Shown: positions 1-64,000, numbered from the stretch's first letter. The stretch: DNA of 64,000 nt from Candidatus Dormiibacterota bacterium (GCA_963718525.1 OY970355.1:736001-800000), one strand, 5' to 3'. Translations and numbers: made by a program. The notes: generated by a model from the letters alone, not told the origin.

Positions 1-221
1 CCGGAGTCGCATTTCCCGGTCGAGTTGCGGACCAGACGGTCGCGTTACCGCCTTCGCCGAGCTTCGGGCCTCGGAGCCATGGACCGATTGTCTTTGGTGT
101 CTCGTCGCCCATTCTCAGTAGCCAATCGCAGCTTACGCGCCTACCCGTCCGTAACAGGAGCGGCCATTTTTCGGTGGAGGCACGGACCAGTCTCTCATCT
201 TCTTTGACGAGTTCGCGTTTA

Positions 222-1076
222 CTATCCCGGCCACAGCGCATCCTTGACCGATGAAGCAAACGGAATGACACAGGAGGCAAGGAAGTCTGGTAGGTGCTCT
301 TGCTGGACAAAGTCAATAGCAAAGCGACCAGTGAGCGAGGTTGACTTGAGCTCCCGCTCCAGCGTAATGAATGGCACCCGCTCAGGCACCACGGGATCGC
401 GATGGACATCGACGATCCAAAGCGGTGACGGCACGACCACCATTGGGAAGTAAAGGCTTGCGTGTGCGTACTGTCCGCCAGTAGCTTCGACGGGCATTCC
501 TGGTTTCATCGGTCCCATCGTGTACTTGTGGCTCTTCTGAAAGTCGCGCAGAGCCTTCGCCAATGGATAGACGAGAGATGTGAACACTGAGTTGTTATCA
601 GCAGCCCACTCCTTCCCACGACGATTGAGGCGCACGATCTGAACGGCCTTCAACTCCTTCTGGAACTGGTAATGGTGCGCTGACAAGCCGAAGTGTCGGA
701 AAGGAGGTGTCTCAGTGTATCCAGTGCCATGAGGGACCTGAACAAACCGCATGGGAAACTGATACTCGCTTGGACTCCGTTCAAGGTCGGCCACGCTCTT
801 TCGACGAGCAAGGAACACAAAGGGATTCGACGTGTTCTTGCACTCGCACAGCAGCTGCACATATATGGCTCGGCGCCGAGCCTCATCGTGAAGCGACCGC
901 CAGAAGCCATGCACGTCGATCTCACGCGACGTGCCCTCCTCAGGATCTGTGAACGCCCGCCCCGTTTTGGCATAGAACCCGGCCGCCTCGAAGGCCGTCG
1001 CGACCTCTTGCTCCAAGAGGAACCCCGAAGCGCTCAGGGCGTCGACTATCTGGCTTTCGGTGGGCTCGTCGGACAT
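222..1076 (-). CDS. Putative PD-(D/E)XK restriction-endonuclease-fold protein
   Basis: SGFLLE...SREIDV...LLCECKN matches the E...D...ExK nuclease signature; lies downstream of and co-oriented with the hsdR remnant. Confidence 0.6.
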   Translation of the reverse strand: MSDEPTESQIVDALSASGFLLEQEVATAFEAAGFYAKTGRAFTDPEEGTSREIDVHGFWRSLHDEARRRAIYVQLLCECKNTSNPFVFLARRKSVADLERSPSEYQFPMRFVQVPHGTGYTETPPFRHFGLSAHHYQFQKELKAVQIVRLNRRGKEWAADNNSVFTSLVYPLAKALRDFQKSHKYTMGPMKPGMPVEATGGQYAHASLYFPMVVVPSPLWIVDVHRDPVVPERVPFITLERELKSTSLTGRFAIDFVQQEHLPDFLASCVIPFASSVKDALWPG

Positions 1077-1363
1077 CAGGCTGCAATGTAGTCCGAGCGG
1101 GCCGCTCTTCGTGCAGGAGGTACCTCGACACCTCGGGTAACCAAGGGCGTAGTTGCCTTGGTCGGGGGGGATTAAGCCCTACCGCCACAGCGCGTCCATT
1201 GTGGTCACGGCGCTCGATCAGTTCCCAAAGAGCTTGTTCCACTCACACACCGAGCCCTCGGCAAGCGCCGCATCGGACACCCCTGCGCCGAGGGCCGAAG
1301 GTCGCCGAGACTTCGGGTATGGCTTCCGGGTTGGGGCTGAAAAGGCGACCACATGCCACTCTC

Positions 1364-2095
1364 TCAAGCTGCGGCCGCGCGAACGCTGTCCAGGATTCCG
1401 ACAAGCTGGTCAATCTCCTGTTCTGAGAACAGGTCTTCCGGCCCGTGCGGAGCGAGATCTGTAAATGGGGCCTCGTAGAGAAGCGCAGCACCCATCACAC
1501 CGCGCTGAGTCAGGTGGTTGACGATCATATCTACGAACTCGATCTGATTAGCCGTCATCATCTTTCCGGACAAGAAGTCGGCAAACGCCTCCTTGGCCGC
1601 TCCCCGATCAAGCCCTATCAGCGAGCGTACGAACAATCCGAGGCCTTGGTTCTCCTCCTTGGCCTTGGCGATCGCTTCGGCGTCACCGATGCCGTGATCG
1701 GTGAACATGGCTTCGAGGGAATCCAGATCGGTCGCTGTCAGTGGCTTATTCATCCGCAAGCGATGGACCGCGATGTTGTCCTGGTGGTCTCGTAGGAAGG
1801 CTCTTGCCTTTGCTTGGAAGCGCTCGAATGACACGGCGGGGACCACGCCAATCAAGTCGTACTCGGTTTCCGGGCCTATCTCATCTTCGAAATCGGAGTA
1901 GAGCAAAGAGCGCTGACTCTTTTCGATGAAACGCACTAGCAACCGCAGCTTCTTGCGGACCTGCTCGAGCATTGCCACGGTGACGTCTTCCCACCACTCC
2001 GGGGATTGCAAGTCCTCAAGCAGGACGAGTTGCTCCTTGACCATCGGGATGGTCGATAGCCCTTCGAGAAGACCGGCGATCTCCTGCACCTGGCT
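1364..2095 (-). pseudogene. hsdR: Type I restriction enzyme R subunit, C-terminal (EcoEI-R-like) fragment, 5'-truncated
   Basis: WWEDVTVAMLEQVRKKLRLLVRFIE..YSDFEDE and LGLFVRSLIGLDRGAAKEAF..NQIEFVDMIVNHLTQRG..LYEAPFT are typical of the EcoEI-R C-terminus; the helicase part is missing and the fragment abuts an IS110 remnant. Confidence 0.8.
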
Positions 2096-2099
2096 CTTC

Positions 2100-2727
2100 C
2101 CGGCCGCGGCGGTGTCATGGCACGGCTGCGTGCCCTCCACGGCCTCTCTACCGCACCCAGCTGTACCGACCACTCACCAGCCGAGGCAGAGCTTGTCGCC
2201 TGGGCACTCGAGCTGAGATGCGAGATCCTCGGCTTCGAATCGCTGATCAAGCAGCTCGAAGCGCGTTTGCCACAACTGCTGGCCGAGCGCGGCTCAACAC
2301 TGACCCAGGAGTTCGGGATTGGCGTCGTGTCCGCAGCAGAGTTGGTGGCTCAAGTCGGGGACGCTCGTCGATTTCGCAGCGAGAGCGCGTTCGCCCGCTG
2401 GTGTGGCGTTGCACCGGTCGCCGTCTCGAGTGGCGAAGGCGCAGGGCAGCCTCGTCGACACCGACTCGACCTTCTCGGCAATCGCGCGGTCAACCGGATC
2501 CTCTACACGATGTCGGTGACCCAGGCGAGTCACCACCCACCTGGACGCGAGTTCCTGCAACGCAAGCGGCATGAAGGCAAGTCGTTGAAGGAGGCTCGAC
2601 GAGCTCACAAGCGACTGCTCGCCAACCGTGTCATCCGTCGAATGTGGGCGGACACGCGGAATACGCGCCGAACCACTTCCGTCTGCATAGCCGTGGGCCT
2701 GACTGCTGTCGCTTGACAAAGGAGCCT
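2100..2727 (+). mobile_element. IS110 family transposase, C-terminal fragment with right end
   Basis: GIGVVSAAELVAQVGDARRFRSESAFARWCGVAP..SSG..GNRAVNRILY; ends in a CTTGACA-type terminus; no N-terminal DEDD domain. Confidence 0.8.
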
Positions 2728-3241
2728 CGCAACGTGGCCAGCGCCGTGCCCAAGCTGCACGCGCCGGCGGTGCTCGCGGTCGTGAAGTCGATCTTTCTGC
2801 AGCCAACTCGTGAGACCGCCCGCGACGCCGTGCACCACGCCCTCAGCGTGCTCGAGCCACGCTTTCCGACAGTGGCAGCCAAGCTCCGTGCGGCTGAAGC
2901 CGACGTGCTCGCGTACTTGGACTTTCCGGTCGACCACTGGCGCTCGATCTCCTCGACCAATGCCATCGAGCGGGTCAATGCGGAGCTCGACCGCCGCGCC
3001 AAGGTGGTGGGCATCTTCCCCAACACCGACTCGCTGCTCCGGCTGTTCACCGCAGTGCTCCAGGACCAGCACGACGAGTGGCAGGACGGACGCCGTCACT
3101 TCAGTCAGCAGTCGATGGCTCGCGTAATGCACCCCGACGGCCCGCCGCTGCTCACCAATCCGCTCACGGAGGGACTTGTCGCGTAGCTCACCGACGTTGC
3201 GAGAACTCCACCGAATTCACACCACTACCGGGGACTTGACC
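2728..3241 (+). mobile_element. IS256 family element, 3' fragment with right inverted repeat
   Basis: Protein nearly identical to the C-terminus of the 5850..7106 transposase (STNAIERVNAELDRR); terminal sequence ...ACCACTACCGGGGACTTGACC matches the end of the intact copy. Confidence 0.9.
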
Positions 3242-3308
3242 GGGAGGAGGTTCGTTAGAGAGCGAGCGCTTGCGTTCTCACCTGCGTGGTCGCAAACAAA
3301 GAGCAACC

Positions 3309-3409
3309 ACTTGCAGCATTAATGAGCGCAGGAAAACCTACTTGCAGCATTTCTGCACCCACTTGCAGCATTTGTGATCGTTGAATACTTGCATCATTAA
3401 TGAGCGCTA
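3309..3409. repeat. Four direct 12-bp repeats ACTTGCAGCATT
   Basis: Copies at 3309, 3340, 3361 and 3387 (the last has one mismatch); copies 1 and 4 extend into AATGAGCGC; AT-rich context. Confidence 0.85.
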
Positions 3410-3413
3410 ACAA

Positions 3414-3672
3414 TCAGCCACAACGGTTCGTAGCTCCGCAGCTGTGGCACATGTAACCGGCGCCGCTGCGCACCATGAGGCTGCCGCAATCGCTGCACGT
3501 TGGCGCGTTCCTCCTGGTTGATGAATGCACCGGAGCTGATCGTGGAAATCGGAGCGACCGGCCTGCGACGGTGGCTGCAGGAGCGGTCGCAACCGCCGAC
3601 GCGGCTGATCGTTCGAGCCTTCCGTGGCCATGCGCAGGAAGTACTCGCCAGGAGTGTCGTCCCTCGTACAGG
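3414..3672 (-). pseudogene. nrdJ: Degenerate remnant of a class II ribonucleotide reductase 3' end
   Basis: Encodes DTPGEYFLRMATEGS and GAFINQE/APTCSDCGSLMVRSGAGYMCHSCGATNRCG*, homologous to nrdJ at ~20953-21020 and ~21365-21489, with frameshifts and an internal deletion. Confidence 0.85.
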
Positions 3673-4277
3673 ACGCGCTTCCAGACCCAGCGAAATGGAT
3701 GCGTAACGCGTCAGCCGATAGATTCGGCTCGCGTCTCCGCAACGGTATTTCTTGTTCGCGCGGGCATGCGTGCCTAAACAATGCACGCGCACGCGTCGGC
3801 GACCCTTCCCTCGCTAGGGAATGCGACAGGGTGTACCTCCGTCGCATGGAAAGGCGCGATGGATCTTATCGGACCCAGCGCCGGTGGCTCCGACACCCTG
3901 GCGTTCTCAAGACCCCTCCGGAGAAGCGTCCGGTAGCGCCGCCCGACACGAGGATCGCCCAGCCCCTGCGACACGGGATCCGCTCAGCGGCTGCGTTCAT
4001 CTAGTCGGAAAGCGGGCCCGACTCGAAGCGAGGTACGAGCTCGGTGATTGGCTGAGCCAGAGTTTTCCAATCTAAAGCCAGCGCCTGCACAGCGGGCTCG
4101 CTGAACTCCGTCGGGTAGGCTGACGCCAACAACCCCGCTCGTGTGCAGCGACTGACCGATGCGACGCGACCGCGAGGGACTCGAGCGCCGACAGTGCTTG
4201 TGGTTGCATGGCTGCCTTGACCCAGCGGCCACACCAATTGCTCCCCCTGTGCGATCGGCAAGCGGCGGCTAAGCCGG

Positions 4278-5411
4278 CTACGCCAGGGCGCCTACCGGCG
4301 GGTTGGGTGAGATCTTTTTGGGGCTCGTGAACCCGGTCGAGAGCAACCAGGTCGCCCCAACCGGGAAGTCGTTCTCCGACGCGACAAGACGATCGTCAGC
4401 GAGCCACTCCTCCGGAGCGAAATCCCGCAGGGTGGAAACGGCAGCGTCGGTGCTCAAATCCACGACCGTGGTCACGTAGTAACCGGAGGGGGAGCCGAGG
4501 ACCCCCACGTACGCGCCATACGCCAGGTAGCGTCCGTCGCCGGACACGCTCACAGCCCCGTACTCTGCGTTTGCAGGTTGCATGGTCAGCGTCTCGGTGC
4601 CCGAACTGCGCACCACCTTCAGGCTCGACGAGCCCACCTGAGTGACGCATACCGAGCCGGACTGGTTGAATACGGTGCATTTCTGAGGCTGCGTGAGCGC
4701 CCGCGTGGTGAGATCGAATGTGGCTGGGTTGAAACCAACGTAGGTGAGGAACGGTCCCGCCCCACCGAGCCCTTTGGGCATCTCCGAAACCGAGATACCA
4801 GTGGTGCTCCATCCGAAGGGCATCAGCACCTCGCCACCGTTGTCGCTGTTGTTGGCGTCGTCATAGACCATGGTCGCGGATAGGGCGGTGCCGCCCAGAG
4901 GCTCGGTCCAGAGCTGTGAGTGGTCGGTGGTCGCGCCGTTGTCGCCGGTGATGGCAAGGGGGAGGCCGAATACGAGCGTTGTCTCGTCGGGGGACACGGC
5001 AAACGCGGTGTCCCCCCGGAGATCGATCGCGGTGACCGTAGTGCTCACCTGGGGCACCTGGCCAACGTCGGTGACGGTGCCGTCGCGTCCGATCGCCTTC
5101 ACGGCGGTGCCGTCGATGAAGTAGACATGATCGGTTCCGACGTAGTACGCGTCGCCGTCGGCTCCCCCGGGGTCGTCGACCGTGGCGGCGACGCTGCCGT
5201 CCTCACCGACCAGGGTGAGCTGCACAGCGCTCCCGGTCCTCAGTGCGGTCACCACCAGCGGCGGAGGCGGCGCGGGAGTGGGTGATGGAGTCGGCACCGG
5301 CGTTGCGGTCTGCGCAAGGGTTGGCCGCGCAGTCGGTGTGACCGGACTCGATCCACAAGCTGCGAGGCCAAGAGCTGCGAATGCAGTGCCGATGATGGTT
5401 ATGCGTTTCAT
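4278..5411 (-). CDS. Putative lipoprotein with Pro/Thr linker and beta-rich (propeller-like) domain
   Basis: MKRITII...LGLAAC lipobox, PTPSPTP linker, repeated SPD/SGDGR beta-propeller-like turns. Confidence 0.7.
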   Translation of the reverse strand: MKRITIIGTAFAALGLAACGSSPVTPTARPTLAQTATPVPTPSPTPAPPPPLVVTALRTGSAVQLTLVGEDGSVAATVDDPGGADGDAYYVGTDHVYFIDGTAVKAIGRDGTVTDVGQVPQVSTTVTAIDLRGDTAFAVSPDETTLVFGLPLAITGDNGATTDHSQLWTEPLGGTALSATMVYDDANNSDNGGEVLMPFGWSTTGISVSEMPKGLGGAGPFLTYVGFNPATFDLTTRALTQPQKCTVFNQSGSVCVTQVGSSSLKVVRSSGTETLTMQPANAEYGAVSVSGDGRYLAYGAYVGVLGSPSGYYVTTVVDLSTDAAVSTLRDFAPEEWLADDRLVASENDFPVGATWLLSTGFTSPKKISPNPPVGALA

Positions 5412-5794
5412 GACTGCCAATTCAACGGGAACCATCATCAACGGTTACATGCGTATCAAATGCGTCGAACGCTCTCACCTTGGGATCGGGCTCAGGCGAA
5501 GCGAGGAGGCGCGTGAGGTTGTCAACGATGGCCGCGGGCGCGACGTCACTGACGTCACGCGGGGCGCTGGGTTGACCAACACGGAGACCGGCTGAATGCG
5601 CTCGGGGGAGAGGCTGCCAGATCGAATCAACTCTCGGCGTTGGGACCACGCTCCGCGCGACAGTCCGCGTCTCCCCCGCCGTGATGGTCGTGGTGAATGT
5701 CTGAGACACCCCTCGGTCTTCGGAAGCCCCCGAGGGTGTCGACCTGACTCCCCGCGGGCCAACCGAATATTGGGGAGCATGGGGACTGCCAAAA

Positions 5795-7191
5795 GGTCAA
5801 GTCCCGGGTAGTGGTGTGAATTCGGTGGAGTTCTCACAACGTCGGTGAACTAAGCGACAAGGCCCTCCGTGAGCGGGTTGGTGAGCAACGGCGGACCGTC
5901 GGGGTGGAGCAGGCGAGCCATCGACTGCTGACTGAAATGTCGGCGACCGTCCTGCCACTCGTCGTGCTGGTCCTGGAGCACGGCGGTGAACAGGCGCAAC
6001 AGGGAGTCGGTGTTGGGAAAGATGCCCACCACCTTGGCGCGGCGGTCGAGCTCGGCATTGACCCGCTCGATGGCGTTGGTCGAGGAGATCGAGCGCCAGT
6101 GGTCGACCGGGAAATCCAGGTAGGCGAGCACATCGGCCTCAGCCGCACGCAGCTTGGCTGCCACCGCGGGAAAGCGTGGCTCCAACACGGTGAGCGCATG
6201 CCCCACCGCGTCGCGGGCGGTCTCGCGCGTCGGCTGCAGGAAGATCGACTTGACCACCGCCAGCACCGCCGGCGCGTGGAGCTTGGGGACCGCGCTGGCC
6301 ACGTTGCGCAGAAAGTGCACCTTGCAGCGCTGCCACGTCGCCCCAGTGAACACCTGCGACAGCGCACTGCGCAGCCCTTCGTGGGCGTCGGAGATGACCA
6401 GCTGCACGCCGCTCAGTCCGCGTCGCGACAGGCTGCGGCAGAACTCCAGCCAGAACGCCTCGCTCTCGCTGGCGCCGACCGCAAGCCCGAGCACGCTCTT
6501 CTCGCCGCTGTCGCGCACACCCACGGCCACCACCGCCGCTTGGCTCACGATGCGCGCACCCTGACGCACCTTCTCGTAGGTCGCGTCGAACCAGACGTAC
6601 GGGTACGGCTCATCGAGGGGCCGCTCCCGGAACTCGGCGAGCTCCTCGTCGAGCAGCGCGCAGATCCGGCTCACCTCGCTGCGACTGATGCTGCAGCCAC
6701 CCAAGGCGGCCATGAGGTCGTCGACCTTGCGCGTGCTGATGCCGAGCACGTAGGCCTCTTGGACGACCGCCAGCAGCGCGCGATCGATACGTCGCCGAGG
6801 CTCGAGCAGCGACGGGAAGAAGCTGCCAGAGCGCAGCTTGGGGATCTGCAGCTCGAGGCGTCCCGAGCCGGTGTCGAGAACCCGCTCTCGGTAGCCGTTG
6901 CGGTACGTGGTGCGTGTCGATGCTCGCTCGTGTGGGCCGGCGCCGATCTGCGTGGCCGCCTCGGCTTCGATGAGCCGCTGCATGGCGTGTTCGAGGACAC
7001 GTCGCAACACGTCCGTGTCCGCGCCCTGAAGTTGACCGATCAGCGCCTGGTGCGTCATCCTGTTCTGGGCCATCGTGGGTCTCCTGGTTTGGGTTAGAGC
7101 TTCCAAGAGAACTCCGCGGTGGCCTACTTTGTCTACCTCGTCGGCAGCCCTGAGGTCACCCCGGATTTACACCACAATAAGGGACATCACT
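5795..7191 (-). mobile_element. Complete IS256 family insertion sequence
   Basis: Imperfect ~27-bp terminal inverted repeats (GGTCAAGTCCC../AGTGATGTCCC..) and 8-bp target duplication TGCCAAAA at 5787-5794 and 7192-7199. Confidence 0.93.
5850..7106 (-). CDS. IS256 family transposase
   Basis: RNGYRER..IPKLRSGSFFP, WFDATYEK, ISDAHEGL, WQRCKVHFLRN and STNAIER motifs (DDE Mutator family). Confidence 0.95.
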   Translation of the reverse strand: MEALTQTRRPTMAQNRMTHQALIGQLQGADTDVLRRVLEHAMQRLIEAEAATQIGAGPHERASTRTTYRNGYRERVLDTGSGRLELQIPKLRSGSFFPSLLEPRRRIDRALLAVVQEAYVLGISTRKVDDLMAALGGCSISRSEVSRICALLDEELAEFRERPLDEPYPYVWFDATYEKVRQGARIVSQAAVVAVGVRDSGEKSVLGLAVGASESEAFWLEFCRSLSRRGLSGVQLVISDAHEGLRSALSQVFTGATWQRCKVHFLRNVASAVPKLHAPAVLAVVKSIFLQPTRETARDAVGHALTVLEPRFPAVAAKLRAAEADVLAYLDFPVDHWRSISSTNAIERVNAELDRRAKVVGIFPNTDSLLRLFTAVLQDQHDEWQDGRRHFSQQSMARLLHPDGPPLLTNPLTEGLVA

Positions 7192-7345
7192 TGCCAAAAC
7201 GCGTCCACCCAGCGTCCACCAAAGCTGGGAGAGAAGCTTCGGGCGCTCTGATCGGCTGAGCCAGCGTTAGCCGTTCTACTCGGCGTTCGCGATTTGGTGT
7301 GCACATGAACCTGATTAGCACCGACTGAGCGCGCATCCCCGGTCA

Positions 7346-7638
7346 TCAGGAGCGACTAATCGCCTGCGTCCGGGTCCTCGAGTCCCTGTCGTATCCGCTC
7401 CCGCTGGTTCACCCTGGCGGATGCAGACCAGCACTACAAGCAGTCGTCGGGGGCTCGATTTCGGGAGCGGTCGCTGCAGGGTTGTTGGCCGTCGAGGTAC
7501 GGCGATGCTCGCGTCAGTGAGACGGGGTCCTGGTCTTAAGGACTCGTACGGTCATGGTTGGCAGCCCTTCATGCAGACATTGGAGCGTTTATGGTCGTCG
7601 ACCGAGCCGAAAAATCAATGCTCAGGAGCGACTAATCG
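7346..7638. repeat. 17-bp direct repeat TCAGGAGCGACTAATCG
   Basis: Exact copies at 7346-7362 and 7622-7638 in the non-coding island border. Confidence 0.8.
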
Positions 7639-7710
7639 GGTGATGTTTTGAGGACTTATCCACAGGTCGAAATCACCCGAAACTGCCCGAATCGAATTCA
7701 AAATTCGGGT

Positions 7711-7785
7711 TGGCTGGGGAGGGAGGATTCGAACCTCCGATTGGCTGATCCAGAATCAGCTGCCTTACCACTTGGCCACTCCCCA
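7711..7785 (-). tRNA. tRNA-Gln (CTG)
   Basis: TGGGGAGTGGCCAAGTGGTAAGGCAGCTGATTCTGGATCAGCCAATCGGAGGTTCGAATCCTCCCTCCCCAGCCA; cloverleaf, CTG anticodon, encoded CCA. Confidence 0.97.
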
Positions 7786-7863
7786 GCGGAGGCCATCGAG
7801 TGTACCGGACGCCCCCCGGGCCTCCTGTTTGCCGCCCTGGCACGCGGCATATACTGGGCAGTG

Positions 7864-8184
7864 ATGGATCTCCTCGAGCTGCTCCGCTTTCAAGCCCGGC
7901 GCTATCGCTGCTCGGCGTGTGGCGAGAACATGGCCGACTGCGGGATCAACGTACTTGCACAGCAGGGCAATCGCGCCCTGGTCCGCGTTACCTGCGCGTC
8001 GTGCAATGACGAGAACCTTCTCCAGATCATCTTCCAGACAGAGGCCGAGGAGAACAAGGTCCCAGCCATCGATGAGGGCGTCCCGGACGTCGCAGACCCC
8101 ATCACCGGTGACGAGATGCTCGAGCTCCACTCCCTGCTCTCCTCGCACGAAGGCGCCCTCACCGAGCTGCTCGTCAAGCGCTGA
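7864..8184 (+). CDS. Small zinc-ribbon protein
   Basis: Two CxxC pairs (CSAC, CASC); strong GC3 codon bias. Confidence 0.7.
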   Translation: MDLLELLRFQARRYRCSACGENMADCGINVLAQQGNRALVRVTCASCNDENLLQIIFQTEAEENKVPAIDEGVPDVADPITGDEMLELHSLLSSHEGALTELLVKR

Positions 8185-8225
8185 CCGCGACCTCCGCGGA
8201 GGCTCGTGCGACACTTGCCCGCCGT

Positions 8226-8624
8226 ATGGCGAGCCTCGATCCCGGTCAGAGCATGGTCTTCGACGCCCTGTACGGGCTCGAGTTCGGCGAGACCACATCG
8301 GAGCACATGACCGCGTCGTGCCCGGTCACCCCGAAGGTCGTCCAGCCGTTCGGCATCGTCCACGGCGGCGTCTTCTGCGCCATGGCCGAGACGATCACGT
8401 CAGTCGGCACCTACCTCGGCGTCAAGGAGGGCGGCAACATCGCCGTAGGGATGTCTAACAACATGAGCTTCCTCCGCCCGATCACCACCGGCACCATCCA
8501 CGCCGATGCGAAGCCGCGTCACCGCGGGCGCACCACCTGGATCTGGGACGTGGAGATCACCAACGACGACGGCGCGCTCTGCGCCATCGGCCGGGTGACC
8601 ATCGCGGTCAGGCCCCGGCCCTAG
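8226..8624 (+). CDS. PaaI family thioesterase
   Basis: QPFGIVHGGVFCAMAET hotdog-fold motif. Confidence 0.9.
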   Translation: MASLDPGQSMVFDALYGLEFGETTSEHMTASCPVTPKVVQPFGIVHGGVFCAMAETITSVGTYLGVKEGGNIAVGMSNNMSFLRPITTGTIHADAKPRHRGRTTWIWDVEITNDDGALCAIGRVTIAVRPRP

Positions 8625-9027
8625 CCTCCTGGCGATCGACGAGCCGCTTTGCGGCAGCGGCGCCTCCGGCCGACGCGGCCGCACTCACGCCCCGCAGCAC
8701 GATCTTCTGCCAGATCGGCGTCTTGTCGCCGCCCTTCTTGATGTCCTTGCGCAGCTCGTGGAGCTCGGCGACGAGTTCCTCCAGCGTCACCGGATCCGCC
8801 TCCTGCTCCTCCTTGTCGCCGCGTAAGCGCGAGCGGACTATCACAATCGTTCCGATGAGCACGATCGCTCCACCCGCGATGGCCGCATAGCGCGGTCCAT
8901 CCCGGCGCAGGCGCGCTTTCCAGTCGAGCTCGGCTCGCACCTTCTCCTCCAGCCGGCTCGCGCTCTGCGCGAGCGCCGCCTTGGTCAGCTCCCGCTGACG
9001 CTGCGCTTCGTCAGTTCCCGGAGCCAC
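8608..9027 (-). CDS. DUF3618-like single-TM protein
   Basis: GTG start after an AGGAGG RBS; N-terminal coiled segment and one TM helix; follows a holin-like gene as is typical. Confidence 0.6.
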   Translation of the reverse strand: MAPGTDEAQRQRELTKAALAQSASRLEEKVRAELDWKARLRRDGPRYAAIAGGAIVLIGTIVIVRSRLRGDKEEQEADPVTLEELVAELHELRKDIKKGGDKTPIWQKIVLRGVSAAASAGGAAAAKRLVDRQEARAGA

Positions 9028-9416
9028 TCGGCATCCTCCTTCAAGGTTTCCTGCACGTTCTTCCGCCCCCGTTTGATCGCCTTTCTCGCACGCGACTGGC
9101 CGAAGTAGATGAGCACAACCGCGAGAATCAGGAAGATCCCGCCCAGCGCCGCCCACCGCGCCCACTCGCTGCCGAGGATGTTGAGCCCGGACGGCAGCGC
9201 CCCCAACGCCTCGATCACGCCGATCAGCAGGAACACAGCCGCAAACATGATCAAGGCGATCGCAATCGCGAGCTGTATCACCGCTCGTTTCAGTTCCGAC
9301 GCGACGAGGTTCAGGTCCGCGCGAGCGAGCTTGACGGCATCCTCGACCACCTGACGAGCGAGCGTGATGGGGTCGGTGCTGTCAGGCGCGTCGCCGTCCA
9401 CGGTACCTCCAGACAT
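8985..9416 (-). CDS. Phage-holin-family (YqjE-like) membrane protein
   Basis: LARADLNLVASEL plus two TM helices and a C-terminal ETLKEDAEW; chromosomal, not a prophage context. Confidence 0.7.
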   Translation of the reverse strand: MSGGTVDGDAPDSTDPITLARQVVEDAVKLARADLNLVASELKRAVIQLAIAIALIMFAAVFLLIGVIEALGALPSGLNILGSEWARWAALGGIFLILAVVLIYFGQSRARKAIKRGRKNVQETLKEDAEWLRELTKRSVSGS

Positions 9417-9527
9417 CCGATCGGGAGCTCAACGCGACACTGCAGTGCGGCGCGTCGCCCGCAAGCTCACCCAAACTCGCAAGGTTGCATGATACTTGCG
9501 CGTACCCGGGGGGGCGTAACCCGACCC

Positions 9528-9746
9528 ATGTCAACCCCGTTGGACACGCAGATGGCGGATATCTCTCCACTTCAACGACTCCCCCGCGGCGGGCCCGATG
9601 GTTCTGCTGATCTGGCGGTTCGCGTCCGCTACCTTCGCCGCAGCCGTCGCTTTGCGACCGGCCGCATGTGGATCACCCTCTGGGTCACCGCCTTCGCAGT
9701 GGTGGGCTGGCTGTTCATCGCGGGGTTCGCCGGCTTCAACCACTGA
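9528..9746 (+). CDS. Small hypothetical membrane protein
   Basis: Basic stretch followed by a C-terminal TM helix. Confidence 0.45.
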   Translation: MSTPLDTQMADISPLQRLPRGGPDGSADLAVRVRYLRRSRRFATGRMWITLWVTAFAVVGWLFIAGFAGFNH

Positions 9747-9771
9747 GCCGGAAGGACCGAGCGGCGATCTC

Positions 9772-11268
9772 TCAGTCGATCAGCTCGCGGAGGTCTTGGA
9801 GCTGGAGTGAGATCCATCGCGTGATGTCATTGGTTCGGACCACGTCGCGAATCTTTGCCTGGCGGGCCTTCTTCTGGCCCTCATCCATCATCAGCCCGAG
9901 GTAGAGGGCCTCCGCCGTCTCGTCGATGTCGAACGGATTGACGGTGATCGCCCATTCGCCGAGCTCCTCGTGTGAGCCGGCGTTCTCGCTGAGCACCAGC
10001 ACACCGTCGCGCTGGTTGACGAGCGGTCCCTCCTTGGCGACAAGGTTCATCCCGTCGTAGATCGGATTGACGAGGAGCACATCGAAGATGCGGTATCCGG
10101 CGATTGCGCGCTCCATGTTGTCCTCGATCTCGACGCGGATCGGCGTCCATCCGCCGCGACTGTATTCGCGATTGATGCGCGCCGCCACTCGCAACACGCT
10201 CCCGAGGTAGGCGCGATAGTCGTCGATGTCCTGCCGGCTCGGTTGCAGGAATGCCCAGAACATGACGTCGCCGGTCAGCTCGGGATGAGCCTCGAGCATG
10301 CGCTCGTATGCGAGAAAACCGCGCACGATGTTCTTGCTCAGGTCAGTGCGGTCGACGCGCAGGATCAGGTGTTTCGGACGCCACTGGTCGATGCGTTCGA
10401 TTTCCGCCAGCACCGCGGGTTGTTCGGAATGCTGGATGAACGTCTTCGGATCGACGCTGATCGGGTAGTTGCGCACCCACACCGCGCGCCCTTCCGAGAA
10501 CACCGTGCGCTCGCGATGGTCGACCGTCAGACCGAGGTTCTGCTCGCACGTCATCAGGAAGTTGCGGACGTCGCGTGACGTCTGGAAGCCGATGATGTCC
10601 GAGCCGAGCAGGCCGTGCACGATCGCATCGCGGATGTGCCGCGGCAGCACCGTCCAGTACTGCGGCGTCGGCCACGGGATGTGCACGAAATGCTGGATGC
10701 GCACGTCGGGACGCTGTTCGCGGATCAGTCCCGGCACGCAGTACATCTGATAGTCCTGCACGAACACCACCGCCGGTTTGTCCGCGCCGTCGACCTCCGC
10801 GATCACACGGTCCGCGACGAGCCGGTTCACCTTGACGTACCCGTCGCGCCACGCCCGGTGGATGGTCTCGTCGACGACCGGTTCACGAGCCAGGTCCCAC
10901 AGGTAGTGCTGGATGAACCAGAGCAGCGGGTTCGAGATGACGTTGTAGTAGAGGTCATATGCCTCGGTGGTCGGCTCCACGAAGGCAACCTTGAGCGTGG
11001 TCCCGTCCTCGGTGGTCAGCTCGGCCGGATCACCCCGTTCCGCGAGCTTGCGATCCGAGGCATCGCGGGCCAGCGCGACCCACACGGCCTCGGTCGCCGA
11101 GGCGAGCGAGGTCATCGCGGTGACCAGACCCCCTGCACCCTTGACCAGCCGCTCCGAGGTGCCCCGATACGGGTCTGCGTTGTGCAGGACCAGCGGGGCC
11201 CGGTTGGCGACGATGATGGGCTGGACGCTGCCGAGGATCCTGCGCGTGTACGGCTCGATCGCCGACAA
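9772..11268 (-). CDS. otsA: Trehalose-6-phosphate synthase (GT20)
   Basis: VANRAP, AGGLVT, QDYQ, HFVHIPWP, RVDRTDLSKNI and DGMNLVAKE motifs. Confidence 0.9.
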   Translation of the reverse strand: MSAIEPYTRRILGSVQPIIVANRAPLVLHNADPYRGTSERLVKGAGGLVTAMTSLASATEAVWVALARDASDRKLAERGDPAELTTEDGTTLKVAFVEPTTEAYDLYYNVISNPLLWFIQHYLWDLAREPVVDETIHRAWRDGYVKVNRLVADRVIAEVDGADKPAVVFVQDYQMYCVPGLIREQRPDVRIQHFVHIPWPTPQYWTVLPRHIRDAIVHGLLGSDIIGFQTSRDVRNFLMTCEQNLGLTVDHRERTVFSEGRAVWVRNYPISVDPKTFIQHSEQPAVLAEIERIDQWRPKHLILRVDRTDLSKNIVRGFLAYERMLEAHPELTGDVMFWAFLQPSRQDIDDYRAYLGSVLRVAARINREYSRGGWTPIRVEIEDNMERAIAGYRIFDVLLVNPIYDGMNLVAKEGPLVNQRDGVLVLSENAGSHEELGEWAITVNPFDIDETAEALYLGLMMDEGQKKARQAKIRDVVRTNDITRWISLQLQDLRELID

Positions 11269-11367
11269 AGGCTCAACTCCTTCTCACGCCGAGCGGGGCC
11301 TGCCCGCCGAGCCCATGCTACCGGGACCGTCCTTGCGAGGGCCTCAGCGGCCACAATCCGATGGCAC

Positions 11368-12261
11368 ATGGCCCATCCCCTCGCCGAATATCGCGTCGAT
11401 ACGGCGCGCCTGACGCTCTCGGTGCGAGACCACGCCGGTGGCGAGCCGTCCATCCTCGCGCTCCACGGCCTGGCGAGCAATGCGCGCTGGTGGGATCTCG
11501 TCGCGGAGGATCTCGTTCCCGCATATCGGGTGATCTCGGTGGACCTGCCGGGTCATGGCAAGAGCGATCGGCCGGACTCGGGCTACGACTTCGACACGGT
11601 GTCGAGCGACCTCGAGGGACTGCTTGCGGCGATCCGCCACCCTGAGCCGGTGGTGGTGGTCGGGCACAGCTGGGGCGCGACGGTCGCCCTCGCGTTCGCC
11701 GCGAACCACCCGGAGTTGGCGCTCGGCGTCGTCTGCATCGATGGCGGCGCCGGCGACCTCAAGGCGTACTTCGGCCCGAGCTGGGAGATGGCCGAGCAGA
11801 CCATGCGCCCGCCGGCGCTGAAGGGCGTGACCCCGGCGATGCTGCGCGCGTGGATGGACTCGTCGCCGCTGCGCGACGGGTCTGACCCGGACACTGCGGC
11901 CGCGATCCTGATGGGCAACTTCGAGGACGACGGCACCGGCGCCGGCACCCTCCGCCCGCGCCTCTCGCTCGAGCACCACATGGAGATTGCCCACCACCTC
12001 TTCGACGCCAATGGGTTCGAGCTGATGGCGAAGGTGCGCTGTCCGATGCTCTTCATTCCCGCCGGTCATCCCGACCACGAGGACTCGCCGAAGGTGCGGT
12101 CGATCGAGCGAGCCAGGGAGGTGGTGGGCGATCGCGCACGCTTCGTGTGGATCGACGGAGTGCACGACCTCCCGGTGCAGCGGCCGAAGCAGGTCGCGCA
12201 GGCGATCGCGGCATTCGTCGACGAGCTGGTGGCTCAGCCGAGCAGCACGTCCCAGAAGTAG
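11368..12261 (+). CDS. Alpha/beta fold hydrolase
   Basis: LHGLAS, DLPGHGKS, GHSWG nucleophile elbow, C-terminal His. Confidence 0.88.
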   Translation: MAHPLAEYRVDTARLTLSVRDHAGGEPSILALHGLASNARWWDLVAEDLVPAYRVISVDLPGHGKSDRPDSGYDFDTVSSDLEGLLAAIRHPEPVVVVGHSWGATVALAFAANHPELALGVVCIDGGAGDLKAYFGPSWEMAEQTMRPPALKGVTPAMLRAWMDSSPLRDGSDPDTAAAILMGNFEDDGTGAGTLRPRLSLEHHMEIAHHLFDANGFELMAKVRCPMLFIPAGHPDHEDSPKVRSIERAREVVGDRARFVWIDGVHDLPVQRPKQVAQAIAAFVDELVAQPSSTSQK

Positions 12262-13760
12262 CGCTCGCTCCGGGGCACGCCCTGATCGACGTGGATGTGC
12301 TTCACCTCGGTGTACTCGAGCAGGCCCGCTCGTCCGTGCTCGCGACCGATGCCGCTCTGCTTGTAACCCCCGAACGGCGCGAGCGGGTTGAGCAGGTGCC
12401 AGTCGTTGATCCAGACCGTCCCGGTACGCAGCTGTTTGGCGATCTCGATGGCGCCGCGCGTGTCGCGCGACCACACGCCGCCCGCGAGTCCGTAGATCGT
12501 CCGGTTGGCGCGCTGGATCACCTCGCCGAGGTCGCTCCAGCGCTGCACCGCGAGGACCGGTCCGAAGATCTCTTCGGTGCCGGCGTGCGAGTCGGGCGAC
12601 ACATTGGTGAGCACGGTTGGCTGGATGAAGAAGCCGCGGTCGCCGACGTTGGGCGCTCGCCCGCCGCCGCAGGCGACGGTCGCTCCCTCCTGCTTCGCCC
12701 GCTCGATCGCGGCCAAGATCATGTCGTACTGAGCGCGGTTGATCACCGGGCCGACCTGGGTGTCGAAGTCGGCCGCGTCACCCACACGCAGCGACGCCGC
12801 TCCGTCGACGAGACGGTCGACAAAGGTGTCGTAGATGTCGTCGTGGACGAAGAGGCGGGTGCCCGATTCGCACATCTGACCCTGATGGAAGAAGGTGCCG
12901 AAGAGCGCGCCATCGACCGCGATATCGAGGTCCGCATCCGGGCAGACGATGTTCGCGGACTTGCCGCCGAGCTCGAGCGTCACCTTCTTTATGGTGGGTG
13001 CGGCAGCTGCGAGGATCTTGCGGCCGGTGGCGGTGGATCCTGTGAAGGCCACCTTGTCCACGTCTGGGTTCTCGACGAGCTCGATGCCCGCGTCAACGCT
13101 GTCCCCGGTGACGACGTTGAGCACGCCTTTGGGGAGCAGGCCCGTTTCGTCGATGGCGCGAGCGACCGCCAGTGCGGACAGCGGCGTCTGCGGCGCCGGC
13201 TTCAGGACGATCGAGTTGCCCATGGCGAGCGCCGGCGCGATCTTCCACATCGCGAAGATCAACGGGTAGTTCCACGGGATGATCCCGGCGCACACGCCCA
13301 CCGGCTCGCGCTGCACGAAGTTCCAGGAGACGTAGGGGGAATCGATCCAGGGCAGCGGCTCGTACCAGGGCACGCCAAGCGCCTGCTCGGCCATGCTCCG
13401 GAACCACTCGATGGCGAGGGGCACATCGACCACAGAGGTCTTGCGCAGCGCAGCGCCGGCATTCTGCGATTCGAGCAGCCCCCAGTCGTCCGAGACCTCC
13501 TGGAGGTGCTCGACGATCTGGAACATGATCTGGGTGCGCTGCAACTGCGACTTGAGGCGCCAGTCCCCGGCTTCGAAGGAGCGGCGTGCGGCAGCGACGG
13601 CCCGGCGGGCGTCGGCCCGCGTGCTCGCCGGCGCGACGGCCATGACCTCTTCGGTGGACGGGTTGATGACGTCATAGGTGTGTCCGTCCTCGGCTCCGAC
13701 CCACTCACCGTCGATGTACTGCTGATACGTCGTCACCTCGGGCTCGACGACCGCTGTCAC
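12234..13760 (-). CDS. Aldehyde dehydrogenase family protein
   Basis: IIPWNYP, FTGST, LELGGKS, GQMCESG, EEIFGPV and FGGYKQSG motifs. Confidence 0.95.
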   Translation of the reverse strand: MTAVVEPEVTTYQQYIDGEWVGAEDGHTYDVINPSTEEVMAVAPASTRADARRAVAAARRSFEAGDWRLKSQLQRTQIMFQIVEHLQEVSDDWGLLESQNAGAALRKTSVVDVPLAIEWFRSMAEQALGVPWYEPLPWIDSPYVSWNFVQREPVGVCAGIIPWNYPLIFAMWKIAPALAMGNSIVLKPAPQTPLSALAVARAIDETGLLPKGVLNVVTGDSVDAGIELVENPDVDKVAFTGSTATGRKILAAAAPTIKKVTLELGGKSANIVCPDADLDIAVDGALFGTFFHQGQMCESGTRLFVHDDIYDTFVDRLVDGAASLRVGDAADFDTQVGPVINRAQYDMILAAIERAKQEGATVACGGGRAPNVGDRGFFIQPTVLTNVSPDSHAGTEEIFGPVLAVQRWSDLGEVIQRANRTIYGLAGGVWSRDTRGAIEIAKQLRTGTVWINDWHLLNPLAPFGGYKQSGIGREHGRAGLLEYTEVKHIHVDQGVPRSERYFWDVLLG

Positions 13761-13943
13761 TGACCACCTCCACCGCCCTGGGCCGCTGTTGACACCGGTG
13801 TCGATTATGCGGCGGGAGCTTGAGCGCTCTCATCGTGCCCCTCGCCTGACGACAGCCGTGGCGGTGCGCATTTGTCCGCGCCGCTGCGGCTACCATACCC
13901 TACGATACTGTCATTCTGCGAGCGCATACAGTGGAGTGGCGGC

Positions 13944-15110
13944 ATGGATCAGATCGAGTTCGCCGACGGCTTCGACAGACCAGACACGATCGCGTTCGGG
14001 CTCGGCGCCGGGCAGGTCGCCGTGGTCATGGCCTGCGCGCTTGCCGCGTATTCGCTGGTGCGCTCGCCGCTGCCGCCCGCGTTTGTCGACCCGATCGCCG
14101 GATTGCTCGTGGTTGCGGCGGCTGCGCTCGGGTGGCTGAGAGTCGAGGGGCGGCCGGCGCTCGACTGGGCGATCTTCGCCGGACGTTTCTGGATGCGTCC
14201 GCGCCGGGGGATGACCCGGTGGGAGCTCGCGACCACCACCCCGGGTGACGACGCCCAGCCTGCGCCGGGCACCGCTGCACAAGGGGCTGTCATTGAGCTC
14301 TTCGCTGCGCGCGGCACGCCTCCCGCGAGCGACCCGGGAACGCCGCCCGTGCTTCGCCCCATCAGCCGGGGGAGTGGCGCGCGACGGGTGACCTTCTTCT
14401 CCCTGCGAGGCGGCACCGGGCGCAGCACGCTGGCCACCGAACTCGCGTGCCTGCTCGCCGCCAGCCATAGCGAACAGCGCGCGGCTCCTCGGGTGGCACT
14501 CGTCGATCTCGACCTGCGCAGTCCGAGCGTGGCAGTCCGCCTCGGTACGCCGGAGCAGACGCTGCTCGACTACGCGCTCGCCCCGCCCGAAGAGAGACGA
14601 GTCGTCGACTTCATGGCCACCCACTCGTCCGGCGTCCGCCTGCTGCTCGGTCCACAGCGCCCCGTGAATCCCGAGTGGCCGGTGACGCCGGCGCTCCTCC
14701 GCGAGGTGCTTCGCGAGCTGGACATGGAGGCGTTCGACCTCGTGGTTCTGGACGTGTCGCCAGAGCTGTCACCACTGAACACCACGGCGATCTGCGCGTG
14801 CGATGACGTGTTCGTGGTGGTCGTGCCCACAGCGGGCGGTGTGCAGGATGCGTATCGGAGCACGGCGGCACTTCGCGGCCTCGGGCTGCGCCATCAGCTC
14901 CGCTACGTCGTCAATCGATCCAGGCCCGAGACGGACCTGAGTGAGCCGATGGCCGACCTCGGCGGTCAGGTGATTGGCGATATTCCGGACGACGAGTCGG
15001 TGGTCACCGCAGAGAATGCGCATCGACTCGTGACCCTCGACGAGTCGGCTCCTGCGGCGATCGCCCTCCGCCGACTCGCGCGCAGGGTCGGGAGCGAGCT
15101 GCACGCCTAG
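13944..15110 (+). CDS. PrgI/VirB3-like membrane domain fused to a MinD/CpaE(TadZ)-like P-loop domain
   Basis: N-terminus has D-x-IAFGL, two TM helices and GRPALDW..FWMRPR (PrgI pattern); C-terminus has FSLRGGTGRST, VALVDLDL, VVLDVS, VVNR and IPDD (MinD/ParA family). Confidence 0.7.
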   Translation: MDQIEFADGFDRPDTIAFGLGAGQVAVVMACALAAYSLVRSPLPPAFVDPIAGLLVVAAAALGWLRVEGRPALDWAIFAGRFWMRPRRGMTRWELATTTPGDDAQPAPGTAAQGAVIELFAARGTPPASDPGTPPVLRPISRGSGARRVTFFSLRGGTGRSTLATELACLLAASHSEQRAAPRVALVDLDLRSPSVAVRLGTPEQTLLDYALAPPEERRVVDFMATHSSGVRLLLGPQRPVNPEWPVTPALLREVLRELDMEAFDLVVLDVSPELSPLNTTAICACDDVFVVVVPTAGGVQDAYRSTAALRGLGLRHQLRYVVNRSRPETDLSEPMADLGGQVIGDIPDDESVVTAENAHRLVTLDESAPAAIALRRLARRVGSELHA

Positions 15111-17305
15111 TGGCCGGACTCAGCATCCGGGGCTGGCGGCCATCGGCGGCACCGGGACTCGCTGCGAAGATCGAGATCCGCGGAGACCATTGCGAGTACA
15201 CCGGGCGGGTTTCCGCAGTGCTCGCGACCAGCGAGTTGGACATCGATGCGCTGGATCCCGCGCGCAAGGCGGCTGCATCGGCGTCGTTCGCGCGCCTCTG
15301 CCACACGTTGCAGACCCCGATGCAGCTGCTCGTCCGCGTCCGGCTCCTCGACGCACCAGACGAACCGATCGCTGATGGCCCTCATGCCCATCTCGATGAC
15401 GCGATGCACCGGCACTGGACTGAACAGATCCTCGACGGCAACCGGCACACCCGTCAGGTCCTGGTCGCGCTGAGTGCCTCGACGCCATCGGCGCTTGACG
15501 CGGCGTGTGCGCACGCGAGCGATCGCCTCGGAGCGCTCGGCGTCATCGCGACGCGCCTCCAGGACGGCCCGCTGATGGACGCGCTCACCGCCGGCCTCGA
15601 GACGAAGTGCGATTGGTACGAGTATCCGAAACACGTCGCGATCGGCGGGATGCTGGTGCGCGGTCATGCGCTTCGGCGTCTTCCCGGCCACGCGGTGGGG
15701 GCGGGCTGGCTGGCACCGCTGCTCAGCGTGCAGACCGAGTGCGACATCGCGATCCACGTGGTGCCGGCACCCCTCGGCGAAGCCCTCGGCCGCCTGAGCA
15801 GGCGACTGCGTGATCTCTCCGCACATCGCATGCTCGAGGTCGAGCGAGGCGCGCTCGGTGACGTGCACGTCGACATCGGTTTCAACTCGGCAACCGCACT
15901 CCGCGAGAGGCTGGCACGCAACCAGGGACGTCCGCTCCATCTCTCAGTCGTGGCAACGGTTCGCGGCGATTCCCTCGACAGCGTGCACGCCCGTGGCGAG
16001 ACGTTGCGCGTGGCATTCGCGTCGTCGCTCATCGGCGTCGAGGCAACGCACTTCCGCCACATGGCCGCGCTGGTCAGCACGCTCCCACTCGGCGTCGAAG
16101 CGCTGAGCGCCGGCAAGCTCGTCGACTCTGCGGCCGCGGCCACGTGCATCCCGTGGGTCGAGACAGGATGCTCGGATCCAGGCGGATACCGGCTCGGCGC
16201 GGCGATCACCTCCGGACTTCCGGTCAAGGTCGCGCCGTTCGACACCACGCGCCATCCCAACCCGAACATCGCCGTCTTCGCAGCCTCAGGCCACGGCAAG
16301 AGCTTCGCGATCGGCACGCTCGTGCTCGAAGCCGCGGTCACAGGCGTGAACTCGGTGATCATCGATCCCGAGGGCGAGTACCGCGGCCTGGTCCGCGCGC
16401 TCGGCGGGCGCTACCTCGAGCTCGCGCCCGGCACCGGCGCCGCAGTCAACGTGTTCGAAGGCGCCGGCAATGATCCCGAAGCGGCGATTGCCGCGGTGGT
16501 TGACCTCGTCACCGTGCTGTGCGGCGATCAACTCGGCGAGGTGGAGCGCGCCGTCATCGACGCCGCAGCGCGGGCGGGTCTCGAGCGTGCGGCGGGCGAC
16601 CACCGCGTCCCGCTCCTCGAGGACTGCATTCCCACGCTCGATGTCGACGCGCGCCCCGTTGCCGCTGTGGTCCGGCGCTTCTGCACCGGAGGCCTCGGTG
16701 CCCTCTTCAACCGTCCCACGTCGCTCGCCGTCGATTCCGGCGTGTGCGCCATCTCGCTGCGAGACATGCCGCCCGAGCATGTTGCGGCCGCGACGCTCAT
16801 CGTCGCGCGTTGGTTGTGGGAGCTGGTGCAGCGCGACCGGCGGCGCCGTCATATCGTGTTCGACGAGGTTGGCGCGCTCTGCGTGCACCGCCCCCTGCGC
16901 GACCTGCTCGTGCAGCTCGCGCGACGCTGCCGCAAGTACAGCGCATCGCTGGTGGTGGCGACGCAGAACGCGCAGGACCTGCTCGGCACCGATGAGGGCA
17001 GCGTGATCGCGACCAATTGCGCAGTGGTCCTCCTGGGTGGTCATCGAGCGGCGGAAACCGCGCGAATGGAACGTGCGTTCGGCCTCACCGAGGCGCAGCG
17101 AGGCTTCCTCGAGACCGCATCTCGCGGCGAGTTCCTGCTCCTCGCGGGCGATCGGCGCGTTGCCATGCGCATCGAGGTTCCGGAGGTACACCGGTCCATA
17201 CTCAATGGCGAATTCGCGGCGCAGTACCCCCTTGACGGCAGCCCTCCCGACTCGCAAGATATGGGGGCTCCCGGACGGCTGAGCCCCAAGATATGGGATC
17301 ATTAA
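15110..17305 (+). CDS. VirB4/TraC-like ATPase
   Basis: NPNIAVFAASGHGKS (Walker A), IIDPEGEY, IVFDEV (Walker B), ARRCRKY..VATQN, FL..ASRGEFLL; start overlaps the upstream stop. Confidence 0.85.
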   Translation: MAGLSIRGWRPSAAPGLAAKIEIRGDHCEYTGRVSAVLATSELDIDALDPARKAAASASFARLCHTLQTPMQLLVRVRLLDAPDEPIADGPHAHLDDAMHRHWTEQILDGNRHTRQVLVALSASTPSALDAACAHASDRLGALGVIATRLQDGPLMDALTAGLETKCDWYEYPKHVAIGGMLVRGHALRRLPGHAVGAGWLAPLLSVQTECDIAIHVVPAPLGEALGRLSRRLRDLSAHRMLEVERGALGDVHVDIGFNSATALRERLARNQGRPLHLSVVATVRGDSLDSVHARGETLRVAFASSLIGVEATHFRHMAALVSTLPLGVEALSAGKLVDSAAAATCIPWVETGCSDPGGYRLGAAITSGLPVKVAPFDTTRHPNPNIAVFAASGHGKSFAIGTLVLEAAVTGVNSVIIDPEGEYRGLVRALGGRYLELAPGTGAAVNVFEGAGNDPEAAIAAVVDLVTVLCGDQLGEVERAVIDAAARAGLERAAGDHRVPLLEDCIPTLDVDARPVAAVVRRFCTGGLGALFNRPTSLAVDSGVCAISLRDMPPEHVAAATLIVARWLWELVQRDRRRRHIVFDEVGALCVHRPLRDLLVQLARRCRKYSASLVVATQNAQDLLGTDEGSVIATNCAVVLLGGHRAAETARMERAFGLTEAQRGFLETASRGEFLLLAGDRRVAMRIEVPEVHRSILNGEFAAQYPLDGSPPDSQDMGAPGRLSPKIWDH
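17232..17299 (+). promoter_or_regulatory. nrdJ promoter with tandem NrdR boxes
   Basis: TTGACG-17 bp-CAAGAT promoter; two CAAGATATGGG cores at 17255 and 17287 (32 bp apart) fit the NrdR box consensus acaCwAtATaTwGtg. Confidence 0.75.
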
Positions 17306-17406
17306 CGTGATCTCACCACTGGAGATAGGGGCTCGAGGTCGCCAGGGCGCGGTCCTGCACACGTCTCTGCACAATGAAGCGCCCACCAGCTAGAAGAGGA
17401 AAGACC

Positions 17407-20400
17407 GTGGATCGATCCGCCTCCAAACCCGTCCCAGACAACTCGCACAGCATCTCGATGGAGCCCCCGTCGGGACGCAGATCGGGTCGTAGAAACGGGA
17501 CCGCGCAGGCGCGCGTCAGCGCCAAGGTGGAGGTCGAGGGCGGCGGGATTCACGTCGAGCGGCGCTTCACCAAAGAGGGTGTGCATCCCTTCGACGAGGT
17601 GACCTGGGAACAGCGCACCGCGGCCATCGGCAACGAGAAGGGCGAGACCGTCTTCGAGCAGAAGGATTGCGAGATCCCGACGTTCTGGTCACAGATGGCC
17701 ACAAACGTGGTGGTCAGCAAGTACTTCCGCGGCAAGCTCGGAACGCCCGGTCGCGAGACCAGTGTCAAGCAGATGATCTCGCGCGTTGCCGAAGCCATCG
17801 GTAAGTTCGGCAGGGCAGGCGGGTATTTCGCCACCGAGACCGACGCCCAGGCATTCCAGGACGAGCTCACCCACCTGTTGCTCCACCAGAAGATGGCCTT
17901 CAACAGCCCGGTGTGGTTCAACCTCGGCGTCTCCACGAGCAAGCCGCAGATCAGTGCGTGTCAGCCGTATGACGCACGAGTCGCGACACCCAATGGCATG
18001 ATCCCCATCGGAGAGCTCGTCGATCGCGATGCCATCGGCGAGGAAGTCTTTGATCGGAATGGCGTGACGCGGATCGTAGCGACCAAGGCGAACGGCCGGA
18101 AGGAAGTCTTCAGGTTGACCATCGGATCGGGGGTCACGGTGGACGCAACCGCAGACCACGTCATCCTGGTTGCCGATGACCGAAAGGGGCTTCGGACATC
18201 TTGGAAGCGCGTCGGCGAGGTGAGGCCCGGGGATCGCCTGGTTCTCGATGCAAGTAGGACCGTGATGCGTCCCGCGGAAGTCTCCGTCATGGAGCTTGCT
18301 GGCCTTGGCGCGCCTCGTCCCTATGCAGGACGCGGTCGGCGGTTCCAGCAGCAGGGCGATGTCGAGAGCTGGATCGAGACAGCAGCCACTGAACCGCATC
18401 TGATTGCGGTTGCGGAAGCGTCCCTCGCCGGCTGGCTGCAGGGCGATGGTTACGTTGGGATCCCAGCTGGCTGCACATCACTCGTCATCGAACTGCAGCC
18501 TGCGGACGCAGAGGAATTGGCGGATGTCGAGAGGCTCCTCGATATCGTCTTTCCTGGCGTCCATCGTCATGTCACACGCTCCGACGCGGCTGGAGATCGG
18601 GGCTGCTACAGGGTGCGGCTGTCCGGCGAAGTCCTCGTTCCGTTTGTGAACAAGTGGGAATTGACCACCCGTGGCGCCGAGATGCACGTTCCCAGCTGCC
18701 TGTGGAGCTCATCGACGGATGAGATCGCCGGGTACGTGCGCAGTCTCTTCCAGGCAGATGGCTACGTGAGCATCCAGGCTAGAACAGCCGATCGCGCATG
18801 GCCGCGAGCCGCCGTCGGTCTTGGCACTGTTTCCTATCAGCTCGCGGCGGACGTCCAGCAGTTGCTGCTGACCCTCGGTGTCCAATCGACGGTCAGGACT
18901 GAGCCGGCGCACGGCGTCCGGCAAGCGTTCAACACAGTCACCATCGGCACACGCCCGGACCGGCTGCTCTTCGAAGAGCTCGTCGGCTTCCCCTGTGCTC
19001 GCAAGGCCTCCTTGCTGAAGGCGTCACTCGAGATCGGTGTCGATAACACCCCAAGGCATCAGATCCGATTCCCGCGCGTCGCCGCGATCGCGTCACGCGG
19101 CGTCATGGACGTCTACGACATCCAGACGGAAAGCGGCAACTACCTGAGCAATCACGTCGTCGTGCACAACTGCTTCATCAACAGCGTTGACGACACCATG
19201 GAGTCGATCCTCACGCTCGCCAAGACCGAGGGCATGCTCTTCAAGTACGGCAGCGGCACGGGGACCAACCTCTCCAGCATCCGTTCGTCGACCGAGTCGC
19301 TCGCCGGCGGCGGCACCGCCAGCGGGCCTGTGTCCTTCATGAAGGGCTTCGACGCCTTCGCCGGGGTCATCAAGAGCGGTGGCACGACGCGCCGCGCCGC
19401 CAAGATGGTGATCCTCAATGCCGACCATCCCGACATCGAGGAGTTCATCACCTGCAAGGTGAGCGAGGAGCGCAAGGCGTGGGCGCTCATCGAGGCCGGA
19501 TACGACAGCTCCTTCACCGGCGAGGCGTACGCGTCGGTCTTCTTCCAGAACAGCAACAACTCGGTCCGCGTGACCGACGAGTTCATGCGCGCGGTGCAGG
19601 ACGATCGCGACTGGCATCTCCACGCGGTCACCAACTCCAGCCGGATCCTCAAGACCGTGAAGGCCCGCGAGCTGATGCGGCTCATCGCCGAGTCGGCGTG
19701 GCAGTGCGGCGACCCCGGCATGCAGTACGACACCACCATCAACGACTGGCACACGTCCGCGGCAACGGGTCGCATCAACGCCAGCAATCCGTGCAGCGAG
19801 TTCATGTTCCTCGATGACACCAGCTGCAACCTAGCGTCGATCAATCTCACCCGGTTCCTCAACGACGACGGTTCGATCGACATCGAGGCCTACAAGCACG
19901 CGATCCACATCACGATCACCGCGCAGGAGATCCTGGTCAGCAACGCCTCGTATCCCACGGAGAAGATCGCCAGAAACAGCGAGGAGTTCCGTCCGCTCGG
20001 TCTCGGCTATGCCAATCTCGGCGCCCTGCTCATGGCGCGCGGCGTTCCGTACAACTCCCCGCAGGGTCGTGACCTGGCCGCGTGCCTCACCTCGATCCTC
20101 ACCGGCGAGGCGTACGCGCAATCGGCTCGCATCGCACGCGAGATCGGACCCTTCAGCGGCTACGCCGTCAACCGCCAGCCGATGCTGCGCGTGGTCGGCA
20201 AGCACCGTGAGGCCGCGTACAACATCCCGACCGACAACATCGAGCCCGACCTCGTCGGCGCGGCGCGCCATGCATGGGACGAGGCCCACGAGCTTGGCGC
20301 GCGTTACGGCTATCGCAACTCGCAGGCCACCGTGCTCGCACCCACCGGGACGATCAGCTTCATGCTCGACTGCGACACCACCGGCGTCGAGCCGGACATC

Positions 20401-21489
20401 GCGCTGGTCAAGTACAAGAAGCTCGTCGGCGGCGGCATGCTGAAGATGGTCAACGGCACCGTACCTGCCGCGCTTCGCAGGCTCGGCTATGGCGAGACCG
20501 CCATCGGTGACATCGTGGCGTTCATCGACGCCAACGACACCATCGAAGGAGCACCGACGCTTCGCGACGAGGATATCGCGGTCTTCGACTGCGCCTTCAC
20601 GCCGCAGAACGGCAAGCGCTCGATCACGTGGCAGGGCCACCTCCGCATGATGGCCGCGGTGCAGCCGTTCATCAGCGGCGCGATCTCCAAGACGGTGAAC
20701 ATGCCCAACGAGGCGACCGTCGAGGACATCGAACGTGCGTACACCGACGGCTGGAAGCTCGGCCTCAAGGCGGTCGCGATCTACCGCGATGGCAGCAAGC
20801 GCAGCCAACCGCTGGCAACCAGCATCGACAAGACCACGGGGCATCGCGTCCAGATCGTCGAGCGTCCGCTGCGCAAGCGACTGCCCGCCGAGCGCACCGC
20901 GATCACGCACAAGTTCGAGGTCGGCGGCCACGAGGGATACATCACCGTCGGCCTCTACGAGGACGGCACACCGGGAGAGATCTTCCTGCGCATGGCCAAG
21001 GAGGGTTCCACGGTCAGCGGACTGATGGACTCGTTTGCGACAGCGGTCTCGCTCGCGCTGCAGTACGGCGTTCCCCTGCCGGCGCTCGTCGACAAGTTCT
21101 CGCACACCCGCTTCGATCCGCAGGGATTCACGCGCAACCCGGAGATCCCCATCGCCAAGTCGGTGATGGACTACATCTTCCGGTGGCTCGCCTCCCGCTT
21201 CCTGCCCCAGGAGGAGCGCGATCGCCTCGGCATCATCCGCCGCGAACCCGACGGCAGCGTCACGGAACCCGTGTCAGCCGCCGAGGCCGCAATCGAGGCC
21301 ATGGCACCAGTGACGGTTGCTCCTGTCGCTGCAGCGCGCAAGCTCACCACCGCGATTCCCCTGACGAGCGCAGGCGCATTCATCAACCAGGAAGACGCAC
21401 CCACATGCAGCGACTGCGGCAGCCTCATGGTGCGCAACGGCGCCTGCTACAAGTGCCACAACTGCGGAGCGACGAGCGGCTGCAGCTGA
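17407..21489 (+). CDS. nrdJ: Vitamin B12-dependent class II ribonucleotide reductase with intein, TSCPD domain and C-terminal Zn ribbon
   Basis: FNSPVWFN, GGTTRRAAKM, SNPCSE, CNLASINL, APTGTIS, ISKTVN and terminal CxxC..CxxC..SGCS; GTG start after an AGAGGA RBS. Confidence 0.96.
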   Translation: MDRSASKPVPDNSHSISMEPPSGRRSGRRNGTAQARVSAKVEVEGGGIHVERRFTKEGVHPFDEVTWEQRTAAIGNEKGETVFEQKDCEIPTFWSQMATNVVVSKYFRGKLGTPGRETSVKQMISRVAEAIGKFGRAGGYFATETDAQAFQDELTHLLLHQKMAFNSPVWFNLGVSTSKPQISACQPYDARVATPNGMIPIGELVDRDAIGEEVFDRNGVTRIVATKANGRKEVFRLTIGSGVTVDATADHVILVADDRKGLRTSWKRVGEVRPGDRLVLDASRTVMRPAEVSVMELAGLGAPRPYAGRGRRFQQQGDVESWIETAATEPHLIAVAEASLAGWLQGDGYVGIPAGCTSLVIELQPADAEELADVERLLDIVFPGVHRHVTRSDAAGDRGCYRVRLSGEVLVPFVNKWELTTRGAEMHVPSCLWSSSTDEIAGYVRSLFQADGYVSIQARTADRAWPRAAVGLGTVSYQLAADVQQLLLTLGVQSTVRTEPAHGVRQAFNTVTIGTRPDRLLFEELVGFPCARKASLLKASLEIGVDNTPRHQIRFPRVAAIASRGVMDVYDIQTESGNYLSNHVVVHNCFINSVDDTMESILTLAKTEGMLFKYGSGTGTNLSSIRSSTESLAGGGTASGPVSFMKGFDAFAGVIKSGGTTRRAAKMVILNADHPDIEEFITCKVSEERKAWALIEAGYDSSFTGEAYASVFFQNSNNSVRVTDEFMRAVQDDRDWHLHAVTNSSRILKTVKARELMRLIAESAWQCGDPGMQYDTTINDWHTSAATGRINASNPCSEFMFLDDTSCNLASINLTRFLNDDGSIDIEAYKHAIHITITAQEILVSNASYPTEKIARNSEEFRPLGLGYANLGALLMARGVPYNSPQGRDLAACLTSILTGEAYAQSARIAREIGPFSGYAVNRQPMLRVVGKHREAAYNIPTDNIEPDLVGAARHAWDEAHELGARYGYRNSQATVLAPTGTISFMLDCDTTGVEPDIALVKYKKLVGGGMLKMVNGTVPAALRRLGYGETAIGDIVAFIDANDTIEGAPTLRDEDIAVFDCAFTPQNGKRSITWQGHLRMMAAVQPFISGAISKTVNMPNEATVEDIERAYTDGWKLGLKAVAIYRDGSKRSQPLATSIDKTTGHRVQIVERPLRKRLPAERTAITHKFEVGGHEGYITVGLYEDGTPGEIFLRMAKEGSTVSGLMDSFATAVSLALQYGVPLPALVDKFSHTRFDPQGFTRNPEIPIAKSVMDYIFRWLASRFLPQEERDRLGIIRREPDGSVTEPVSAAEAAIEAMAPVTVAPVAAARKLTTAIPLTSAGAFINQEDAPTCSDCGSLMVRNGACYKCHNCGATSGCS
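17959..19170 (+). mobile_element. Intein with LAGLIDADG homing endonuclease (404 aa)
   Basis: QISA|CQPYD...VYDIQT..VVHN|CFIN splice junctions; LAGWLQGDG and SLFQADG motifs; codon usage differs from the exteins. Confidence 0.93.
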
Positions 21490-21517
21490 TTCCATAGCAC
21501 CTCCTCCCCTCTCGCCC

Positions 21518-21553
21518 GGGGCCGCCTCCGATCGCTGGAGGCGGCCCCTCTTA
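21518..21553 (+). terminator. Intrinsic terminator hairpin after nrdJ
   Basis: GGGGCCGCCTCC-GATCGCT-GGAGGCGGCCCC-TCTT. Confidence 0.75.
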
Positions 21554-21635
21554 GAGCACTCGACGGTCCTGAGAATGGTTCGTTACCTACGCGCGACCAC
21601 GGACTCCGGTACCGTCTGGCAACACTTTCCCCGCG

Positions 21636-23165
21636 ATGTTTGCATTGGACAATACGAAGACACATGCGCACCTGATGGGGGCATCGGGGCTCCGAGATGG
21701 ATCGGCACCACAGCCGAATATCAGGCTCGGTCGACTTTTCAATCTCGCGCAGGACATGCTGTGCGTCGCCAGCTTCGACGGCTACCTGATAGAGGTCAAT
21801 CCAGCCTGGCAACGTATCCTGGGTTGGACGGCCACCGAGTTGACAAGCAGGCCATACGCCGACCTTGTGCACCCCGCAGATCGTGAAACGACTTTGTCCG
21901 CGCCCGATGTGCTGATGGATGGACAGCATGTGGTTCATTACGAGAACCGCTACCGAACCCGCGAGGGCTCATTTCGCTGGCTGTCGTGGATGGCGACACC
22001 AAGCGTCGAGGATGGCGTGATCTACGCGGCCGCACATGACATCACTCAAGCGAAGCTCGAGAGTCAGATTGAAGCGGCCAAGACCGCGGTGACCCGAATC
22101 GCCGGCGAGTTCGCAGATTGGGATGAGGCGGCGTGGCAAATCCTCAAGGCGGTCTGCACTTGCCTTCTTTGGGACGTGGGCGCGTTGTGGCTCGTTGACC
22201 CCGGACAGCAGCAGCTGGTGTGCAAGCACGCGTACTTCGCCACGGACGACCTTCGGGAGTTGCTCGGCTCGGAACTTCGACACGATCGTCGGCGGATTGG
22301 GGAATCGCTCGTTGGGCTTGCATGGGAGCGTGACGAACCCCTGCTGAGCGAGGACGTGCTCAGCGACACGCGCTTCGCGGCGCCAGCGCCTGCCGCGCGA
22401 GCTGATCTCGGCGGCGGATTCGCTTTCCCCTTACGCCACGGCGGAGATGTCGTAGGCGTGATGGGCTTCGGCAGTCGTGACGTCGCACACGTGGACGTCG
22501 ATTTGCGTACGAAATCAAGGCAGCTGGCCGCGCAGATTGAAGGCGTGCTGGGCAAACTTGCAACGCAGCGTGACACCTATCACATGGCGTTTCACGATGC
22601 GCTCACGGGTCTCCCAAATGTGGCGCTCTTCCGCGAGCGAGCGAATCAAGCACTGTTGATGAGTCGGCGGCTCAAGATGCCGGTCGGCATCGGAATCGCG
22701 GACATCGACCATTTCAAGGACATCAACGACACGCTCGGGCACGCGGCCGGTGACGGTGTGCTCCGTCATATCGGGGTTCGATTGAAGGATTCATTGCGAG
22801 GATCCGATACCGTTGCACGCCTCGGGGGCGACGAGTTTGCGATCCTCTTTCCAGCAACTTCCATAGAGGGTATCGAGCGCGCAATGCGTAAGCTGCGCGC
22901 CAGCCTTTCGCACGGACTGAAGCTGGATGGCTGCGAACCGATCCACGTGAGCGTGGGCTATGCCATCGCCAGGAGTGGTGAGACGTCACTCGACGACCTG
23001 CTCAAGATTGCCGACGCGAACATGTACCGATGGAAACGATGCCGACGGCACGAGAGCGAAGAGCACCGCGTCAGCGCTGGTCATGCGGCTGGTGTCGCTC
23101 GCGGCGGCAGAGACCTGCGGGGCCTTTCGCGTCGCCCTGCCGGTCACTCTCGCTCAACTCGCTGA
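21636..23165 (+). CDS. PAS-GAF-GGDEF diguanylate cyclase
   Basis: VNPAWQRILGW..VHPAD PAS domain, GAF domain, HDALTGLPN, DIDHFKDINDTLGH and RLGGDEF. Confidence 0.92.
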   Translation: MFALDNTKTHAHLMGASGLRDGSAPQPNIRLGRLFNLAQDMLCVASFDGYLIEVNPAWQRILGWTATELTSRPYADLVHPADRETTLSAPDVLMDGQHVVHYENRYRTREGSFRWLSWMATPSVEDGVIYAAAHDITQAKLESQIEAAKTAVTRIAGEFADWDEAAWQILKAVCTCLLWDVGALWLVDPGQQQLVCKHAYFATDDLRELLGSELRHDRRRIGESLVGLAWERDEPLLSEDVLSDTRFAAPAPAARADLGGGFAFPLRHGGDVVGVMGFGSRDVAHVDVDLRTKSRQLAAQIEGVLGKLATQRDTYHMAFHDALTGLPNVALFRERANQALLMSRRLKMPVGIGIADIDHFKDINDTLGHAAGDGVLRHIGVRLKDSLRGSDTVARLGGDEFAILFPATSIEGIERAMRKLRASLSHGLKLDGCEPIHVSVGYAIARSGETSLDDLLKIADANMYRWKRCRRHESEEHRVSAGHAAGVARGGRDLRGLSRRPAGHSRSTR

Positions 23166-23298
23166 ACTTCGGCCGGCACGATCCTCGGACTCGGACGCGC
23201 TCAGTTCCTCCCGGGGTGGGGGCCGGGGGCGGCTCACCCGCATGGGTGCATGGCGCTATCATCAAAGCTGATAGTTGGACGCGCACAGGAGGCTTATC

Positions 23299-23778
23299 AT
23301 GGGTGGAGCAGCAGAGGACCGCGAGAAGGCAGCGAGACTTCCGAAGGGCGATGTCATCGGCATCTTGTACGAGCAGCACGCGCAGGTTCTCGATCTGTTC
23401 GAACGCGTCGAAAATTCGAGCGCTGAAGCACGACAGGAAGCCTTCGACGAACTCATCGCTCTCCTCGTTGCCCATGAAACGGCGGAGCAGGAGGTGCTTC
23501 GGCCGGTGACTCGAGAGACTGCGGGGGATGACGTCGTTCAGGCACGACTTCAGGAAGAGAAGAAGGCGAATCAGGCGATCGCCGAGCTCAAAAAGTTGGA
23601 CGTCTCCAGTTCGGAGTTCGATCGGATGTTCGCGGACTTCAAACAAGCCGTGGTCGATCATGCCGAGCACGAAGAGACGGACGAGTTCCCCACCGTGCTT
23701 GAAGAGCGTGACGAAGACGAGCGACGGGTCATGGGAGAGCGGTTGTCCAGGGCGGAGGCCACTGCATCCACTCGTTAA
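23299..23778 (+). CDS. Hemerythrin-domain protein
   Basis: QH...AHETAEQ...EE...DHAEHEE HHE pattern; AGGAGG RBS. Confidence 0.85.
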   Translation: MGGAAEDREKAARLPKGDVIGILYEQHAQVLDLFERVENSSAEARQEAFDELIALLVAHETAEQEVLRPVTRETAGDDVVQARLQEEKKANQAIAELKKLDVSSSEFDRMFADFKQAVVDHAEHEETDEFPTVLEERDEDERRVMGERLSRAEATASTR

Positions 23779-24137
23779 GGTTGTATGTAGGCTGCAAACC
23801 AGAGTGCGGAGATCGGCGGAGCTATAGCAGCCGATGCAACGGCGCCAGGTCCTGATCGTGGCGCGGCCCGTGCCATCCCGCTCCACCAAACGCATATGGC
23901 GCTACCGAGCTGATCGTGGGGTTGCGTGTGGATGCGTCGAGGCAGGCCGGCGACCGCGCGATACTCCTTGGTGGCGAGGACTCGTCCACTGATCGGGTTG
24001 ACGCTGATCGTCGCGCTGACTGACCGGTGGTGAAGAAGTATCTGCGGTAGGCTGAGGGGGGCCTTAGGCTTTCCGAAGGCCCTCCCGAGCGTCGGGGGAG
24101 TTGCGCCACCACGGGATCCACCACAACGCTAACGAAT

Positions 24138-26969
24138 CTGGATAAGAGTTTCGATCGCCGTTTCGAGGCGTGCGTCGCAGATTGGGACGGGACGCTGGTT
24201 CCAAATCGGCATGCCGACGCCGGACGTGTACGTCAGGTCATCGAGGCGCTGTGTGCTCATGGATTCGATGTCGCAATCATCACCGGCACGCATGTGGAGA
24301 ACGTTGACGGGCAGCTGCAAGCCCGTCCGTCAGGACCCGGGCGTCTGCTCCTGTGTGTCAACCGTGGATCCGAGGTGTTCGAGTGCCGTCATGACGGCCC
24401 GGAGCTCGTCACGCGACGCGTCGCAACACCGGAGGAGGATGCCCAGCTGGACCGTGCAACAGCGCTCACGGTCGATCGGCTGAGAGCGCGTGGGCTGGAG
24501 ACAACCATCGTTGCGCAGCGCCTCAACCGCCGCAAGATCGACATCATCCCCCTCGCAGCGTGGGCTGATCCGCCGAAGGCGAGGATCGTCGACCTGCTCA
24601 ACGCCACCGAGGCCCGTCTGCGTGCGGCGGGAATCGCCTCCGTCGCGGAGGTCGTAGCCATTGCGCAGGAAGCGTCAACTGATGCCGGCCTTGCCGATGC
24701 GCGAATCACCAGTGATGCGAAGTACGTGGAGATCGGCCTCACCGACAAGGCCGACGCCGCTCGTTGGGCGTTCGCCGACCTGTGGGCTCATGGCATCGCG
24801 CCGAGTGACGTTATCGTCGTCGGAGACGAATTCGGTTTGCTGGGTGGCGTGCCAGGCAGCGATTCGCTGATGCTCGTTCCAGAGTCCCAAGGCTGCCTGG
24901 CGGTCACCGTCGGCGCCGAGCCCTTTGGACCGCCGCCGGGCGTGCTTCCACTACCTGGTGGCCCGGACAAGCTTCTTGAGGTGCTGGCTGACCAGCTCGG
25001 GCGCCGCCAACGCGGACAACCGCCAGACCCGACACCTGAGAGCTCGTGGCGGGTCGCCATTGAGGGCCTCGACGAGGGACACGAGCCGGCACGCTCGACC
25101 ATGCTGACGTTGGCGGACGGCCGTATCGGAACCACTTCCCAGCCGCTGGGAAGCACCCGCGTGACCGGCGAAACGCGGATGGCCGGGTTCTACGAAGGTG
25201 AAGGACCCGAGGAGCACCTCTGCACCGCTCCTTCATGGAACCAGCTCGGTATCCCTCTCGACGGGAGTGGGCGACTCGCTCGAGTTCTTGACCTCCATAC
25301 CGGCGTTCTCGTCCAACACTTGGAGCACGACGGCTCGTCGTTGTCGGTCGTGGAGTTCAGCTCGCTGGCGGAGCCCGGCACCGCAGTGGGGTGGGCGGCT
25401 GGGAGTCACTCGCTTCTCGACTCGATCAATACAAAGGCGACCGAAGCCGAGATCCTCGCGGCACGAGACGGCGTCCTGGCCCTGCACATCGGTGACGAAC
25501 GGCGCGACGGCGATCCCGCTGTCCTGGAGCGCATCGCGGTATATGCCCGCGGGGATATAGGCATCGCGCGTGAGCGCGCACGTGAAGCGAGGGCTGTTGG
25601 AGTCAGCACGCTACATCGTCGCCACCGAGAGTCGTGGGCGCGACGGTGGAATGACGCGCATATCGACATACGTGGCGACGACGAGTTGCTCCGCAATATC
25701 CGCTTCTCGTTGTTCCAGCTCATGGGGGCTGTCGGCACCGAGGGGGAAGCGGCACTCGGGGCGCGAGGTCTGAGCGGCGATGGGTATCACGGACATGTCT
25801 TCTGGGATTCCGATGTCTTCGTTCTTCCCTTTCTTGCAGCCACATGTGCGCCTGCGGCGAGAGCGATGCTCGAATATCGAATTCGCCGGACCGGTGCTGC
25901 GATGGAGCAGGCGCGCGAGCTCGGACTTCAGGGAGCGAAGTTTCCCTGGGAATCAGCCAGTTCCGGATACGAGATCACCCCCGACACGGTGATGGGTCCG
26001 CGCGGCGAAATCGTGCGCGTCCGCAACGGGGAGATGGAGAATCACATCGTGGCCGATGTCGCGTGGGCAGCCTGCCGGTACGATGACTGGGCGGGGAACG
26101 ACGCGTTCCGCCGCGGCCCCTTGTTGCATCTTCTGGTGGCGACCGCACGCTATTGGGCGTCCCGAATCGAGTGCGATGCCGACGGGTCGGCGCACATTCG
26201 CCATGTCATCGGACCCGACGAATATCATGACGACGTTGACGACAACGCCTTCACCAATGTGATGGCGCGATGGAATCTGCGTGCAGCAGCAACGCGAGCG
26301 GGCGGCGATTGCGATGAGCGTGAGGTTCGGCAATGGCAGGTCCTCGCGGAAGCGATCGAGGATGGCCTCGACCCTGAGAGTCGTATCTACGAGCAGTTCT
26401 CAGGGTTCTCATCGCTTGCTCCATTTCCTCTTCGCGAAACGTATGGACCGGCACCATTCGCAGCGGACGCGGTCATCGGTTTCGATCGCATTCAGAGACT
26501 GCAGGTTCTCAAGCAAGCCGATGCGCTCATGCTCCACCTGCTCATCCCCGCCGAGGTCGCGGAGGACTCGCTGCGCCCGAATCTCGATCGGTACCTTCCG
26601 ATGACGGCTCATGGGAGCTCGCTCTCACCGGCTGTCCACGCCGCATTGCTCGCCCGTGTTGCGCGTTACCCTGAGGCACTTGAGCTGCTGCGTCTCGCGG
26701 CAGGCATCGACGTTGGGGATACGTCGGGGCCAAACGCGGGACTGCACGTCGCGACCATGGGAGGGGTCTGGCTGGCTTTGGTGGAGGGGTTTGCCGGCGT
26801 CCAGGCGGACGGCGATGGTCTCTCCGTTCGGCCGCGGCTTCCCGACGCCTGGGAGACGCTGACGGTACATCTCGTATATCGTGGAACGCGCGTTCAGCTT
26901 CGAATCAAAGGCGACGAAGTGAAGGTGGAGACGGGCGGGCCGCTGCGCGTGGCGGTCTTGAGGGACTAG
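24138..26969 (+). CDS. HAD phosphatase - glycoside hydrolase family 65 fusion (trehalose-phosphate phosphatase/phosphorylase-like); start uncertain
   Basis: In-frame DWDGTL HAD motif at ~24180; GH65 motifs GARGLSGDGYHGHVFWD, IGPDEYH, KQAD and HGSSLS. Confidence 0.82.
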   Translation: MDKSFDRRFEACVADWDGTLVPNRHADAGRVRQVIEALCAHGFDVAIITGTHVENVDGQLQARPSGPGRLLLCVNRGSEVFECRHDGPELVTRRVATPEEDAQLDRATALTVDRLRARGLETTIVAQRLNRRKIDIIPLAAWADPPKARIVDLLNATEARLRAAGIASVAEVVAIAQEASTDAGLADARITSDAKYVEIGLTDKADAARWAFADLWAHGIAPSDVIVVGDEFGLLGGVPGSDSLMLVPESQGCLAVTVGAEPFGPPPGVLPLPGGPDKLLEVLADQLGRRQRGQPPDPTPESSWRVAIEGLDEGHEPARSTMLTLADGRIGTTSQPLGSTRVTGETRMAGFYEGEGPEEHLCTAPSWNQLGIPLDGSGRLARVLDLHTGVLVQHLEHDGSSLSVVEFSSLAEPGTAVGWAAGSHSLLDSINTKATEAEILAARDGVLALHIGDERRDGDPAVLERIAVYARGDIGIARERAREARAVGVSTLHRRHRESWARRWNDAHIDIRGDDELLRNIRFSLFQLMGAVGTEGEAALGARGLSGDGYHGHVFWDSDVFVLPFLAATCAPAARAMLEYRIRRTGAAMEQARELGLQGAKFPWESASSGYEITPDTVMGPRGEIVRVRNGEMENHIVADVAWAACRYDDWAGNDAFRRGPLLHLLVATARYWASRIECDADGSAHIRHVIGPDEYHDDVDDNAFTNVMARWNLRAAATRAGGDCDEREVRQWQVLAEAIEDGLDPESRIYEQFSGFSSLAPFPLRETYGPAPFAADAVIGFDRIQRLQVLKQADALMLHLLIPAEVAEDSLRPNLDRYLPMTAHGSSLSPAVHAALLARVARYPEALELLRLAAGIDVGDTSGPNAGLHVATMGGVWLALVEGFAGVQADGDGLSVRPRLPDAWETLTVHLVYRGTRVQLRIKGDEVKVETGGPLRVAVLRD

Positions 26970-27013
26970 CGGGAAAGGTCGATGTCTTCGTACGGCGGGA
27001 GCGGCGGGAGTCG

Positions 27014-28110
27014 ATGACACAACGCCATGTCGTGATCGTGGCGCCACCGTGGTATCCGATTCCCCCGAATGGCTATGGCGGGATCGAACTGGTCGTCGGG
27101 TTGCTGGGCGACGCCTTGCGCCAGCAGGGGGATCGGGTCACGCTCCTTGCCGCCGAGGGTTCAGAGCCCGGCGCGATTGTGCTGGCGCCCCGTTCGTGGC
27201 AGGCGGACCTCGGTGGACCGGACGAGCGGCTCCGCGAGTTGACCTATGCGTCGCGGGTGGCCACGACGCTGACCCAGCTCGAACGCATTGACGTGATTCA
27301 CGACCACTGCGGCTTCGCGACACTTGTGGCGGCATGTGCCGCGAATGTCGCTCCCGTCGTCCACACCGTGCATGGGGATATCCCCGAGGCGTATGCAACC
27401 TCTACTCCTCGGCCGTCGATCACGCGGGCTTTGTGGCGATCAGCGCGGCGCAGCGCCGAACCCTGCCGGATTTCCGGTGGATTGGCACCGTTCACAACGC
27501 CGTCGATGTCGACAACCTGCTGGTGACGCCGACGCAAAAGGTTCCATTCCTGCTGTGTCTCGCGCGCATATGTCCGGACAAAGGCCAGCACGTCGCCATC
27601 GAGGTGGCGCGGCGCACTGGGGTGCGCCTCGTGCTGGCCGGCAAGGTCGAATCCACACCGCGGGCGACCGACTACTTCAGGCGCCAGATCGAACCGTTCA
27701 TCGATGGCATACGGGTCCTCCATTTCGACAATGTCGTCGGCGACGAGAAGGCGCTCCTCCTAGCGCGAGCATATGCGCTCCTCGCGCCGCTGCAGTGGGA
27801 TGAGCCTTTCGGACTCGCACTGGTCGAGGCGATGGCGAGTGGTACGCCGGTCATCGCCATCAGCCGTGGTGCGGCACCGGAACTGGTGACGGATGGGACG
27901 ACCGGCTTCCTCGTCAACGATGTCGAGGAGATGGTGCAAGCGGTCTCCCGGGTTGCCGACCTGCGGCCCTCCGACTGTGCCGCGGCAACGCGCGCCCGCT
28001 TCAGCCCATCAACGATGGCGTCGTCCTATCGACGCATCTACGACAAAGTCGCGTGGGAACCGGAAGCGCCCCGGGAGCCAGCGGGGGTCTTGGAGAACTC
28101 GGCCGCATAG
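27014..28110 (+). pseudogene. Glycosyltransferase family 4, split by a 1-nt frameshift near 27401
   Basis: PPNGYGGIE..VHTVHG in one frame, RICPDKGQH..WDEPFGLALVEAMASGTPVI in the next; may be an assembly error. Confidence 0.85.
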
Positions 28111-28209
28111 GCTTGCATGCCAGGCTCACGCCCGGGCTGGCGGCCAAATTCGCCTTGAGGCGGGTTGAGCGCCATGCCGCGGGGTGGTTCGATGCTGCCG
28201 CGCCGGCTA

Positions 28210-28345
28210 TACGCACCTTCCAGTCGACATCCGCCAGACGGACGACGCCTTCCTCGTTGAGGCGTCGGTTCCAGGACTGGGTCCGGACGACGTCCAGGTC
28301 ACGGTCGACGGCGGCGTACTCACCATCGCGGGGACAGCGAATTGT
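28210..28345 (+). pseudogene. Hsp20 small heat shock protein fragment
   Basis: LPVDIRQTDDAFLVEASVPGLGPDDVQVTVDGGVLTIAG; second half of the alpha-crystallin domain is absent. Confidence 0.7.
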
Positions 28346-28473
28346 GGAGCACGAGTTCGGGCTAACCGACCCGGTGCTCGCGTCGCCATAGGACATGCTG
28401 GCGACCGCGTGTGACAGCAATCATCTCCATCGCGGTCGCCAGCCTCGACCAGGCCTGCCTGGTCGCGCGATCT

Positions 28474-28884
28474 TTAGGGATGGACGGCCATCACCGGGGT
28501 GGGCTGCAACAGCGCCACGCGATTGCCCTCCGTATCCTTGAAGGAAACGTACCTTCCCACCCCGGGAATATCCATAGGCTCGCCGAGAACCTCGCCGCCC
28601 GATGACACAACCGTCTGCGCAGCGGCCTGAATGTCCTCCACGGCGATCACCACGGAAGGGTGCGCGTCGGTCATTTGCCCGCTCCTGGCGAAGAGCCCCC
28701 CGTTGATGGCGCCGGGACTCGTGGGCCGACCAGTTTGGGGATCGCTTTCGGTTGTCGTGACGGTCACGTAGTTGCCCATCTCCTCGCCAAATCTTTGCGT
28801 CTTCCAACCGAAGGCCTGCTCGTAAAAGCTGGCGGCACGGTCTGCGTTCTCATATGGGATCTCGAAATGAACTACAGGATTCAT
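28474..28884 (-). CDS. VOC/glyoxalase family protein
   Basis: MNPVVHFEIP..FYEQAFGW..GAINGG..FKDTEGNRVALLQ. Confidence 0.9.
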   Translation of the reverse strand: MNPVVHFEIPYENADRAASFYEQAFGWKTQRFGEEMGNYVTVTTTESDPQTGRPTSPGAINGGLFARSGQMTDAHPSVVIAVEDIQAAAQTVVSSGGEVLGEPMDIPGVGRYVSFKDTEGNRVALLQPTPVMAVHP

Positions 28885-28982
28885 AAGGTTGGGCCTCCTT
28901 GACGCCATCTCTCCACCGTCAGAAGGATAGCAAGTTGAGCCCAAGGCCACTGATCTCGCCATGCCTGTTGACGCGTGGAGAT

Positions 28983-29438
28983 CTATCGCCGGGACGCCCC
29001 CGGCGATGATGCCGAGCGAGAGAGTTTCATATCAAAATCATGATTCCAAGTCTCACCGCCATCCGTTGACTTTTCCCAGTGCGATGTGATGGTGTTGTCG
29101 TCGTCACTGATCAGTCCTTCGTAGCGCTGCGAAAACTCGGGATGATTGCGCCAGATGCGCCACCGTTTATTGTCCAAGGTCATGTGATACACACGTGACA
29201 CTCTGCGGCTGTCGTAATAGAGAACGGTGTACTCGTCACTCTGGTCATCTCGTCCGATGACCCATGTAGCCTGGTCCCCCTGTCTCATGGCGATCAGACC
29301 CCCTTCTTCTATCCAAGCAAAAACGACCTGGCCGTTCACGGTGTGTTGTGGGCCTGGCAAGAACGCGGCATTTGAAAGCTCCATCTGCCACTCGCCAACA
29401 ATCGAGGCCAAGTCTGCGAGCCGGGGATTTTCGAACAT
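28983..29438 (-). CDS. Hypothetical beta-barrel protein (DUF1579-like)
   Basis: LASIVGEW..LYYDSRRVSRVY..FSQRYEG..WEKS.DG..W..DF pattern. Confidence 0.65.
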   Translation of the reverse strand: MFENPRLADLASIVGEWQMELSNAAFLPGPQHTVNGQVVFAWIEEGGLIAMRQGDQATWVIGRDDQSDEYTVLYYDSRRVSRVYHMTLDNKRWRIWRNHPEFSQRYEGLISDDDNTITSHWEKSTDGGETWNHDFDMKLSRSASSPGASRR

Positions 29439-29500
29439 CCGCTACTCCCCGTCTGGGCGAGCCGAAATGACCATGTCGCCGCCGTTGACTAGACACGACA

Positions 29501-30385
29501 TCACTTGTGCTCGGTCAAGACATCGCGCAGTTTGCGTGCGAAGGCTTCCGGCTGGCCGGCATAACCGGAGTCGCCGCCCACGAAACCCCCGTGATGGCTG
29601 GGGAAGACCGTCGTCTTCTGACCAAGTCGTTCGGCCGTAGCCTCGGACGTGCGACCAGTGAAGATGCCCGTCGACTCCTCGCCCACACCGATTACGATGC
29701 GGGTCGGCGCTGCGCGCAGTGCGTCGAAGTCGGGACGATAGCTGGTGACCGCCGCTGAGCGCTCGGAGAGCAGCGGGTCGTCACGCGAGCCGTCGTCCTC
29801 AGTCGTCATCCCGAATTGGGCCGGGTCCGGCTCCGGTCGCGCGAAGAATTCCTCGGTGAACTCTCCTCGCCACGATGTCATGGCGATGAAAGCCGCCATA
29901 CCAGCACCCTGCCCCTTGGCTGCATACGCGTCCCGAAATTGGGCCACGGCGCGCTCGGTTGACTCCGCATCCGGCAGCACCATCACCATCGGTGGCTCGT
30001 GTGCCACCAAGACGGTGACGTCGTCGGGATATGCAGCCACGAGCGCGAGCGCGGTGACCGCGCCGCCACTGCTGGCGAACATCTCAACTCGGCCGGCGCC
30101 GAGAGCCTCGATGATGGCGTGCACGTCCTCTGCCTGGATGTCAGGGACGTTGTCGACCCGGCCGTCTTTGCGGACGCTGCGGCCGAGACCGCGCGGGTCA
30201 TAGGTGATCACGGTGCGGTCGGCGAAGTACGACGCCAGCGTGCGGAAGCCGCTGGCGTCCATCGGCTGCCCGATCATGAACAGCGGCGGGCGTCCGTCGG
30301 CTGTTGGCAACGGGCCCTGGACGTCGTAGACGATGCCGGCTTCGGCGGTATCCAGCCTGTGCGTTGCGATGTCCACGACCATCAC
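29501..30385 (-). CDS. Alpha/beta fold hydrolase
   Basis: YDPRGLGRS, ASSGG, AHEPP and FPSHHGGF motifs. Confidence 0.88.
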   Translation of the reverse strand: MMVVDIATHRLDTAEAGIVYDVQGPLPTADGRPPLFMIGQPMDASGFRTLASYFADRTVITYDPRGLGRSVRKDGRVDNVPDIQAEDVHAIIEALGAGRVEMFASSGGAVTALALVAAYPDDVTVLVAHEPPMVMVLPDAESTERAVAQFRDAYAAKGQGAGMAAFIAMTSWRGEFTEEFFARPEPDPAQFGMTTEDDGSRDDPLLSERSAAVTSYRPDFDALRAAPTRIVIGVGEESTGIFTGRTSEATAERLGQKTTVFPSHHGGFVGGDSGYAGQPEAFARKLRDVLTEHK

Positions 30386-30885
30386 TCCGCCAGAAGCCGC
30401 TCGAGCTTGTCGAGTTGCTCGGACCAGCCCTGCTCGGCACCGGCCATCGCCTCGGCAGGCGGCATCGGCTCGAAGTAGGACTGTCGCACCGTGAGCGCGG
30501 TCCCCCCGTCGCGGGCCTCAAAGGTCACCTCGATGAGCGTTGCGAAGAGCTCGCCCTGCTCGTCGTTGACGGCCCGGCCGCTCATCACGAGACGATTCGG
30601 ACGATCGATCTCGTAATACTCACCACCCATGTAGTGGGAGAACTGGGCCTCCGTAGGGATGAAGTCCGGCCACTCCATGCCGAGCCGGTAGGCCCCGCCG
30701 ACGCGAAGGTCCACCTCTGCGGCGGGGCAGGTGAAGCCGTTGGGCCACCACCATTGCTTGAGTTGCTCCGGGTCTGTGAAGGCGTCGAAGACGCGCTCCG
30801 GCGAGGCCTTCAGGGTGCGCTCGATGACGAGCTGCTTGGTCGGAGTCGCGGATTGGACGTCCACTCGGGTACGGGTCTCAGGCAT
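30382..30885 (-). CDS. SRPBCC (AHSA1) domain protein
   Basis: ERVFDAFTDPE..DLRVGGAY..GWSEQLDKL. Confidence 0.9.
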   Translation of the reverse strand: MPETRTRVDVQSATPTKQLVIERTLKASPERVFDAFTDPEQLKQWWWPNGFTCPAAEVDLRVGGAYRLGMEWPDFIPTEAQFSHYMGGEYYEIDRPNRLVMSGRAVNDEQGELFATLIEVTFEARDGGTALTVRQSYFEPMPPAEAMAGAEQGWSEQLDKLERLLAE

Positions 30886-31234
30886 CGGGGCTCTCCTCCG
30901 TAATGGTTGATTCGGTTTGGGCGGCAAGATGGGCATCGAGACGGTCGAGGCGGTCGGACCATTCGGCGTGGGCGCTGCGGAGCCAGTCGTCCACGGGAAG
31001 GAGGCCCTCGAGCTGAAGGCGCGCGGGGCGGCGCTGACCGTCGCGGCCCCGGCCGATGAGGCCGGCCTGCTCCAGCACCTTGAGATGCTTGGTGATGGCG
31101 GGCTGTGTCAGCGTGGAGGACGCCGCGAGTTCGACGACCCCGGCCTCGCCAGCCGCGAGGCGCTCGAGGATGGCCCGGCGGGTGGGGTCCGCAAGGGCGG
31201 CGAAGGCGCGGCTCAGGGGATCGTGTGTAGCCAT
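30878..31234 (-). CDS. ArsR/SmtB family transcriptional regulator
   Basis: FAALADPTRRAIL..TQPAITKHLKVLEQAGLI. Confidence 0.92.
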   Translation of the reverse strand: MATHDPLSRAFAALADPTRRAILERLAAGEAGVVELAASSTLTQPAITKHLKVLEQAGLIGRGRDGQRRPARLQLEGLLPVDDWLRSAHAEWSDRLDRLDAHLAAQTESTITEESPDA

Positions 31235-31240
31235 TACCGC

Positions 31241-31270
31241 TAGGTTATATAACTAGACGGTAAAAGTCAA
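31241..31270 (-). promoter_or_regulatory. Promoter and palindromic operator of the arsR-SRPBCC-hydrolase operon
   Basis: Minus strand TTGACT-17 bp-TAACCT, overlapped by the palindrome GTTATATAAC (31244-31253). Confidence 0.65.
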
Positions 31271-31374
31271 CCAGGTATCGCTACGGCCTGCCGGCGCCTG
31301 GAGCCGGCGCGCCACGGACTCCTGGTCACTCATGAGTCCGCGCGTCGACCGTCCTCACCCATCATCCTTGGCAC

Positions 31375-32104
31375 GTGGAACCGCGGCATTCTCAGGCCCC
31401 TCCCGCGGCGGACGCCACGGACGCCGAGTTTCCGGGATTCACCGCGTGGGTCTTCGAGTGGTTCGCCGGGCTCGAGTTGGACAACTCACGCGCATATTTC
31501 ACTGCCACACGCGAGCGATATGAGACCGAGGTTCGGGGCGCTCTCACCGAGATGCTGCAGGAGCTTGAGTGGCACGTTCGGTGGAGCGGTTCGCGTGTTC
31601 CGTCAGCAGAACGACATGCGATTCGCTCCCGCGTCGCCATACAAGACACGAACCTACGGGGTCCTGGAATTCACATCGCCTGCAAGGGCGCGGCTCTACG
31701 CCGATGTGTCGGCGCGTGGCCTCTACTCGGGGACGGGGTATCACCGGCTGACGTCCGACCAGCTGGCCCGATACCGCGCCGCGGTCGTCGATGATCAAAT
31801 CGGTGCGCGCCTGTTCGAAGCGCAGGCCATGGTTCTGGATGCCGGCCTCGAGTTAATTGGCGACGACCTCAGTTCGGTGCCTCGCGGATACCCACGCGAT
31901 CACCGCCGGGCAACGCTCCTGAAACACAGGTCGCTGCTGGCTGGGCGTCTGCTGTCCGGAGGGGCCGGCGTTGGCCGCAGGGACGCGCTCGACCACGTCG
32001 CCGGAAGCTGGCGCGCTGCTACCCCGCTCACCAGCTGGCTGGATGAGCACGTCGGTCCCAGCACGCTGTCACCGCGCGAGCGCTGGCCGCGTCGACCGGG
32101 CTAG
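31375..32104 (+). pseudogene. DUF2461 family protein, split by a +1 frameshift near 31565
   Basis: FAGLELDNSRAYF..RERYE in one frame, VFRQQNDMRFA..SPYKT..VPRGYPRDH in the next. Confidence 0.75.
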
Positions 32105-32658
32105 CGCGCCTGAGCTGCAACTTGCGCCGCAGGACACCACTCGGAATCGCGGCCGCAGGCGACGAAATCACAGGTCCTGCACAAGGCGCCGCCGGTAGGT
32201 GCGACTCCGGCCGCCCGCTGCTCGAGACGTTGCCTGGTGAGCGCGCCGACGAGACGTTCACAGAGCTCGGTCAGATGGGCACGCTCGGTCGTGGAGAACG
32301 ATTCGAGAGTTTGGGCAATGGCGCGTTCGCGCGCTCGTCGAACTCTTCTCGCCAGTGTCGCTCCGCGGGTCGTGAGCGTGATCTCGCGCGACCGGCCATC
32401 CTGACCCTGTCCGCGAACGACGTACCCGGCCAGGACGAGACGATCGACGAGACGAACGGCGCCCGAGTGGGTCAGACCAACGACTTCGCTGAGGGTTTGA
32501 ACGGATCCCCTTGGTGAGAACTCGAGCAACGCGACCAGTGCGGACGCGGAGACGGCGTCCGTCTGCGCGGCGTCACACATCGCATCGTGCATTCCATCGC
32601 TGACCCCCGTGGCAAGAGCTCCAAGAAGGTTCGCGAGCCGCGCGTCTGAAGCAATCAC
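32101..32658 (-). CDS. MarR family regulator with C-terminal Cys cluster
   Basis: GLTHSGAVRLVDRL..DGRSREITLT..G; CRTCD...C....CP tail. Confidence 0.85.
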   Translation of the reverse strand: MIASDARLANLLGALATGVSDGMHDAMCDAAQTDAVSASALVALLEFSPRGSVQTLSEVVGLTHSGAVRLVDRLVLAGYVVRGQGQDGRSREITLTTRGATLARRVRRARERAIAQTLESFSTTERAHLTELCERLVGALTRQRLEQRAAGVAPTGGALCRTCDFVACGRDSEWCPAAQVAAQAR

Positions 32659-32686
32659 GAGGCGATATCCGCTGGTACCGTCATTA

Positions 32687-32701
32687 TATGATCCGATCAT
32701 A
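32687..32701. promoter_or_regulatory. Palindromic operator between divergent marR and SRPBCC genes
   Basis: TATGATC-C-GATCATA perfect inverted repeat. Confidence 0.6.
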
Positions 32702-32742
32702 CATCCGACAGGCAACCAAGCCCAGGACGGAGGAACGTCACG

Positions 32743-33180
32743 ATGACCGGGACATTCATCGCCGAGAAGCAGGTGACCATACAGGCTCCGGTGGCCGCCG
32801 TCTGGCGCGCGCTGACCGAACCGGAGTTGGTCAAGCAGTACATGTACGGAACCAATATGCAGACGACATGGGAGGTCGGCAGCCCGATCACCTGGAAGGG
32901 CGAATGGCAGGGCACGACGTACGAAGACAAGGGCTCTGTCCTGGCCTTCGTACCGATGGCGTTACTGCGGACGACGCATTGGAGTCCCATGGGAGGCAGC
33001 GACGACAAGCCCGAGAACTATCACACGGTGACCTACGAGCTGGCGGACCATGGTGATAAGACGACCGTGACGCTCAAGCAGGACAACAACGCAAGCCAGG
33101 AAGAGGCTGATGCGATGGCGGAGAAGAACTGGGGCCCAGTTCTCGACGGCCTCAAAGCGGTCGCCGAAAAGGAAGGCTAG
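32743..33180 (+). CDS. SRPBCC domain protein
   Basis: VWRALTEPE..W.VGSPI.W.GEW..NWGPVLDGLK. Confidence 0.9.
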   Translation: MTGTFIAEKQVTIQAPVAAVWRALTEPELVKQYMYGTNMQTTWEVGSPITWKGEWQGTTYEDKGSVLAFVPMALLRTTHWSPMGGSDDKPENYHTVTYELADHGDKTTVTLKQDNNASQEEADAMAEKNWGPVLDGLKAVAEKEG

Positions 33181-33974
33181 CGCTGCGGCGGTCGCTGGTC
33201 GTCCCCTTGGGCCGCCTGGGTCGCGCTGGGGTCACCACCCCGGCCGCGAAGCAACACCGCGAAGAACACCGCAATGAGCGCGCCGGCCAGCGGACCGACG
33301 ATGTACACCCACGTGTGCGAAAGGTCTCCTCGGATGAGGTCGGGGGCGAATGACCGCACCGGATTCATTGACGCGCCGCTCAGCGGGCTTGACCAGAGTC
33401 CGGCGAGCGCAATGTACGCGCCCACCGCCACGGCTGAGAGACCGCCGACGTTCTGCGCACTTGACGCCGTGCCGAGAATGACGCTGACCAAGCCCATGGT
33501 GAGGACCGCCTCGACGACCATCGCCCGAACATCGCCGAGTGCGGGGGAGGGAATGGTTGCGCCGTGCGTGGTCGGGCGACCGACGATCGCCCACAGGAAG
33601 AGGCATGCAAGCACGCCTCCCGCAACTTGCGCGACGACATAGCCCGGCACGCGTCGCCAGGGGAACTCCCGACGGAGCGCAAACGCCAGGCTCACGACCG
33701 GGTTGAGGTGAGCGCCGCCAACTTTGCCCATGAACAGGATGACCGCCATGACCGTGAGCCCCGGCGCGGTGACTGCCGCCGCTCGAGAGATCGGGACGCC
33801 GGTGGCGGACTCAGTCACGCCGGCCCCAACGGCGGCGAGGACCAGGAGGAAGGTTCCGAGCAGCTCCGAGAACAGCCGGCGCCACTCCCTCGCCGGGTCA
33901 GCGAACTCTCGGACCCATCGTCCGTCGTCACGGCCTCCGGGGTCGATGCGATACGGAGCCCGTTGTACGCCCAC
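33177..33974 (-). CDS. Aquaporin (MIP family)
   Basis: ELLGTFLL, GAHLNPVVS, SGASMNPVRS and WVYIVGP; six TM helices. Confidence 0.93.
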   Translation of the reverse strand: MGVQRAPYRIDPGGRDDGRWVREFADPAREWRRLFSELLGTFLLVLAAVGAGVTESATGVPISRAAAVTAPGLTVMAVILFMGKVGGAHLNPVVSLAFALRREFPWRRVPGYVVAQVAGGVLACLFLWAIVGRPTTHGATIPSPALGDVRAMVVEAVLTMGLVSVILGTASSAQNVGGLSAVAVGAYIALAGLWSSPLSGASMNPVRSFAPDLIRGDLSHTWVYIVGPLAGALIAVFFAVLLRGRGGDPSATQAAQGDDQRPPQR

Positions 33975-34089
33975 AGGCTTGATTTTAAGCTCTCGGTTCG
34001 CTAGCGTACCAAGCGACGAACTCCTGATAAATCTGCGACCGGCTCAGGGGCTGAACCCGCGTAGAACAAGTTTGTGAGGAGGATCTCGG

Positions 34090-34485
34090 GTGGAGGAGAT
34101 TGTGAAGGTCCTCGTTATCGAGGACGACGCCGAGGCTGCGGAAATGTACCGCCTGCGACTGGCCGGAGACGGCTACGACGTGGTCGTCGGGAGCGATGGG
34201 GAAGAGGGGTTGCGGCTGGCGGTCGCCGAGCTACCCGACTTCATCTATCTCGACCTGCGACTGCCGAAACTCGACGGCTTCGAAGTGCTCGAGCGCCTGC
34301 GCGCCATGCCTGCGACGGCGCAGATCCCCGTCATCATCCTGAGCAACTACGGCGACCGGGAGTTGCAGCAGCGGGGATTGCAGCTGGGAGCGCTCGAGTT
34401 CCTGGTCAAGGCCGACGTGACGCCGCGCGAGCTCACCGACAAGGTCGAGCAGACGACGGGGGCATTGCCGACCGCGCTCGCCTGA
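34090..34485 (+). CDS. Single-domain response regulator
   Basis: VLVIEDD..YLDLRLP.LDG..IILS..FLVK receiver motifs. Confidence 0.9.
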   Translation: MEEIVKVLVIEDDAEAAEMYRLRLAGDGYDVVVGSDGEEGLRLAVAELPDFIYLDLRLPKLDGFEVLERLRAMPATAQIPVIILSNYGDRELQQRGLQLGALEFLVKADVTPRELTDKVEQTTGALPTALA

Positions 34486-34531
34486 AACGTCGGCGTGACG
34501 ATTCGGACGCCATGTCTCATAGCAGCGTCGC

Positions 34532-34984
34532 CTAGGACGATGCGGGCGCGGCCTGATCGGCCAACTCCGCGGCGCGCCGGGCCATCTCCTCGTCCGAGAC
34601 GTCCTCGACGTGCGTGGCGAAGTACCACTGGTTCCCAAACGCATCCTGCACACCGGACATCCGGTCACCATAGAACTCGGTCGTCGGCTCGCGCAGTGAA
34701 GTGGCGCCAGCGGCCATTGCACGCGCGTACGTGGCGTCCGAATCGGTGACATACACGTGCAGCATCGCTTTGGTCGCGGCATCCGGCGATGGAGGATCGG
34801 CGAGCATCACCACGGAGTCGCCCACGCGCGTCTCTGCGTGACCGAGCCGGCCGTCGGGTCCGGGGAGACGCATGATCTCGGTGCCTCCGAGCACATCGAC
34901 GATGAAAGCGATCAGACGTTCGGCGCCGTCGACGACGAGATACGGCACAACGTTCTGGTAGCCGGATGGCTTGTACTCGGGCAT
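34532..34984 (-). CDS. VOC family protein (PhnB-like)
   Basis: VPYLVV..HAETRVGDS.VML..FYGDR...VQDAFGNQW. Confidence 0.9.
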   Translation of the reverse strand: MPEYKPSGYQNVVPYLVVDGAERLIAFIVDVLGGTEIMRLPGPDGRLGHAETRVGDSVVMLADPPSPDAATKAMLHVYVTDSDATYARAMAAGATSLREPTTEFYGDRMSGVQDAFGNQWYFATHVEDVSDEEMARRAAELADQAAPASS

Positions 34985-35069
34985 GACTTGCTCCCCTGAG
35001 AACCGACGCCTGAAATTCTATCCGGGAGATCCATTTGGATGACCATAAAATCGTGCGGTTCTGTAACCG

Positions 35070-37445
35070 ATGGACCACCAAGTGTGGGAGGCAATGTTCG
35101 GTTGTGGACCTAACCTTCTGTGCGTGGCTGCTGCTTATCCACGACTTCGCGCCGCCACCGTTGCCCTCGCGGCTCATTCAGCTCCGCGGTGGGTGCGCGG
35201 CGCGTATGCGACCCTGGGGGTCCTGCTCCTCGCGTACTTTGTCTCGCTGATCGTCCGCGCACCGACCCAATCCAATACGCTCGTCGACGGGTGGGGCATT
35301 GCGGCCTTCGAACTCGCTGCCAGCGCCCTCTGCATCTGGCGAGCGGTGTCGACGCGCCGGCGGACGATTCCGCTCATGCTTGGCCTTGGGATCCTCTCGT
35401 GGAGCCTTGGCGACACCATTCTGACGGCTGAAGCGGCGGGAGGTGGAACGCCCCCGGTGCCATCACTTGCTGACGTGTTCTGGCTGGGTTTCTACCCGCT
35501 CGTGTACGTGGCGCTCGTACTCCTGACACGCAAGCATCTCAACCGCGTCGGAGCGGCGACATGGCTCGACGGGGCCGTGGCCGGCCTCGGCGCTGCAGCG
35601 CTGTGCGCCTGCTTTGCCTTCAACACCATCCTGAGCTCCGTTGGTGGTAACGCAACGACGGTTGCGACGGATCTCGCCTATCCGATCGGCGATGGCCTGC
35701 TGCTCATCCTCGCGGTCGGGGGCACTGCAATCATTCCCGGTCGAAAGCCGCAGTGGCTCCTGCTTGCGTCCGCCATCGGCGTGACTGCAATCGGCGACAC
35801 GTTCAATCTTTTCGCAAGCTCAGGGACGACGTCGCATCTCGGCGCGATCTTCAACGGGATCGCCTGGCCGATCGCGATTCTGCTGATCTCGGTGGCGGTC
35901 TGGGTCCGTCCCCTCGTGGCCAGCCCGCTGGCGCCGTCTGCGAGCGCCGGGTTTCTCCTTCCCGGCCTTGGCGCATGCGCCGGTCTCTCGATCCTGTTGG
36001 TCGACACGTTTCACCAGGTGAGCCCGGTCGCAATCGCGCTTGCCACGGCGACTCTGATCACGGTCGGCGTTCGATTGGCACTTTCGGTGCGCCGACTTCG
36101 ATTCCTCACCGAAATGCGTCACCGCCAGGCGATCACGGATCAATTGACCGGTCTCGGAAACCGCAGACAGCTGTTCAACCTGCTGGACGCGTTCTTCGCC
36201 GATCAGGCCGACACGGAGACCGTCGAGCGCCATCTTTCGCTGCTCTATGTCGACCTCGATCATTTCAAAGAGATCAACGACTCGTTCGGTCATGCTGCCG
36301 GCGATGACGTGCTCCGACAGTTGGGGCCACGTTTGACCAGCCGCCTTCGCGCCACGGACTTCCTTGTCCGCGTCGGAGGAGATGAGCTCGCCGTCCTCAT
36401 CATGGATACGGACTCGGACTACGCGGTGGCCGTCGCCCAGCGACTCGTCGCCGAGCTCGAGCAGCCCTTTGAGCTCGACAAGCTCAGCGTCAGGGTGGGC
36501 GCCAGCATCGGCATCGCCAGTGCGCCAACCGATGCCAACGACAGCGTCTCGCTCCTGCGATGCGCGGATCTTGCGATGTACCGCGCCAAGGTCGGCAGGT
36601 CACCGTACGAGACCTACCGGCGCGACGTCGATGATGAGGGCAACCGGTTGCGGCTTGTCGACGAGTTGCGACATGCCATACAAACTCATGAGCTCGAGGT
36701 GTATTACCAGCCCCAGATCGACCTGATCACGGGAAAGATGTCTGCGATGGAGGCGTTGGTCCGCTGGCCGCACCCGCGCGTTGGGATGATCCCTCCACTC
36801 GACTTCCTGCCGCTCGCCGAGGAAGCCGGTCTGATGCAGTCCCTGACCGCGCTGGTCCTCAACCAGGCAGTGCGGCAATGCGCGGCATGGCGAACTGCCG
36901 GTCGGGATCTCACCATCTCAGTCAATGTTTCGGCGAGCAACCTCCTCGATTCCGGGTTCAGCGAATCGGTCATGGCGACGCTGGCGGCCCATGACGTTTC
37001 CCCGTCATCGTTGATTCTCGAGATCACCGAGACCACCATCATCAGGGACTTCGATCTCTGCAAGGCCGTCATTGAACAACTCCGCGGCCTCGGACTCGGT
37101 GTGTCGATCGATGACTTTGGCGCCGGGGTGACCTCGCTGGCCTATCTGGGAAGCCTCGCCGTCAGCGAGCTCAAGCTCGACCGCAGCTTTCTGACTCGCC
37201 TCGCGACCGGCGACACGGAGAGAAATCTCGCGCTGGTCAGAGCAACGATTGCACTGGGCCACAAGCTGAACATGCGTGTCGTCGCCGAGGGCATTGAAGA
37301 CGTGGATGCGCTGAATCTCCTTGCCGCAATTGGCTGCGACATGGCCCAGGGCTACTACATCAGCCATCCGATGCCGGCGCGAGAGCTTGGTCCCTCGGGG
37401 TCGATGTACAGCAATATCGCCGAGTCCGACAACGCTGTTGCGTGA
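35070..37445 (+). CDS. Membrane-anchored GGDEF-EAL protein
   Basis: Multiple TM helices, TDQLTGLGN, RVGGDEL, YYQPQ..EALVRW, IDDFGAG, LKLDRSF and VAEGIE. Confidence 0.92.
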   Translation: MDHQVWEAMFGCGPNLLCVAAAYPRLRAATVALAAHSAPRWVRGAYATLGVLLLAYFVSLIVRAPTQSNTLVDGWGIAAFELAASALCIWRAVSTRRRTIPLMLGLGILSWSLGDTILTAEAAGGGTPPVPSLADVFWLGFYPLVYVALVLLTRKHLNRVGAATWLDGAVAGLGAAALCACFAFNTILSSVGGNATTVATDLAYPIGDGLLLILAVGGTAIIPGRKPQWLLLASAIGVTAIGDTFNLFASSGTTSHLGAIFNGIAWPIAILLISVAVWVRPLVASPLAPSASAGFLLPGLGACAGLSILLVDTFHQVSPVAIALATATLITVGVRLALSVRRLRFLTEMRHRQAITDQLTGLGNRRQLFNLLDAFFADQADTETVERHLSLLYVDLDHFKEINDSFGHAAGDDVLRQLGPRLTSRLRATDFLVRVGGDELAVLIMDTDSDYAVAVAQRLVAELEQPFELDKLSVRVGASIGIASAPTDANDSVSLLRCADLAMYRAKVGRSPYETYRRDVDDEGNRLRLVDELRHAIQTHELEVYYQPQIDLITGKMSAMEALVRWPHPRVGMIPPLDFLPLAEEAGLMQSLTALVLNQAVRQCAAWRTAGRDLTISVNVSASNLLDSGFSESVMATLAAHDVSPSSLILEITETTIIRDFDLCKAVIEQLRGLGLGVSIDDFGAGVTSLAYLGSLAVSELKLDRSFLTRLATGDTERNLALVRATIALGHKLNMRVVAEGIEDVDALNLLAAIGCDMAQGYYISHPMPARELGPSGSMYSNIAESDNAVA

Positions 37446-37561
37446 GGCGGTGCTGTTGGTGACACAGCACACCGCGCGGGCTGCGTTCGCTCATCACCAG
37501 ATCCCCGGGATCAGGCGTTTGGTGCGACTCTCATACGCGCGATAGGCGCAAGCCAAGCCGA

Positions 37562-37598
37562 GGGCCGCCTCCAGGGTTTGGAGGCGGCCCGATCTTTT
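37562..37598 (+). terminator. Intrinsic terminator hairpin
   Basis: GGGCCGCCTCCA-GGGTT-TGGAGGCGGCCC-GATCTTTT between convergent genes. Confidence 0.75.
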
Positions 37599-37639
37599 AC
37601 GAACGACATACCGTTGGATCAGTGACGGGGGGCCGAGCA

Positions 37640-37825
37640 TCAGGATCTGCTCAGGCCGCCCGCCACGAGACGCCGCTCGCGAACTCGACGCGCCGGGCGC
37701 CGGGTCACGAACCGCCAGAAGGTACGGATTCGGTCGATGTTCGGCACTGCGAACATCCCGATCGCGACAGCTGCGAAGGTGCCGGCTGCGAGGTCGATGT
37801 TGAGAAGGATTGCGTCCGTCGTCAT
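37640..37825 (-). CDS. Small single-TM hypothetical protein
   Basis: AAGGAG RBS, hydrophobic N-terminus, basic tail. Confidence 0.5.
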   Translation of the reverse strand: MTTDAILLNIDLAAGTFAAVAIGMFAVPNIDRIRTFWRFVTRRPARRVRERRLVAGGLSRS

Positions 37826-37929
37826 GTCAGAGTCTCCTTGTCAGTTGTGGTTGATTCGACACTGACGACGCTAACGACGTGACCTCCGAGCCTCCTTGGA
37901 CATTTCTGGGATTTCTCTCAGTCTTACGC

Positions 37930-38652
37930 TCACCGTCCGGTGGTTGCCGATACCCTTTGGTATTCGGTCGGATCTGTCACACGCGCCAGTGCGAATGCCT
38001 CACGGCGTTCGAAGCAGGTGCCGCACGTACCGCAGTGCGTCGCACCCCCCTTGTAGCACGACCAGGTTCGCTCGAATGGCACGTTCAACTCGCTGCCGAT
38101 TCTGACGATGTCAGTTTTGGTCATCGCCAGAAACGGCGTGATGATCTCGATGCTGGCGAGTCCCTCGACGGCCAGGTTGACCATCGACTCGAACGCATGC
38201 ACAAATTCCGGACGGCAGTCCGGGTAGATGAAGTGATCGCCGGTGTGCGCACCGAATGCGACCGCGCCGGCCTCGCGAGTCACCGCGAGTGCGCACGCGA
38301 TGCTGAGCATGATCGCGTTGCGATTTGGCACCACCGTGATCCTCATGCTCTCGTCGGCATAATGGCCGTCCGGGACCGTGACGTTCTCGTCTGTCAGCGC
38401 CGACCCGCTCAGAACATTCGTGAGTCCCGCCGCATGCAGATCGATGAGCGTCCACGGTGCGTCAAGGTCCGCCGCCATCCGCCGTGCGAACTCCAGCTCC
38501 TTGCGGTGTCGCTGGCCGTAGTCGAACGAGATCGCGTTGAGCGCATATCCCTGCGCCCGAAGCGAGTAGGCCATTGTTGTCGAGTCCAGGCCCCCGGACA
38601 CCACGGCGACCACGCGACGTTCGGCGATCACCGTGTTGCTGGAGTCCGGCAC
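37930..38652 (-). CDS. queC: 7-cyano-7-deazaguanine synthase
   Basis: SGGLDSTT, FDYGQRH, VPNRN, YPDCR and TWSCY..HCGTCGTC motifs. Confidence 0.95.
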   Translation of the reverse strand: MPDSSNTVIAERRVVAVVSGGLDSTTMAYSLRAQGYALNAISFDYGQRHRKELEFARRMAADLDAPWTLIDLHAAGLTNVLSGSALTDENVTVPDGHYADESMRITVVPNRNAIMLSIACALAVTREAGAVAFGAHTGDHFIYPDCRPEFVHAFESMVNLAVEGLASIEIITPFLAMTKTDIVRIGSELNVPFERTWSCYKGGATHCGTCGTCFERREAFALARVTDPTEYQRVSATTGR

Positions 38653-38774
38653 GATCGGCCGATTGTCTCCGATGCAACGCCGACGGGGCGCGGCCCGGCC
38701 CCCCGCATATTACAGTAGGACTATCATATAATCTGCTAATCTACCCAATGGATTGGATCTAGGAGGTCGAGGCT

Positions 38775-38852
38775 GTGTTGACAGTGATCCTGATCATCGT
38801 TCTCGTAGTGCTTCTCGTCGGCGGCGGCGGCTACTTCTGGCGCTCGCTGTGA
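38775..38852 (+). CDS. 25-aa membrane micropeptide
   Basis: AGGAGG RBS followed by MLTVILIIVLVVLLVGGGGYFWRSL*; below the ORF-track length cut-off. Confidence 0.65.
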   Translation: MLTVILIIVLVVLLVGGGGYFWRSL

Positions 38853-38874
38853 CGGGTCGTCAGGGCAGCCGCGC

Positions 38875-39345
38875 ATGAAGAGGCTGCTGCGCGGCGCAGT
38901 CGCCGGAGCCGTGGCGACCGCGCCGATGAGCGCCGTCATGGTGGGCGCAAAGAAGTTCGGGCTCATGGGCGGCATGCCGCCCGAGAAGATCACAGCGAAG
39001 ATCCTCAAGCGGACTGGTAACCGGCCGAGCTCTCAGCAGCAGGACGCTCTCGCCACCGTGTTCCACTTCGCATTCGGGACGGCTGCGGGAGCGGCCTTCG
39101 GTGTCGTCGCACCCAAGCGCCTGGTCGCTCGTGTGCCTCTGGGCGTGGCATACGGAACATCGATCTGGGGTATCAGCTATATGGGATGGGTGCCGGCGTT
39201 CGGCATCATGCCGCCGTCGCACCGGGATCGGCGTGATCGACAGGTGGTCATGTTCGCCGGCCACCTCATGTATGGGGCGGTCCTCGCCATTCTCGTCGGA
39301 AGGCCTGCGGACCAGAACGCATCAGAGGGTGACCGTCAGAGCTGA
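38875..39345 (+). CDS. Hypothetical membrane protein (DUF1440/DUF6789-like)
   Basis: GAVAGAVATAPMS..HFAFG..YGTSIW..Y.GWVP..HLMYG. Confidence 0.7.
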   Translation: MKRLLRGAVAGAVATAPMSAVMVGAKKFGLMGGMPPEKITAKILKRTGNRPSSQQQDALATVFHFAFGTAAGAAFGVVAPKRLVARVPLGVAYGTSIWGISYMGWVPAFGIMPPSHRDRRDRQVVMFAGHLMYGAVLAILVGRPADQNASEGDRQS

Positions 39346-39475
39346 CGCTCCGTCCCCAGCGCAAGCGTTGTTCTGCTTGAAAAGCGAAGCGGCGGTCGGG
39401 GTCAACCAGGCCGCTCATTCTCAGCCCGGGACCCCTTCCGCCGCTCACCAGCGGTTGATGTTCAGTACTCGAGCG

Positions 39476-39814
39476 TCAACGCTTCCCGCCGGCCATGAGC
39501 TGCCGCCAGCCCCGGACGTTGATCTCCACGCCATGGCGCTTTGCCGCCGCGCGAATCCTTCGCCATGCCCTGTCACGCTCCGCGTCAGACACGCCCTCGA
39601 CCTGATCGAACCGTGCGATGGCGTTGCGCACATGGGACGCATCGGTCAGCGGTTCCTTGCGCTCAGCGGGAAACGCGAAGCGCTCGGCACTGAGCGCGTT
39701 GCGATCACGCTCGCGCAGCTCATGGCCGCGCTTCGGTGCCGCTCCCTTGTGACTGGCACGCTGCGCGGCTTTCACATTGGTTCGTGCCGCCTCTTTCTGC
39801 CGTTGAGTGGCCAT
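39476..39814 (-). CDS. Small basic protein (DUF6582-like)
   Basis: FAFP.ERKEPLTDASHVRNAIARFDQV..AWRRIRAAAK motif. Confidence 0.75.
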   Translation of the reverse strand: MATQRQKEAARTNVKAAQRASHKGAAPKRGHELRERDRNALSAERFAFPAERKEPLTDASHVRNAIARFDQVEGVSDAERDRAWRRIRAAAKRHGVEINVRGWRQLMAGGKR

Positions 39815-39964
39815 CCGATGACCTCCAGATACTTATAACGAACCTATAACTAATAATGATGGCTGCGTACCCGATGTGGCAAGCGCGTGCCCAACCAATG
39901 ATTGCCGGCGGCGCAGGGATCGCCGGGGCGGCACCCGGCGGGCCCCGGCGATTCCGCCACGGCG

Positions 39965-40492
39965 CTACCGCGCTCCGGCGCCGACCTTGCCGAGCATCTC
40001 AAGGGCCGCTTTCGAGAACGCCTCGAGGTCACCCGGCTGCCGGGATGTGACCAGGTTGCCGTCGACGACGACCTCCTTGTCGACGACGTTGGCTCCAGCC
40101 GCCCTGAGATCCACCTGGATCGTCTTCCAAGCGGTCATCGTCCGTCCCTCGACCACGCCCGCTGTGAGCAGCAGCTGGGGGCCGTGACAGACTGCGAAAA
40201 CAGGTCGCTCGCGATCAAAGAAGGCCTTCGTGAACGCGACCATGCGCTGGTCGGCGCGCAGGTGATCCGGGGAATATCCACCCGGGATGAAGAGCGCGTC
40301 AAACTCGTCTGGGGACACCTCGTTGATGCTTCGGTCGACGCGAACGACCTCCTTGCCCTGCTTGCCAGTCAGCCTGGCGTCGCGCTCGAGCCCGATCACC
40401 ACGACCTGATGCCCCGCGGCTGTGAAGGCGTCGTACGGCTTGCGGAATTCGGAATCCTCAAAATCGTTGTCGAGCAGGCAGGCAATTCTCAT
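39965..40492 (-). CDS. DJ-1/PfpI family protein
   Basis: FEDSE, LFIPGGYSPD.LR, AVCHGPQLL and DGNLVTSR.P.DL motifs. Confidence 0.93.
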   Translation of the reverse strand: MRIACLLDNDFEDSEFRKPYDAFTAAGHQVVVIGLERDARLTGKQGKEVVRVDRSINEVSPDEFDALFIPGGYSPDHLRADQRMVAFTKAFFDRERPVFAVCHGPQLLLTAGVVEGRTMTAWKTIQVDLRAAGANVVDKEVVVDGNLVTSRQPGDLEAFSKAALEMLGKVGAGAR

Positions 40493-40578
40493 AGCCTTCT
40501 CCTCGTGTGGGTTTGGTGGATAACTCTGGGGAAAGCGTATAGCCGCAGTACCAGATTTCGTACCCAGCCCGTGGACCG

Positions 40579-41301
40579 TCAGCCGCGCCGCAGCCGGGCA
40601 CCGAGCGCGAGCGCGTTGCGGACGGCGTTGCCCGCCGTGTCGTTGTTGAAGTACACGAAGGCATCACGGTCGAGGCGGGCAAGCCGGTCTGCGTACGCGT
40701 TGATCACAGTTCGCCCGTAGTTGCCGTTCGTGCCCCGACCACCGTGGAGGCGCAGATACAGCCAGTCAGCGGTGATCCACTCGGGGTTCTGCAGCAGTCC
40801 CGCGCGGTCGGCCCACACCAGTGCGGTTCCGTGGCTACGGAGGATCTCCCTCACGCCGTCCGCGAACCAGGATGCATGCCGGAACTCGACGGCCACCTTG
40901 ACCTGATCCGGGAACGCTCTCAACGCGCCGTCGAGCCGCGCATCGTCCCTGACCAAGGTTGGGGGCAGCTGCACGACGATAGGCCCAAGGTGCTGCCCAA
41001 GCCGCACCGCACGTTCCATGAAGAGGTGCACTGGACCATCCGGGTCACGCAGGCTGCGGATGTGCGTCAGGTAGCGGCTCATCTTCACCGCGAAGAGAAA
41101 TCCGGCCGGCACCGACGCGCTCCAGGTATCGAAGTTGGCGGCTGACGGGAGCCGGTAGAAGCTGTTGTTCAGCTCGACGGTGTCGAAAATCTCGGCGTAG
41201 CGCTGCAGCCATGCGCGCTGCGGGAGGCCGTTGGGATAGAGCCCGCCTCGCCAGTCGGCGTATTGCCATCCGGATGTCCCGATGCGGATGTGCTGCGCCA
41301 C
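40579..41301 (-). CDS. DUF72 domain protein
   Basis: IGTSGWQY..W, VELNNSFYRLP, FAVK..RYLTH, EFRH.SW, YLRLHG and YFNND. Confidence 0.93.
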   Translation of the reverse strand: MAQHIRIGTSGWQYADWRGGLYPNGLPQRAWLQRYAEIFDTVELNNSFYRLPSAANFDTWSASVPAGFLFAVKMSRYLTHIRSLRDPDGPVHLFMERAVRLGQHLGPIVVQLPPTLVRDDARLDGALRAFPDQVKVAVEFRHASWFADGVREILRSHGTALVWADRAGLLQNPEWITADWLYLRLHGGRGTNGNYGRTVINAYADRLARLDRDAFVYFNNDTAGNAVRNALALGARLRRG

Positions 41302-41322
41302 CCGAGTACCCGCGACCGCCGT

Positions 41323-41658
41323 TCAGTCGAAGCGGTCGTCGTAGCCGGCCCGGTGGGGGCAGAGTTTGTCGAGCAGCGCTCCCTGCCACGTCATCAGTGC
41401 ATCGTGGAGCCTGGCGCCGGATCTCGCTGTCCAGACGGCCGCAGGTGCGGGAACGGTGATGGTGCGCGCGAGATCGGCGATCTGAGTTCGCACATCCGCG
41501 GGCACGACGCCGTCAGCCTGCAGGTTCTGAGCCTCGACTGCCTCGAGAAGGTCCTCGAAGTCCTGTAGCTGCCGAGCGCGCTCGTGGCGCTCCTCGACGA
41601 GAGTGCGCGCGCTCGCATGAGCGAGACTTCCCTCCTGAATGGCACTGGCGATACCCAT
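41323..41658 (-). CDS. Hypothetical protein
   Basis: 111-aa ORF with GAGG RBS, divergent from the hspR-like gene. Confidence 0.55.
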   Translation of the reverse strand: MGIASAIQEGSLAHASARTLVEERHERARQLQDFEDLLEAVEAQNLQADGVVPADVRTQIADLARTITVPAPAAVWTARSGARLHDALMTWQGALLDKLCPHRAGYDDRFD

Positions 41659-41839
41659 CTGGACGTGACCTCGTGGCTGTCGGTAAAGGTGATAGTGATA
41701 CTATAAGTATGCAGGCCAGGGAGTCAAGCAGCCATCTTGAGTGGACTCCGGGAGCCCAATTGGACTTTGCTTGCCCCATTCACGGTGCACGCGACTAGAA
41801 TCGAGAACATGATGATCGGGCACCACATCGACCACACCC

Positions 41840-42217
41840 TTGATCCATGCGGCAGCGCACAGGGTGTCGAACGTGGCTGTTGAGCTGTTGGCTCCGATGT
41901 CGGAGCGGATGCTCGACCTGGACAAGCCGCTGTACACGATCAGTGTCGCTGCGGAAATCCTTGCGTCGCATCCGCGCACGCTGATGATGTACGAGACCAT
42001 GGGTCTCGGCGTCCCGGCGCGCACCGCAACCAACCGGCGGCGCTATACGCAGCGCGACATCCTCACGCTGAGTGCAATTCAGCGGCTCACCCGGCAGCAC
42101 GGGCTGAACATTGCCGGCGCACGTTATGTCATCAAGTGTCTGCAACTCCTGGACGCACACGGCATTCCGCGTCCGCCCGAGCTCGCCGGCATCGACCTGG
42201 AGCACGTCCGGCTCTAA
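41840..42217 (+). CDS. MerR family regulator, HspR-like
   Basis: PLYTISVAAEILASHPRTLMMYE..G..PART.TNRRRY..D..GLNIAG; start uncertain. Confidence 0.85.
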   Translation: MIHAAAHRVSNVAVELLAPMSERMLDLDKPLYTISVAAEILASHPRTLMMYETMGLGVPARTATNRRRYTQRDILTLSAIQRLTRQHGLNIAGARYVIKCLQLLDAHGIPRPPELAGIDLEHVRL

Positions 42218-42374
42218 TCGCGACGGAAGCGGGCACGGCGAACATGCCCCTCTCGGGTTCGACGGGTATCGCGCGCGGTCGAACGGGTCTCCCCCCGATT
42301 CACGCATCGTATAGTTCAAGACCCACAGATCATGATAGCGCTCGTAGTACCATTGCCCGACCTCTACATTCGCC

Positions 42375-42668
42375 ATGCAGGGAGGGACAACGATGGGGAA
42401 ACATGATCCGGAGGCATTCCAGGAGCTCTTCGACGCGGAGCCCTCGGAGGCCTCGCAGGATGACGCCGTCGCGTGGGTGGACCTGTACCGGCGGCTGATC
42501 GCGATGATGGAACGGCAGCTCGACGAGACCCGGGCATTCGCGGCGAGCGTCCCGGACGCGGTGAGGGAATACCTCGGTCGCGAGAACATCACCATCCTCG
42601 AGGAGGAGATCGAGATCTTCCGACGCAGGCTGAGTCACTGGACGAACACCGGCAAGGGGCAGTCATGA
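42375..42668 (+). CDS. Hypothetical helical protein, paralog A
   Basis: DDAVAWVDLYRRL...FRRRLSHW; ATGA overlap with the next gene. Confidence 0.7.
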   Translation: MQGGTTMGKHDPEAFQELFDAEPSEASQDDAVAWVDLYRRLIAMMERQLDETRAFAASVPDAVREYLGRENITILEEEIEIFRRRLSHWTNTGKGQS

Positions 42669-43033
42669 CGGAGCTTCCGCCGCAGCGAGATCAGGGCAAC
42701 AACCCGGACAAGACCGCCCCGGACGCCGAGGTGGCGGCGCTCGAGCAGGTGCAGCCGGATCGGTTGCTCGAGGGTGAGGACGAGAGCACCCAGCACGTCG
42801 ACGACGCCGTCCACTGGCTCAAGGTCTACATGGAGTTACTCGAATTCAAGCGCTCCGTTCTTGCGACAGCGGAGGAGCACGTCGGCACGATGGATCCCGA
42901 CGCCGGCGCGGAGGTGCAGAAGACCGACCTCAAAGCCCTCCATGCGGAGACCCTGCGATTCGAGCGGCGCCTGGTGTACTGGCGCGGGAGGGTCGCGGCT
43001 CTGCAGGACCAGGCCGGAACGAGCAACGGCTGA
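42665..43033 (+). CDS. Hypothetical helical protein, paralog B
   Basis: LLEGED..DDAVHWLKVYMEL...FERRLVYW. Confidence 0.75.
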   Translation: MTELPPQRDQGNNPDKTAPDAEVAALEQVQPDRLLEGEDESTQHVDDAVHWLKVYMELLEFKRSVLATAEEHVGTMDPDAGAEVQKTDLKALHAETLRFERRLVYWRGRVAALQDQAGTSNG

Positions 43034-43045
43034 TTCGCCACGCCC

Positions 43046-43642
43046 TCAACTGTTCGGGAGGCCGTTCCAGCTGAGCAGCGCGGTCCAGTCGTTCTCGAAC
43101 CCGAGCGTCGACGGAGAAGCCGTCGCGAGGTGCAGGTGCTGCGCAGCCACAGCCGGGAATTCGAGCCACAGCGCCGTGAGGACGCGCAGCTGGTGGCCGT
43201 GGCCGAAAAGGAGCACGTCGCCGTCGGTTGACAGCACTCGCTGAATCACCCGTGCGGCACGGGCGGCGACGTCGTCGATCGTCTCGCCGCCGATGACGCC
43301 GTCATCAAACAGATTCCAGCCGGGTCGCTCCCGCTGAATCTCCGCGCTGGTCTGCCCTTCGTATTCGCCGTAGTCCCACTCGATGAGATCGGGATCGACC
43401 ACGGCGCGCTCGCCAAACCCGGCGAGCTCGCAGGTCTGCCTCGCGCGCTGCAGCGGGCTCACGAAGACCGCCGCGAACGCACGACCGGCGAGGCGGGCGA
43501 CCAGCGCCTGCGCCTGCCGGCGTCCCTCCGCGGTGAGCGGGAGATCGGTGCGCCCGGTGTGGCGCTTCTCCAGGCTCCATTCGGTCTCCCCGTGGCGTAC
43601 GACAACGATCCGCTGCGAGGTGTTGGGCCGGCGAGCTTCCAT
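43046..43642 (-). CDS. Histidine phosphatase family protein
   Basis: RHGETEWS..HTGRTD, SPLQRA, EWDYG.YEG and GHGH motifs. Confidence 0.93.
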   Translation of the reverse strand: MEARRPNTSQRIVVVRHGETEWSLEKRHTGRTDLPLTAEGRRQAQALVARLAGRAFAAVFVSPLQRARQTCELAGFGERAVVDPDLIEWDYGEYEGQTSAEIQRERPGWNLFDDGVIGGETIDDVAARAARVIQRVLSTDGDVLLFGHGHQLRVLTALWLEFPAVAAQHLHLATASPSTLGFENDWTALLSWNGLPNS

Positions 43643-43653
43643 GAGGCGCGACT

Positions 43654-44505
43654 CTAGCCGGAGCGCTCTGGATCCGCGGGGTCAAACTCCGGCTCGGTGC
43701 CGACGACACGCCAGAGGCGTTCAGCGACCGCGGCGGTGATCGCGTCCGGGTCCTGCGCGCGCTGGTCCACCCAGAAGTGGCAGCGCAACAGCGGTACCTC
43801 GCGGTCGAGCGTCGGCTCGAAGACGACCGCGGGCTTGGCCTCGATCCCCGGCACCTCCCCGATCGCAGCTCGTGCGCGGCGCGTCAGCTCCTCGAGATCG
43901 ACCGCCGCGGGGATCCGGACACCGACGGTGAGCCGGCGGGTGTCGTAGTGGGTCGTGTTGATCACGATCCCGGTGAACACGGTGAGGTTCGGCAGAATCG
44001 CGAGCTCGCCGACGCCGGTGCGGAGGGTCGTGGTGCGCAACGTGATGTTCTGCACGGCCCCGGTCTGATCCATGACGGTGATCGTGTCGCCGAGCCGGAA
44101 GGGCTGTTCGAGCAGCAGCCAGATTCCGGCGAGCACGTTGCGCAGCAGGTCCTGGAATGCCAGGCCGATCGCAACGGTCCCGAGACCAGCGGCTGTGAGG
44201 ATCACTGCGACGTTGACGCCGTAGACCACCAGCGCGCTGATCACTGCGACGACGTAGGTGGTGACCGTGATCAGGTTGCGGACGAGCGTCCGCACTTGCC
44301 GGTCCGCTTTGCCCCGGCGCATCGCCCAGAGCACGAGCATTCGTGTCAGACGGCCGACGAGGTAAAGGATGACGAAGATCGCGATCGCGGCGAGCAGATG
44401 CTCCACGAGCGGTCCGACAAGCCCGCTCTGATCGTGTGCCTGGATCGACCTGCAGACGAAGTCGAACCAGTTGCTCGAGTCGCACGCCTGGGCCGTGGCG
44501 ATCAT
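43654..44505 (-). CDS. mscS: Small-conductance mechanosensitive channel
   Basis: AIGLAFQDLLRNVLAG..EQPFRLGD..G.VQNITLRTT. Confidence 0.88.
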   Translation of the reverse strand: MIATAQACDSSNWFDFVCRSIQAHDQSGLVGPLVEHLLAAIAIFVILYLVGRLTRMLVLWAMRRGKADRQVRTLVRNLITVTTYVVAVISALVVYGVNVAVILTAAGLGTVAIGLAFQDLLRNVLAGIWLLLEQPFRLGDTITVMDQTGAVQNITLRTTTLRTGVGELAILPNLTVFTGIVINTTHYDTRRLTVGVRIPAAVDLEELTRRARAAIGEVPGIEAKPAVVFEPTLDREVPLLRCHFWVDQRAQDPDAITAAVAERLWRVVGTEPEFDPADPERSG

Positions 44506-45221
44506 GGTCGCGCCGTACGCGTGTCAGGCCACACGGCGAGCGGAGTCGAAGCCGAAGCCGCTAGGACGAACTCGGTGTCGTCGCCGGCGCCCTCGGCAGC
44601 CTCGGCCTCGCCCTCGGCGGGCACAGCCTCCGCCTCCTCGGCCTCGGCGGCAACGCGAACCTGCGCGACCTTGAGGACGAGCTCGTCGGGGTCGACGCCG
44701 GTTGCGAGCGTCACCCGTTCTGGAAGCGGCACCTCGGCGAGCCGGATGCCCTGGTCGATCTCGGTCAGCCCGGAGATGTCGACGTTCAGCTGGGCGGGAA
44801 TGTCTCCCGGCATGCACTCGACCTTGACCGACGTGATGATCTGCTGGAGCACGCCCAGCTTCAGCTCTGTCACCGCCGGCGATTCGCCGATCGGGATCAG
44901 CGGGATCTCAACGGTCAGCTTCTCGCGGAGGTTCACCGCGAACAGATCGACGTGCATCAGCTGGGTGGTGCGCGGATTGACCTGCAGCTCGCGGATCAGC
45001 ACCTTGCGAGCGCGCCCGCCGTCGAGCGCGAGGTCGACGAGGTGGCTGTGGCCGGCATGGTGCCAGACGCGCTGAAGGCTGCGCGCCTCGATCGAGAGCG
45101 GCATCGGCTCGACGTTGTGCCCGTAGAGGACAGCGGGCACCTCGCCACGGCGCCTGACGGCGTGGACGTGACGGCCTGTCTCCGTACGGTGGGACGCGCT
45201 GAGTTCGAGGGAAGCTGCCAT
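44502..45221 (-). CDS. rplY: 50S ribosomal protein L25 (Ctc form); true stop probably at 44561
   Basis: RRRGEVPAVLYGH, HVDL, acidic tail; an apparent +1 T at ~44570 bypasses a TAG. Confidence 0.92.
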   Translation of the reverse strand: MAASLELSASHRTETGRHVHAVRRRGEVPAVLYGHNVEPMPLSIEARSLQRVWHHAGHSHLVDLALDGGRARKVLIRELQVNPRTTQLMHVDLFAVNLREKLTVEIPLIPIGESPAVTELKLGVLQQIITSVKVECMPGDIPAQLNVDISGLTEIDQGIRLAEVPLPERVTLATGVDPDELVLKVAQVRVAAEAEEAEAVPAEGEAEAAEGAGDDTEFVLAASASTPLAVWPDTRTARP

Positions 45222-45231
45222 CTCTGCCCGG

Positions 45232-45819
45232 TTACTCTACCGGCTCGGCAGTCGCTGCCGAATTCACAGCTGCGGCGATCGCCTCCAGGGCAGCATCGAC
45301 GGTGCCATCTCCGCGGGCGGGTTTCGCATCGGGGTCGGCCGACGCGGGGGTCTCCGGCCAGGCTGCTGAGGCCGCCGCGATGAGCCGCCTGGCGGCCGTC
45401 GGGCTCCCGTCGGGGAGGACGAAGTATGGCCACGCCACGTCGGACACCTCCTCGCCATCGCCGGGTGCAGCGAGGATCTCGAGCGCCCGGTCCAGCGCCG
45501 CGCGACGGACGTCGGTGGCACCCGCCTCGACCTCGGCATGCACGGCATCGTGGAGGCGCAGCGACGTTGCGGCGATGTCGGTCTCGCGGCGGCGCGGTGG
45601 CCCGGTCTCCTCAGCGCCGTGGAGCATGAAGATGCCCCCGTTCCAGACGGTCCGCCACGTCTCCTCGCCGTCGCCCCGGATCACCCTGCAGACCTCTTCG
45701 CCGCCGCTCACGTCCAGCCATGCCTGACGGGCGCCGTTGCCGCGCAGGAAGGTCAACCAGAGGTCCAGGCTGTCGCCGATCGGTTCGAACGCCTGCCCGT
45801 CCACCCAGACGTACGACAT
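45232..45819 (-). CDS. Hypothetical protein
   Basis: 195-aa ORF with strong GC3 bias, co-oriented with its neighbours. Confidence 0.6.
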   Translation of the reverse strand: MSYVWVDGQAFEPIGDSLDLWLTFLRGNGARQAWLDVSGGEEVCRVIRGDGEETWRTVWNGGIFMLHGAEETGPPRRRETDIAATSLRLHDAVHAEVEAGATDVRRAALDRALEILAAPGDGEEVSDVAWPYFVLPDGSPTAARRLIAAASAAWPETPASADPDAKPARGDGTVDAALEAIAAAVNSAATAEPVE

Positions 45820-45938
45820 CTTGCGGAACGCTGCGAACGCCGGGTGCCGCGGCGCCGCGTCCGCCCTCGCGTCTCCCGGGTCACTGACGAACCGCCCAGC
45901 GCGTGCCGACGCGACCGCGAGGCAGAGCAGCCCGGGGG

Positions 45939-46370
45939 TCAGGCCGCCGCCCCCGCGCCGAAACGCCCCTTGACGTAGGAGACGGCCTCGTCGAGCGAGG
46001 TGCCGGGGGTGAACACCTTGTCGACCCCGAGCTGCTCGAGCGCGGTGACGTCGGAGTCGGGGATGATCCCGCCGCCGAAGACGACGATATCGGCCGCATC
46101 GCGCTCCTTGAGGAGACGGATGATCTCCGGGAACAGGGTCATGTGCGCGCCACTGAGCAGGCTGATGCCGATCCCGTCGACGTCCTCCTGGATCGCCGCT
46201 TCGACCACCATGGCCGGCGTCTGGTGCAACCCGGTGTAGATCACCTCGACACCGGCGTCGCGGAGCGCCCGGGAGATCACCTTGACGCCGCGGTCGTGGC
46301 CGTCGAGTCCGACCTTGGCGGTGAGAATTCTGATCTTGCGTGCGGTCGCCGGAGCGGCGGTGGCGTCCAT
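45939..46370 (-). CDS. Cobalamin-binding domain protein (methylmalonyl-CoA mutase small-subunit type)
   Basis: AKVGLDGHDRG, QEDVD.IG.S.LSGAH and GGGIIP motifs. Confidence 0.93.
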   Translation of the reverse strand: MDATAAPATARKIRILTAKVGLDGHDRGVKVISRALRDAGVEVIYTGLHQTPAMVVEAAIQEDVDGIGISLLSGAHMTLFPEIIRLLKERDAADIVVFGGGIIPDSDVTALEQLGVDKVFTPGTSLDEAVSYVKGRFGAGAAA

Positions 46371-46413
46371 CTAGCTTTGATGTTAGTGCTTGGGCGGGTG
46401 AACTTCGATGCGT

Positions 46414-47160
46414 TCAGCCGCTCTGGGGCACGTCATCCGGGTCCGGCATCGCGGCGACCGCGGCTTCGGCGAGGCGGCGGGCGACGGTGAGCGCGCGATC
46501 GGCATGGGGCAGGTGGTCCCGGTCGACGCTCGCAACGGCGGCGAGGCCGTCGCGCGCGCCCACCAGCGCGCCGGCGAGGCTGGCTGCGACCGCCGTGCCG
46601 GAGGCTGCCGCGGCGAGCACATCATCGAATGGGTTCTCGGTTGCGAGTGCGCAGATCGCGCGCTGGAGGGTCAGACCAGGGTCTGGATCCGAGACGTCCA
46701 TCGGCGGGCCGCCCTCGACCACGCGGAGCCGGTCGAGCAGCGCCATCGGCGCGTCCTCGAGCAGCGATTGGCGGACGCGGATGAGCGACGTGGCGAGGTC
46801 GAATCGAAGCAGATCGGCGATCAGCAGGGCGGCCGCGACCGCGGTCACGGCGGTGCCCTCATCTGCGCCCGCCATGGCGACGCAGCGGTACGCGTCGCGG
46901 CGCAGCCGGGGCCGGTCAAGCGGGCTGAGCAGCCCGAAGGGAAGTGCGCGGAGGAGCAGGCCGGCGGCGCCCGCCCGTGACGGGCGCTCGAGCCCGCGCT
47001 GGCGCAGATCGGCGTCGTCGAAGCCGCCGCAGGCAGCCGCCGACTCGGCGACGCCGACCAGGTCGGCGGTGCCGGCCGCGGTCCCGGCAGCGTGTTCACC
47101 GGCAAGAGCGCCGATGAAGCTCGCCTCGATCCGCCCGGGGAGATCGTCGATCAGCGTCAT
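46414..47160 (-). CDS. ADP-ribosylglycohydrolase-like protein (degenerate)
   Basis: RIEASFIGALAGE, GAAGLLLRALPFGL and ASLAGALVGARDG resemble the ARH/DraG fold; acidic catalytic motifs are not evident. Confidence 0.55.
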   Translation of the reverse strand: MTLIDDLPGRIEASFIGALAGEHAAGTAAGTADLVGVAESAAACGGFDDADLRQRGLERPSRAGAAGLLLRALPFGLLSPLDRPRLRRDAYRCVAMAGADEGTAVTAVAAALLIADLLRFDLATSLIRVRQSLLEDAPMALLDRLRVVEGGPPMDVSDPDPGLTLQRAICALATENPFDDVLAAAASGTAVAASLAGALVGARDGLAAVASVDRDHLPHADRALTVARRLAEAAVAAMPDPDDVPQSG

Positions 47161-47185
47161 CAGCGGAACGCTATCCTGTCCAACG

Positions 47186-47572
47186 ATGCCGACGTCGGAA
47201 CGCGCTGCCGCCGCCGTCCGTGCGATCGCGAGCAGTGCCGTACTGCGCGCGGCCCCCGGGCTCCTCGGCCAGAGCCGCTGGCGCGGCCCGCGACCTGCCG
47301 CCGTTCGCATCGAGCGAAGCCGGGTGCACGGCGACGACGGCGTGGTTGCGGACCAGACCGCCCTGACGCTCTGGTTCGGCGAAGGCCCGTCACTCTCGGG
47401 CGTGTCCGTTCGTGGCCGAGCGACACGGGTCGCGGTGAGGACGCTCGCCGGCGTGGTCGCGACAGTGGCGATCGGCGCTGCCAGCGCGTTCGTCGCCCGC
47501 CAGGAGGCGAGCCGGCTCGGAAGTGGCCCCCGCCTCCTACTCCGCGAGCCAGGGAAGGACAGCGGGTCCTGA
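47186..47572 (+). CDS. Hypothetical membrane-associated protein
   Basis: Fills the gap divergent from the ARH-like gene; C-terminal hydrophobic helix. Confidence 0.35.
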   Translation: MPTSERAAAAVRAIASSAVLRAAPGLLGQSRWRGPRPAAVRIERSRVHGDDGVVADQTALTLWFGEGPSLSGVSVRGRATRVAVRTLAGVVATVAIGAASAFVARQEASRLGSGPRLLLREPGKDSGS

Positions 47573-48367
47573 GATCCGCGACCGGCGGGACACGGCGCGG
47601 ACATCGTGTCCATCGGTGACCACGACCTCACGCGAACAGGGATTCATCGCCTCACGCCACTCCCGGAGCACCCGGCGCTGAAACCGATCCGCTGAGGGCA
47701 GCGAGGCAGGCAGCGCGAGGACGACGCCCCGGTCGGGGACGCCGAGGAGCACGTCGCCGCCCGCGCGCTCGGTCAATGCCGCGAGCACGCGAGGCGCCAG
47801 GAGCAGGCTGCCCTGGAACAGCGCATCCGAGGCGACGCGCCACCCGTCGGCGGGAATGCGATCCGTCCGCGCGATGCGTTCGACCAGCGGATCGAAACGC
47901 TCGGCGGTGTTGGCGGTGGCGATGCGCTGCACGTCCTCGTCGGTCAGACCGGCGGACGTCCATTCGTTGCGAGGGACACCGCGCATGATCGACCCGGGAA
48001 GCTCTTCGGCGACGAATGCAGTCATGTCGGCCGCGACCGGAGCACGAAGCAGATCGCCCACACGACCGTGACTCCCGAGAAAGCGGTCGTTGCGCACACA
48101 CCAGAGCAACCGCGACATCGACAGCGTCGTCGCAGGCTGCGGAGTCAGTTGGTGTTCGACTGATGCCACGTACTCACCGATGAGTGCGGCCACCTTCTCG
48201 GGCTGGCGTTCGCACGCGTGGTGGAGCGGCGCAAGCGGCAGCATCACGTCGAGTCCCGAGCCGGTGACATGCAGCGCGAAACGCCCGGCGTCCACCTGGA
48301 CATTCGCGCTGCGATAGCGCGAGGTGAGCTGCAGGCGGATCCGCTCCGCGAAGGCAGCGCGATCCAT
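47537..48367 (-). CDS. Hypothetical protein (DUF1444/YtpQ-like)
   Basis: W..AGLT.EDV..IA.AN and SLLLAP..L.ER.GGDVLLGVPDRG pattern. Confidence 0.6.
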   Translation of the reverse strand: MDRAAFAERIRLQLTSRYRSANVQVDAGRFALHVTGSGLDVMLPLAPLHHACERQPEKVAALIGEYVASVEHQLTPQPATTLSMSRLLWCVRNDRFLGSHGRVGDLLRAPVAADMTAFVAEELPGSIMRGVPRNEWTSAGLTDEDVQRIATANTAERFDPLVERIARTDRIPADGWRVASDALFQGSLLLAPRVLAALTERAGGDVLLGVPDRGVVLALPASLPSADRFQRRVLREWREAMNPCSREVVVTDGHDVRAVSRRSRISGPAVLPWLAE

Positions 48368-48373
48368 GCGGCT

Positions 48374-49108
48374 CTACTGGGTTGCCGCGGCGAGCCGGGA
48401 TCGCAGCAGCGTGATCAGCGATTCGTCGCCGCGGTGCGTGAGCCCCTCGCCGGGGACGCGTCCCCACAGCCACAGGAACAGCTCGCCTGGGTCGCCGGAC
48501 AGCGTCGCATTGGGAGATGTCCTGCGCCCGGGAGTGACCGCGGTGCGCGTGCTCTCGAGCACCACCGACCAGGACGCATCGCCGGCAAGCACTTCGACAG
48601 TCCCCGTGCTCGGAGCAGCGGTGCCATCCTCCTCGTCCCCGGCCAGCATGACCGTCAGCACTTCGTCGATGCCATCGATAGCGAGCATGGCGTCAATCGC
48701 GCTCGGTGGCCCGAACTGCGCCTCGACGTCGACGCGATGAACGACGGTTTCCAGCGCCATGCGCCGGTACCAGAACCCGACGGTCTGGTCGGGCTCCCAC
48801 CACGACCACGCGTGATCCTTCGGCGAGTGCGCGGCGAGCTCCGCCAGCAATTTCGCATGCTCATCGCCAAACCATTCGACCGTGTCCTTGCCGTATGGCT
48901 CATCGGTGACCCACTCACCCTCGTTCGGCTCGCGCCCGAGCCGCATGGCCATGACCTTGTGGTCATACACCTTCGCCAGATGCGCGACCACCTCGCGCAC
49001 ATCCCACGGCGGACACACCGGCACAGGACGATCCAATCCACGCGGTGCCACCGCGGCAATCAGGTCGCCTTCCGCCCGAATGTGATTGAGATACCCCCTG
49101 AACTCCAC
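48374..49108 (-). CDS. Maleylpyruvate isomerase family mycothiol-dependent (MDMPI/DinB-like) protein
   Basis: VPVCPPWDVREVVAHL, FWYRRMALETVVHRVD, DGIDE and LWLWGR. Confidence 0.88.
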   Translation of the reverse strand: MEFRGYLNHIRAEGDLIAAVAPRGLDRPVPVCPPWDVREVVAHLAKVYDHKVMAMRLGREPNEGEWVTDEPYGKDTVEWFGDEHAKLLAELAAHSPKDHAWSWWEPDQTVGFWYRRMALETVVHRVDVEAQFGPPSAIDAMLAIDGIDEVLTVMLAGDEEDGTAAPSTGTVEVLAGDASWSVVLESTRTAVTPGRRTSPNATLSGDPGELFLWLWGRVPGEGLTHRGDESLITLLRSRLAAATQ

Positions 49109-49112
49109 CCGT

Positions 49113-51269
49113 CTACGCCGCTCCTCGCTTCGAGCTCACGTAGTCGACGAGGACGTAGTCCCCCAGCCGATCCGGGCTGATGAAGAACGCGCGACCGCGG
49201 TTGAGCCGGGTCATCTGGTTCACGAATTGCACGAGGTGATGATTCGACTCCAGCATGAACGTGTTGATGACGATGTTTTCGCGCGTGCACCGCTTCACCT
49301 CGAGCAACGTCTTGTGAAACGTCTCGGGCAGCGGCGGATAGAAGAACACCGGACGCCCATTCTCGATATGCGCCGTCGGCTCCCCGTCACTCACGATGAT
49401 GATCTGTTTGTTCTCTCCCGGATCCCTCGCCAGCAACCGCCGGGCCAGCATCAACCCATGCTGCATGTTGGTGCCATACACATACTCATTCACCGACAGA
49501 TGCGGCAACGCAGCCGGCTTGATCTCCCGCGCCAGATCACTGAACCCAATGATGTGCAAGGTATCCCTGGGATACGCGCTGCGTATCAACGAATCCAGCG
49601 CCAACGCCACCTTCTTCGCAGCATAAAAATATCCCCGCAGCGGCATCGATCAACTCATATCAAGCATCAACACCGTAGCCGACCGCGTCAGCGTATCGGA
49701 CCGATGCACGACAAAGTCCTCTGGCAAGAGCCGAGGCACAGAACGCCGCGAAGCTCGCTGAGCGAAGGCTGGTGGGGATTCTGGCGGAGGCTGAATAGTC
49801 CGGTTTGAAGCCGGAGCCGGAATCCCCGCCGGCCGTGTGTCACGCTGATCGAAATCGCGGTCGTTGGCATCGGCTTCGCGCCGTACCGCGTTCATGAGCG
49901 TTTCCCTGACGTCGAGGTCGAACACGTCCCCGAATTCGTATGGCTTGGTGTCCTCCTCGCGGTCTCCGCCCTGTCCGTGCCGCGACACGGGATGGTCCCC
50001 GAAACGATCGCGACGCAGCCGCGCGAAGAGATCGCCGAGCGCCTTCTGTCCGATGCGCCGCAGGCCCCGTGCGGTGAGCCGCATGCCTTCCTCGTCGCGC
50101 TCGACGAGCCCACGCTGTTCGAGCTGATCGGTCATGCGCTGGAGGCGCGCGAGATCGCGTGCCGCGTTGTCACCGAGCACGTCACGCAGTGCTTCCTCTG
50201 TGGCGCTGTCGAGGGGTTCGCCGCGGTACATCCCACGCAGCCCGCGCTCCAGCTCCTCGATGGATTGCAGGCGATCCATGACGCCCATCGCCTCGTCGAA
50301 GGGAAGCTGTTCGTTGCCGAAGAAGGAATATCGCTGGCCGAGGTGACGGCGATCGGAGAGGAGCTCGAGTCCGCTCATCAGCTCGGCAAGCTGCGCCTGC
50401 AGCTCAGGGTCGCCGAACGTCGCCGAGATCATCTCCTCCAGCTGGCTGCGCATCTCCGGTGACAGCGACTGCATGAGCGAGTCCATGCGTGCCATCTGGG
50501 CGGCGAGCTGCGCGAGGAACTCGTCGAAGGTTGCGGGCGCGTCGGGAAACATCGAGCCCCACTTCTTCAGGAAGTCCTCGTAGTTGTGCTGGAGCTGCGC
50601 TTCGGGGACGCCCTCGAGCTTCTGGCGCACCAAGGCGTTGAGGTCGCGCGCCATCTCGCGCAGAGCGCTGACGTGCTGTTGCGACATCTGACCCATCTGC
50701 TCGGCCATCTGCTTGAAGTACGTGTTGACGACGTTCTGCTTGATCTCCTCGACCAGTTTCTGAAACGCCTGCTCGGCGCGCTGGTCCATGAACTCATAGC
50801 CCTGCAGCTCGCGGATCACCCCGCCCGGTTCCTGGGGCAGATTGTTGAGATGCTCGCGGCGTTTCTTCGCCACACGCTCGAGAATCCGCTTCGCACTGCC
50901 GTCGGTTGCGTTCTTGACCCGCTCGTCAATCCCCTGGCGCTCGAGGCGAAGCACGTTGTCGAGCTTTTCCTCGATGTCCTTGAAGACGTTGTCGAGGCTG
51001 TAGCGCTCGAGCTGTTTCTGACGCTGCTTGCGCAAACGCTCCATCAACTCCTCGAGCCCCGCGAACTTGCGTCCGTCACGGTCGCGCCAGCCCTGGCTGA
51101 GCAGGCGGCGCAATGCCGTCTCGAAATCCCACCCGTGGAAGACGTCTTCGCTCAGCCGGTCGAAGAGCGCGTCTGCCTCATCGCCGAGTGGATCCTGAGA
51201 ACCGTCCCAGATGCTGAAGCGGTGCTGGCGGGGGTTTCGCCGCGGCGCCGCGAGCGGTTCATCCTCCAT
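49113..51269 (-). pseudogene. vWA domain protein interrupted by an in-frame TGA at 49650-49652
   Basis: RFSIWDGSQ.., LTARGLRRIG.KAL, TKPYEFGD, LDMS*SM MIDAS motif, GTNMQHGL and VSDGEPTAH; both ORFs share one frame. Confidence 0.85.
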
Positions 51270-52659
51270 AGACCGCGCTTCCCTCGAGTGCGGTCTTGTT
51301 GAGGCGTTTGCCGAGATGCAGACCTTCGAGCACGAACTCGAGCACCGCGACGCGCATCGCATCGGTGTCGGGCTCGCCGAGGCGCTGGCGCGCGCGCTCG
51401 ACGCCGGAGAGCTCGGTGAGCGCCTGCGCGTAGTCGGAGATCGGGTGCTGATCGCCGACCTCGACGGTGAAGCCGCCACGTTCGAAACGCTGCACCAGGT
51501 CGCTGAATTCCTGAACGGTGAAGTGACGTCGGAAGACGTTGTTGCACGCGGTGCGCATCAGCTTCTCGAGCACGGCGCCGTCGTCACCGTCTTCCCAGGT
51601 CTCGAGCTCGATCTTTCCGGCCGTCGATGATGTCAGTGCGGGCAGGTCGCTGATCCGGGCGACCGCCTCCCGCTCGCCGGTTCGCAGCGCGCGGCGCAGC
51701 GCTCCGGCGGCGAGGTTCTCGTAGTTCGCGGTGGTGAGCCGGACCGATACGCCGCTGCGCTGGTTCACCTGCGGGTGGCGCCGTGCGACGTGCGACAGCT
51801 CGGCGACGATCTCCTGCATGAATCCGGGAACGGTCACCGGAACGGGCATGTCGTCGAACGTCGTCCGCTCCTGCTCGGCGATGGCGATCTCGTCGTCGAG
51901 GCTGCGTGGGTAGTGCGTGCGCACCTGCGCTCCGAAGCGGTCCTTGAGCGGTGTGATGATGCGCCCGCGGTTGGTGTAGTCCTCAGGGTTCGCCGTCGCG
52001 ACGACGTACACGTCGAGGGGAAGACGCAGGCGGTAGCCGCGGATCTGCACATCGCGCTCTTCGATGATGTTGAGCAGGCCGACCTGGATGCGCTCGGCGA
52101 GATCGGGGAGCTCGTTGATGGCGAAGATCCCCCGGTTGGTGCGCGGGATGAGCCCGTAATGGATGGTGAGCTCGTCGCTGAGATAGCGACCCTCGGCCAC
52201 CCGGATGGGATCGACCTCGCCGATGAGGTCGGCGATCGACGTGTCGGGAGTGGCCAGCTTCTCGGAATACCGCTGTTCGGGGGTGAGCCACGAGAGCTCG
52301 GTGGCATCTCCGTGGTCGGCCACGAGATCGCGGCAGCGACGGCAGATCGGCGCGTACGGATCGTCGTTGATCTCACACCCCGCGATGGCCGGAACCGCGT
52401 CGTCGAGCAGGGTGACCAGCGCCCTGATGAGTTGCGATTTCGCCTGCCCGCGCTCGCCGAGCAGCACCATGTCCTGGCCCGCCAGGATCGCGTTCTCGAT
52501 CTGAGGGATCACCGAGTTGTCGTACCCGCGGATGCCGACGAACAGTTCCTCGCGATTGCTGAGCTTGCGGATCAGGTTGCGGCGGAGCTCGGTCCTGACC
52601 GGCAGGACGCGGTACTCCGCACGACGCAATTCACCGATCGTGGACGGGGCCTGGGACAT
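51259..52659 (-). CDS. AAA+ ATPase (Mg-chelatase ChlI-like), partner of the vWA protein
   Basis: LLGERGQAKS, NRGIFAINELPDL and ANPEDYTNRGRIITPLKDRFG. Confidence 0.92.
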   Translation of the reverse strand: MSQAPSTIGELRRAEYRVLPVRTELRRNLIRKLSNREELFVGIRGYDNSVIPQIENAILAGQDMVLLGERGQAKSQLIRALVTLLDDAVPAIAGCEINDDPYAPICRRCRDLVADHGDATELSWLTPEQRYSEKLATPDTSIADLIGEVDPIRVAEGRYLSDELTIHYGLIPRTNRGIFAINELPDLAERIQVGLLNIIEERDVQIRGYRLRLPLDVYVVATANPEDYTNRGRIITPLKDRFGAQVRTHYPRSLDDEIAIAEQERTTFDDMPVPVTVPGFMQEIVAELSHVARRHPQVNQRSGVSVRLTTANYENLAAGALRRALRTGEREAVARISDLPALTSSTAGKIELETWEDGDDGAVLEKLMRTACNNVFRRHFTVQEFSDLVQRFERGGFTVEVGDQHPISDYAQALTELSGVERARQRLGEPDTDAMRVAVLEFVLEGLHLGKRLNKTALEGSAVYGG

Positions 52660-52671
52660 CGCATCCCAAGC

Positions 52672-54144
52672 CTACACCGGGGCGGGGAGTCGACTGCCGC
52701 GCCCCGCCAGGGTCGCGCTGGTTCTTTGGTCGAGCAACTCGCGCGCCGCGGCAACGAGACGGCCCGCAAGTTCCTGCTCCTGACCGAAGTGCAGGTGGAT
52801 GAACGACGCGAGCATGAGCGGATCGGTCCAGCCCTCGCAGCCCAGCGGCTCGCCGTCGCAATCGTGCATCGTGTACGCGGGGTTGAGGCAGTCGCCGCCG
52901 GACAGCATCCGGCTGAAGTGGAACTCGTGCCCGCGCAGACGAGTCCCGACCGGACCCAGCATCGACGGCGTCGCAATGCTCAGGTCGCGATATCCGCTGT
53001 GCAACGTACCCGCCTCGAGCGCGATGTCGATCGGGATGATGCCGGCCATGTGATGGACGGCACCGTCGCTGGTCCGCAGCGACCGAGCGGAATACTGCAG
53101 CCCGAATCCCTCCGCGTAGACGGGAACGCCGTGGGCCCGGGCGCGCCTGAAGGATTCGATGAACGGATGGTTGCGCGCAAGCCTCGGCACATATGCCTCC
53201 GAGATGCCACCGCCCATGTAGATGAGACCAAGGTCGCGTGGCAGCGCGGAGTCCTCGAGCGGCGAGAAGGTGATGATCTCCGCGCCGGCGGCTTCGAGCA
53301 ACTCGAGATTTTCCGCGTAGTAGAAGGAGAATGCGTCGTCGAAGGCCACGCCGATGCGCACCGGCTGCTCGCTCGGTCGGTCGACGTGGCGGCGTGGCGC
53401 GGGATGCACGGGAGGCGATCCCTCCATGAGCCGTTCGATGAGGTCGAGATCGCAGTGGCGGGTGACCGCCTCGCCCAACTCCGAGATCGCCTCGTCCACG
53501 TGCGGGTTCTGCAGCAGCGGGAGCAGCCCGGTCCGCAGCTCGGGGATGCGCACCGACTGGATGTGGGGGAGAGCGCCGAGCACCGGCATCCTCGCAAGCG
53601 ACCAGACGGCATCCTCGATGACGCGGCGGCGATAGTCGTTGGGGACGTCGTTGAGGATCACGCCGATCACGCTGCCGGCGCTGTCGAGCTGCTTGATCCC
53701 CAGTGCCGCCGCGGCCGCGGTTTCGCCCATGGCCCATGCGTCGACCACCAGCACGACCGGCGCCGCGATCATGCGCGCCACCTCCAGCGTGCTTCCCGGG
53801 AACTCGTGGGGAGCGGATCCGGCGCATTCCGGTGCCATCCCATGGCCGTCGAGCACACCCATGGCTCCCTCGACGATCGCCCGGTCCGCACCGAGTGACC
53901 CAAGCGCGAATGAGCGGCGCACCCCCTCGCGTCCGAGCAGCCAGGAATCGAGGTTGCGACACGGCCTCCGGCTGGCATGCGCGAGGTATGCCGTGTCGAT
54001 GAAGTCGGCGCCGACCTTGAAGGTCTGGACGGTCAAGCCGCGTGCGCGCAGCGCGGCGGTGAGACCCAGGCTGATCGAGGTTTTCCCGGAACCCGAACCC
54101 AGGCCGCCAACCACGAGCCGAGGAATCCCGACGTCCTCGAGCAT
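52672..54144 (-). CDS. cbiA: Cobyrinate a,c-diamide synthase-like protein (CbiA/CobB)
   Basis: SGSGKT, FKVGADFID, NLDSW, VEGAMG..DG, D.AFSFYY.EN and RGHEFHFS; the glutaminase Cys is replaced. Confidence 0.85.
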   Translation of the reverse strand: MLEDVGIPRLVVGGLGSGSGKTSISLGLTAALRARGLTVQTFKVGADFIDTAYLAHASRRPCRNLDSWLLGREGVRRSFALGSLGADRAIVEGAMGVLDGHGMAPECAGSAPHEFPGSTLEVARMIAAPVVLVVDAWAMGETAAAAALGIKQLDSAGSVIGVILNDVPNDYRRRVIEDAVWSLARMPVLGALPHIQSVRIPELRTGLLPLLQNPHVDEAISELGEAVTRHCDLDLIERLMEGSPPVHPAPRRHVDRPSEQPVRIGVAFDDAFSFYYAENLELLEAAGAEIITFSPLEDSALPRDLGLIYMGGGISEAYVPRLARNHPFIESFRRARAHGVPVYAEGFGLQYSARSLRTSDGAVHHMAGIIPIDIALEAGTLHSGYRDLSIATPSMLGPVGTRLRGHEFHFSRMLSGGDCLNPAYTMHDCDGEPLGCEGWTDPLMLASFIHLHFGQEQELAGRLVAAARELLDQRTSATLAGRGSRLPAPV

Positions 54145-54336
54145 GAGGTGCCTCCGGATACGCGCTGGTAGGCTTGCTCTCTCGCCGGCAGGCTCGGCGA
54201 CGCTCGCCGGGCTCGCGCACCCGACGCTAGCACCGGCGGTCGGCGGGGGCAAGTGCAGAAGTTGTAACGGTGCTTGGGCGCGCTCAGGTGGTGGCGTGGG
54301 GTTGCAGCGCCCGAACGGTCCGGCGTGCATAGCGAC

Positions 54337-54921
54337 TCATGGGATCAATCCGGCGGCTCGGCGTGCGCGCTCGACGGCGGGTCGTATCGGGCAGGCGGCG
54401 AGATGGTCGTCGACCACGCCGCCGGCCTGCATCAGTGCGTAGACCGTCGTCGGGCCAAGGAAGCGAAAGCCTCGGCGTTTGAGTTCACGCGCGAGTGACG
54501 CGGCCTCGGGCGTCGTCGAGGGTACGTCGGTCCACGCTGACGGTGCCGGTCGCCGTGATGCCCGTTGATCCGGCCGCAGCAGTGACGCAAGCGGCTCGCC
54601 GGCGTCGCGCAGCTGCAGAATGGCGCGCGCGTTCCCAATCGTCGCATCGATCTTCGCCCGATTGCGCACGATGCCGACATCTTCAAGGAGGCGTTTGACG
54701 TCTGGTGGATCAAAGCGCGCAACGACATCAGCGTCGAAATTCGCGAACGCCCGGCGGAAAGCGTCGCGCTTGGCAAGAATGGTCCGCCAGGAGAGCCCCG
54801 CCTGGAACGCCTCGAGGCTCAAGAGCTCGAACAGCGCCCGCTCATCGGGCACCGGAAAGCCCCACTCGGTGTCGTGATACCGCTCATACAGGGGATCACC
54901 GTCGCCGAAACACCTTCTCAT
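54337..54921 (-). CDS. tag: DNA-3-methyladenine glycosylase I
   Basis: YHDTEWG, LEAFQAGLSW, GIVRNRAKI and GFRFLGPTT.Y..MQA.G.VDDH...C. Confidence 0.95.
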   Translation of the reverse strand: MRRCFGDGDPLYERYHDTEWGFPVPDERALFELLSLEAFQAGLSWRTILAKRDAFRRAFANFDADVVARFDPPDVKRLLEDVGIVRNRAKIDATIGNARAILQLRDAGEPLASLLRPDQRASRRPAPSAWTDVPSTTPEAASLARELKRRGFRFLGPTTVYALMQAGGVVDDHLAACPIRPAVERARRAAGLIP

Positions 54922-55874
54922 CCGGGCCGCTCTCGAACCACCTCGGCCGGTCGCTTGTCGTCGCGCAGCCCGAGGAAGCGCGGTTGCCGGAGGCGGCCAT
55001 CGTTCGTCCATTCTGCGAAGCCGATCTGCGCGACCACTTCGGGCCGGGTCCAGTGCGTGCCGCGCGGAATCGGTCTCGCGTCGATGAACGGCGGCTCCGA
55101 TATCTCGAGGGATCGCAGCCGAGCGCCGAGATCGCGGAGCCTGGCCGCCGTGTAGCCGGTGCCGACCTTTCCGGCGTACCGGAGTCGACCCTCCTCGTGA
55201 TACCCCACGAGCAGCGCACCGAAATCAGTCCGGCTGCCCGTTGGATCGGTGTAACCGCCGATGACGAACTCCTGCTCCCAGACGCATTTCAGCTTCAGCC
55301 AGTCCTTCGAACGCCCGGGCACGTACGGCGCATCAGCACGCTTGGCGATGAGTCCTTCCCAGCCTGAACGGCACGCGTCGTCAAACCGCCGCTGAGCGTT
55401 GTCCCGCCAGGCTTCGGAGAGTTGCAGGGCCGCGCTCGGCCGGATTGCCCGCGTCAATCGGGCGCGACGCTCTTCAAGCGGCCGGTGAGTGAGGTCCTCG
55501 CCGTCAATCTCCAGGACGTCAAAGACGCAGTAGACCACCGGGTACGCGGCTATCTGCTGGGGGGAAGGTGCGGTGGCGCCGAGACGCTGCTGAAGCCGGC
55601 TGAAGGATGTCTGCTCGCCTTGGTATGCGACCACCTCACCGTCCAGCAGGAGGTCGGGTGCGCGCTGTGTGACCAGGGCAGCGCACACCTCGGGGTACGT
55701 GGCGGTGAGGTCCTTGCCCGTGCGCGACTCGAGCCGCACGTTGCCGCCCCGTTTGCGCGCAACGCAGCGCTCGCCGTCGAACTTGCGCTCGAGCAGCCAG
55801 TCGCCACCGAAGTCGCGACGGTCGGTCAGGGTCGCCAGCATCAGGGGAATGGGCACACCCGGATGGTCCCGCAT
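54918..55874 (-). CDS. ATP-dependent DNA ligase (LigD ligase domain only)
   Basis: ERKFDG, LDGEVV, FDVL, EGLIAK, WLKLK, YAGKVGTG and LRQPRF.GLR.DK. Confidence 0.93.
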   Translation of the reverse strand: MRDHPGVPIPLMLATLTDRRDFGGDWLLERKFDGERCVARKRGGNVRLESRTGKDLTATYPEVCAALVTQRAPDLLLDGEVVAYQGEQTSFSRLQQRLGATAPSPQQIAAYPVVYCVFDVLEIDGEDLTHRPLEERRARLTRAIRPSAALQLSEAWRDNAQRRFDDACRSGWEGLIAKRADAPYVPGRSKDWLKLKCVWEQEFVIGGYTDPTGSRTDFGALLVGYHEEGRLRYAGKVGTGYTAARLRDLGARLRSLEISEPPFIDARPIPRGTHWTRPEVVAQIGFAEWTNDGRLRQPRFLGLRDDKRPAEVVRERPG

Positions 55875-55913
55875 ATCAGGCGCGTCTGTGGCGACAGGTC
55901 CTTGCTGCCGCGG

Positions 55914-56747
55914 CTACGCTCGTTTGACCACCACGTATTCCACGGGTTGCAGCCCGCAGTGCCATCGATCAGCGATTGGCTGCAGAACAGGACGGATCCG
56001 CATCGGGTCGAATCCCATCGGTGCGACGTCGAGGATTCGGCCGCCATGCGCCTCGATGACTGGTCGAAGGAGCGCTTGCGGAAGCGGGAACATGTGCATT
56101 CGCGGTGGGAGCGGGGGACCTTCGCGGTCATTGAAGCCGGCGTACGCCTTTTCGAGTCGGACGCGGAGACGGGTCGAACGCTGTCGCATGCGCTGCAGCG
56201 CCGACAACGCCGAGAACATCGGTCCCCCCGCAACCTCGTGCGCGTGAAAGACCAATATTCCACGGTCGCGCGCGAGAACCCGGACGAGCTCCCCAACATA
56301 CGCGAGCGCATAGCGGCGAGGGATGTGTTGGAGAACGCGCGTGGAGTAAACGCATGCAAAACGCCCATCTGCAAAGATGGAGAGGTCAGCCCGTTCGTTC
56401 AACGTAAACGTCAGACGATCGGGGCTCGGATTGAAGCCGCGTGCAAGCTCCAACATCTTTGGAGAGATGTCCACCCCTGTACAGCGGGCAAATACTTCCG
56501 AAAGGGGTTGGCTGACACGACCGAGCCCGCACCCAAAGTCGAGAGCCTCGCCGTCGCGGTCGATCCGGAGACCGCACGCCTCGACGTGGCTGACGGCTGC
56601 TTGAATATCCCGTTGACCGGACTGCCAGAAGCGTGCCAGCTCTTCGTAGGAACCGCCTTGCGGACCGAGCTCGGTGCAGACCGCCCAAAGGGGATCGGTC
56701 TGCGCCATGTATTCCCAGTCACTCGAGGTTTCTTTCAGCGATGCCAC
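55914..56747 (-). CDS. Class I SAM-dependent methyltransferase
   Basis: W..MAQTDPLWAV, ALDFGCGLGR, GVDIS..ML and VLQHIP. Confidence 0.88.
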   Translation of the reverse strand: MASLKETSSDWEYMAQTDPLWAVCTELGPQGGSYEELARFWQSGQRDIQAAVSHVEACGLRIDRDGEALDFGCGLGRVSQPLSEVFARCTGVDISPKMLELARGFNPSPDRLTFTLNERADLSIFADGRFACVYSTRVLQHIPRRYALAYVGELVRVLARDRGILVFHAHEVAGGPMFSALSALQRMRQRSTRLRVRLEKAYAGFNDREGPPLPPRMHMFPLPQALLRPVIEAHGGRILDVAPMGFDPMRIRPVLQPIADRWHCGLQPVEYVVVKRA

Positions 56748-56960
56748 AAACGCTGTTCTCCGGTTGGGGAAGGCCGTGCTCCCACGGCACGGTGCGGCAG
56801 CATCGTAGCGGGTGACCGTCGCACCGAACTCCCTCGCGAGGTCCTCGTCGTCAGCTCCTGGTCGTAACGACGCGCCGTACTTGCTCCGCAGACCGCTGTA
56901 CAGTCGCACCCACCGCGGACGTGCAACCGCGGGCGGCAGCGGGGCTTGTGGAGGAACGAT

Positions 56961-57584
56961 GTGGCCGGAAACCAATGGCCGCTCATACGGGCTGAGCGGG
57001 TGGCTCTGATCGCGGACCTGGAGACCATCAGCGATGCGCAGTGGTCGACGCAGTCGCTCTGTTCGGCGTGGACTGTCCGTGACGTGCTCGCGCACATGAC
57101 CACCACTGCGAAGATGACTCCCGGACGGTTCTTCGGGAGGTTCGCCAGTACCGGATTTCAGTTCAACGCCATGAATGCGAAGGGCGTGAAAGAGGAATTG
57201 CGAGCGACCCCGGCCGACACGCTCGCGGGCTTCAAAGCGCAGTTGGATCGGACCACCGCACCACCAGGACCGACCGATGCGATGGTCGCCGAGGCGGTGA
57301 TCCACGGCGAGGACATCCGTCGCCCGCTCGAAATCGCGCACAGCTACCAGCCCGAGGCGCTGACCCTGGTCGGCGATTTCGTGATCCGCGGCAACCTCCT
57401 GCTCGGCGGCAAACGAAGGGCCACCGGCCTCACCCTGGTCGCGACGGATGCGGACTGGACCCGCGGAACAGGCCCGGAGGTCACGGGACCGCTGCCTTCG
57501 ATGATCCTGGCGCTCACCGGGCGCAAGGCCGGCCTCGCGGATCTGACGGGGGATGAACTCGCGACGCTGACCGGACGGGTCTAA
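56961..57584 (+). CDS. MDMPI family protein (TIGR03083-like)
   Basis: AER.AL..DL..QWSTQSLCSAWTVRDVLAH..IHGEDIRRPL..LTGR. Confidence 0.9.
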   Translation: MAGNQWPLIRAERVALIADLETISDAQWSTQSLCSAWTVRDVLAHMTTTAKMTPGRFFGRFASTGFQFNAMNAKGVKEELRATPADTLAGFKAQLDRTTAPPGPTDAMVAEAVIHGEDIRRPLEIAHSYQPEALTLVGDFVIRGNLLLGGKRRATGLTLVATDADWTRGTGPEVTGPLPSMILALTGRKAGLADLTGDELATLTGRV

Positions 57585-59318
57585 CCCGCAGGCGCCGTCG
57601 CCACTGCGGCGGCCGGCTGCCCGCTCAGGGTCACGGCTCGCGCCGGGCGCAGGTCCCGGAGGCGTGCCCGGACGCGCTGAAACCCCTGGAAGCTATCCAC
57701 CTCGAGGCCGAAGCAGGCATCGACCATCTTCCCTCGTGGGAGGTGATCGGCGAGATTGGGCTTGTTGAACGCGATCGAACTCGAGGACGCCGGAACCGGT
57801 CGACAGCACCACTCGGACGTGCTGACCCTCCGATCCGAACGTCGACGTGCCGAGCACCCTGGCGCTGCAGACGGCCAGCAGTGGCGCCGGGTTGCCCTGA
57901 CCACTCGGCTCGAGCTGGTCCAACGCCCGGCACAGCTCGGGCGTGACATCGATCCCCGAGATCTCGCTGTCGATGGTGAAGTCACGCACGCGCTCGACGC
58001 CCGCGTTCTGCTCGCAGACCGAGGCGGTGATGAGCTTTCGAAACTCGTCGAATCGCGAGGGATCGAGGCTGAAGCCCGCTGCAGCGGCATGCCCGCCGTA
58101 GCGGAGCAGCGACGGCGCGGCGCCATCGAGCGCTTTGACGATGTGAACACCGCCGGATGAACGAGCCGAGCCCTTGGCCTCGCCGGGATCGAGGCAGGCG
58201 ATGAACGTCGGCCTGGCATAGCGCTCGGCGAGCCGACCGGCCACGAGCCCGACGATGCCCATGGGCCAGTCGGGATTGCCCAGCACGATCGCCGCAGCGT
58301 CGTCATCGATATCCGCGACCAGTTCCTCCGCCTGGGCGAGCGCGACCGCCACGGCCTGCTGGCGCAACCGGTTCTGGGTGTCGAGGTCGACGGCGAGGCG
58401 CTCCGCCTCGTCCGGGTCATCGCAGAGGCACAGTTCGAGCGCCAGGCGCGCGTCCTCCATGCGGCCGGCCGCGTTGATGCGTGGTCCCACCGCGAACGCG
58501 ATGTCGGTCCCCCTCGGGGGTGGCGTGATGCCGGCAACCTCGCAGAGGGCGCGGAGACCGGGCAGGTCGGCGATTCGCGGCAGGCCGTCACGGACGATGA
58601 CGCGATTCTCACCGCGCAGCGGCATCATGTCGGCGATCGTCCCGAGCGCGGCGAGCCCGAGCGATGCCTCGGCACTGCCCTCGGGTACCAGACCCCTCGA
58701 TTCGAGCGCCTGGACGAGCTTGAACGCCACGCCCGCGCCGGCAAGCCCGTCGAAGGCATAGGTCGAGCCGGGGAGCTTGGGGTTGACCAGCGCGTCGGCC
58801 GGCGCCAGCTGAGGTGGCGACCCTCCGGGGGCGAGGGCCAGGTGATGGTCGGTGACCACCAGGCGCACGTTCGCCGGGCGACCTGCCGCGGCCTCGACGC
58901 TGCTCGTCCCGCAGTCCACGGTGATGACGCAGCGGGCGCCGCGTGCCCCGAGCTCGGCGAGTGCGGCCGCGTGGAGGCCGTACCCCTCGGTCATGCGGTT
59001 GGGGATGTACGGAAGGACCGTGGCGCCGGCGGCGCGCAGAGAGCGCGTGAGCATCGCGCAGGCGGTGACGCCGTCCGCGTCGTAATCACCGTAGATCGCG
59101 ATCGTCCCGCCCTCGTCGATGGTCGCCCGGATGGCTGCAACGGCCGCCTCCATGGCCGGCAGGCCGAACGGATCGTGGTAGCCGCCGGTGACGTCAAGGA
59201 AGGCGGAAGCGGCGGCCTGGTCGAAGCCTCGCGCCGCGAGCACCTGACCGACGACCGGGTGCAACCCGGCCAGGGGCTCGGCGTGGCTCAGCCGCCAGCG
59301 GCGCGGCGCCGGCTGCAC
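57581..59318 (-). CDS. recJ: Single-stranded-DNA exonuclease RecJ (apparent +1 frameshift at ~57778)
   Basis: YGDYDADG, TVDCG, TDHH, GPRINAAGR, GSARS and GGHAAAAG; the C-terminal SIAFNK..DSFQG segment is in the adjacent frame. Confidence 0.92.
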
Positions 59319-59327
59319 CGGCGAACC

Positions 59328-59990
59328 TCAGGCGCCCGAGACGGGGGGCGCCGGCGGGGCGCCGGGTGCAGCCGATGGAGCGGGCGCGGCCCCGGGTGCC
59401 TGCCCGTAGGTCGCATTGGTGATAGCGCTGAAGTCGACCTTCGGCGCCTCGCCGACCACCGCGCGCTGCGCCGGATCGATCTGGAAGAACTCGGCGTTCT
59501 GGAAATGGAACATGTTGGCGATCACGTTCGATGGGAACGCCTGGACGCGACGGTTGAACTGCTGCACGTTTGCGTTGTAGATCGAACGCGATGCCTGGAT
59601 GCGGTCCTCGGTGTCGGCGAGCGTCGCCTGAAGTTGCAGGAAGTTCTGATTGGCCTTCAGCTCGGGGTAGTTCTCCGCCACCGCGAAGAGGTGACCGAGA
59701 GCCATCTGGAACGGACCCTCCGCGGCGCTGGCGGCGGCCGGCCCCTGTGCCTGCAGCCCGACCGAACGGGCCTGGGCGACCTCCTCGAAGACGCCGCGCT
59801 CGTGAGCCGCGTAGCCCTGGACCGTGGAGACGAGGTTGGGGATGAGGTCGTAGCGCCGCTTGAGCTCGGTGTCGATGTCAGCCCAGGCGTTCTGCACCGC
59901 GTTGCGTTGGGAGACGAACTGGTTGTACGAGACCACCAACGCGAGCGCGATGACCACGATGATGACGAGGACGACGATGAGGACTGTCAC
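59328..59990 (-). CDS. lemA: LemA family protein
   Basis: N-terminal TM, AWADID.ELKRRYDLIPNLV, AVAENYPELKANQNF and FPSN. Confidence 0.95.
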   Translation of the reverse strand: MTVLIVVLVIIVVIALALVVSYNQFVSQRNAVQNAWADIDTELKRRYDLIPNLVSTVQGYAAHERGVFEEVAQARSVGLQAQGPAAASAAEGPFQMALGHLFAVAENYPELKANQNFLQLQATLADTEDRIQASRSIYNANVQQFNRRVQAFPSNVIANMFHFQNAEFFQIDPAQRAVVGEAPKVDFSAITNATYGQAPGAAPAPSAAPGAPPAPPVSGA

Positions 59991-60053
59991 GAGACGTCTC
60001 CTTCGGAGCTGGGAATGAGTGCGGGTCCTAGGGTACCTCGGAGGGAGTCGCGA

Positions 60054-60707
60054 TCAAACGCCGGCTTGGTTCACGCGGACGAGGGCGGGGATCCGTTCGA
60101 CGATCAGCGCGGTTGCGTCGAAGATGGCGCCGATCTCTGTCACCGGCCGCCGGTGCGCGTAGACCATCAGGTGCTCCGGTCCGAACACGACGTGATAGCC
60201 GTGATCCAAACCGAGGAGTGTCTCGATCATCTGCGCGTCGATCAACTCCACGGCAAACGTATCGTCACTCGATTGCACGTTGAACCTGTCGTTGAAGTCG
60301 ATGGACTCGAATCGAATGCCCGGGGCGCCGACGGACTTCTCCGCGAGCGCGCCGATGGCGCTGCGAGGGGAGACAGTCACCTGGGGCATCGGCACGCCGA
60401 GCGTGGTGAGGACGTTGGAGAACGACACGGTGTTCTGGTTCTTGCCGTCGGAAACAACGTACGAGTAATCGCAGTAGGTCACCGGCAGGCCGTTCCACGG
60501 TCCACGCAGAACGTTGTGCCAGTAGCGGCGCTGTCCTTCCCGGAACAGGGAGTACCCGCAATCACCGAGCTCCCAGTCGTTGCCGATGACGGTGAGGCCG
60601 TGCGCGCCCGCAAATGTTGCGATGTCGCGGATGCGCTGCTGACTCGCGAAGTACGAGACGAATCCGACCACGACAACGAAGATGAAGAAGACGACGAAGA
60701 GAACCAT
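60054..60707 (-). CDS. Single-TM hypothetical protein (DUF3137-like) upstream of lemA
   Basis: TM helix and I.FESIDFNDRF.V.S.D..FA motif. Confidence 0.65.
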   Translation of the reverse strand: MVLFVVFFIFVVVVGFVSYFASQQRIRDIATFAGAHGLTVIGNDWELGDCGYSLFREGQRRYWHNVLRGPWNGLPVTYCDYSYVVSDGKNQNTVSFSNVLTTLGVPMPQVTVSPRSAIGALAEKSVGAPGIRFESIDFNDRFNVQSSDDTFAVELIDAQMIETLLGLDHGYHVVFGPEHLMVYAHRRPVTEIGAIFDATALIVERIPALVRVNQAGV

Positions 60708-60742
60708 TCAGCGATGCGCTCTCGACACGTCTGAGCGAGGGC

Positions 60743-63487
60743 TCAGCCGTCCATGAGCTGACGCAGCACCAGGGGCAGGATGCCCCCATTGCGCAGATAC
60801 TCGACGTCGGTCTCGCTGTCGAGACGGGACACGGTTTCGAACTCAATGTCTGCCTGGCCGGCGCGGCGCGCACTCACGTGCACGATCGAGCCGGGCGAAG
60901 CTCCGGCGACGCCGCGAATCGTATAGAGCTCGGTGCCGTCGAGACCGAGCGTCTCGGCGCCTTCGCCGGGACGGAACTGGAGCGGGAGAATGCCCATGCC
61001 GACCAGGTTGCTGCGGTGAATGCGCTCATACAACTCGGCGATCACCGCGCGAACCCCCTGGAGCAGCGGGCCTTTTGCGGCCCAATCGCGCGACGAGCCG
61101 GAGCCGTACTCCCGTCCTGCGATCACGATGAGCGGGACGCCGTCCTGCTGATACAGCTCGGATGCCTCGAAGATGGTCATCAGAGCGCCGTCGGGAAGGT
61201 GCACGGTGAAGCCGCCCTCCTTGCCGTCGGCGAGCTGGTTGTGCAGCCGGATGTTCGCGAAGGTGCCGCGAACCATCACATCGTGGTTGCCGCGCCGCGC
61301 ACCGTAGGTGTTGAAGTCACGAGGCTCGACCCCATGCTCGCGCAGGTAGGCGGCCGCGGGACTCGTGCCCGCGATGCTGCCCGCCGGTGAGATGTGGTCG
61401 GTGGTGATCGAGTCGCCGAGGAGCGCAAGCACGCGCGCATCGATGATGTCGTCGGGAGGCGTCGGTTCCGGTGACATGCCGACGAAGTACGGTGGTTCGC
61501 GGACGTACGTCGACTCGGCGTCCCAGTCGAAGAGGGCGCCCGCCGGGGACGGCAGCTGCTGCCAGTGCTCGTCACCGTCGAAGATGCGCGCGTACTCGCG
61601 CGTGTACAGGTCGCTCCCGAGGGCTGCGCGCACGGTCTCGGTCACCTCGTCAGCGCTCGGCCAGATGTCGCTGAGGAACACGGGTTGCCCGTCGTGCCCG
61701 GTGCCGAGGGAGTCGCTGGTGAGATCGATGTCGAGGCGGCCCGCCAGCGCGTAGGCGACGACCAGCGGCGGCGACGCTAGGTAGGCGGCCCGCACCTGCG
61801 GGTGGATGCGGCCTTCGAAGTTTCGATTGCCGCTCAGCACGGCCGCGACCGTGAGGTCCTCCGCGTCGATGCGCTCGGCGACGAGCTCGGGGAGCGGTCC
61901 GCTGTTGCCGATGCAGGTCGTGCAACCGTAGCCGACGAGGTTGAAGCGGAGCTGCTCCAGGGAACCGAGCAATCCGGCCCGCTCGAGGTAGTCGGTGACC
62001 ACGCGCGACCCGGGTGCGAGCGACGTCTTGACGTACTCGGGGGGCATCAGGCCCCGAGCGACCGCGTTGCGCGCGAGCAGTCCGGCAGCCACCATCACCG
62101 TGGGGTTGGACGTGTTCGTGCATGACGTGATCGCCGCGATCACCACCGATCCATCGCGGACCTGGTCGGAGTCGGCGGGTCCGTTGGCGACGGGCTCCTC
62201 GGCCACCGCGTCCGGGTCGATGCCGCCCTCTTCCTCGAGCCGCGACACCTCGTCGTCACCGAGGGCATCGCCCGATGCCGGTACGGTTCGCTGCGCCCAC
62301 ACGTCGGTGAACGATTCCCAGACGTGTGGCAGCGCGACTCGATCCTGCGGCCGCTTGGGACCGGCGACGCTCGGCACCACGCCGGCCAGATCCAGCTCGA
62401 CGATCTCGCTGAAGATCGGGATCTCCGAGTCGTCGGTGCGGAACATGCCCTGTTCCTTGGCATAGCGCTCGACCAGGTCGACGTGGTCAGGATCGCGGCC
62501 GGAATCGCGCAGGTACTCGAGGGTCCTGGTGTCGATGGGAAACAGCGACGCGGTGGCGCCGAACTCCGGCGACATGTTCGAGAGGGTGGCTCGGTCGGGC
62601 ACCGACATCGAGCTCAGACCGCTGCCGCAGAACTCGACAAACTTGTTGACCACACCATGGCTCCGGAGCAACTCCGTCAACGTGAGCACCAGGTCGGTCG
62701 CAGTCGTCCCGGCCGGCAGCGCGTTGTGAAAGCGAACGCCCACCACGACCGGCGCGAGCAGGAAGAGCGGCTGGCCGAGCATGCAGGCCTCGGCCTCGAT
62801 GCCACCGACTCCCCAGCCGAGCACCCCGATGCCGTTGACCATCGGTGTGTGTGAGTTGGTTCCGACCAGCGTGTCCGGCAGGGCCATGCGGACACCACCG
62901 ATGTCGCGCACCTGTACCACCTGGGCCAGGTACTCGAGGTTGATCTGGTGGACGATCCCCATCCCGGGCGGGACAACCCGAAAGTCCTGGAACGCCTGCT
63001 GCGCCCAGCGGAGCAGCGAATACCGCTCCCGGTTGCGCTCGTACTCCCGCGCGATGTTGCGTTCGTACGCCTCGCGGTTGCCGAAGGCGTCGACCTGCAC
63101 CGAGTGATCGATCACCAGGTCGACCGGAACTAGCGGATCGATGCGCATCGGATCGCCCCCGTTCCGGGCGACCGCGGAGCGCATCGCGGCGAGGTCGACG
63201 ACCGCCGGGACGCCCGTGAAGTCCTGCAGCAGGACCCGGGCGGGCATGAACGCGCGCTCGCGGTCGGCGCCCGAGCCGGTGCCGTCCCAGCGTGCGATCG
63301 CCTCGACGTCTCCCGCCCGGACCGACGGGGCGCCGGAGTTGCGAACGCTGTTCTCGAGGAGGATCTTCAGCGTCACCGGCAATCGGGAGACGTCACCGAT
63401 GCCGCGCTCGGCGAGCGCGCCGAGACGGTGGTAGGAAACCCCCGGCAGCAGCACCGCCCTGGTGCCGTAGGGATCAACGTCAGCCAT
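60743..63487 (-). CDS. acnA: Aconitate hydratase A
   Basis: QDFTGVP, DHSVQVD, AAITSCTNTSNP, GCTTCIGNSG, SGNRNFEGR and GSSRDWAAKG. Confidence 0.96.
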   Translation of the reverse strand: MADVDPYGTRAVLLPGVSYHRLGALAERGIGDVSRLPVTLKILLENSVRNSGAPSVRAGDVEAIARWDGTGSGADRERAFMPARVLLQDFTGVPAVVDLAAMRSAVARNGGDPMRIDPLVPVDLVIDHSVQVDAFGNREAYERNIAREYERNRERYSLLRWAQQAFQDFRVVPPGMGIVHQINLEYLAQVVQVRDIGGVRMALPDTLVGTNSHTPMVNGIGVLGWGVGGIEAEACMLGQPLFLLAPVVVGVRFHNALPAGTTATDLVLTLTELLRSHGVVNKFVEFCGSGLSSMSVPDRATLSNMSPEFGATASLFPIDTRTLEYLRDSGRDPDHVDLVERYAKEQGMFRTDDSEIPIFSEIVELDLAGVVPSVAGPKRPQDRVALPHVWESFTDVWAQRTVPASGDALGDDEVSRLEEEGGIDPDAVAEEPVANGPADSDQVRDGSVVIAAITSCTNTSNPTVMVAAGLLARNAVARGLMPPEYVKTSLAPGSRVVTDYLERAGLLGSLEQLRFNLVGYGCTTCIGNSGPLPELVAERIDAEDLTVAAVLSGNRNFEGRIHPQVRAAYLASPPLVVAYALAGRLDIDLTSDSLGTGHDGQPVFLSDIWPSADEVTETVRAALGSDLYTREYARIFDGDEHWQQLPSPAGALFDWDAESTYVREPPYFVGMSPEPTPPDDIIDARVLALLGDSITTDHISPAGSIAGTSPAAAYLREHGVEPRDFNTYGARRGNHDVMVRGTFANIRLHNQLADGKEGGFTVHLPDGALMTIFEASELYQQDGVPLIVIAGREYGSGSSRDWAAKGPLLQGVRAVIAELYERIHRSNLVGMGILPLQFRPGEGAETLGLDGTELYTIRGVAGASPGSIVHVSARRAGQADIEFETVSRLDSETDVEYLRNGGILPLVLRQLMDG

Positions 63488-63636
63488 GACCGGCCCATCT
63501 TCGCATCCGGCGGCGGCGCGAGGCGGCGGCGGCCAGATGTGATTCGGCCGCGCTGGGAAACAGTCGGATTGACCACAACACGCGCACCGCGCGGCTATTC
63601 TTCTCACCCTGACGGCACGTTTGCATGGGAGTTTGT

Positions 63637-64000
63637 GTGGCCAGCAGCCAGAGAACTGACATCCGCCCGGAGCATCAGCTCTACCACGAATACACGACCG
63701 ATGTCGACCAGGCTCGGACCAACGTGCACTACGAGCAGCCGCCCGAATTCTTCCTGCTCATCACCGGCGGCGAGTGGAACGTGTATTCGGCCAACCTGTG
63801 GGACCCGGGCACAGAGGATGACACCGGCTCACAGCAGGCGAAGCTCGACCTGATCGCCAGGCTCGCGGGTCTCCAACCGGGCATGCGCCTCATCGATGTC
63901 GGCTGTGGCTGGGCCGGCCCGCTCACCTACCTCTGCGACACGTACGGGCTCACCGGGACGGGGCTGACGCTGTCGCCAACCCAGAAGGGCTACGCCGAGC
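63637..64000 (+). CDS. Cyclopropane-fatty-acyl-phospholipid synthase-like methyltransferase (runs off the window)
   Basis: Manual translation: NVHYEQPPEFF..YSA..Q.AKLDLI..LQPGMRLIDVGCGW..GLTLSPTQ. Confidence 0.85.
   Translation, partial: MASSQRTDIRPEHQLYHEYTTDVDQARTNVHYEQPPEFFLLITGGEWNVYSANLWDPGTEDDTGSQQAKLDLIARLAGLQPGMRLIDVGCGWAGPLTYLCDTYGLTGTGLTLSPTQKGYAE

Follow-up and report, generated by a model that had tools for sequence, protein, structure and literature searches.

The two genes at positions 13944..17305 of the window, the 64,000-nucleotide stretch of DNA that was analysed, probably form a vertically inherited chromosomal VirB3-like/VirB4 unit that a chimeric Tad-pilus/T4SS operon left behind. 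The host is a bacterium of class Dormibacteria, from a soil lineage, and both genes lie on the plus strand. The fusion goes back to an ancestor that this lineage has in common with further families of the phylum: a PrgI hairpin, the VirB3 of monoderm type, became joined to the TadZ/CpaE-type scaffold ATPase at the head of a Tad operon whose last gene was virB4. In the lineage of the window the eight inner Tad genes were lost, and the first and last genes were joined and now stand beside nrdJ. An earlier note on this DNA had described a stand-alone module, which holds for its position between aldehyde dehydrogenase (ALDH; 12234-13760, minus strand) and the intein-containing nrdJ (17374-21489, plus strand), but the pair is what remains of a 10-gene operon rather than a free-standing invention. 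Our literature searches found no description of a PrgI-TadZ fusion or of the hybrid operon, in agreement with the suggestion that the fusion is undescribed.

Gene 1 (13944..15110) encodes a 388-aa protein that its ORF, Pfam and NCBIfam profiles, homologues and alignment identify as a fusion of a PrgI/VirB3-like and a ParA/MinD/TadZ-like part. Its start was placed at ATG 13944 in preference to a longer TTG ORF from 13872, because all 120 closest homologues (64-92% identity, 99-100% coverage) cover the query from or near residue 1. The N-terminal PrgI/VirB3-like domain (residues 1-90, 14213 being the last base of the segment that begins at 13944) consists in the AF2 model of a short beta hairpin, membrane helices 22-39 and 45-64, and a further helix 72-83, the three helices having pLDDT values of 80-89. 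PMC12857230 recognises VirB3 by two transmembrane helices, a helix at the C-terminus and adjacency of the gene to virB4, criteria that these first 90 residues fit; the position immediately upstream of virB4 recurs in 50 of the 78 loci. The PrgI profile PF12666 matches residues 12-87 of the whole protein (E 8e-4, 20.3 bits) and the N-terminal domain alone (E 4.3e-5, 24.4 bits), both under its cut-off of 27. The NCBIfam SCO6880_fam model also matches the N-terminus under cut-off, at E 8e-8 and over profile positions 12-118 of 477, so that the PrgI assignment of the window protein reaches neither the curated Pfam nor the curated NCBIfam cut-offs. Alignment of the domain with a plasmid PrgI family protein by hhalign gave E 4e-4 and a probability of 34%. 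Across relatives, PF12666 gives sub-threshold matches to 16 of 18 orthologous N-terminal domains at E<=0.01 (best 1.3e-7), and a separate test of gene 1 relatives gave sub-threshold matches for 12 of 15 orthologues.

The hairpin is followed by a Pro/Ala-rich low-complexity linker (residues 86-142, 14199..14369), which is disordered according to the model (pLDDT <50 at 86-130 and 132-142) and whose length varies greatly among orthologues, inserts in the alignment reaching more than 200 columns. The C-terminal part (residues 147-382, 14382..15089) is a P-loop domain of the ParA/MinD/FleN/TadZ type. Specifically, the Pfam ParA, AAA_31 and CbiA models match residues 148-362 at E 1e-8 to 8e-10, exceeding their cut-offs, and the top Foldseek matches are FleN, MinD and FlhG (E 5e-15 to 1e-13, TM 0.7-0.8 to the target). 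The more specific NCBIfam models (MinD, BcsQ, KGGVGR-variant and CpaE_hom_Actino) all match under cut-off, with 53-55 bits against 202-213 for the MinD equivalogs and 38 against 154 for CpaE_hom_Actino. As seen in the alignment, the Walker A motif is deviant (R155-G-G-T-G-R160-S-T, 14406..14429), with arginine at the place of the signature lysine and again at that of the P-loop lysine; of the 120 metagenome homologues closest to gene 1, 118 have RGGTGRST unchanged, while the fusion proteins of the outgroup and of family f4 keep GK[ST]T. A receiver-like N-terminal domain is typical of TadZ. It is absent from gene 1, which has the membrane hairpin in its place.

Gene 2 (15110..17305) encodes a 731-aa VirB4-type ATPase, recognised by Pfam, NCBIfam and profile comparison with solved structures. 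Its GTG start (15110-15112) shares one base with the TAG stop of gene 1 (15108-15110), forming the junction TA(G)TG (15108..15112), an overlap that suggests translational coupling; the junction spacing is alike in relatives, for example with the fusion ending at 5992 and VirB4 starting at 5995 in locus L031. In a comparison with solved structures, a profile built from orthologues matches VirB4 (4AG5) at E 3e-54 and TrwK at 6e-14. The NCBIfam VirB4-like CD1110 family model reaches E 7e-50 (170 bits, cut-off 325) and TIGR00929 70 bits against a cut-off of 643; the CedD (6.5e-4) and CedB (0.41) models and the PADLOC mad8 and HerA models (E 2e-16 to 6e-4) match only weakly. Both ATPase motifs are intact: S393, G394, G396 and K397 of the Walker A (G394-H-G-K397-S, 16289..16303) and D585-E586 of the Walker B (16862..16867) are invariant in 20 orthologues. 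Gene 2 thus has the C-terminal P-loop ATPase with Walker A and B and the homology to solved VirB4 that define the family. These profile and structure matches bear out the proposed domain reading, a PrgI/VirB3-like hairpin with a MinD/CpaE-type ATPase followed by VirB4, and the two overlapping genes that had been reported are both present. Among the 57 window ORFs scanned there is no VirB6, VirB8 or T4CP gene that would make a T4SS cluster; in relatives, the neighbours of the pair are Tad genes.

Elsewhere in Dormibacteria, and in two families outside the class that a genome tool assigned to the same phylum, the fusion gene and virB4 bracket a complete Tad/Flp operon in the order fusion, CpaF, TadB, TadC, Flp, TadE, TadG, PKD protein, CpaB, VirB4. 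The fusion gene thereby holds the usual TadZ position, which substantiates the suspected link to Tad pili. By Pfam the inner genes carry T2SSE, T2SSF twice (one weak), TadE, Tad (TadE/G-like), PKD and RcpC/CpaB domains, and the long-form loci contain a 48-50-aa ORF with a G/xxxxE[W] motif, which we take to be a Flp-type leader. CpaF directly follows the fusion in 20 of the 78 Dormibacteria loci, 12 of which reach virB4, as well as in the outgroup loci L129 to L132. The operon comprises 10 genes in the long form and 12 in the outgroup, where families f12 (G106, G058) and f34 (G124) have the same gene order. The short form of the window accounts for the 50 loci mentioned above, most of them with TPS and ALDH upstream and nrdJ downstream; long-form loci of the same family retain TPS and an alpha/beta hydrolase upstream and thus occupy the same chromosomal place. 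Since the outgroup has the long form, the eight inner genes were lost on at least three occasions, each time giving the two-gene form, and long and short forms together need at least four changes on the rooted VirB4 tree. The inner genes were lost and not moved: the best match of the window's genome to the CpaF of a same-family long form is 45% identical, and its TadB, PKD and CpaB have no match there at E<=1e-4. In family f3 the gene upstream of virB4 has shrunk, in L118 to 233 aa with the hairpin and a vestige of the P-loop domain, elsewhere to open frames of 103-148 aa directly before virB4; the ATPase domain is thus diminished or gone there, and what remains is a simple pairing of PrgI with VirB4.

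The pair is not mobile; it is vertically inherited and under purifying selection. Of the 374 class genomes, 321 have a VirB4 orthologue (families f1 104/116, f52 42/44, f2 28/43, f4 11/11, f3 135/159) and 308 a PrgI-like domain (f1 107/116, f52 41/44, f2 25/43, f4 11/11, f3 123/159); 14 of 20 listed genomes with no match are common to both, and 106 of 118 high-quality class genomes have the pair. The VirB4 tree, rooted on f12 and f34, places Dormibacteria in one clade and each family in a clade of its own (support 92-100), and it resolves the families but not the basal branching. Nine pairs gave dN/dS values of 0.09-0.25 (fusion) and 0.15-0.33 (VirB4), with 0.09-0.21 and 0.15-0.22 within the genus; the pair's dN/dS is 2-4 times that of the flanking housekeeping genes. 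The earlier note had inferred long chromosomal residence and proposed synteny and phylogenetic congruence as a check, with patchy homologues in ICEs and relaxed dN/dS as the contrary outcome; vertical inheritance, class-wide presence, 50 loci syntenic with core genes and a tree that follows families agree with long residence.

By analogy with VirB3 in T4SSs, the two-helix hairpin would enter the membrane, bind the N-terminal domain of VirB4 and tether its oligomer, VirB4 being the presumed motor since its Walker A and B are intact. The ParA-like domain, with arginines for both P-loop lysines, probably binds nucleotide but would hardly hydrolyse it, and is expected, like TadZ, to be a dimerising adaptor or localiser. 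In long-form operons it would attach the VirB4 motor to the platform of CpaF and TadBC. In the window organism it may, at somewhat less than even chances, dock onto unlinked Tad machinery, or it may act alone. The window's genome does contain a separate Tad locus with three CpaE-type genes, each with a Response_reg domain, so that there is no obvious need for the fusion. Pilin-like subunits, another protein or DNA are candidate substrates, and our guess, a doubtful one, is that a macromolecule is transferred or taken up with a Tad-type filament as its track or conduit. The DNA uptake or secretion suggested in the earlier note is likewise conjectural, and its spatial targeting putative. Against the remnant reading as a whole stand the PrgI matches below cut-off with their modest hhalign probability, the lack of a VirB6-like channel, VirB8, T4CP or relaxase beside the pair, which leaves the translocation path missing, and also the raised dN/dS and the undecided basal branching.

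The pair resembles several known systems in part. As in monoderm T4SSs (PrgI-PrgJ of pCF10; Embleya NZ_CP108778), the gene for a small two-helix membrane protein directly precedes and overlaps that of a VirB4, here one that matches the CD1110-type model and 4AG5. Unlike their VirB3, the hairpin is fused to a linker and ATPase domain of about 300 aa, and the pair is chromosomal, inherited vertically across the class, scores below all curated family cut-offs and has no VirB6, VirB8, VirB1, T4CP or relaxase nearby. PMC6668835 describes TadZ as having a domain of the ParA/MinD/FleN type in which the Walker A is atypical, and as a hub that recruits Tad components. Gene 1 shares that domain and motif type, and in relatives it is, like the TadZ/CpaE of Tad (Flp, type IVc) pili, the first gene of the Tad operon directly before CpaF. 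Unlike TadZ, it begins with a PrgI-type hairpin, receiver domains being found on the genome's own three REC-CpaE genes, and in the window no Tad gene adjoins it. Chimeric systems reported in the available text of PMC12857230, namely Pseudomonas aeruginosa PAPI-1 (VirB4/VirD4 with a type IV pilus) and mycobacterial plasmids (VirB4/VirD4 with T7SS), likewise join a VirB4 motor to a non-T4SS filament or secretion machine. Those, however, lie on mobile elements with a T4CP and move DNA, whereas the present locus is core chromosomal without a linked T4CP and in the window keeps only the VirB3-TadZ and VirB4 genes; moreover, the PAPI-1 pilus is made by type II-like machinery, while here the partner is Tad and VirB3 is physically fused to TadZ. 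In Patescibacteria, described in PMC12102498 as a sister lineage of Chloroflexota and Dormibacterota, chromosomal T4SSs also have monoderm-type VirB4 and PrgI/VirB3, mostly no relaxase, and are thought to be co-opted, but their clusters keep VirB6 and VirB2-like pilin arrays; the authors found no VirB3-VirB4 fusions, and the available text mentions neither Tad genes nor a TadZ fusion (PMC12102498).

The archaeal Ced DNA-import system and Ups type IV pili, as generally known, also combine a chromosomal VirB4-like ATPase and small membrane partners with a functional link to a type IV-like pilus. Unlike the Tad operon of the pair's relatives, Ced and Ups are separate loci, and no CedA-like polytopic protein was found here.

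A role in the cell cycle or envelope unrelated to pili or secretion, in which a membrane-tethered VirB4-like ATPase and a MinD-like partner would serve septation or the segregation of chromosomes, like the role proposed for Streptomyces CmdB/CmdC, is the strongest rival and still rather unlikely. PMC2782261 reports that strains deleted for cmdB or cmdA-F branch aberrantly, are defective in septation and form 6-8% anucleate spores, that CmdB is membrane-located, and that SCO6878, SCO6880 and SCO6881 resemble cmdB, cmdC and cmdD. The cmdABCDEF and SCO6871-6884 clusters are chromosomal and conserved, place a membrane-located VirB4-like ATPase (CmdB) beside the SCO6880-like CmdC and are not tied to conjugation. 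The match of gene 1 to SCO6880_fam, which spans a minor part of that profile, the MinD/ParA fold of the partner domain and the overlap of the pair's 3' end with the nrdJ promoter region under putative NrdR control point the same way. However, relatives and outgroup have the pair in a Tad pilus operon and no division cluster, no MinC/MinE-type gene occurs among the ORFs scanned beside gene 1, and nrdJ adjacency is confined to part of family f1. Cmd itself has no known mechanism, and its clusters encode five membrane proteins, with no ParA-like domain or Tad genes mentioned in the text at hand (PMC2782261).

That the hairpin is a generic two-helix anchor replacing the TadZ N-terminal domain, with a HerA/VirB4-like ATPase recruited separately and no physical partnership, we consider unlikely. 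PF12666 stays under cut-off and gives sub-threshold matches at E<=0.1 in 8 of 14 well-known control genomes, the mad8 and HerA models do match the ATPase weakly, and some fusion-headed Tad half-operons lack an adjoining virB4 (unlinked in G110, not within 6.8 kb in L102 and L104), so that the hairpin could be a mere TadZ membrane anchor. Yet a six-frame scan of the 3.34-Mb genome returned the gene 1 hairpin as the sole PF12666 match, nearly all orthologous domains match the profile, and the ATPase matches solved VirB4. Furthermore, exactly these two genes were kept together after Tad loss in at least three lineages, the hairpin stays directly upstream of virB4 where the f3 ATPase domain decays, and presence and absence of hairpin and virB4 are closely alike at the genome level.

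It is very unlikely that the pair belongs to a conjugative element or ICE and provides VirB3 and VirB4 to T4SS-like genes elsewhere in the genome for DNA transfer. The genome does have a separate T4SS-like locus with a T4CP (339046-340815), a VirB11-like T2SSE ATPase (345643-347046) and a TrbL/VirB6-like protein (351849-353399), but that locus has its own VirB4 (349222-351852), 25-29% identical to gene 2, and no evidence found ties it or the Tad locus to the pair. The nearest plasmid relatives of VirB4 lie in conjugation clusters, the closest, on an Embleya plasmid, at 30% identity in the order PrgI family protein, XF1762, VirB4-like, T4CP, replication-relaxation protein, NlpC/P60; all 154 plasmid matches are below 60% identity and none covers >=80% of the protein. 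As had been claimed, no relaxase, T4CP (VirD4), VirB6 or integrase was found among the 57 window ORFs scanned (33 + 24), nor any att-like repeat around the pair, and the synteny, class-wide distribution and family-wise tree are not those of an ICE. The composition is host-like, as also stated earlier, with a GC of 0.693 (genome 0.663) that falls at the 94th percentile among 3.4-kb windows, and an ordinary tetranucleotide distance, 25% of random windows being further from the genome profile. The reading of the pair as a decaying, functionless leftover of a deleted Tad operon, already disfavoured and highly improbable, could cite the lost P-loop lysines, the dN/dS above flanking genes and the split HSPs or internal stops in several long-read MAGs, but the stops lie mainly in assemblies also broken in ALDH, TPS and nrdJ (L035, L049, L052, L057, L070) and therefore point to assembly errors, and the low within-genus dN/dS, the near-invariant RGGTGRST, the invariant VirB4 motifs, the wide occurrence and the conserved one-base overlap all oppose it.

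The pair also carries putative regulatory sites of its neighbour. Two NrdR-like boxes, CAAGATATGGGG (17255-17266) and, 32 bp further on, CAAGATATGGGA (17287-17298), both on the plus strand, lie within the final 51 bases of virB4; we take them to be NrdR boxes from their likeness to the consensus. The second overlaps a -10-like word (GGGATCAT/GGGATAAT) and ends 5 bases ahead of the virB4 stop TAA (17303-17305). The genome has an nrdR gene (186 bits, above cut-off), and both boxes are conserved, the first, by eye, in 42 of 43 loci with nrdJ after virB4, which upholds the earlier report of such boxes at the virB4 3' end. Farther upstream, at a distance of 6.8-11 kb, the window has two ORFs for Mutator transposases.

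The pair consists of two plus-strand ORFs. The first (13944–15110; best start ATG 13944) encodes the 388-aa fusion protein, to which the 120 closest database relatives are 64–92% identical at 99–100% coverage; the second (15110–17305) encodes a VirB4-type ATPase of 731 aa, and base 15110 belongs both to the TAG stop of the former and to the GTG start of the latter. The pair is flanked by an aldehyde dehydrogenase gene (ALDH; 12234–13760, minus strand) and by nrdJ, encoding a class II ribonucleotide reductase with an intein (17374–21489, plus strand). The two overlapping genes are thus arranged as the earlier note described them, and their composition is, as stated there, host-like, if slightly GC-rich. 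The claimed absence from the window of relaxase, VirD4, VirB6, integrase and att sites was also borne out: none of the 57 window ORFs scanned encodes a relaxase, a coupling protein, a VirB6 or an integrase, and a search for repeats flanking the pair gave short, chance-level repeats only. An Rfam search of window positions 12000–19000 returned no match at E ≤ 1, which leaves no riboswitch or other known RNA between them. A scan for promoters and terminators yielded nothing useful: a single promoter-like site, lying on the minus strand, and a pair of terminator-like sites no better than chance. The contigs of one soil metatranscriptome include pieces 90–99% alike, confined to 13897–13996 and parts of 16232–17380; they were not counted as expression because the contigs come from relatives and the library may include DNA.

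The second gene was correctly recognized as a VirB4 ATPase. It matches the CD1110-type VirB4 model of NCBIfam at E 7e-50 (170 bits versus a cut-off of 325) as well as further VirB4/TraC models, its VirB4 motifs are intact, and a profile built from 20 orthologues finds the solved VirB4 domain 4AG5 at E 3e-54 and TrwK at 6e-14. PADLOC gave weak domain matches on the ATPase to PDC-M28B (1e-8), mad8 (2e-16) and HerA (2e-7), but a reading as a defence system was rejected, since VirB4 models match far more strongly and the neighbours in synteny are Tad genes.

The C-terminal part of the fusion is a MinD/CpaE-type domain, as had been proposed. Specifically, residues 148–362 match ParA, AAA_31 and CbiA (Pfam, E 8e-10 to 1e-8), and Foldseek places the domain with FleN, MinD and FlhG (E 5e-15 to 1e-13); the MinD, BcsQ, 'KGGVGR-variant ATPase' and CpaE models of NCBIfam each match below their own cut-offs. 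We do not assign the pair to any curated family. The Walker A motif is deviant, with arginine at both lysine positions (R155 and R160), and since the motif RGGTGRST is common to 118 of the 120 closest homologues, it is a fixed feature and not decay. Lysine-to-arginine changes in P-loops generally leave nucleotide bound with little turnover, and by analogy we expect the same of this domain. A passage of PMC6668835 places TadZ in the FleN branch and describes it as a hub with an atypical Walker A that binds ATP with low hydrolysis.

The N-terminal hairpin was examined separately. The Foldseek matches of the fusion are dominated by the ParA fold and do not bear on so small a region. Residues 12–87 match the Pfam PrgI model (PF12666) below threshold (E 8e-4, 20.3 bits versus a cut-off of 27), and the N-terminus matches an SCO6880-family model of NCBIfam at E 8e-8, again below cut-off. 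PF12666 is found at E ≤ 0.01 in 12 of 15 full-length orthologues and 16 of 18 isolated orthologous domains (best 1.3e-7), and on 44% of the members of a 260-protein Atlas cluster drawn mostly from Dormibacterota. When all six frames of the 3.34-Mb genome were scanned, PF12666 matched nowhere but on this hairpin; control genomes, too, gave sub-threshold PF12666 noise at E ≤ 0.1. The AF2 model of the fusion (mean pLDDT 75.7) contains membrane helices at 22–39 and 45–64 followed by a helix at 72–83, a layout that agrees with the criteria for VirB3 homologues in the part of PMC12857230 that quotes them. With hhalign, the hairpin aligns (E 4e-4, probability 34%) with the N-terminal part of a protein annotated as PrgI family, whose gene lies ahead of the closest plasmid-borne VirB4, in a conjugation cluster of Embleya. 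The PrgI-like N-terminus claimed before is therefore supported by the orthologous domains and the modelled helices, but no curated cut-off for the hairpin as VirB3 was reached.

To place the pair in context, we compared 78 Dormibacteria loci around fusion orthologues. In 50 of the 78, virB4 directly follows the fusion (short form), usually with TPS and ALDH genes upstream and nrdJ downstream. In 20 loci CpaF lies directly 3' of the fusion, and 12 of these could be traced through to virB4; the remaining 8 of the 78 are cut off or contain the fusion alone. In the traced long form, the order is fusion, CpaF, TadB, TadC, Flp, TadE, TadG, (PKD), CpaB and VirB4, and the fusion occupies exactly the place of TadZ in Tad loci. 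The inner genes were assigned by Pfam as CpaF/TadA (T2SSE, E 8e-45), TadC (T2SSF, E 4e-10), TadB (a second, weak T2SSF match, E 4e-4), TadE (E 6e-4), a TadG-like protein (Tad/TadG-like PF13400, E 1.5e-7), a PKD protein and RcpC/CpaB (E 2e-9 to 3e-13). An ORF of 48–50 aa with the sequence ...KGQSTLEW... fits what we take to be the Flp prepilin pattern, G/xxxxE[YW]. A minus-strand ORF family between TadC and CpaB, 'X19', was discarded: it is an artefact on the strand opposite the true flp, tadE and tadG genes. In the window's own family, the long-form loci have TPS and an alpha/beta hydrolase upstream, as in the short form, so both forms share one chromosomal place. The pair joins physically parts of two normally separate machine families, VirB3 of the T4SS and the Tad hub TadZ.

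Relatives outside the class indicate the direction of change. A library-wide profile search recovered 129 proteins at E ≤ 1e-30, including distant full-length fusions of 457–504 aa, which have the same architecture and align with the Dormibacteria proteins across both domains at 28–31% identity. One of them, used as query, found orthologues in 7 genomes out of 301 sampled from the phylum, none inside the class (3 of 15 genomes in family f12 and 4 in family f34). Three of the four outgroup loci fetched (genomes G106, G058 and G124) carry the whole operon in the same order with virB4 last, and the fourth (G178) carries every operon gene except virB4; outgroup locus L129 was annotated with Pfam. 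Two further conserved genes precede the outgroup fusion (L129:6596–8102, L130:3274–4781, L131:14071–15572 and L132:13423–14923), and tblastn found neither in Dormibacteria loci or the window's genome. One encodes a protein of 125–130 aa that may be VirB2-like, because it has a signal peptide, two hydrophobic helices and a match to PF18895 (T4SS_pilin) at E 1e-4, below cut-off; the other encodes a polytopic membrane protein of 365–370 aa with no family match, and the AF2 model of its 366-aa form (pLDDT 45.8) was too poor for a fold search.

A VirB4 tree of 35 rows was rooted on three outgroup genes, since an earlier root, the genome's second VirB4, had a branch of length 9.4 and was unusable. 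Most near-identical genus-level rows were left out, and so were two fragmented loci (L035, L037), one on a long branch (L071) and one unpublished (L112). Dormibacteria form one clade (support 100) and each family a clade (92–100), so the gene tree follows the families, where the earlier note had asked for congruence with the species tree. At least four changes of form are needed on this tree. Because the outgroup has the long form, the two-gene form is derived, and the module originally described as stand-alone is the reduced remnant of an operon. Its separate origins lie in family f52, in family f3 and inside f1; since the tree does not settle how the three main lineages branch at the base, this count of losses is a lower bound. 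The inner Tad genes were lost, not moved: the best match of same-family long-form CpaF in the window's genome is 45% identical, and long-form TadB, PKD and CpaB have no match there at E ≤ 1e-4. In family f4 the operon is split in two, with fusion, CpaF, TadB and TadC on one contig of G110 and Flp, TadE, TadG, CpaB and VirB4 on a second.

Reduction has gone further in family f3. There, the gene upstream of virB4 in locus L118 (L118:1070–1771) encodes 233 aa, comprising the hairpin and a vestigial P-loop domain, and overlaps virB4, and many genomes (e.g. G498 and G511) have merely a 103–148-aa open frame directly before virB4. Wherever the Tad genes have been lost, the hairpin gene has remained with virB4, and where the ATPase domain has decayed, the hairpin has been kept; this co-retention is, in our comparison, the strongest argument that the hairpin is VirB3-like. 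The loci form a natural deletion series, from 12 genes in the outgroup to 10 in some Dormibacteria, to fusion and VirB4, and to plain PrgI and VirB4, which singles out VirB3–VirB4 as the unit kept by selection and gives a direct handle on minimal VirB4 function. Downstream of virB4, f3 also encodes a conserved protein of some 196 aa that matches no Pfam family; its gene adjoins virB4 in L118 (L118:3850–4440) and is one gene off in L111 (L111:14210–14803).

The pair is widespread in Candidatus Dormibacterota/Dormibacteria, the group given by the relatives' source names; it is taken here as a class within a large phylum, and public records label some of the loci 'Chloroflexi'. With the whole fusion as query (E ≤ 1e-34, 201 sampled genomes), full-length matches were confined to the class (f1 6/8, f2 3/4, f4 3/3, f3 0/6), and the other sampled genomes matched in the ParA part only. 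VirB4 (E ≤ 1e-30) was found in 321 of 374 class genomes, a tally that, like that of the hairpin, takes in unpublished genomes, and in 106 of 118 high-quality ones; by family, the counts are f1 104/116, f52 42/44, f2 28/43, f4 11/11 and f3 135/159. The hairpin domain alone, searched with a profile of 18 sequences, was found in 308 of 374, with near-identical family tallies (f1 107/116, f52 41/44, f2 25/43, f4 11/11, f3 123/159); among the no-match genomes listed, 20 for each, 14 are common to both. With this spread, VirB4 comes near to being a core gene for an entire uncultured soil class, so it is not mobile DNA. No plasmid record covers ≥80% of VirB4, and all 154 plasmid matches are below 60% identity. 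The pair is under purifying selection, with pairwise Nei–Gojobori dN/dS within the genus of 0.09–0.21 for the fusion and 0.15–0.22 for VirB4, and of 0.03–0.09 for ALDH and 0.05–0.16 for TPS in the flanks (nine pairs computed, one skipped for want of a full-length match). In place of the patchy homologues, complete ICEs or relaxed dN/dS named earlier as counter-evidence, we found class-wide spread and dN/dS of 0.09–0.22. Four loci (L050, L053, L060 and L091) from public MAG records titled Saccharimonadales, Acidiferrales or Angelobacter have Dormibacteria-type synteny, and the VirB4 tree puts them within Dormibacteria; the taxon names on these records look mistaken.

Long residence was also proposed from an nrdJ promoter and NrdR boxes in the virB4 3' end, and this too found support. 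Two near-identical boxes (17255–17266 and 17287–17298), 32 bp apart, lie inside the final 51 bases of virB4, the second overlapping a –10-like word; we take them to resemble the NrdR box consensus, and the genome encodes NrdR (G000:C1:14828–15265). By eye, the boxes are kept in 42 of 43 loci with virB4 before nrdJ, distant genera included. This conservation shows that the junction is old within the clade and that DNA-level constraint acts on the C-terminal tail of VirB4.

These findings raise the question of what VirB4 does in a free-living bacterium with no channel, coupling protein or relaxase. The hairpin may tether VirB4 to the membrane in VirB3 fashion, and the ParA-like domain may be a TadZ-like adaptor, by which the VirB4 motor of long-form operons would be coupled to the Tad platform. 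The pair in the window's organism would act either with unlinked Tad machinery or alone. A broader reading, which we consider unlikely, is that Dormibacteria and some other lineages assigned here to the same phylum possess an undescribed machine class, in which a T4SS energising core (VirB3–VirB4, in the outgroup also the VirB2-like pilin and the polytopic membrane protein) is a fixed part of a Tad pilus via the VirB3–TadZ fusion; the two-gene remnant would then be a minimal, vertically inherited VirB4 translocase that works in trans with Tad pili and carries DNA or protein from cell to cell, a bacterial counterpart of archaeal Ups/Ced. Passages of PMC12857230 describe VirB4/VirD4 as combinable with a type IV pilus (PAPI-1) or a T7SS (mycobacterial plasmids). 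Chromosomal, non-conjugative VirB4 clusters are described in parts of PMC2782261 (Streptomyces cmdABCDEF) and PMC12102498 (Patescibacteria). In the literature searched, we found no paper that unites VirB4 with TadZ or CpaF as parts of one system, none that treats a Dormibacteria T4SS and none describing a VirB3–TadZ fusion, in line with the earlier note, which knew of no such fusion. If the Tad link is true, the system would add a third type of VirB4 chimera to the PAPI-1 type IV pilus and mycobacterial T7SS systems, and could bear on gene exchange in Dormibacteria.

The genome has two further loci of these machine families, and no link from either to the pair was found so far. A second T4SS-like locus (G000:C1:339046–353399; L003, L004 and L005) encodes a T4CP, a VirB11-like ATPase, a TrbL/VirB6-like protein, several small ORFs with no family match and its own 876-aa VirB4, 25–29% identical to that of the pair; no relaxase or integrase was found among its ORFs scanned. 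An 884-aa VirB4 akin to this one occurs in genomes lacking the pair (G092 and G146). A separate Tad locus (G000:C1:3047000–3074200; L029 and L030), adjoining the secE-nusG-rplK genes, encodes two CpaF paralogues, TadE, a SAF/CpaB-like protein, TadB, TadC and three tandem receiver-domain CpaE/TadZ-type ATPases.

Several other features were observed around the pair. The nrdJ intein has a LAGLIDADG domain and about 400 aa (roughly residues 197–599); it is shared with a few loci (L038, L044, L049, L050 and L068) and absent from most relatives, in which the matches jump from residue 196 to 597/600. Extra gaps near residues 807 and 995 of nrdJ in L069, L073, L088 and L093 suggest that inteins sit elsewhere in the gene. 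Upstream of the pair, at a distance of 6.8–11 kb, lie two Mutator-family transposase ORFs (2644–3186 and 5850–7106), of which one is partial and the other full-length (E 7.5e-129). Pili and adhesion are often under c-di-GMP control, and downstream of nrdJ the window encodes two c-di-GMP signalling proteins, PAS-GAF-GGDEF (21636–23165) and GGDEF-EAL (35070–37445).
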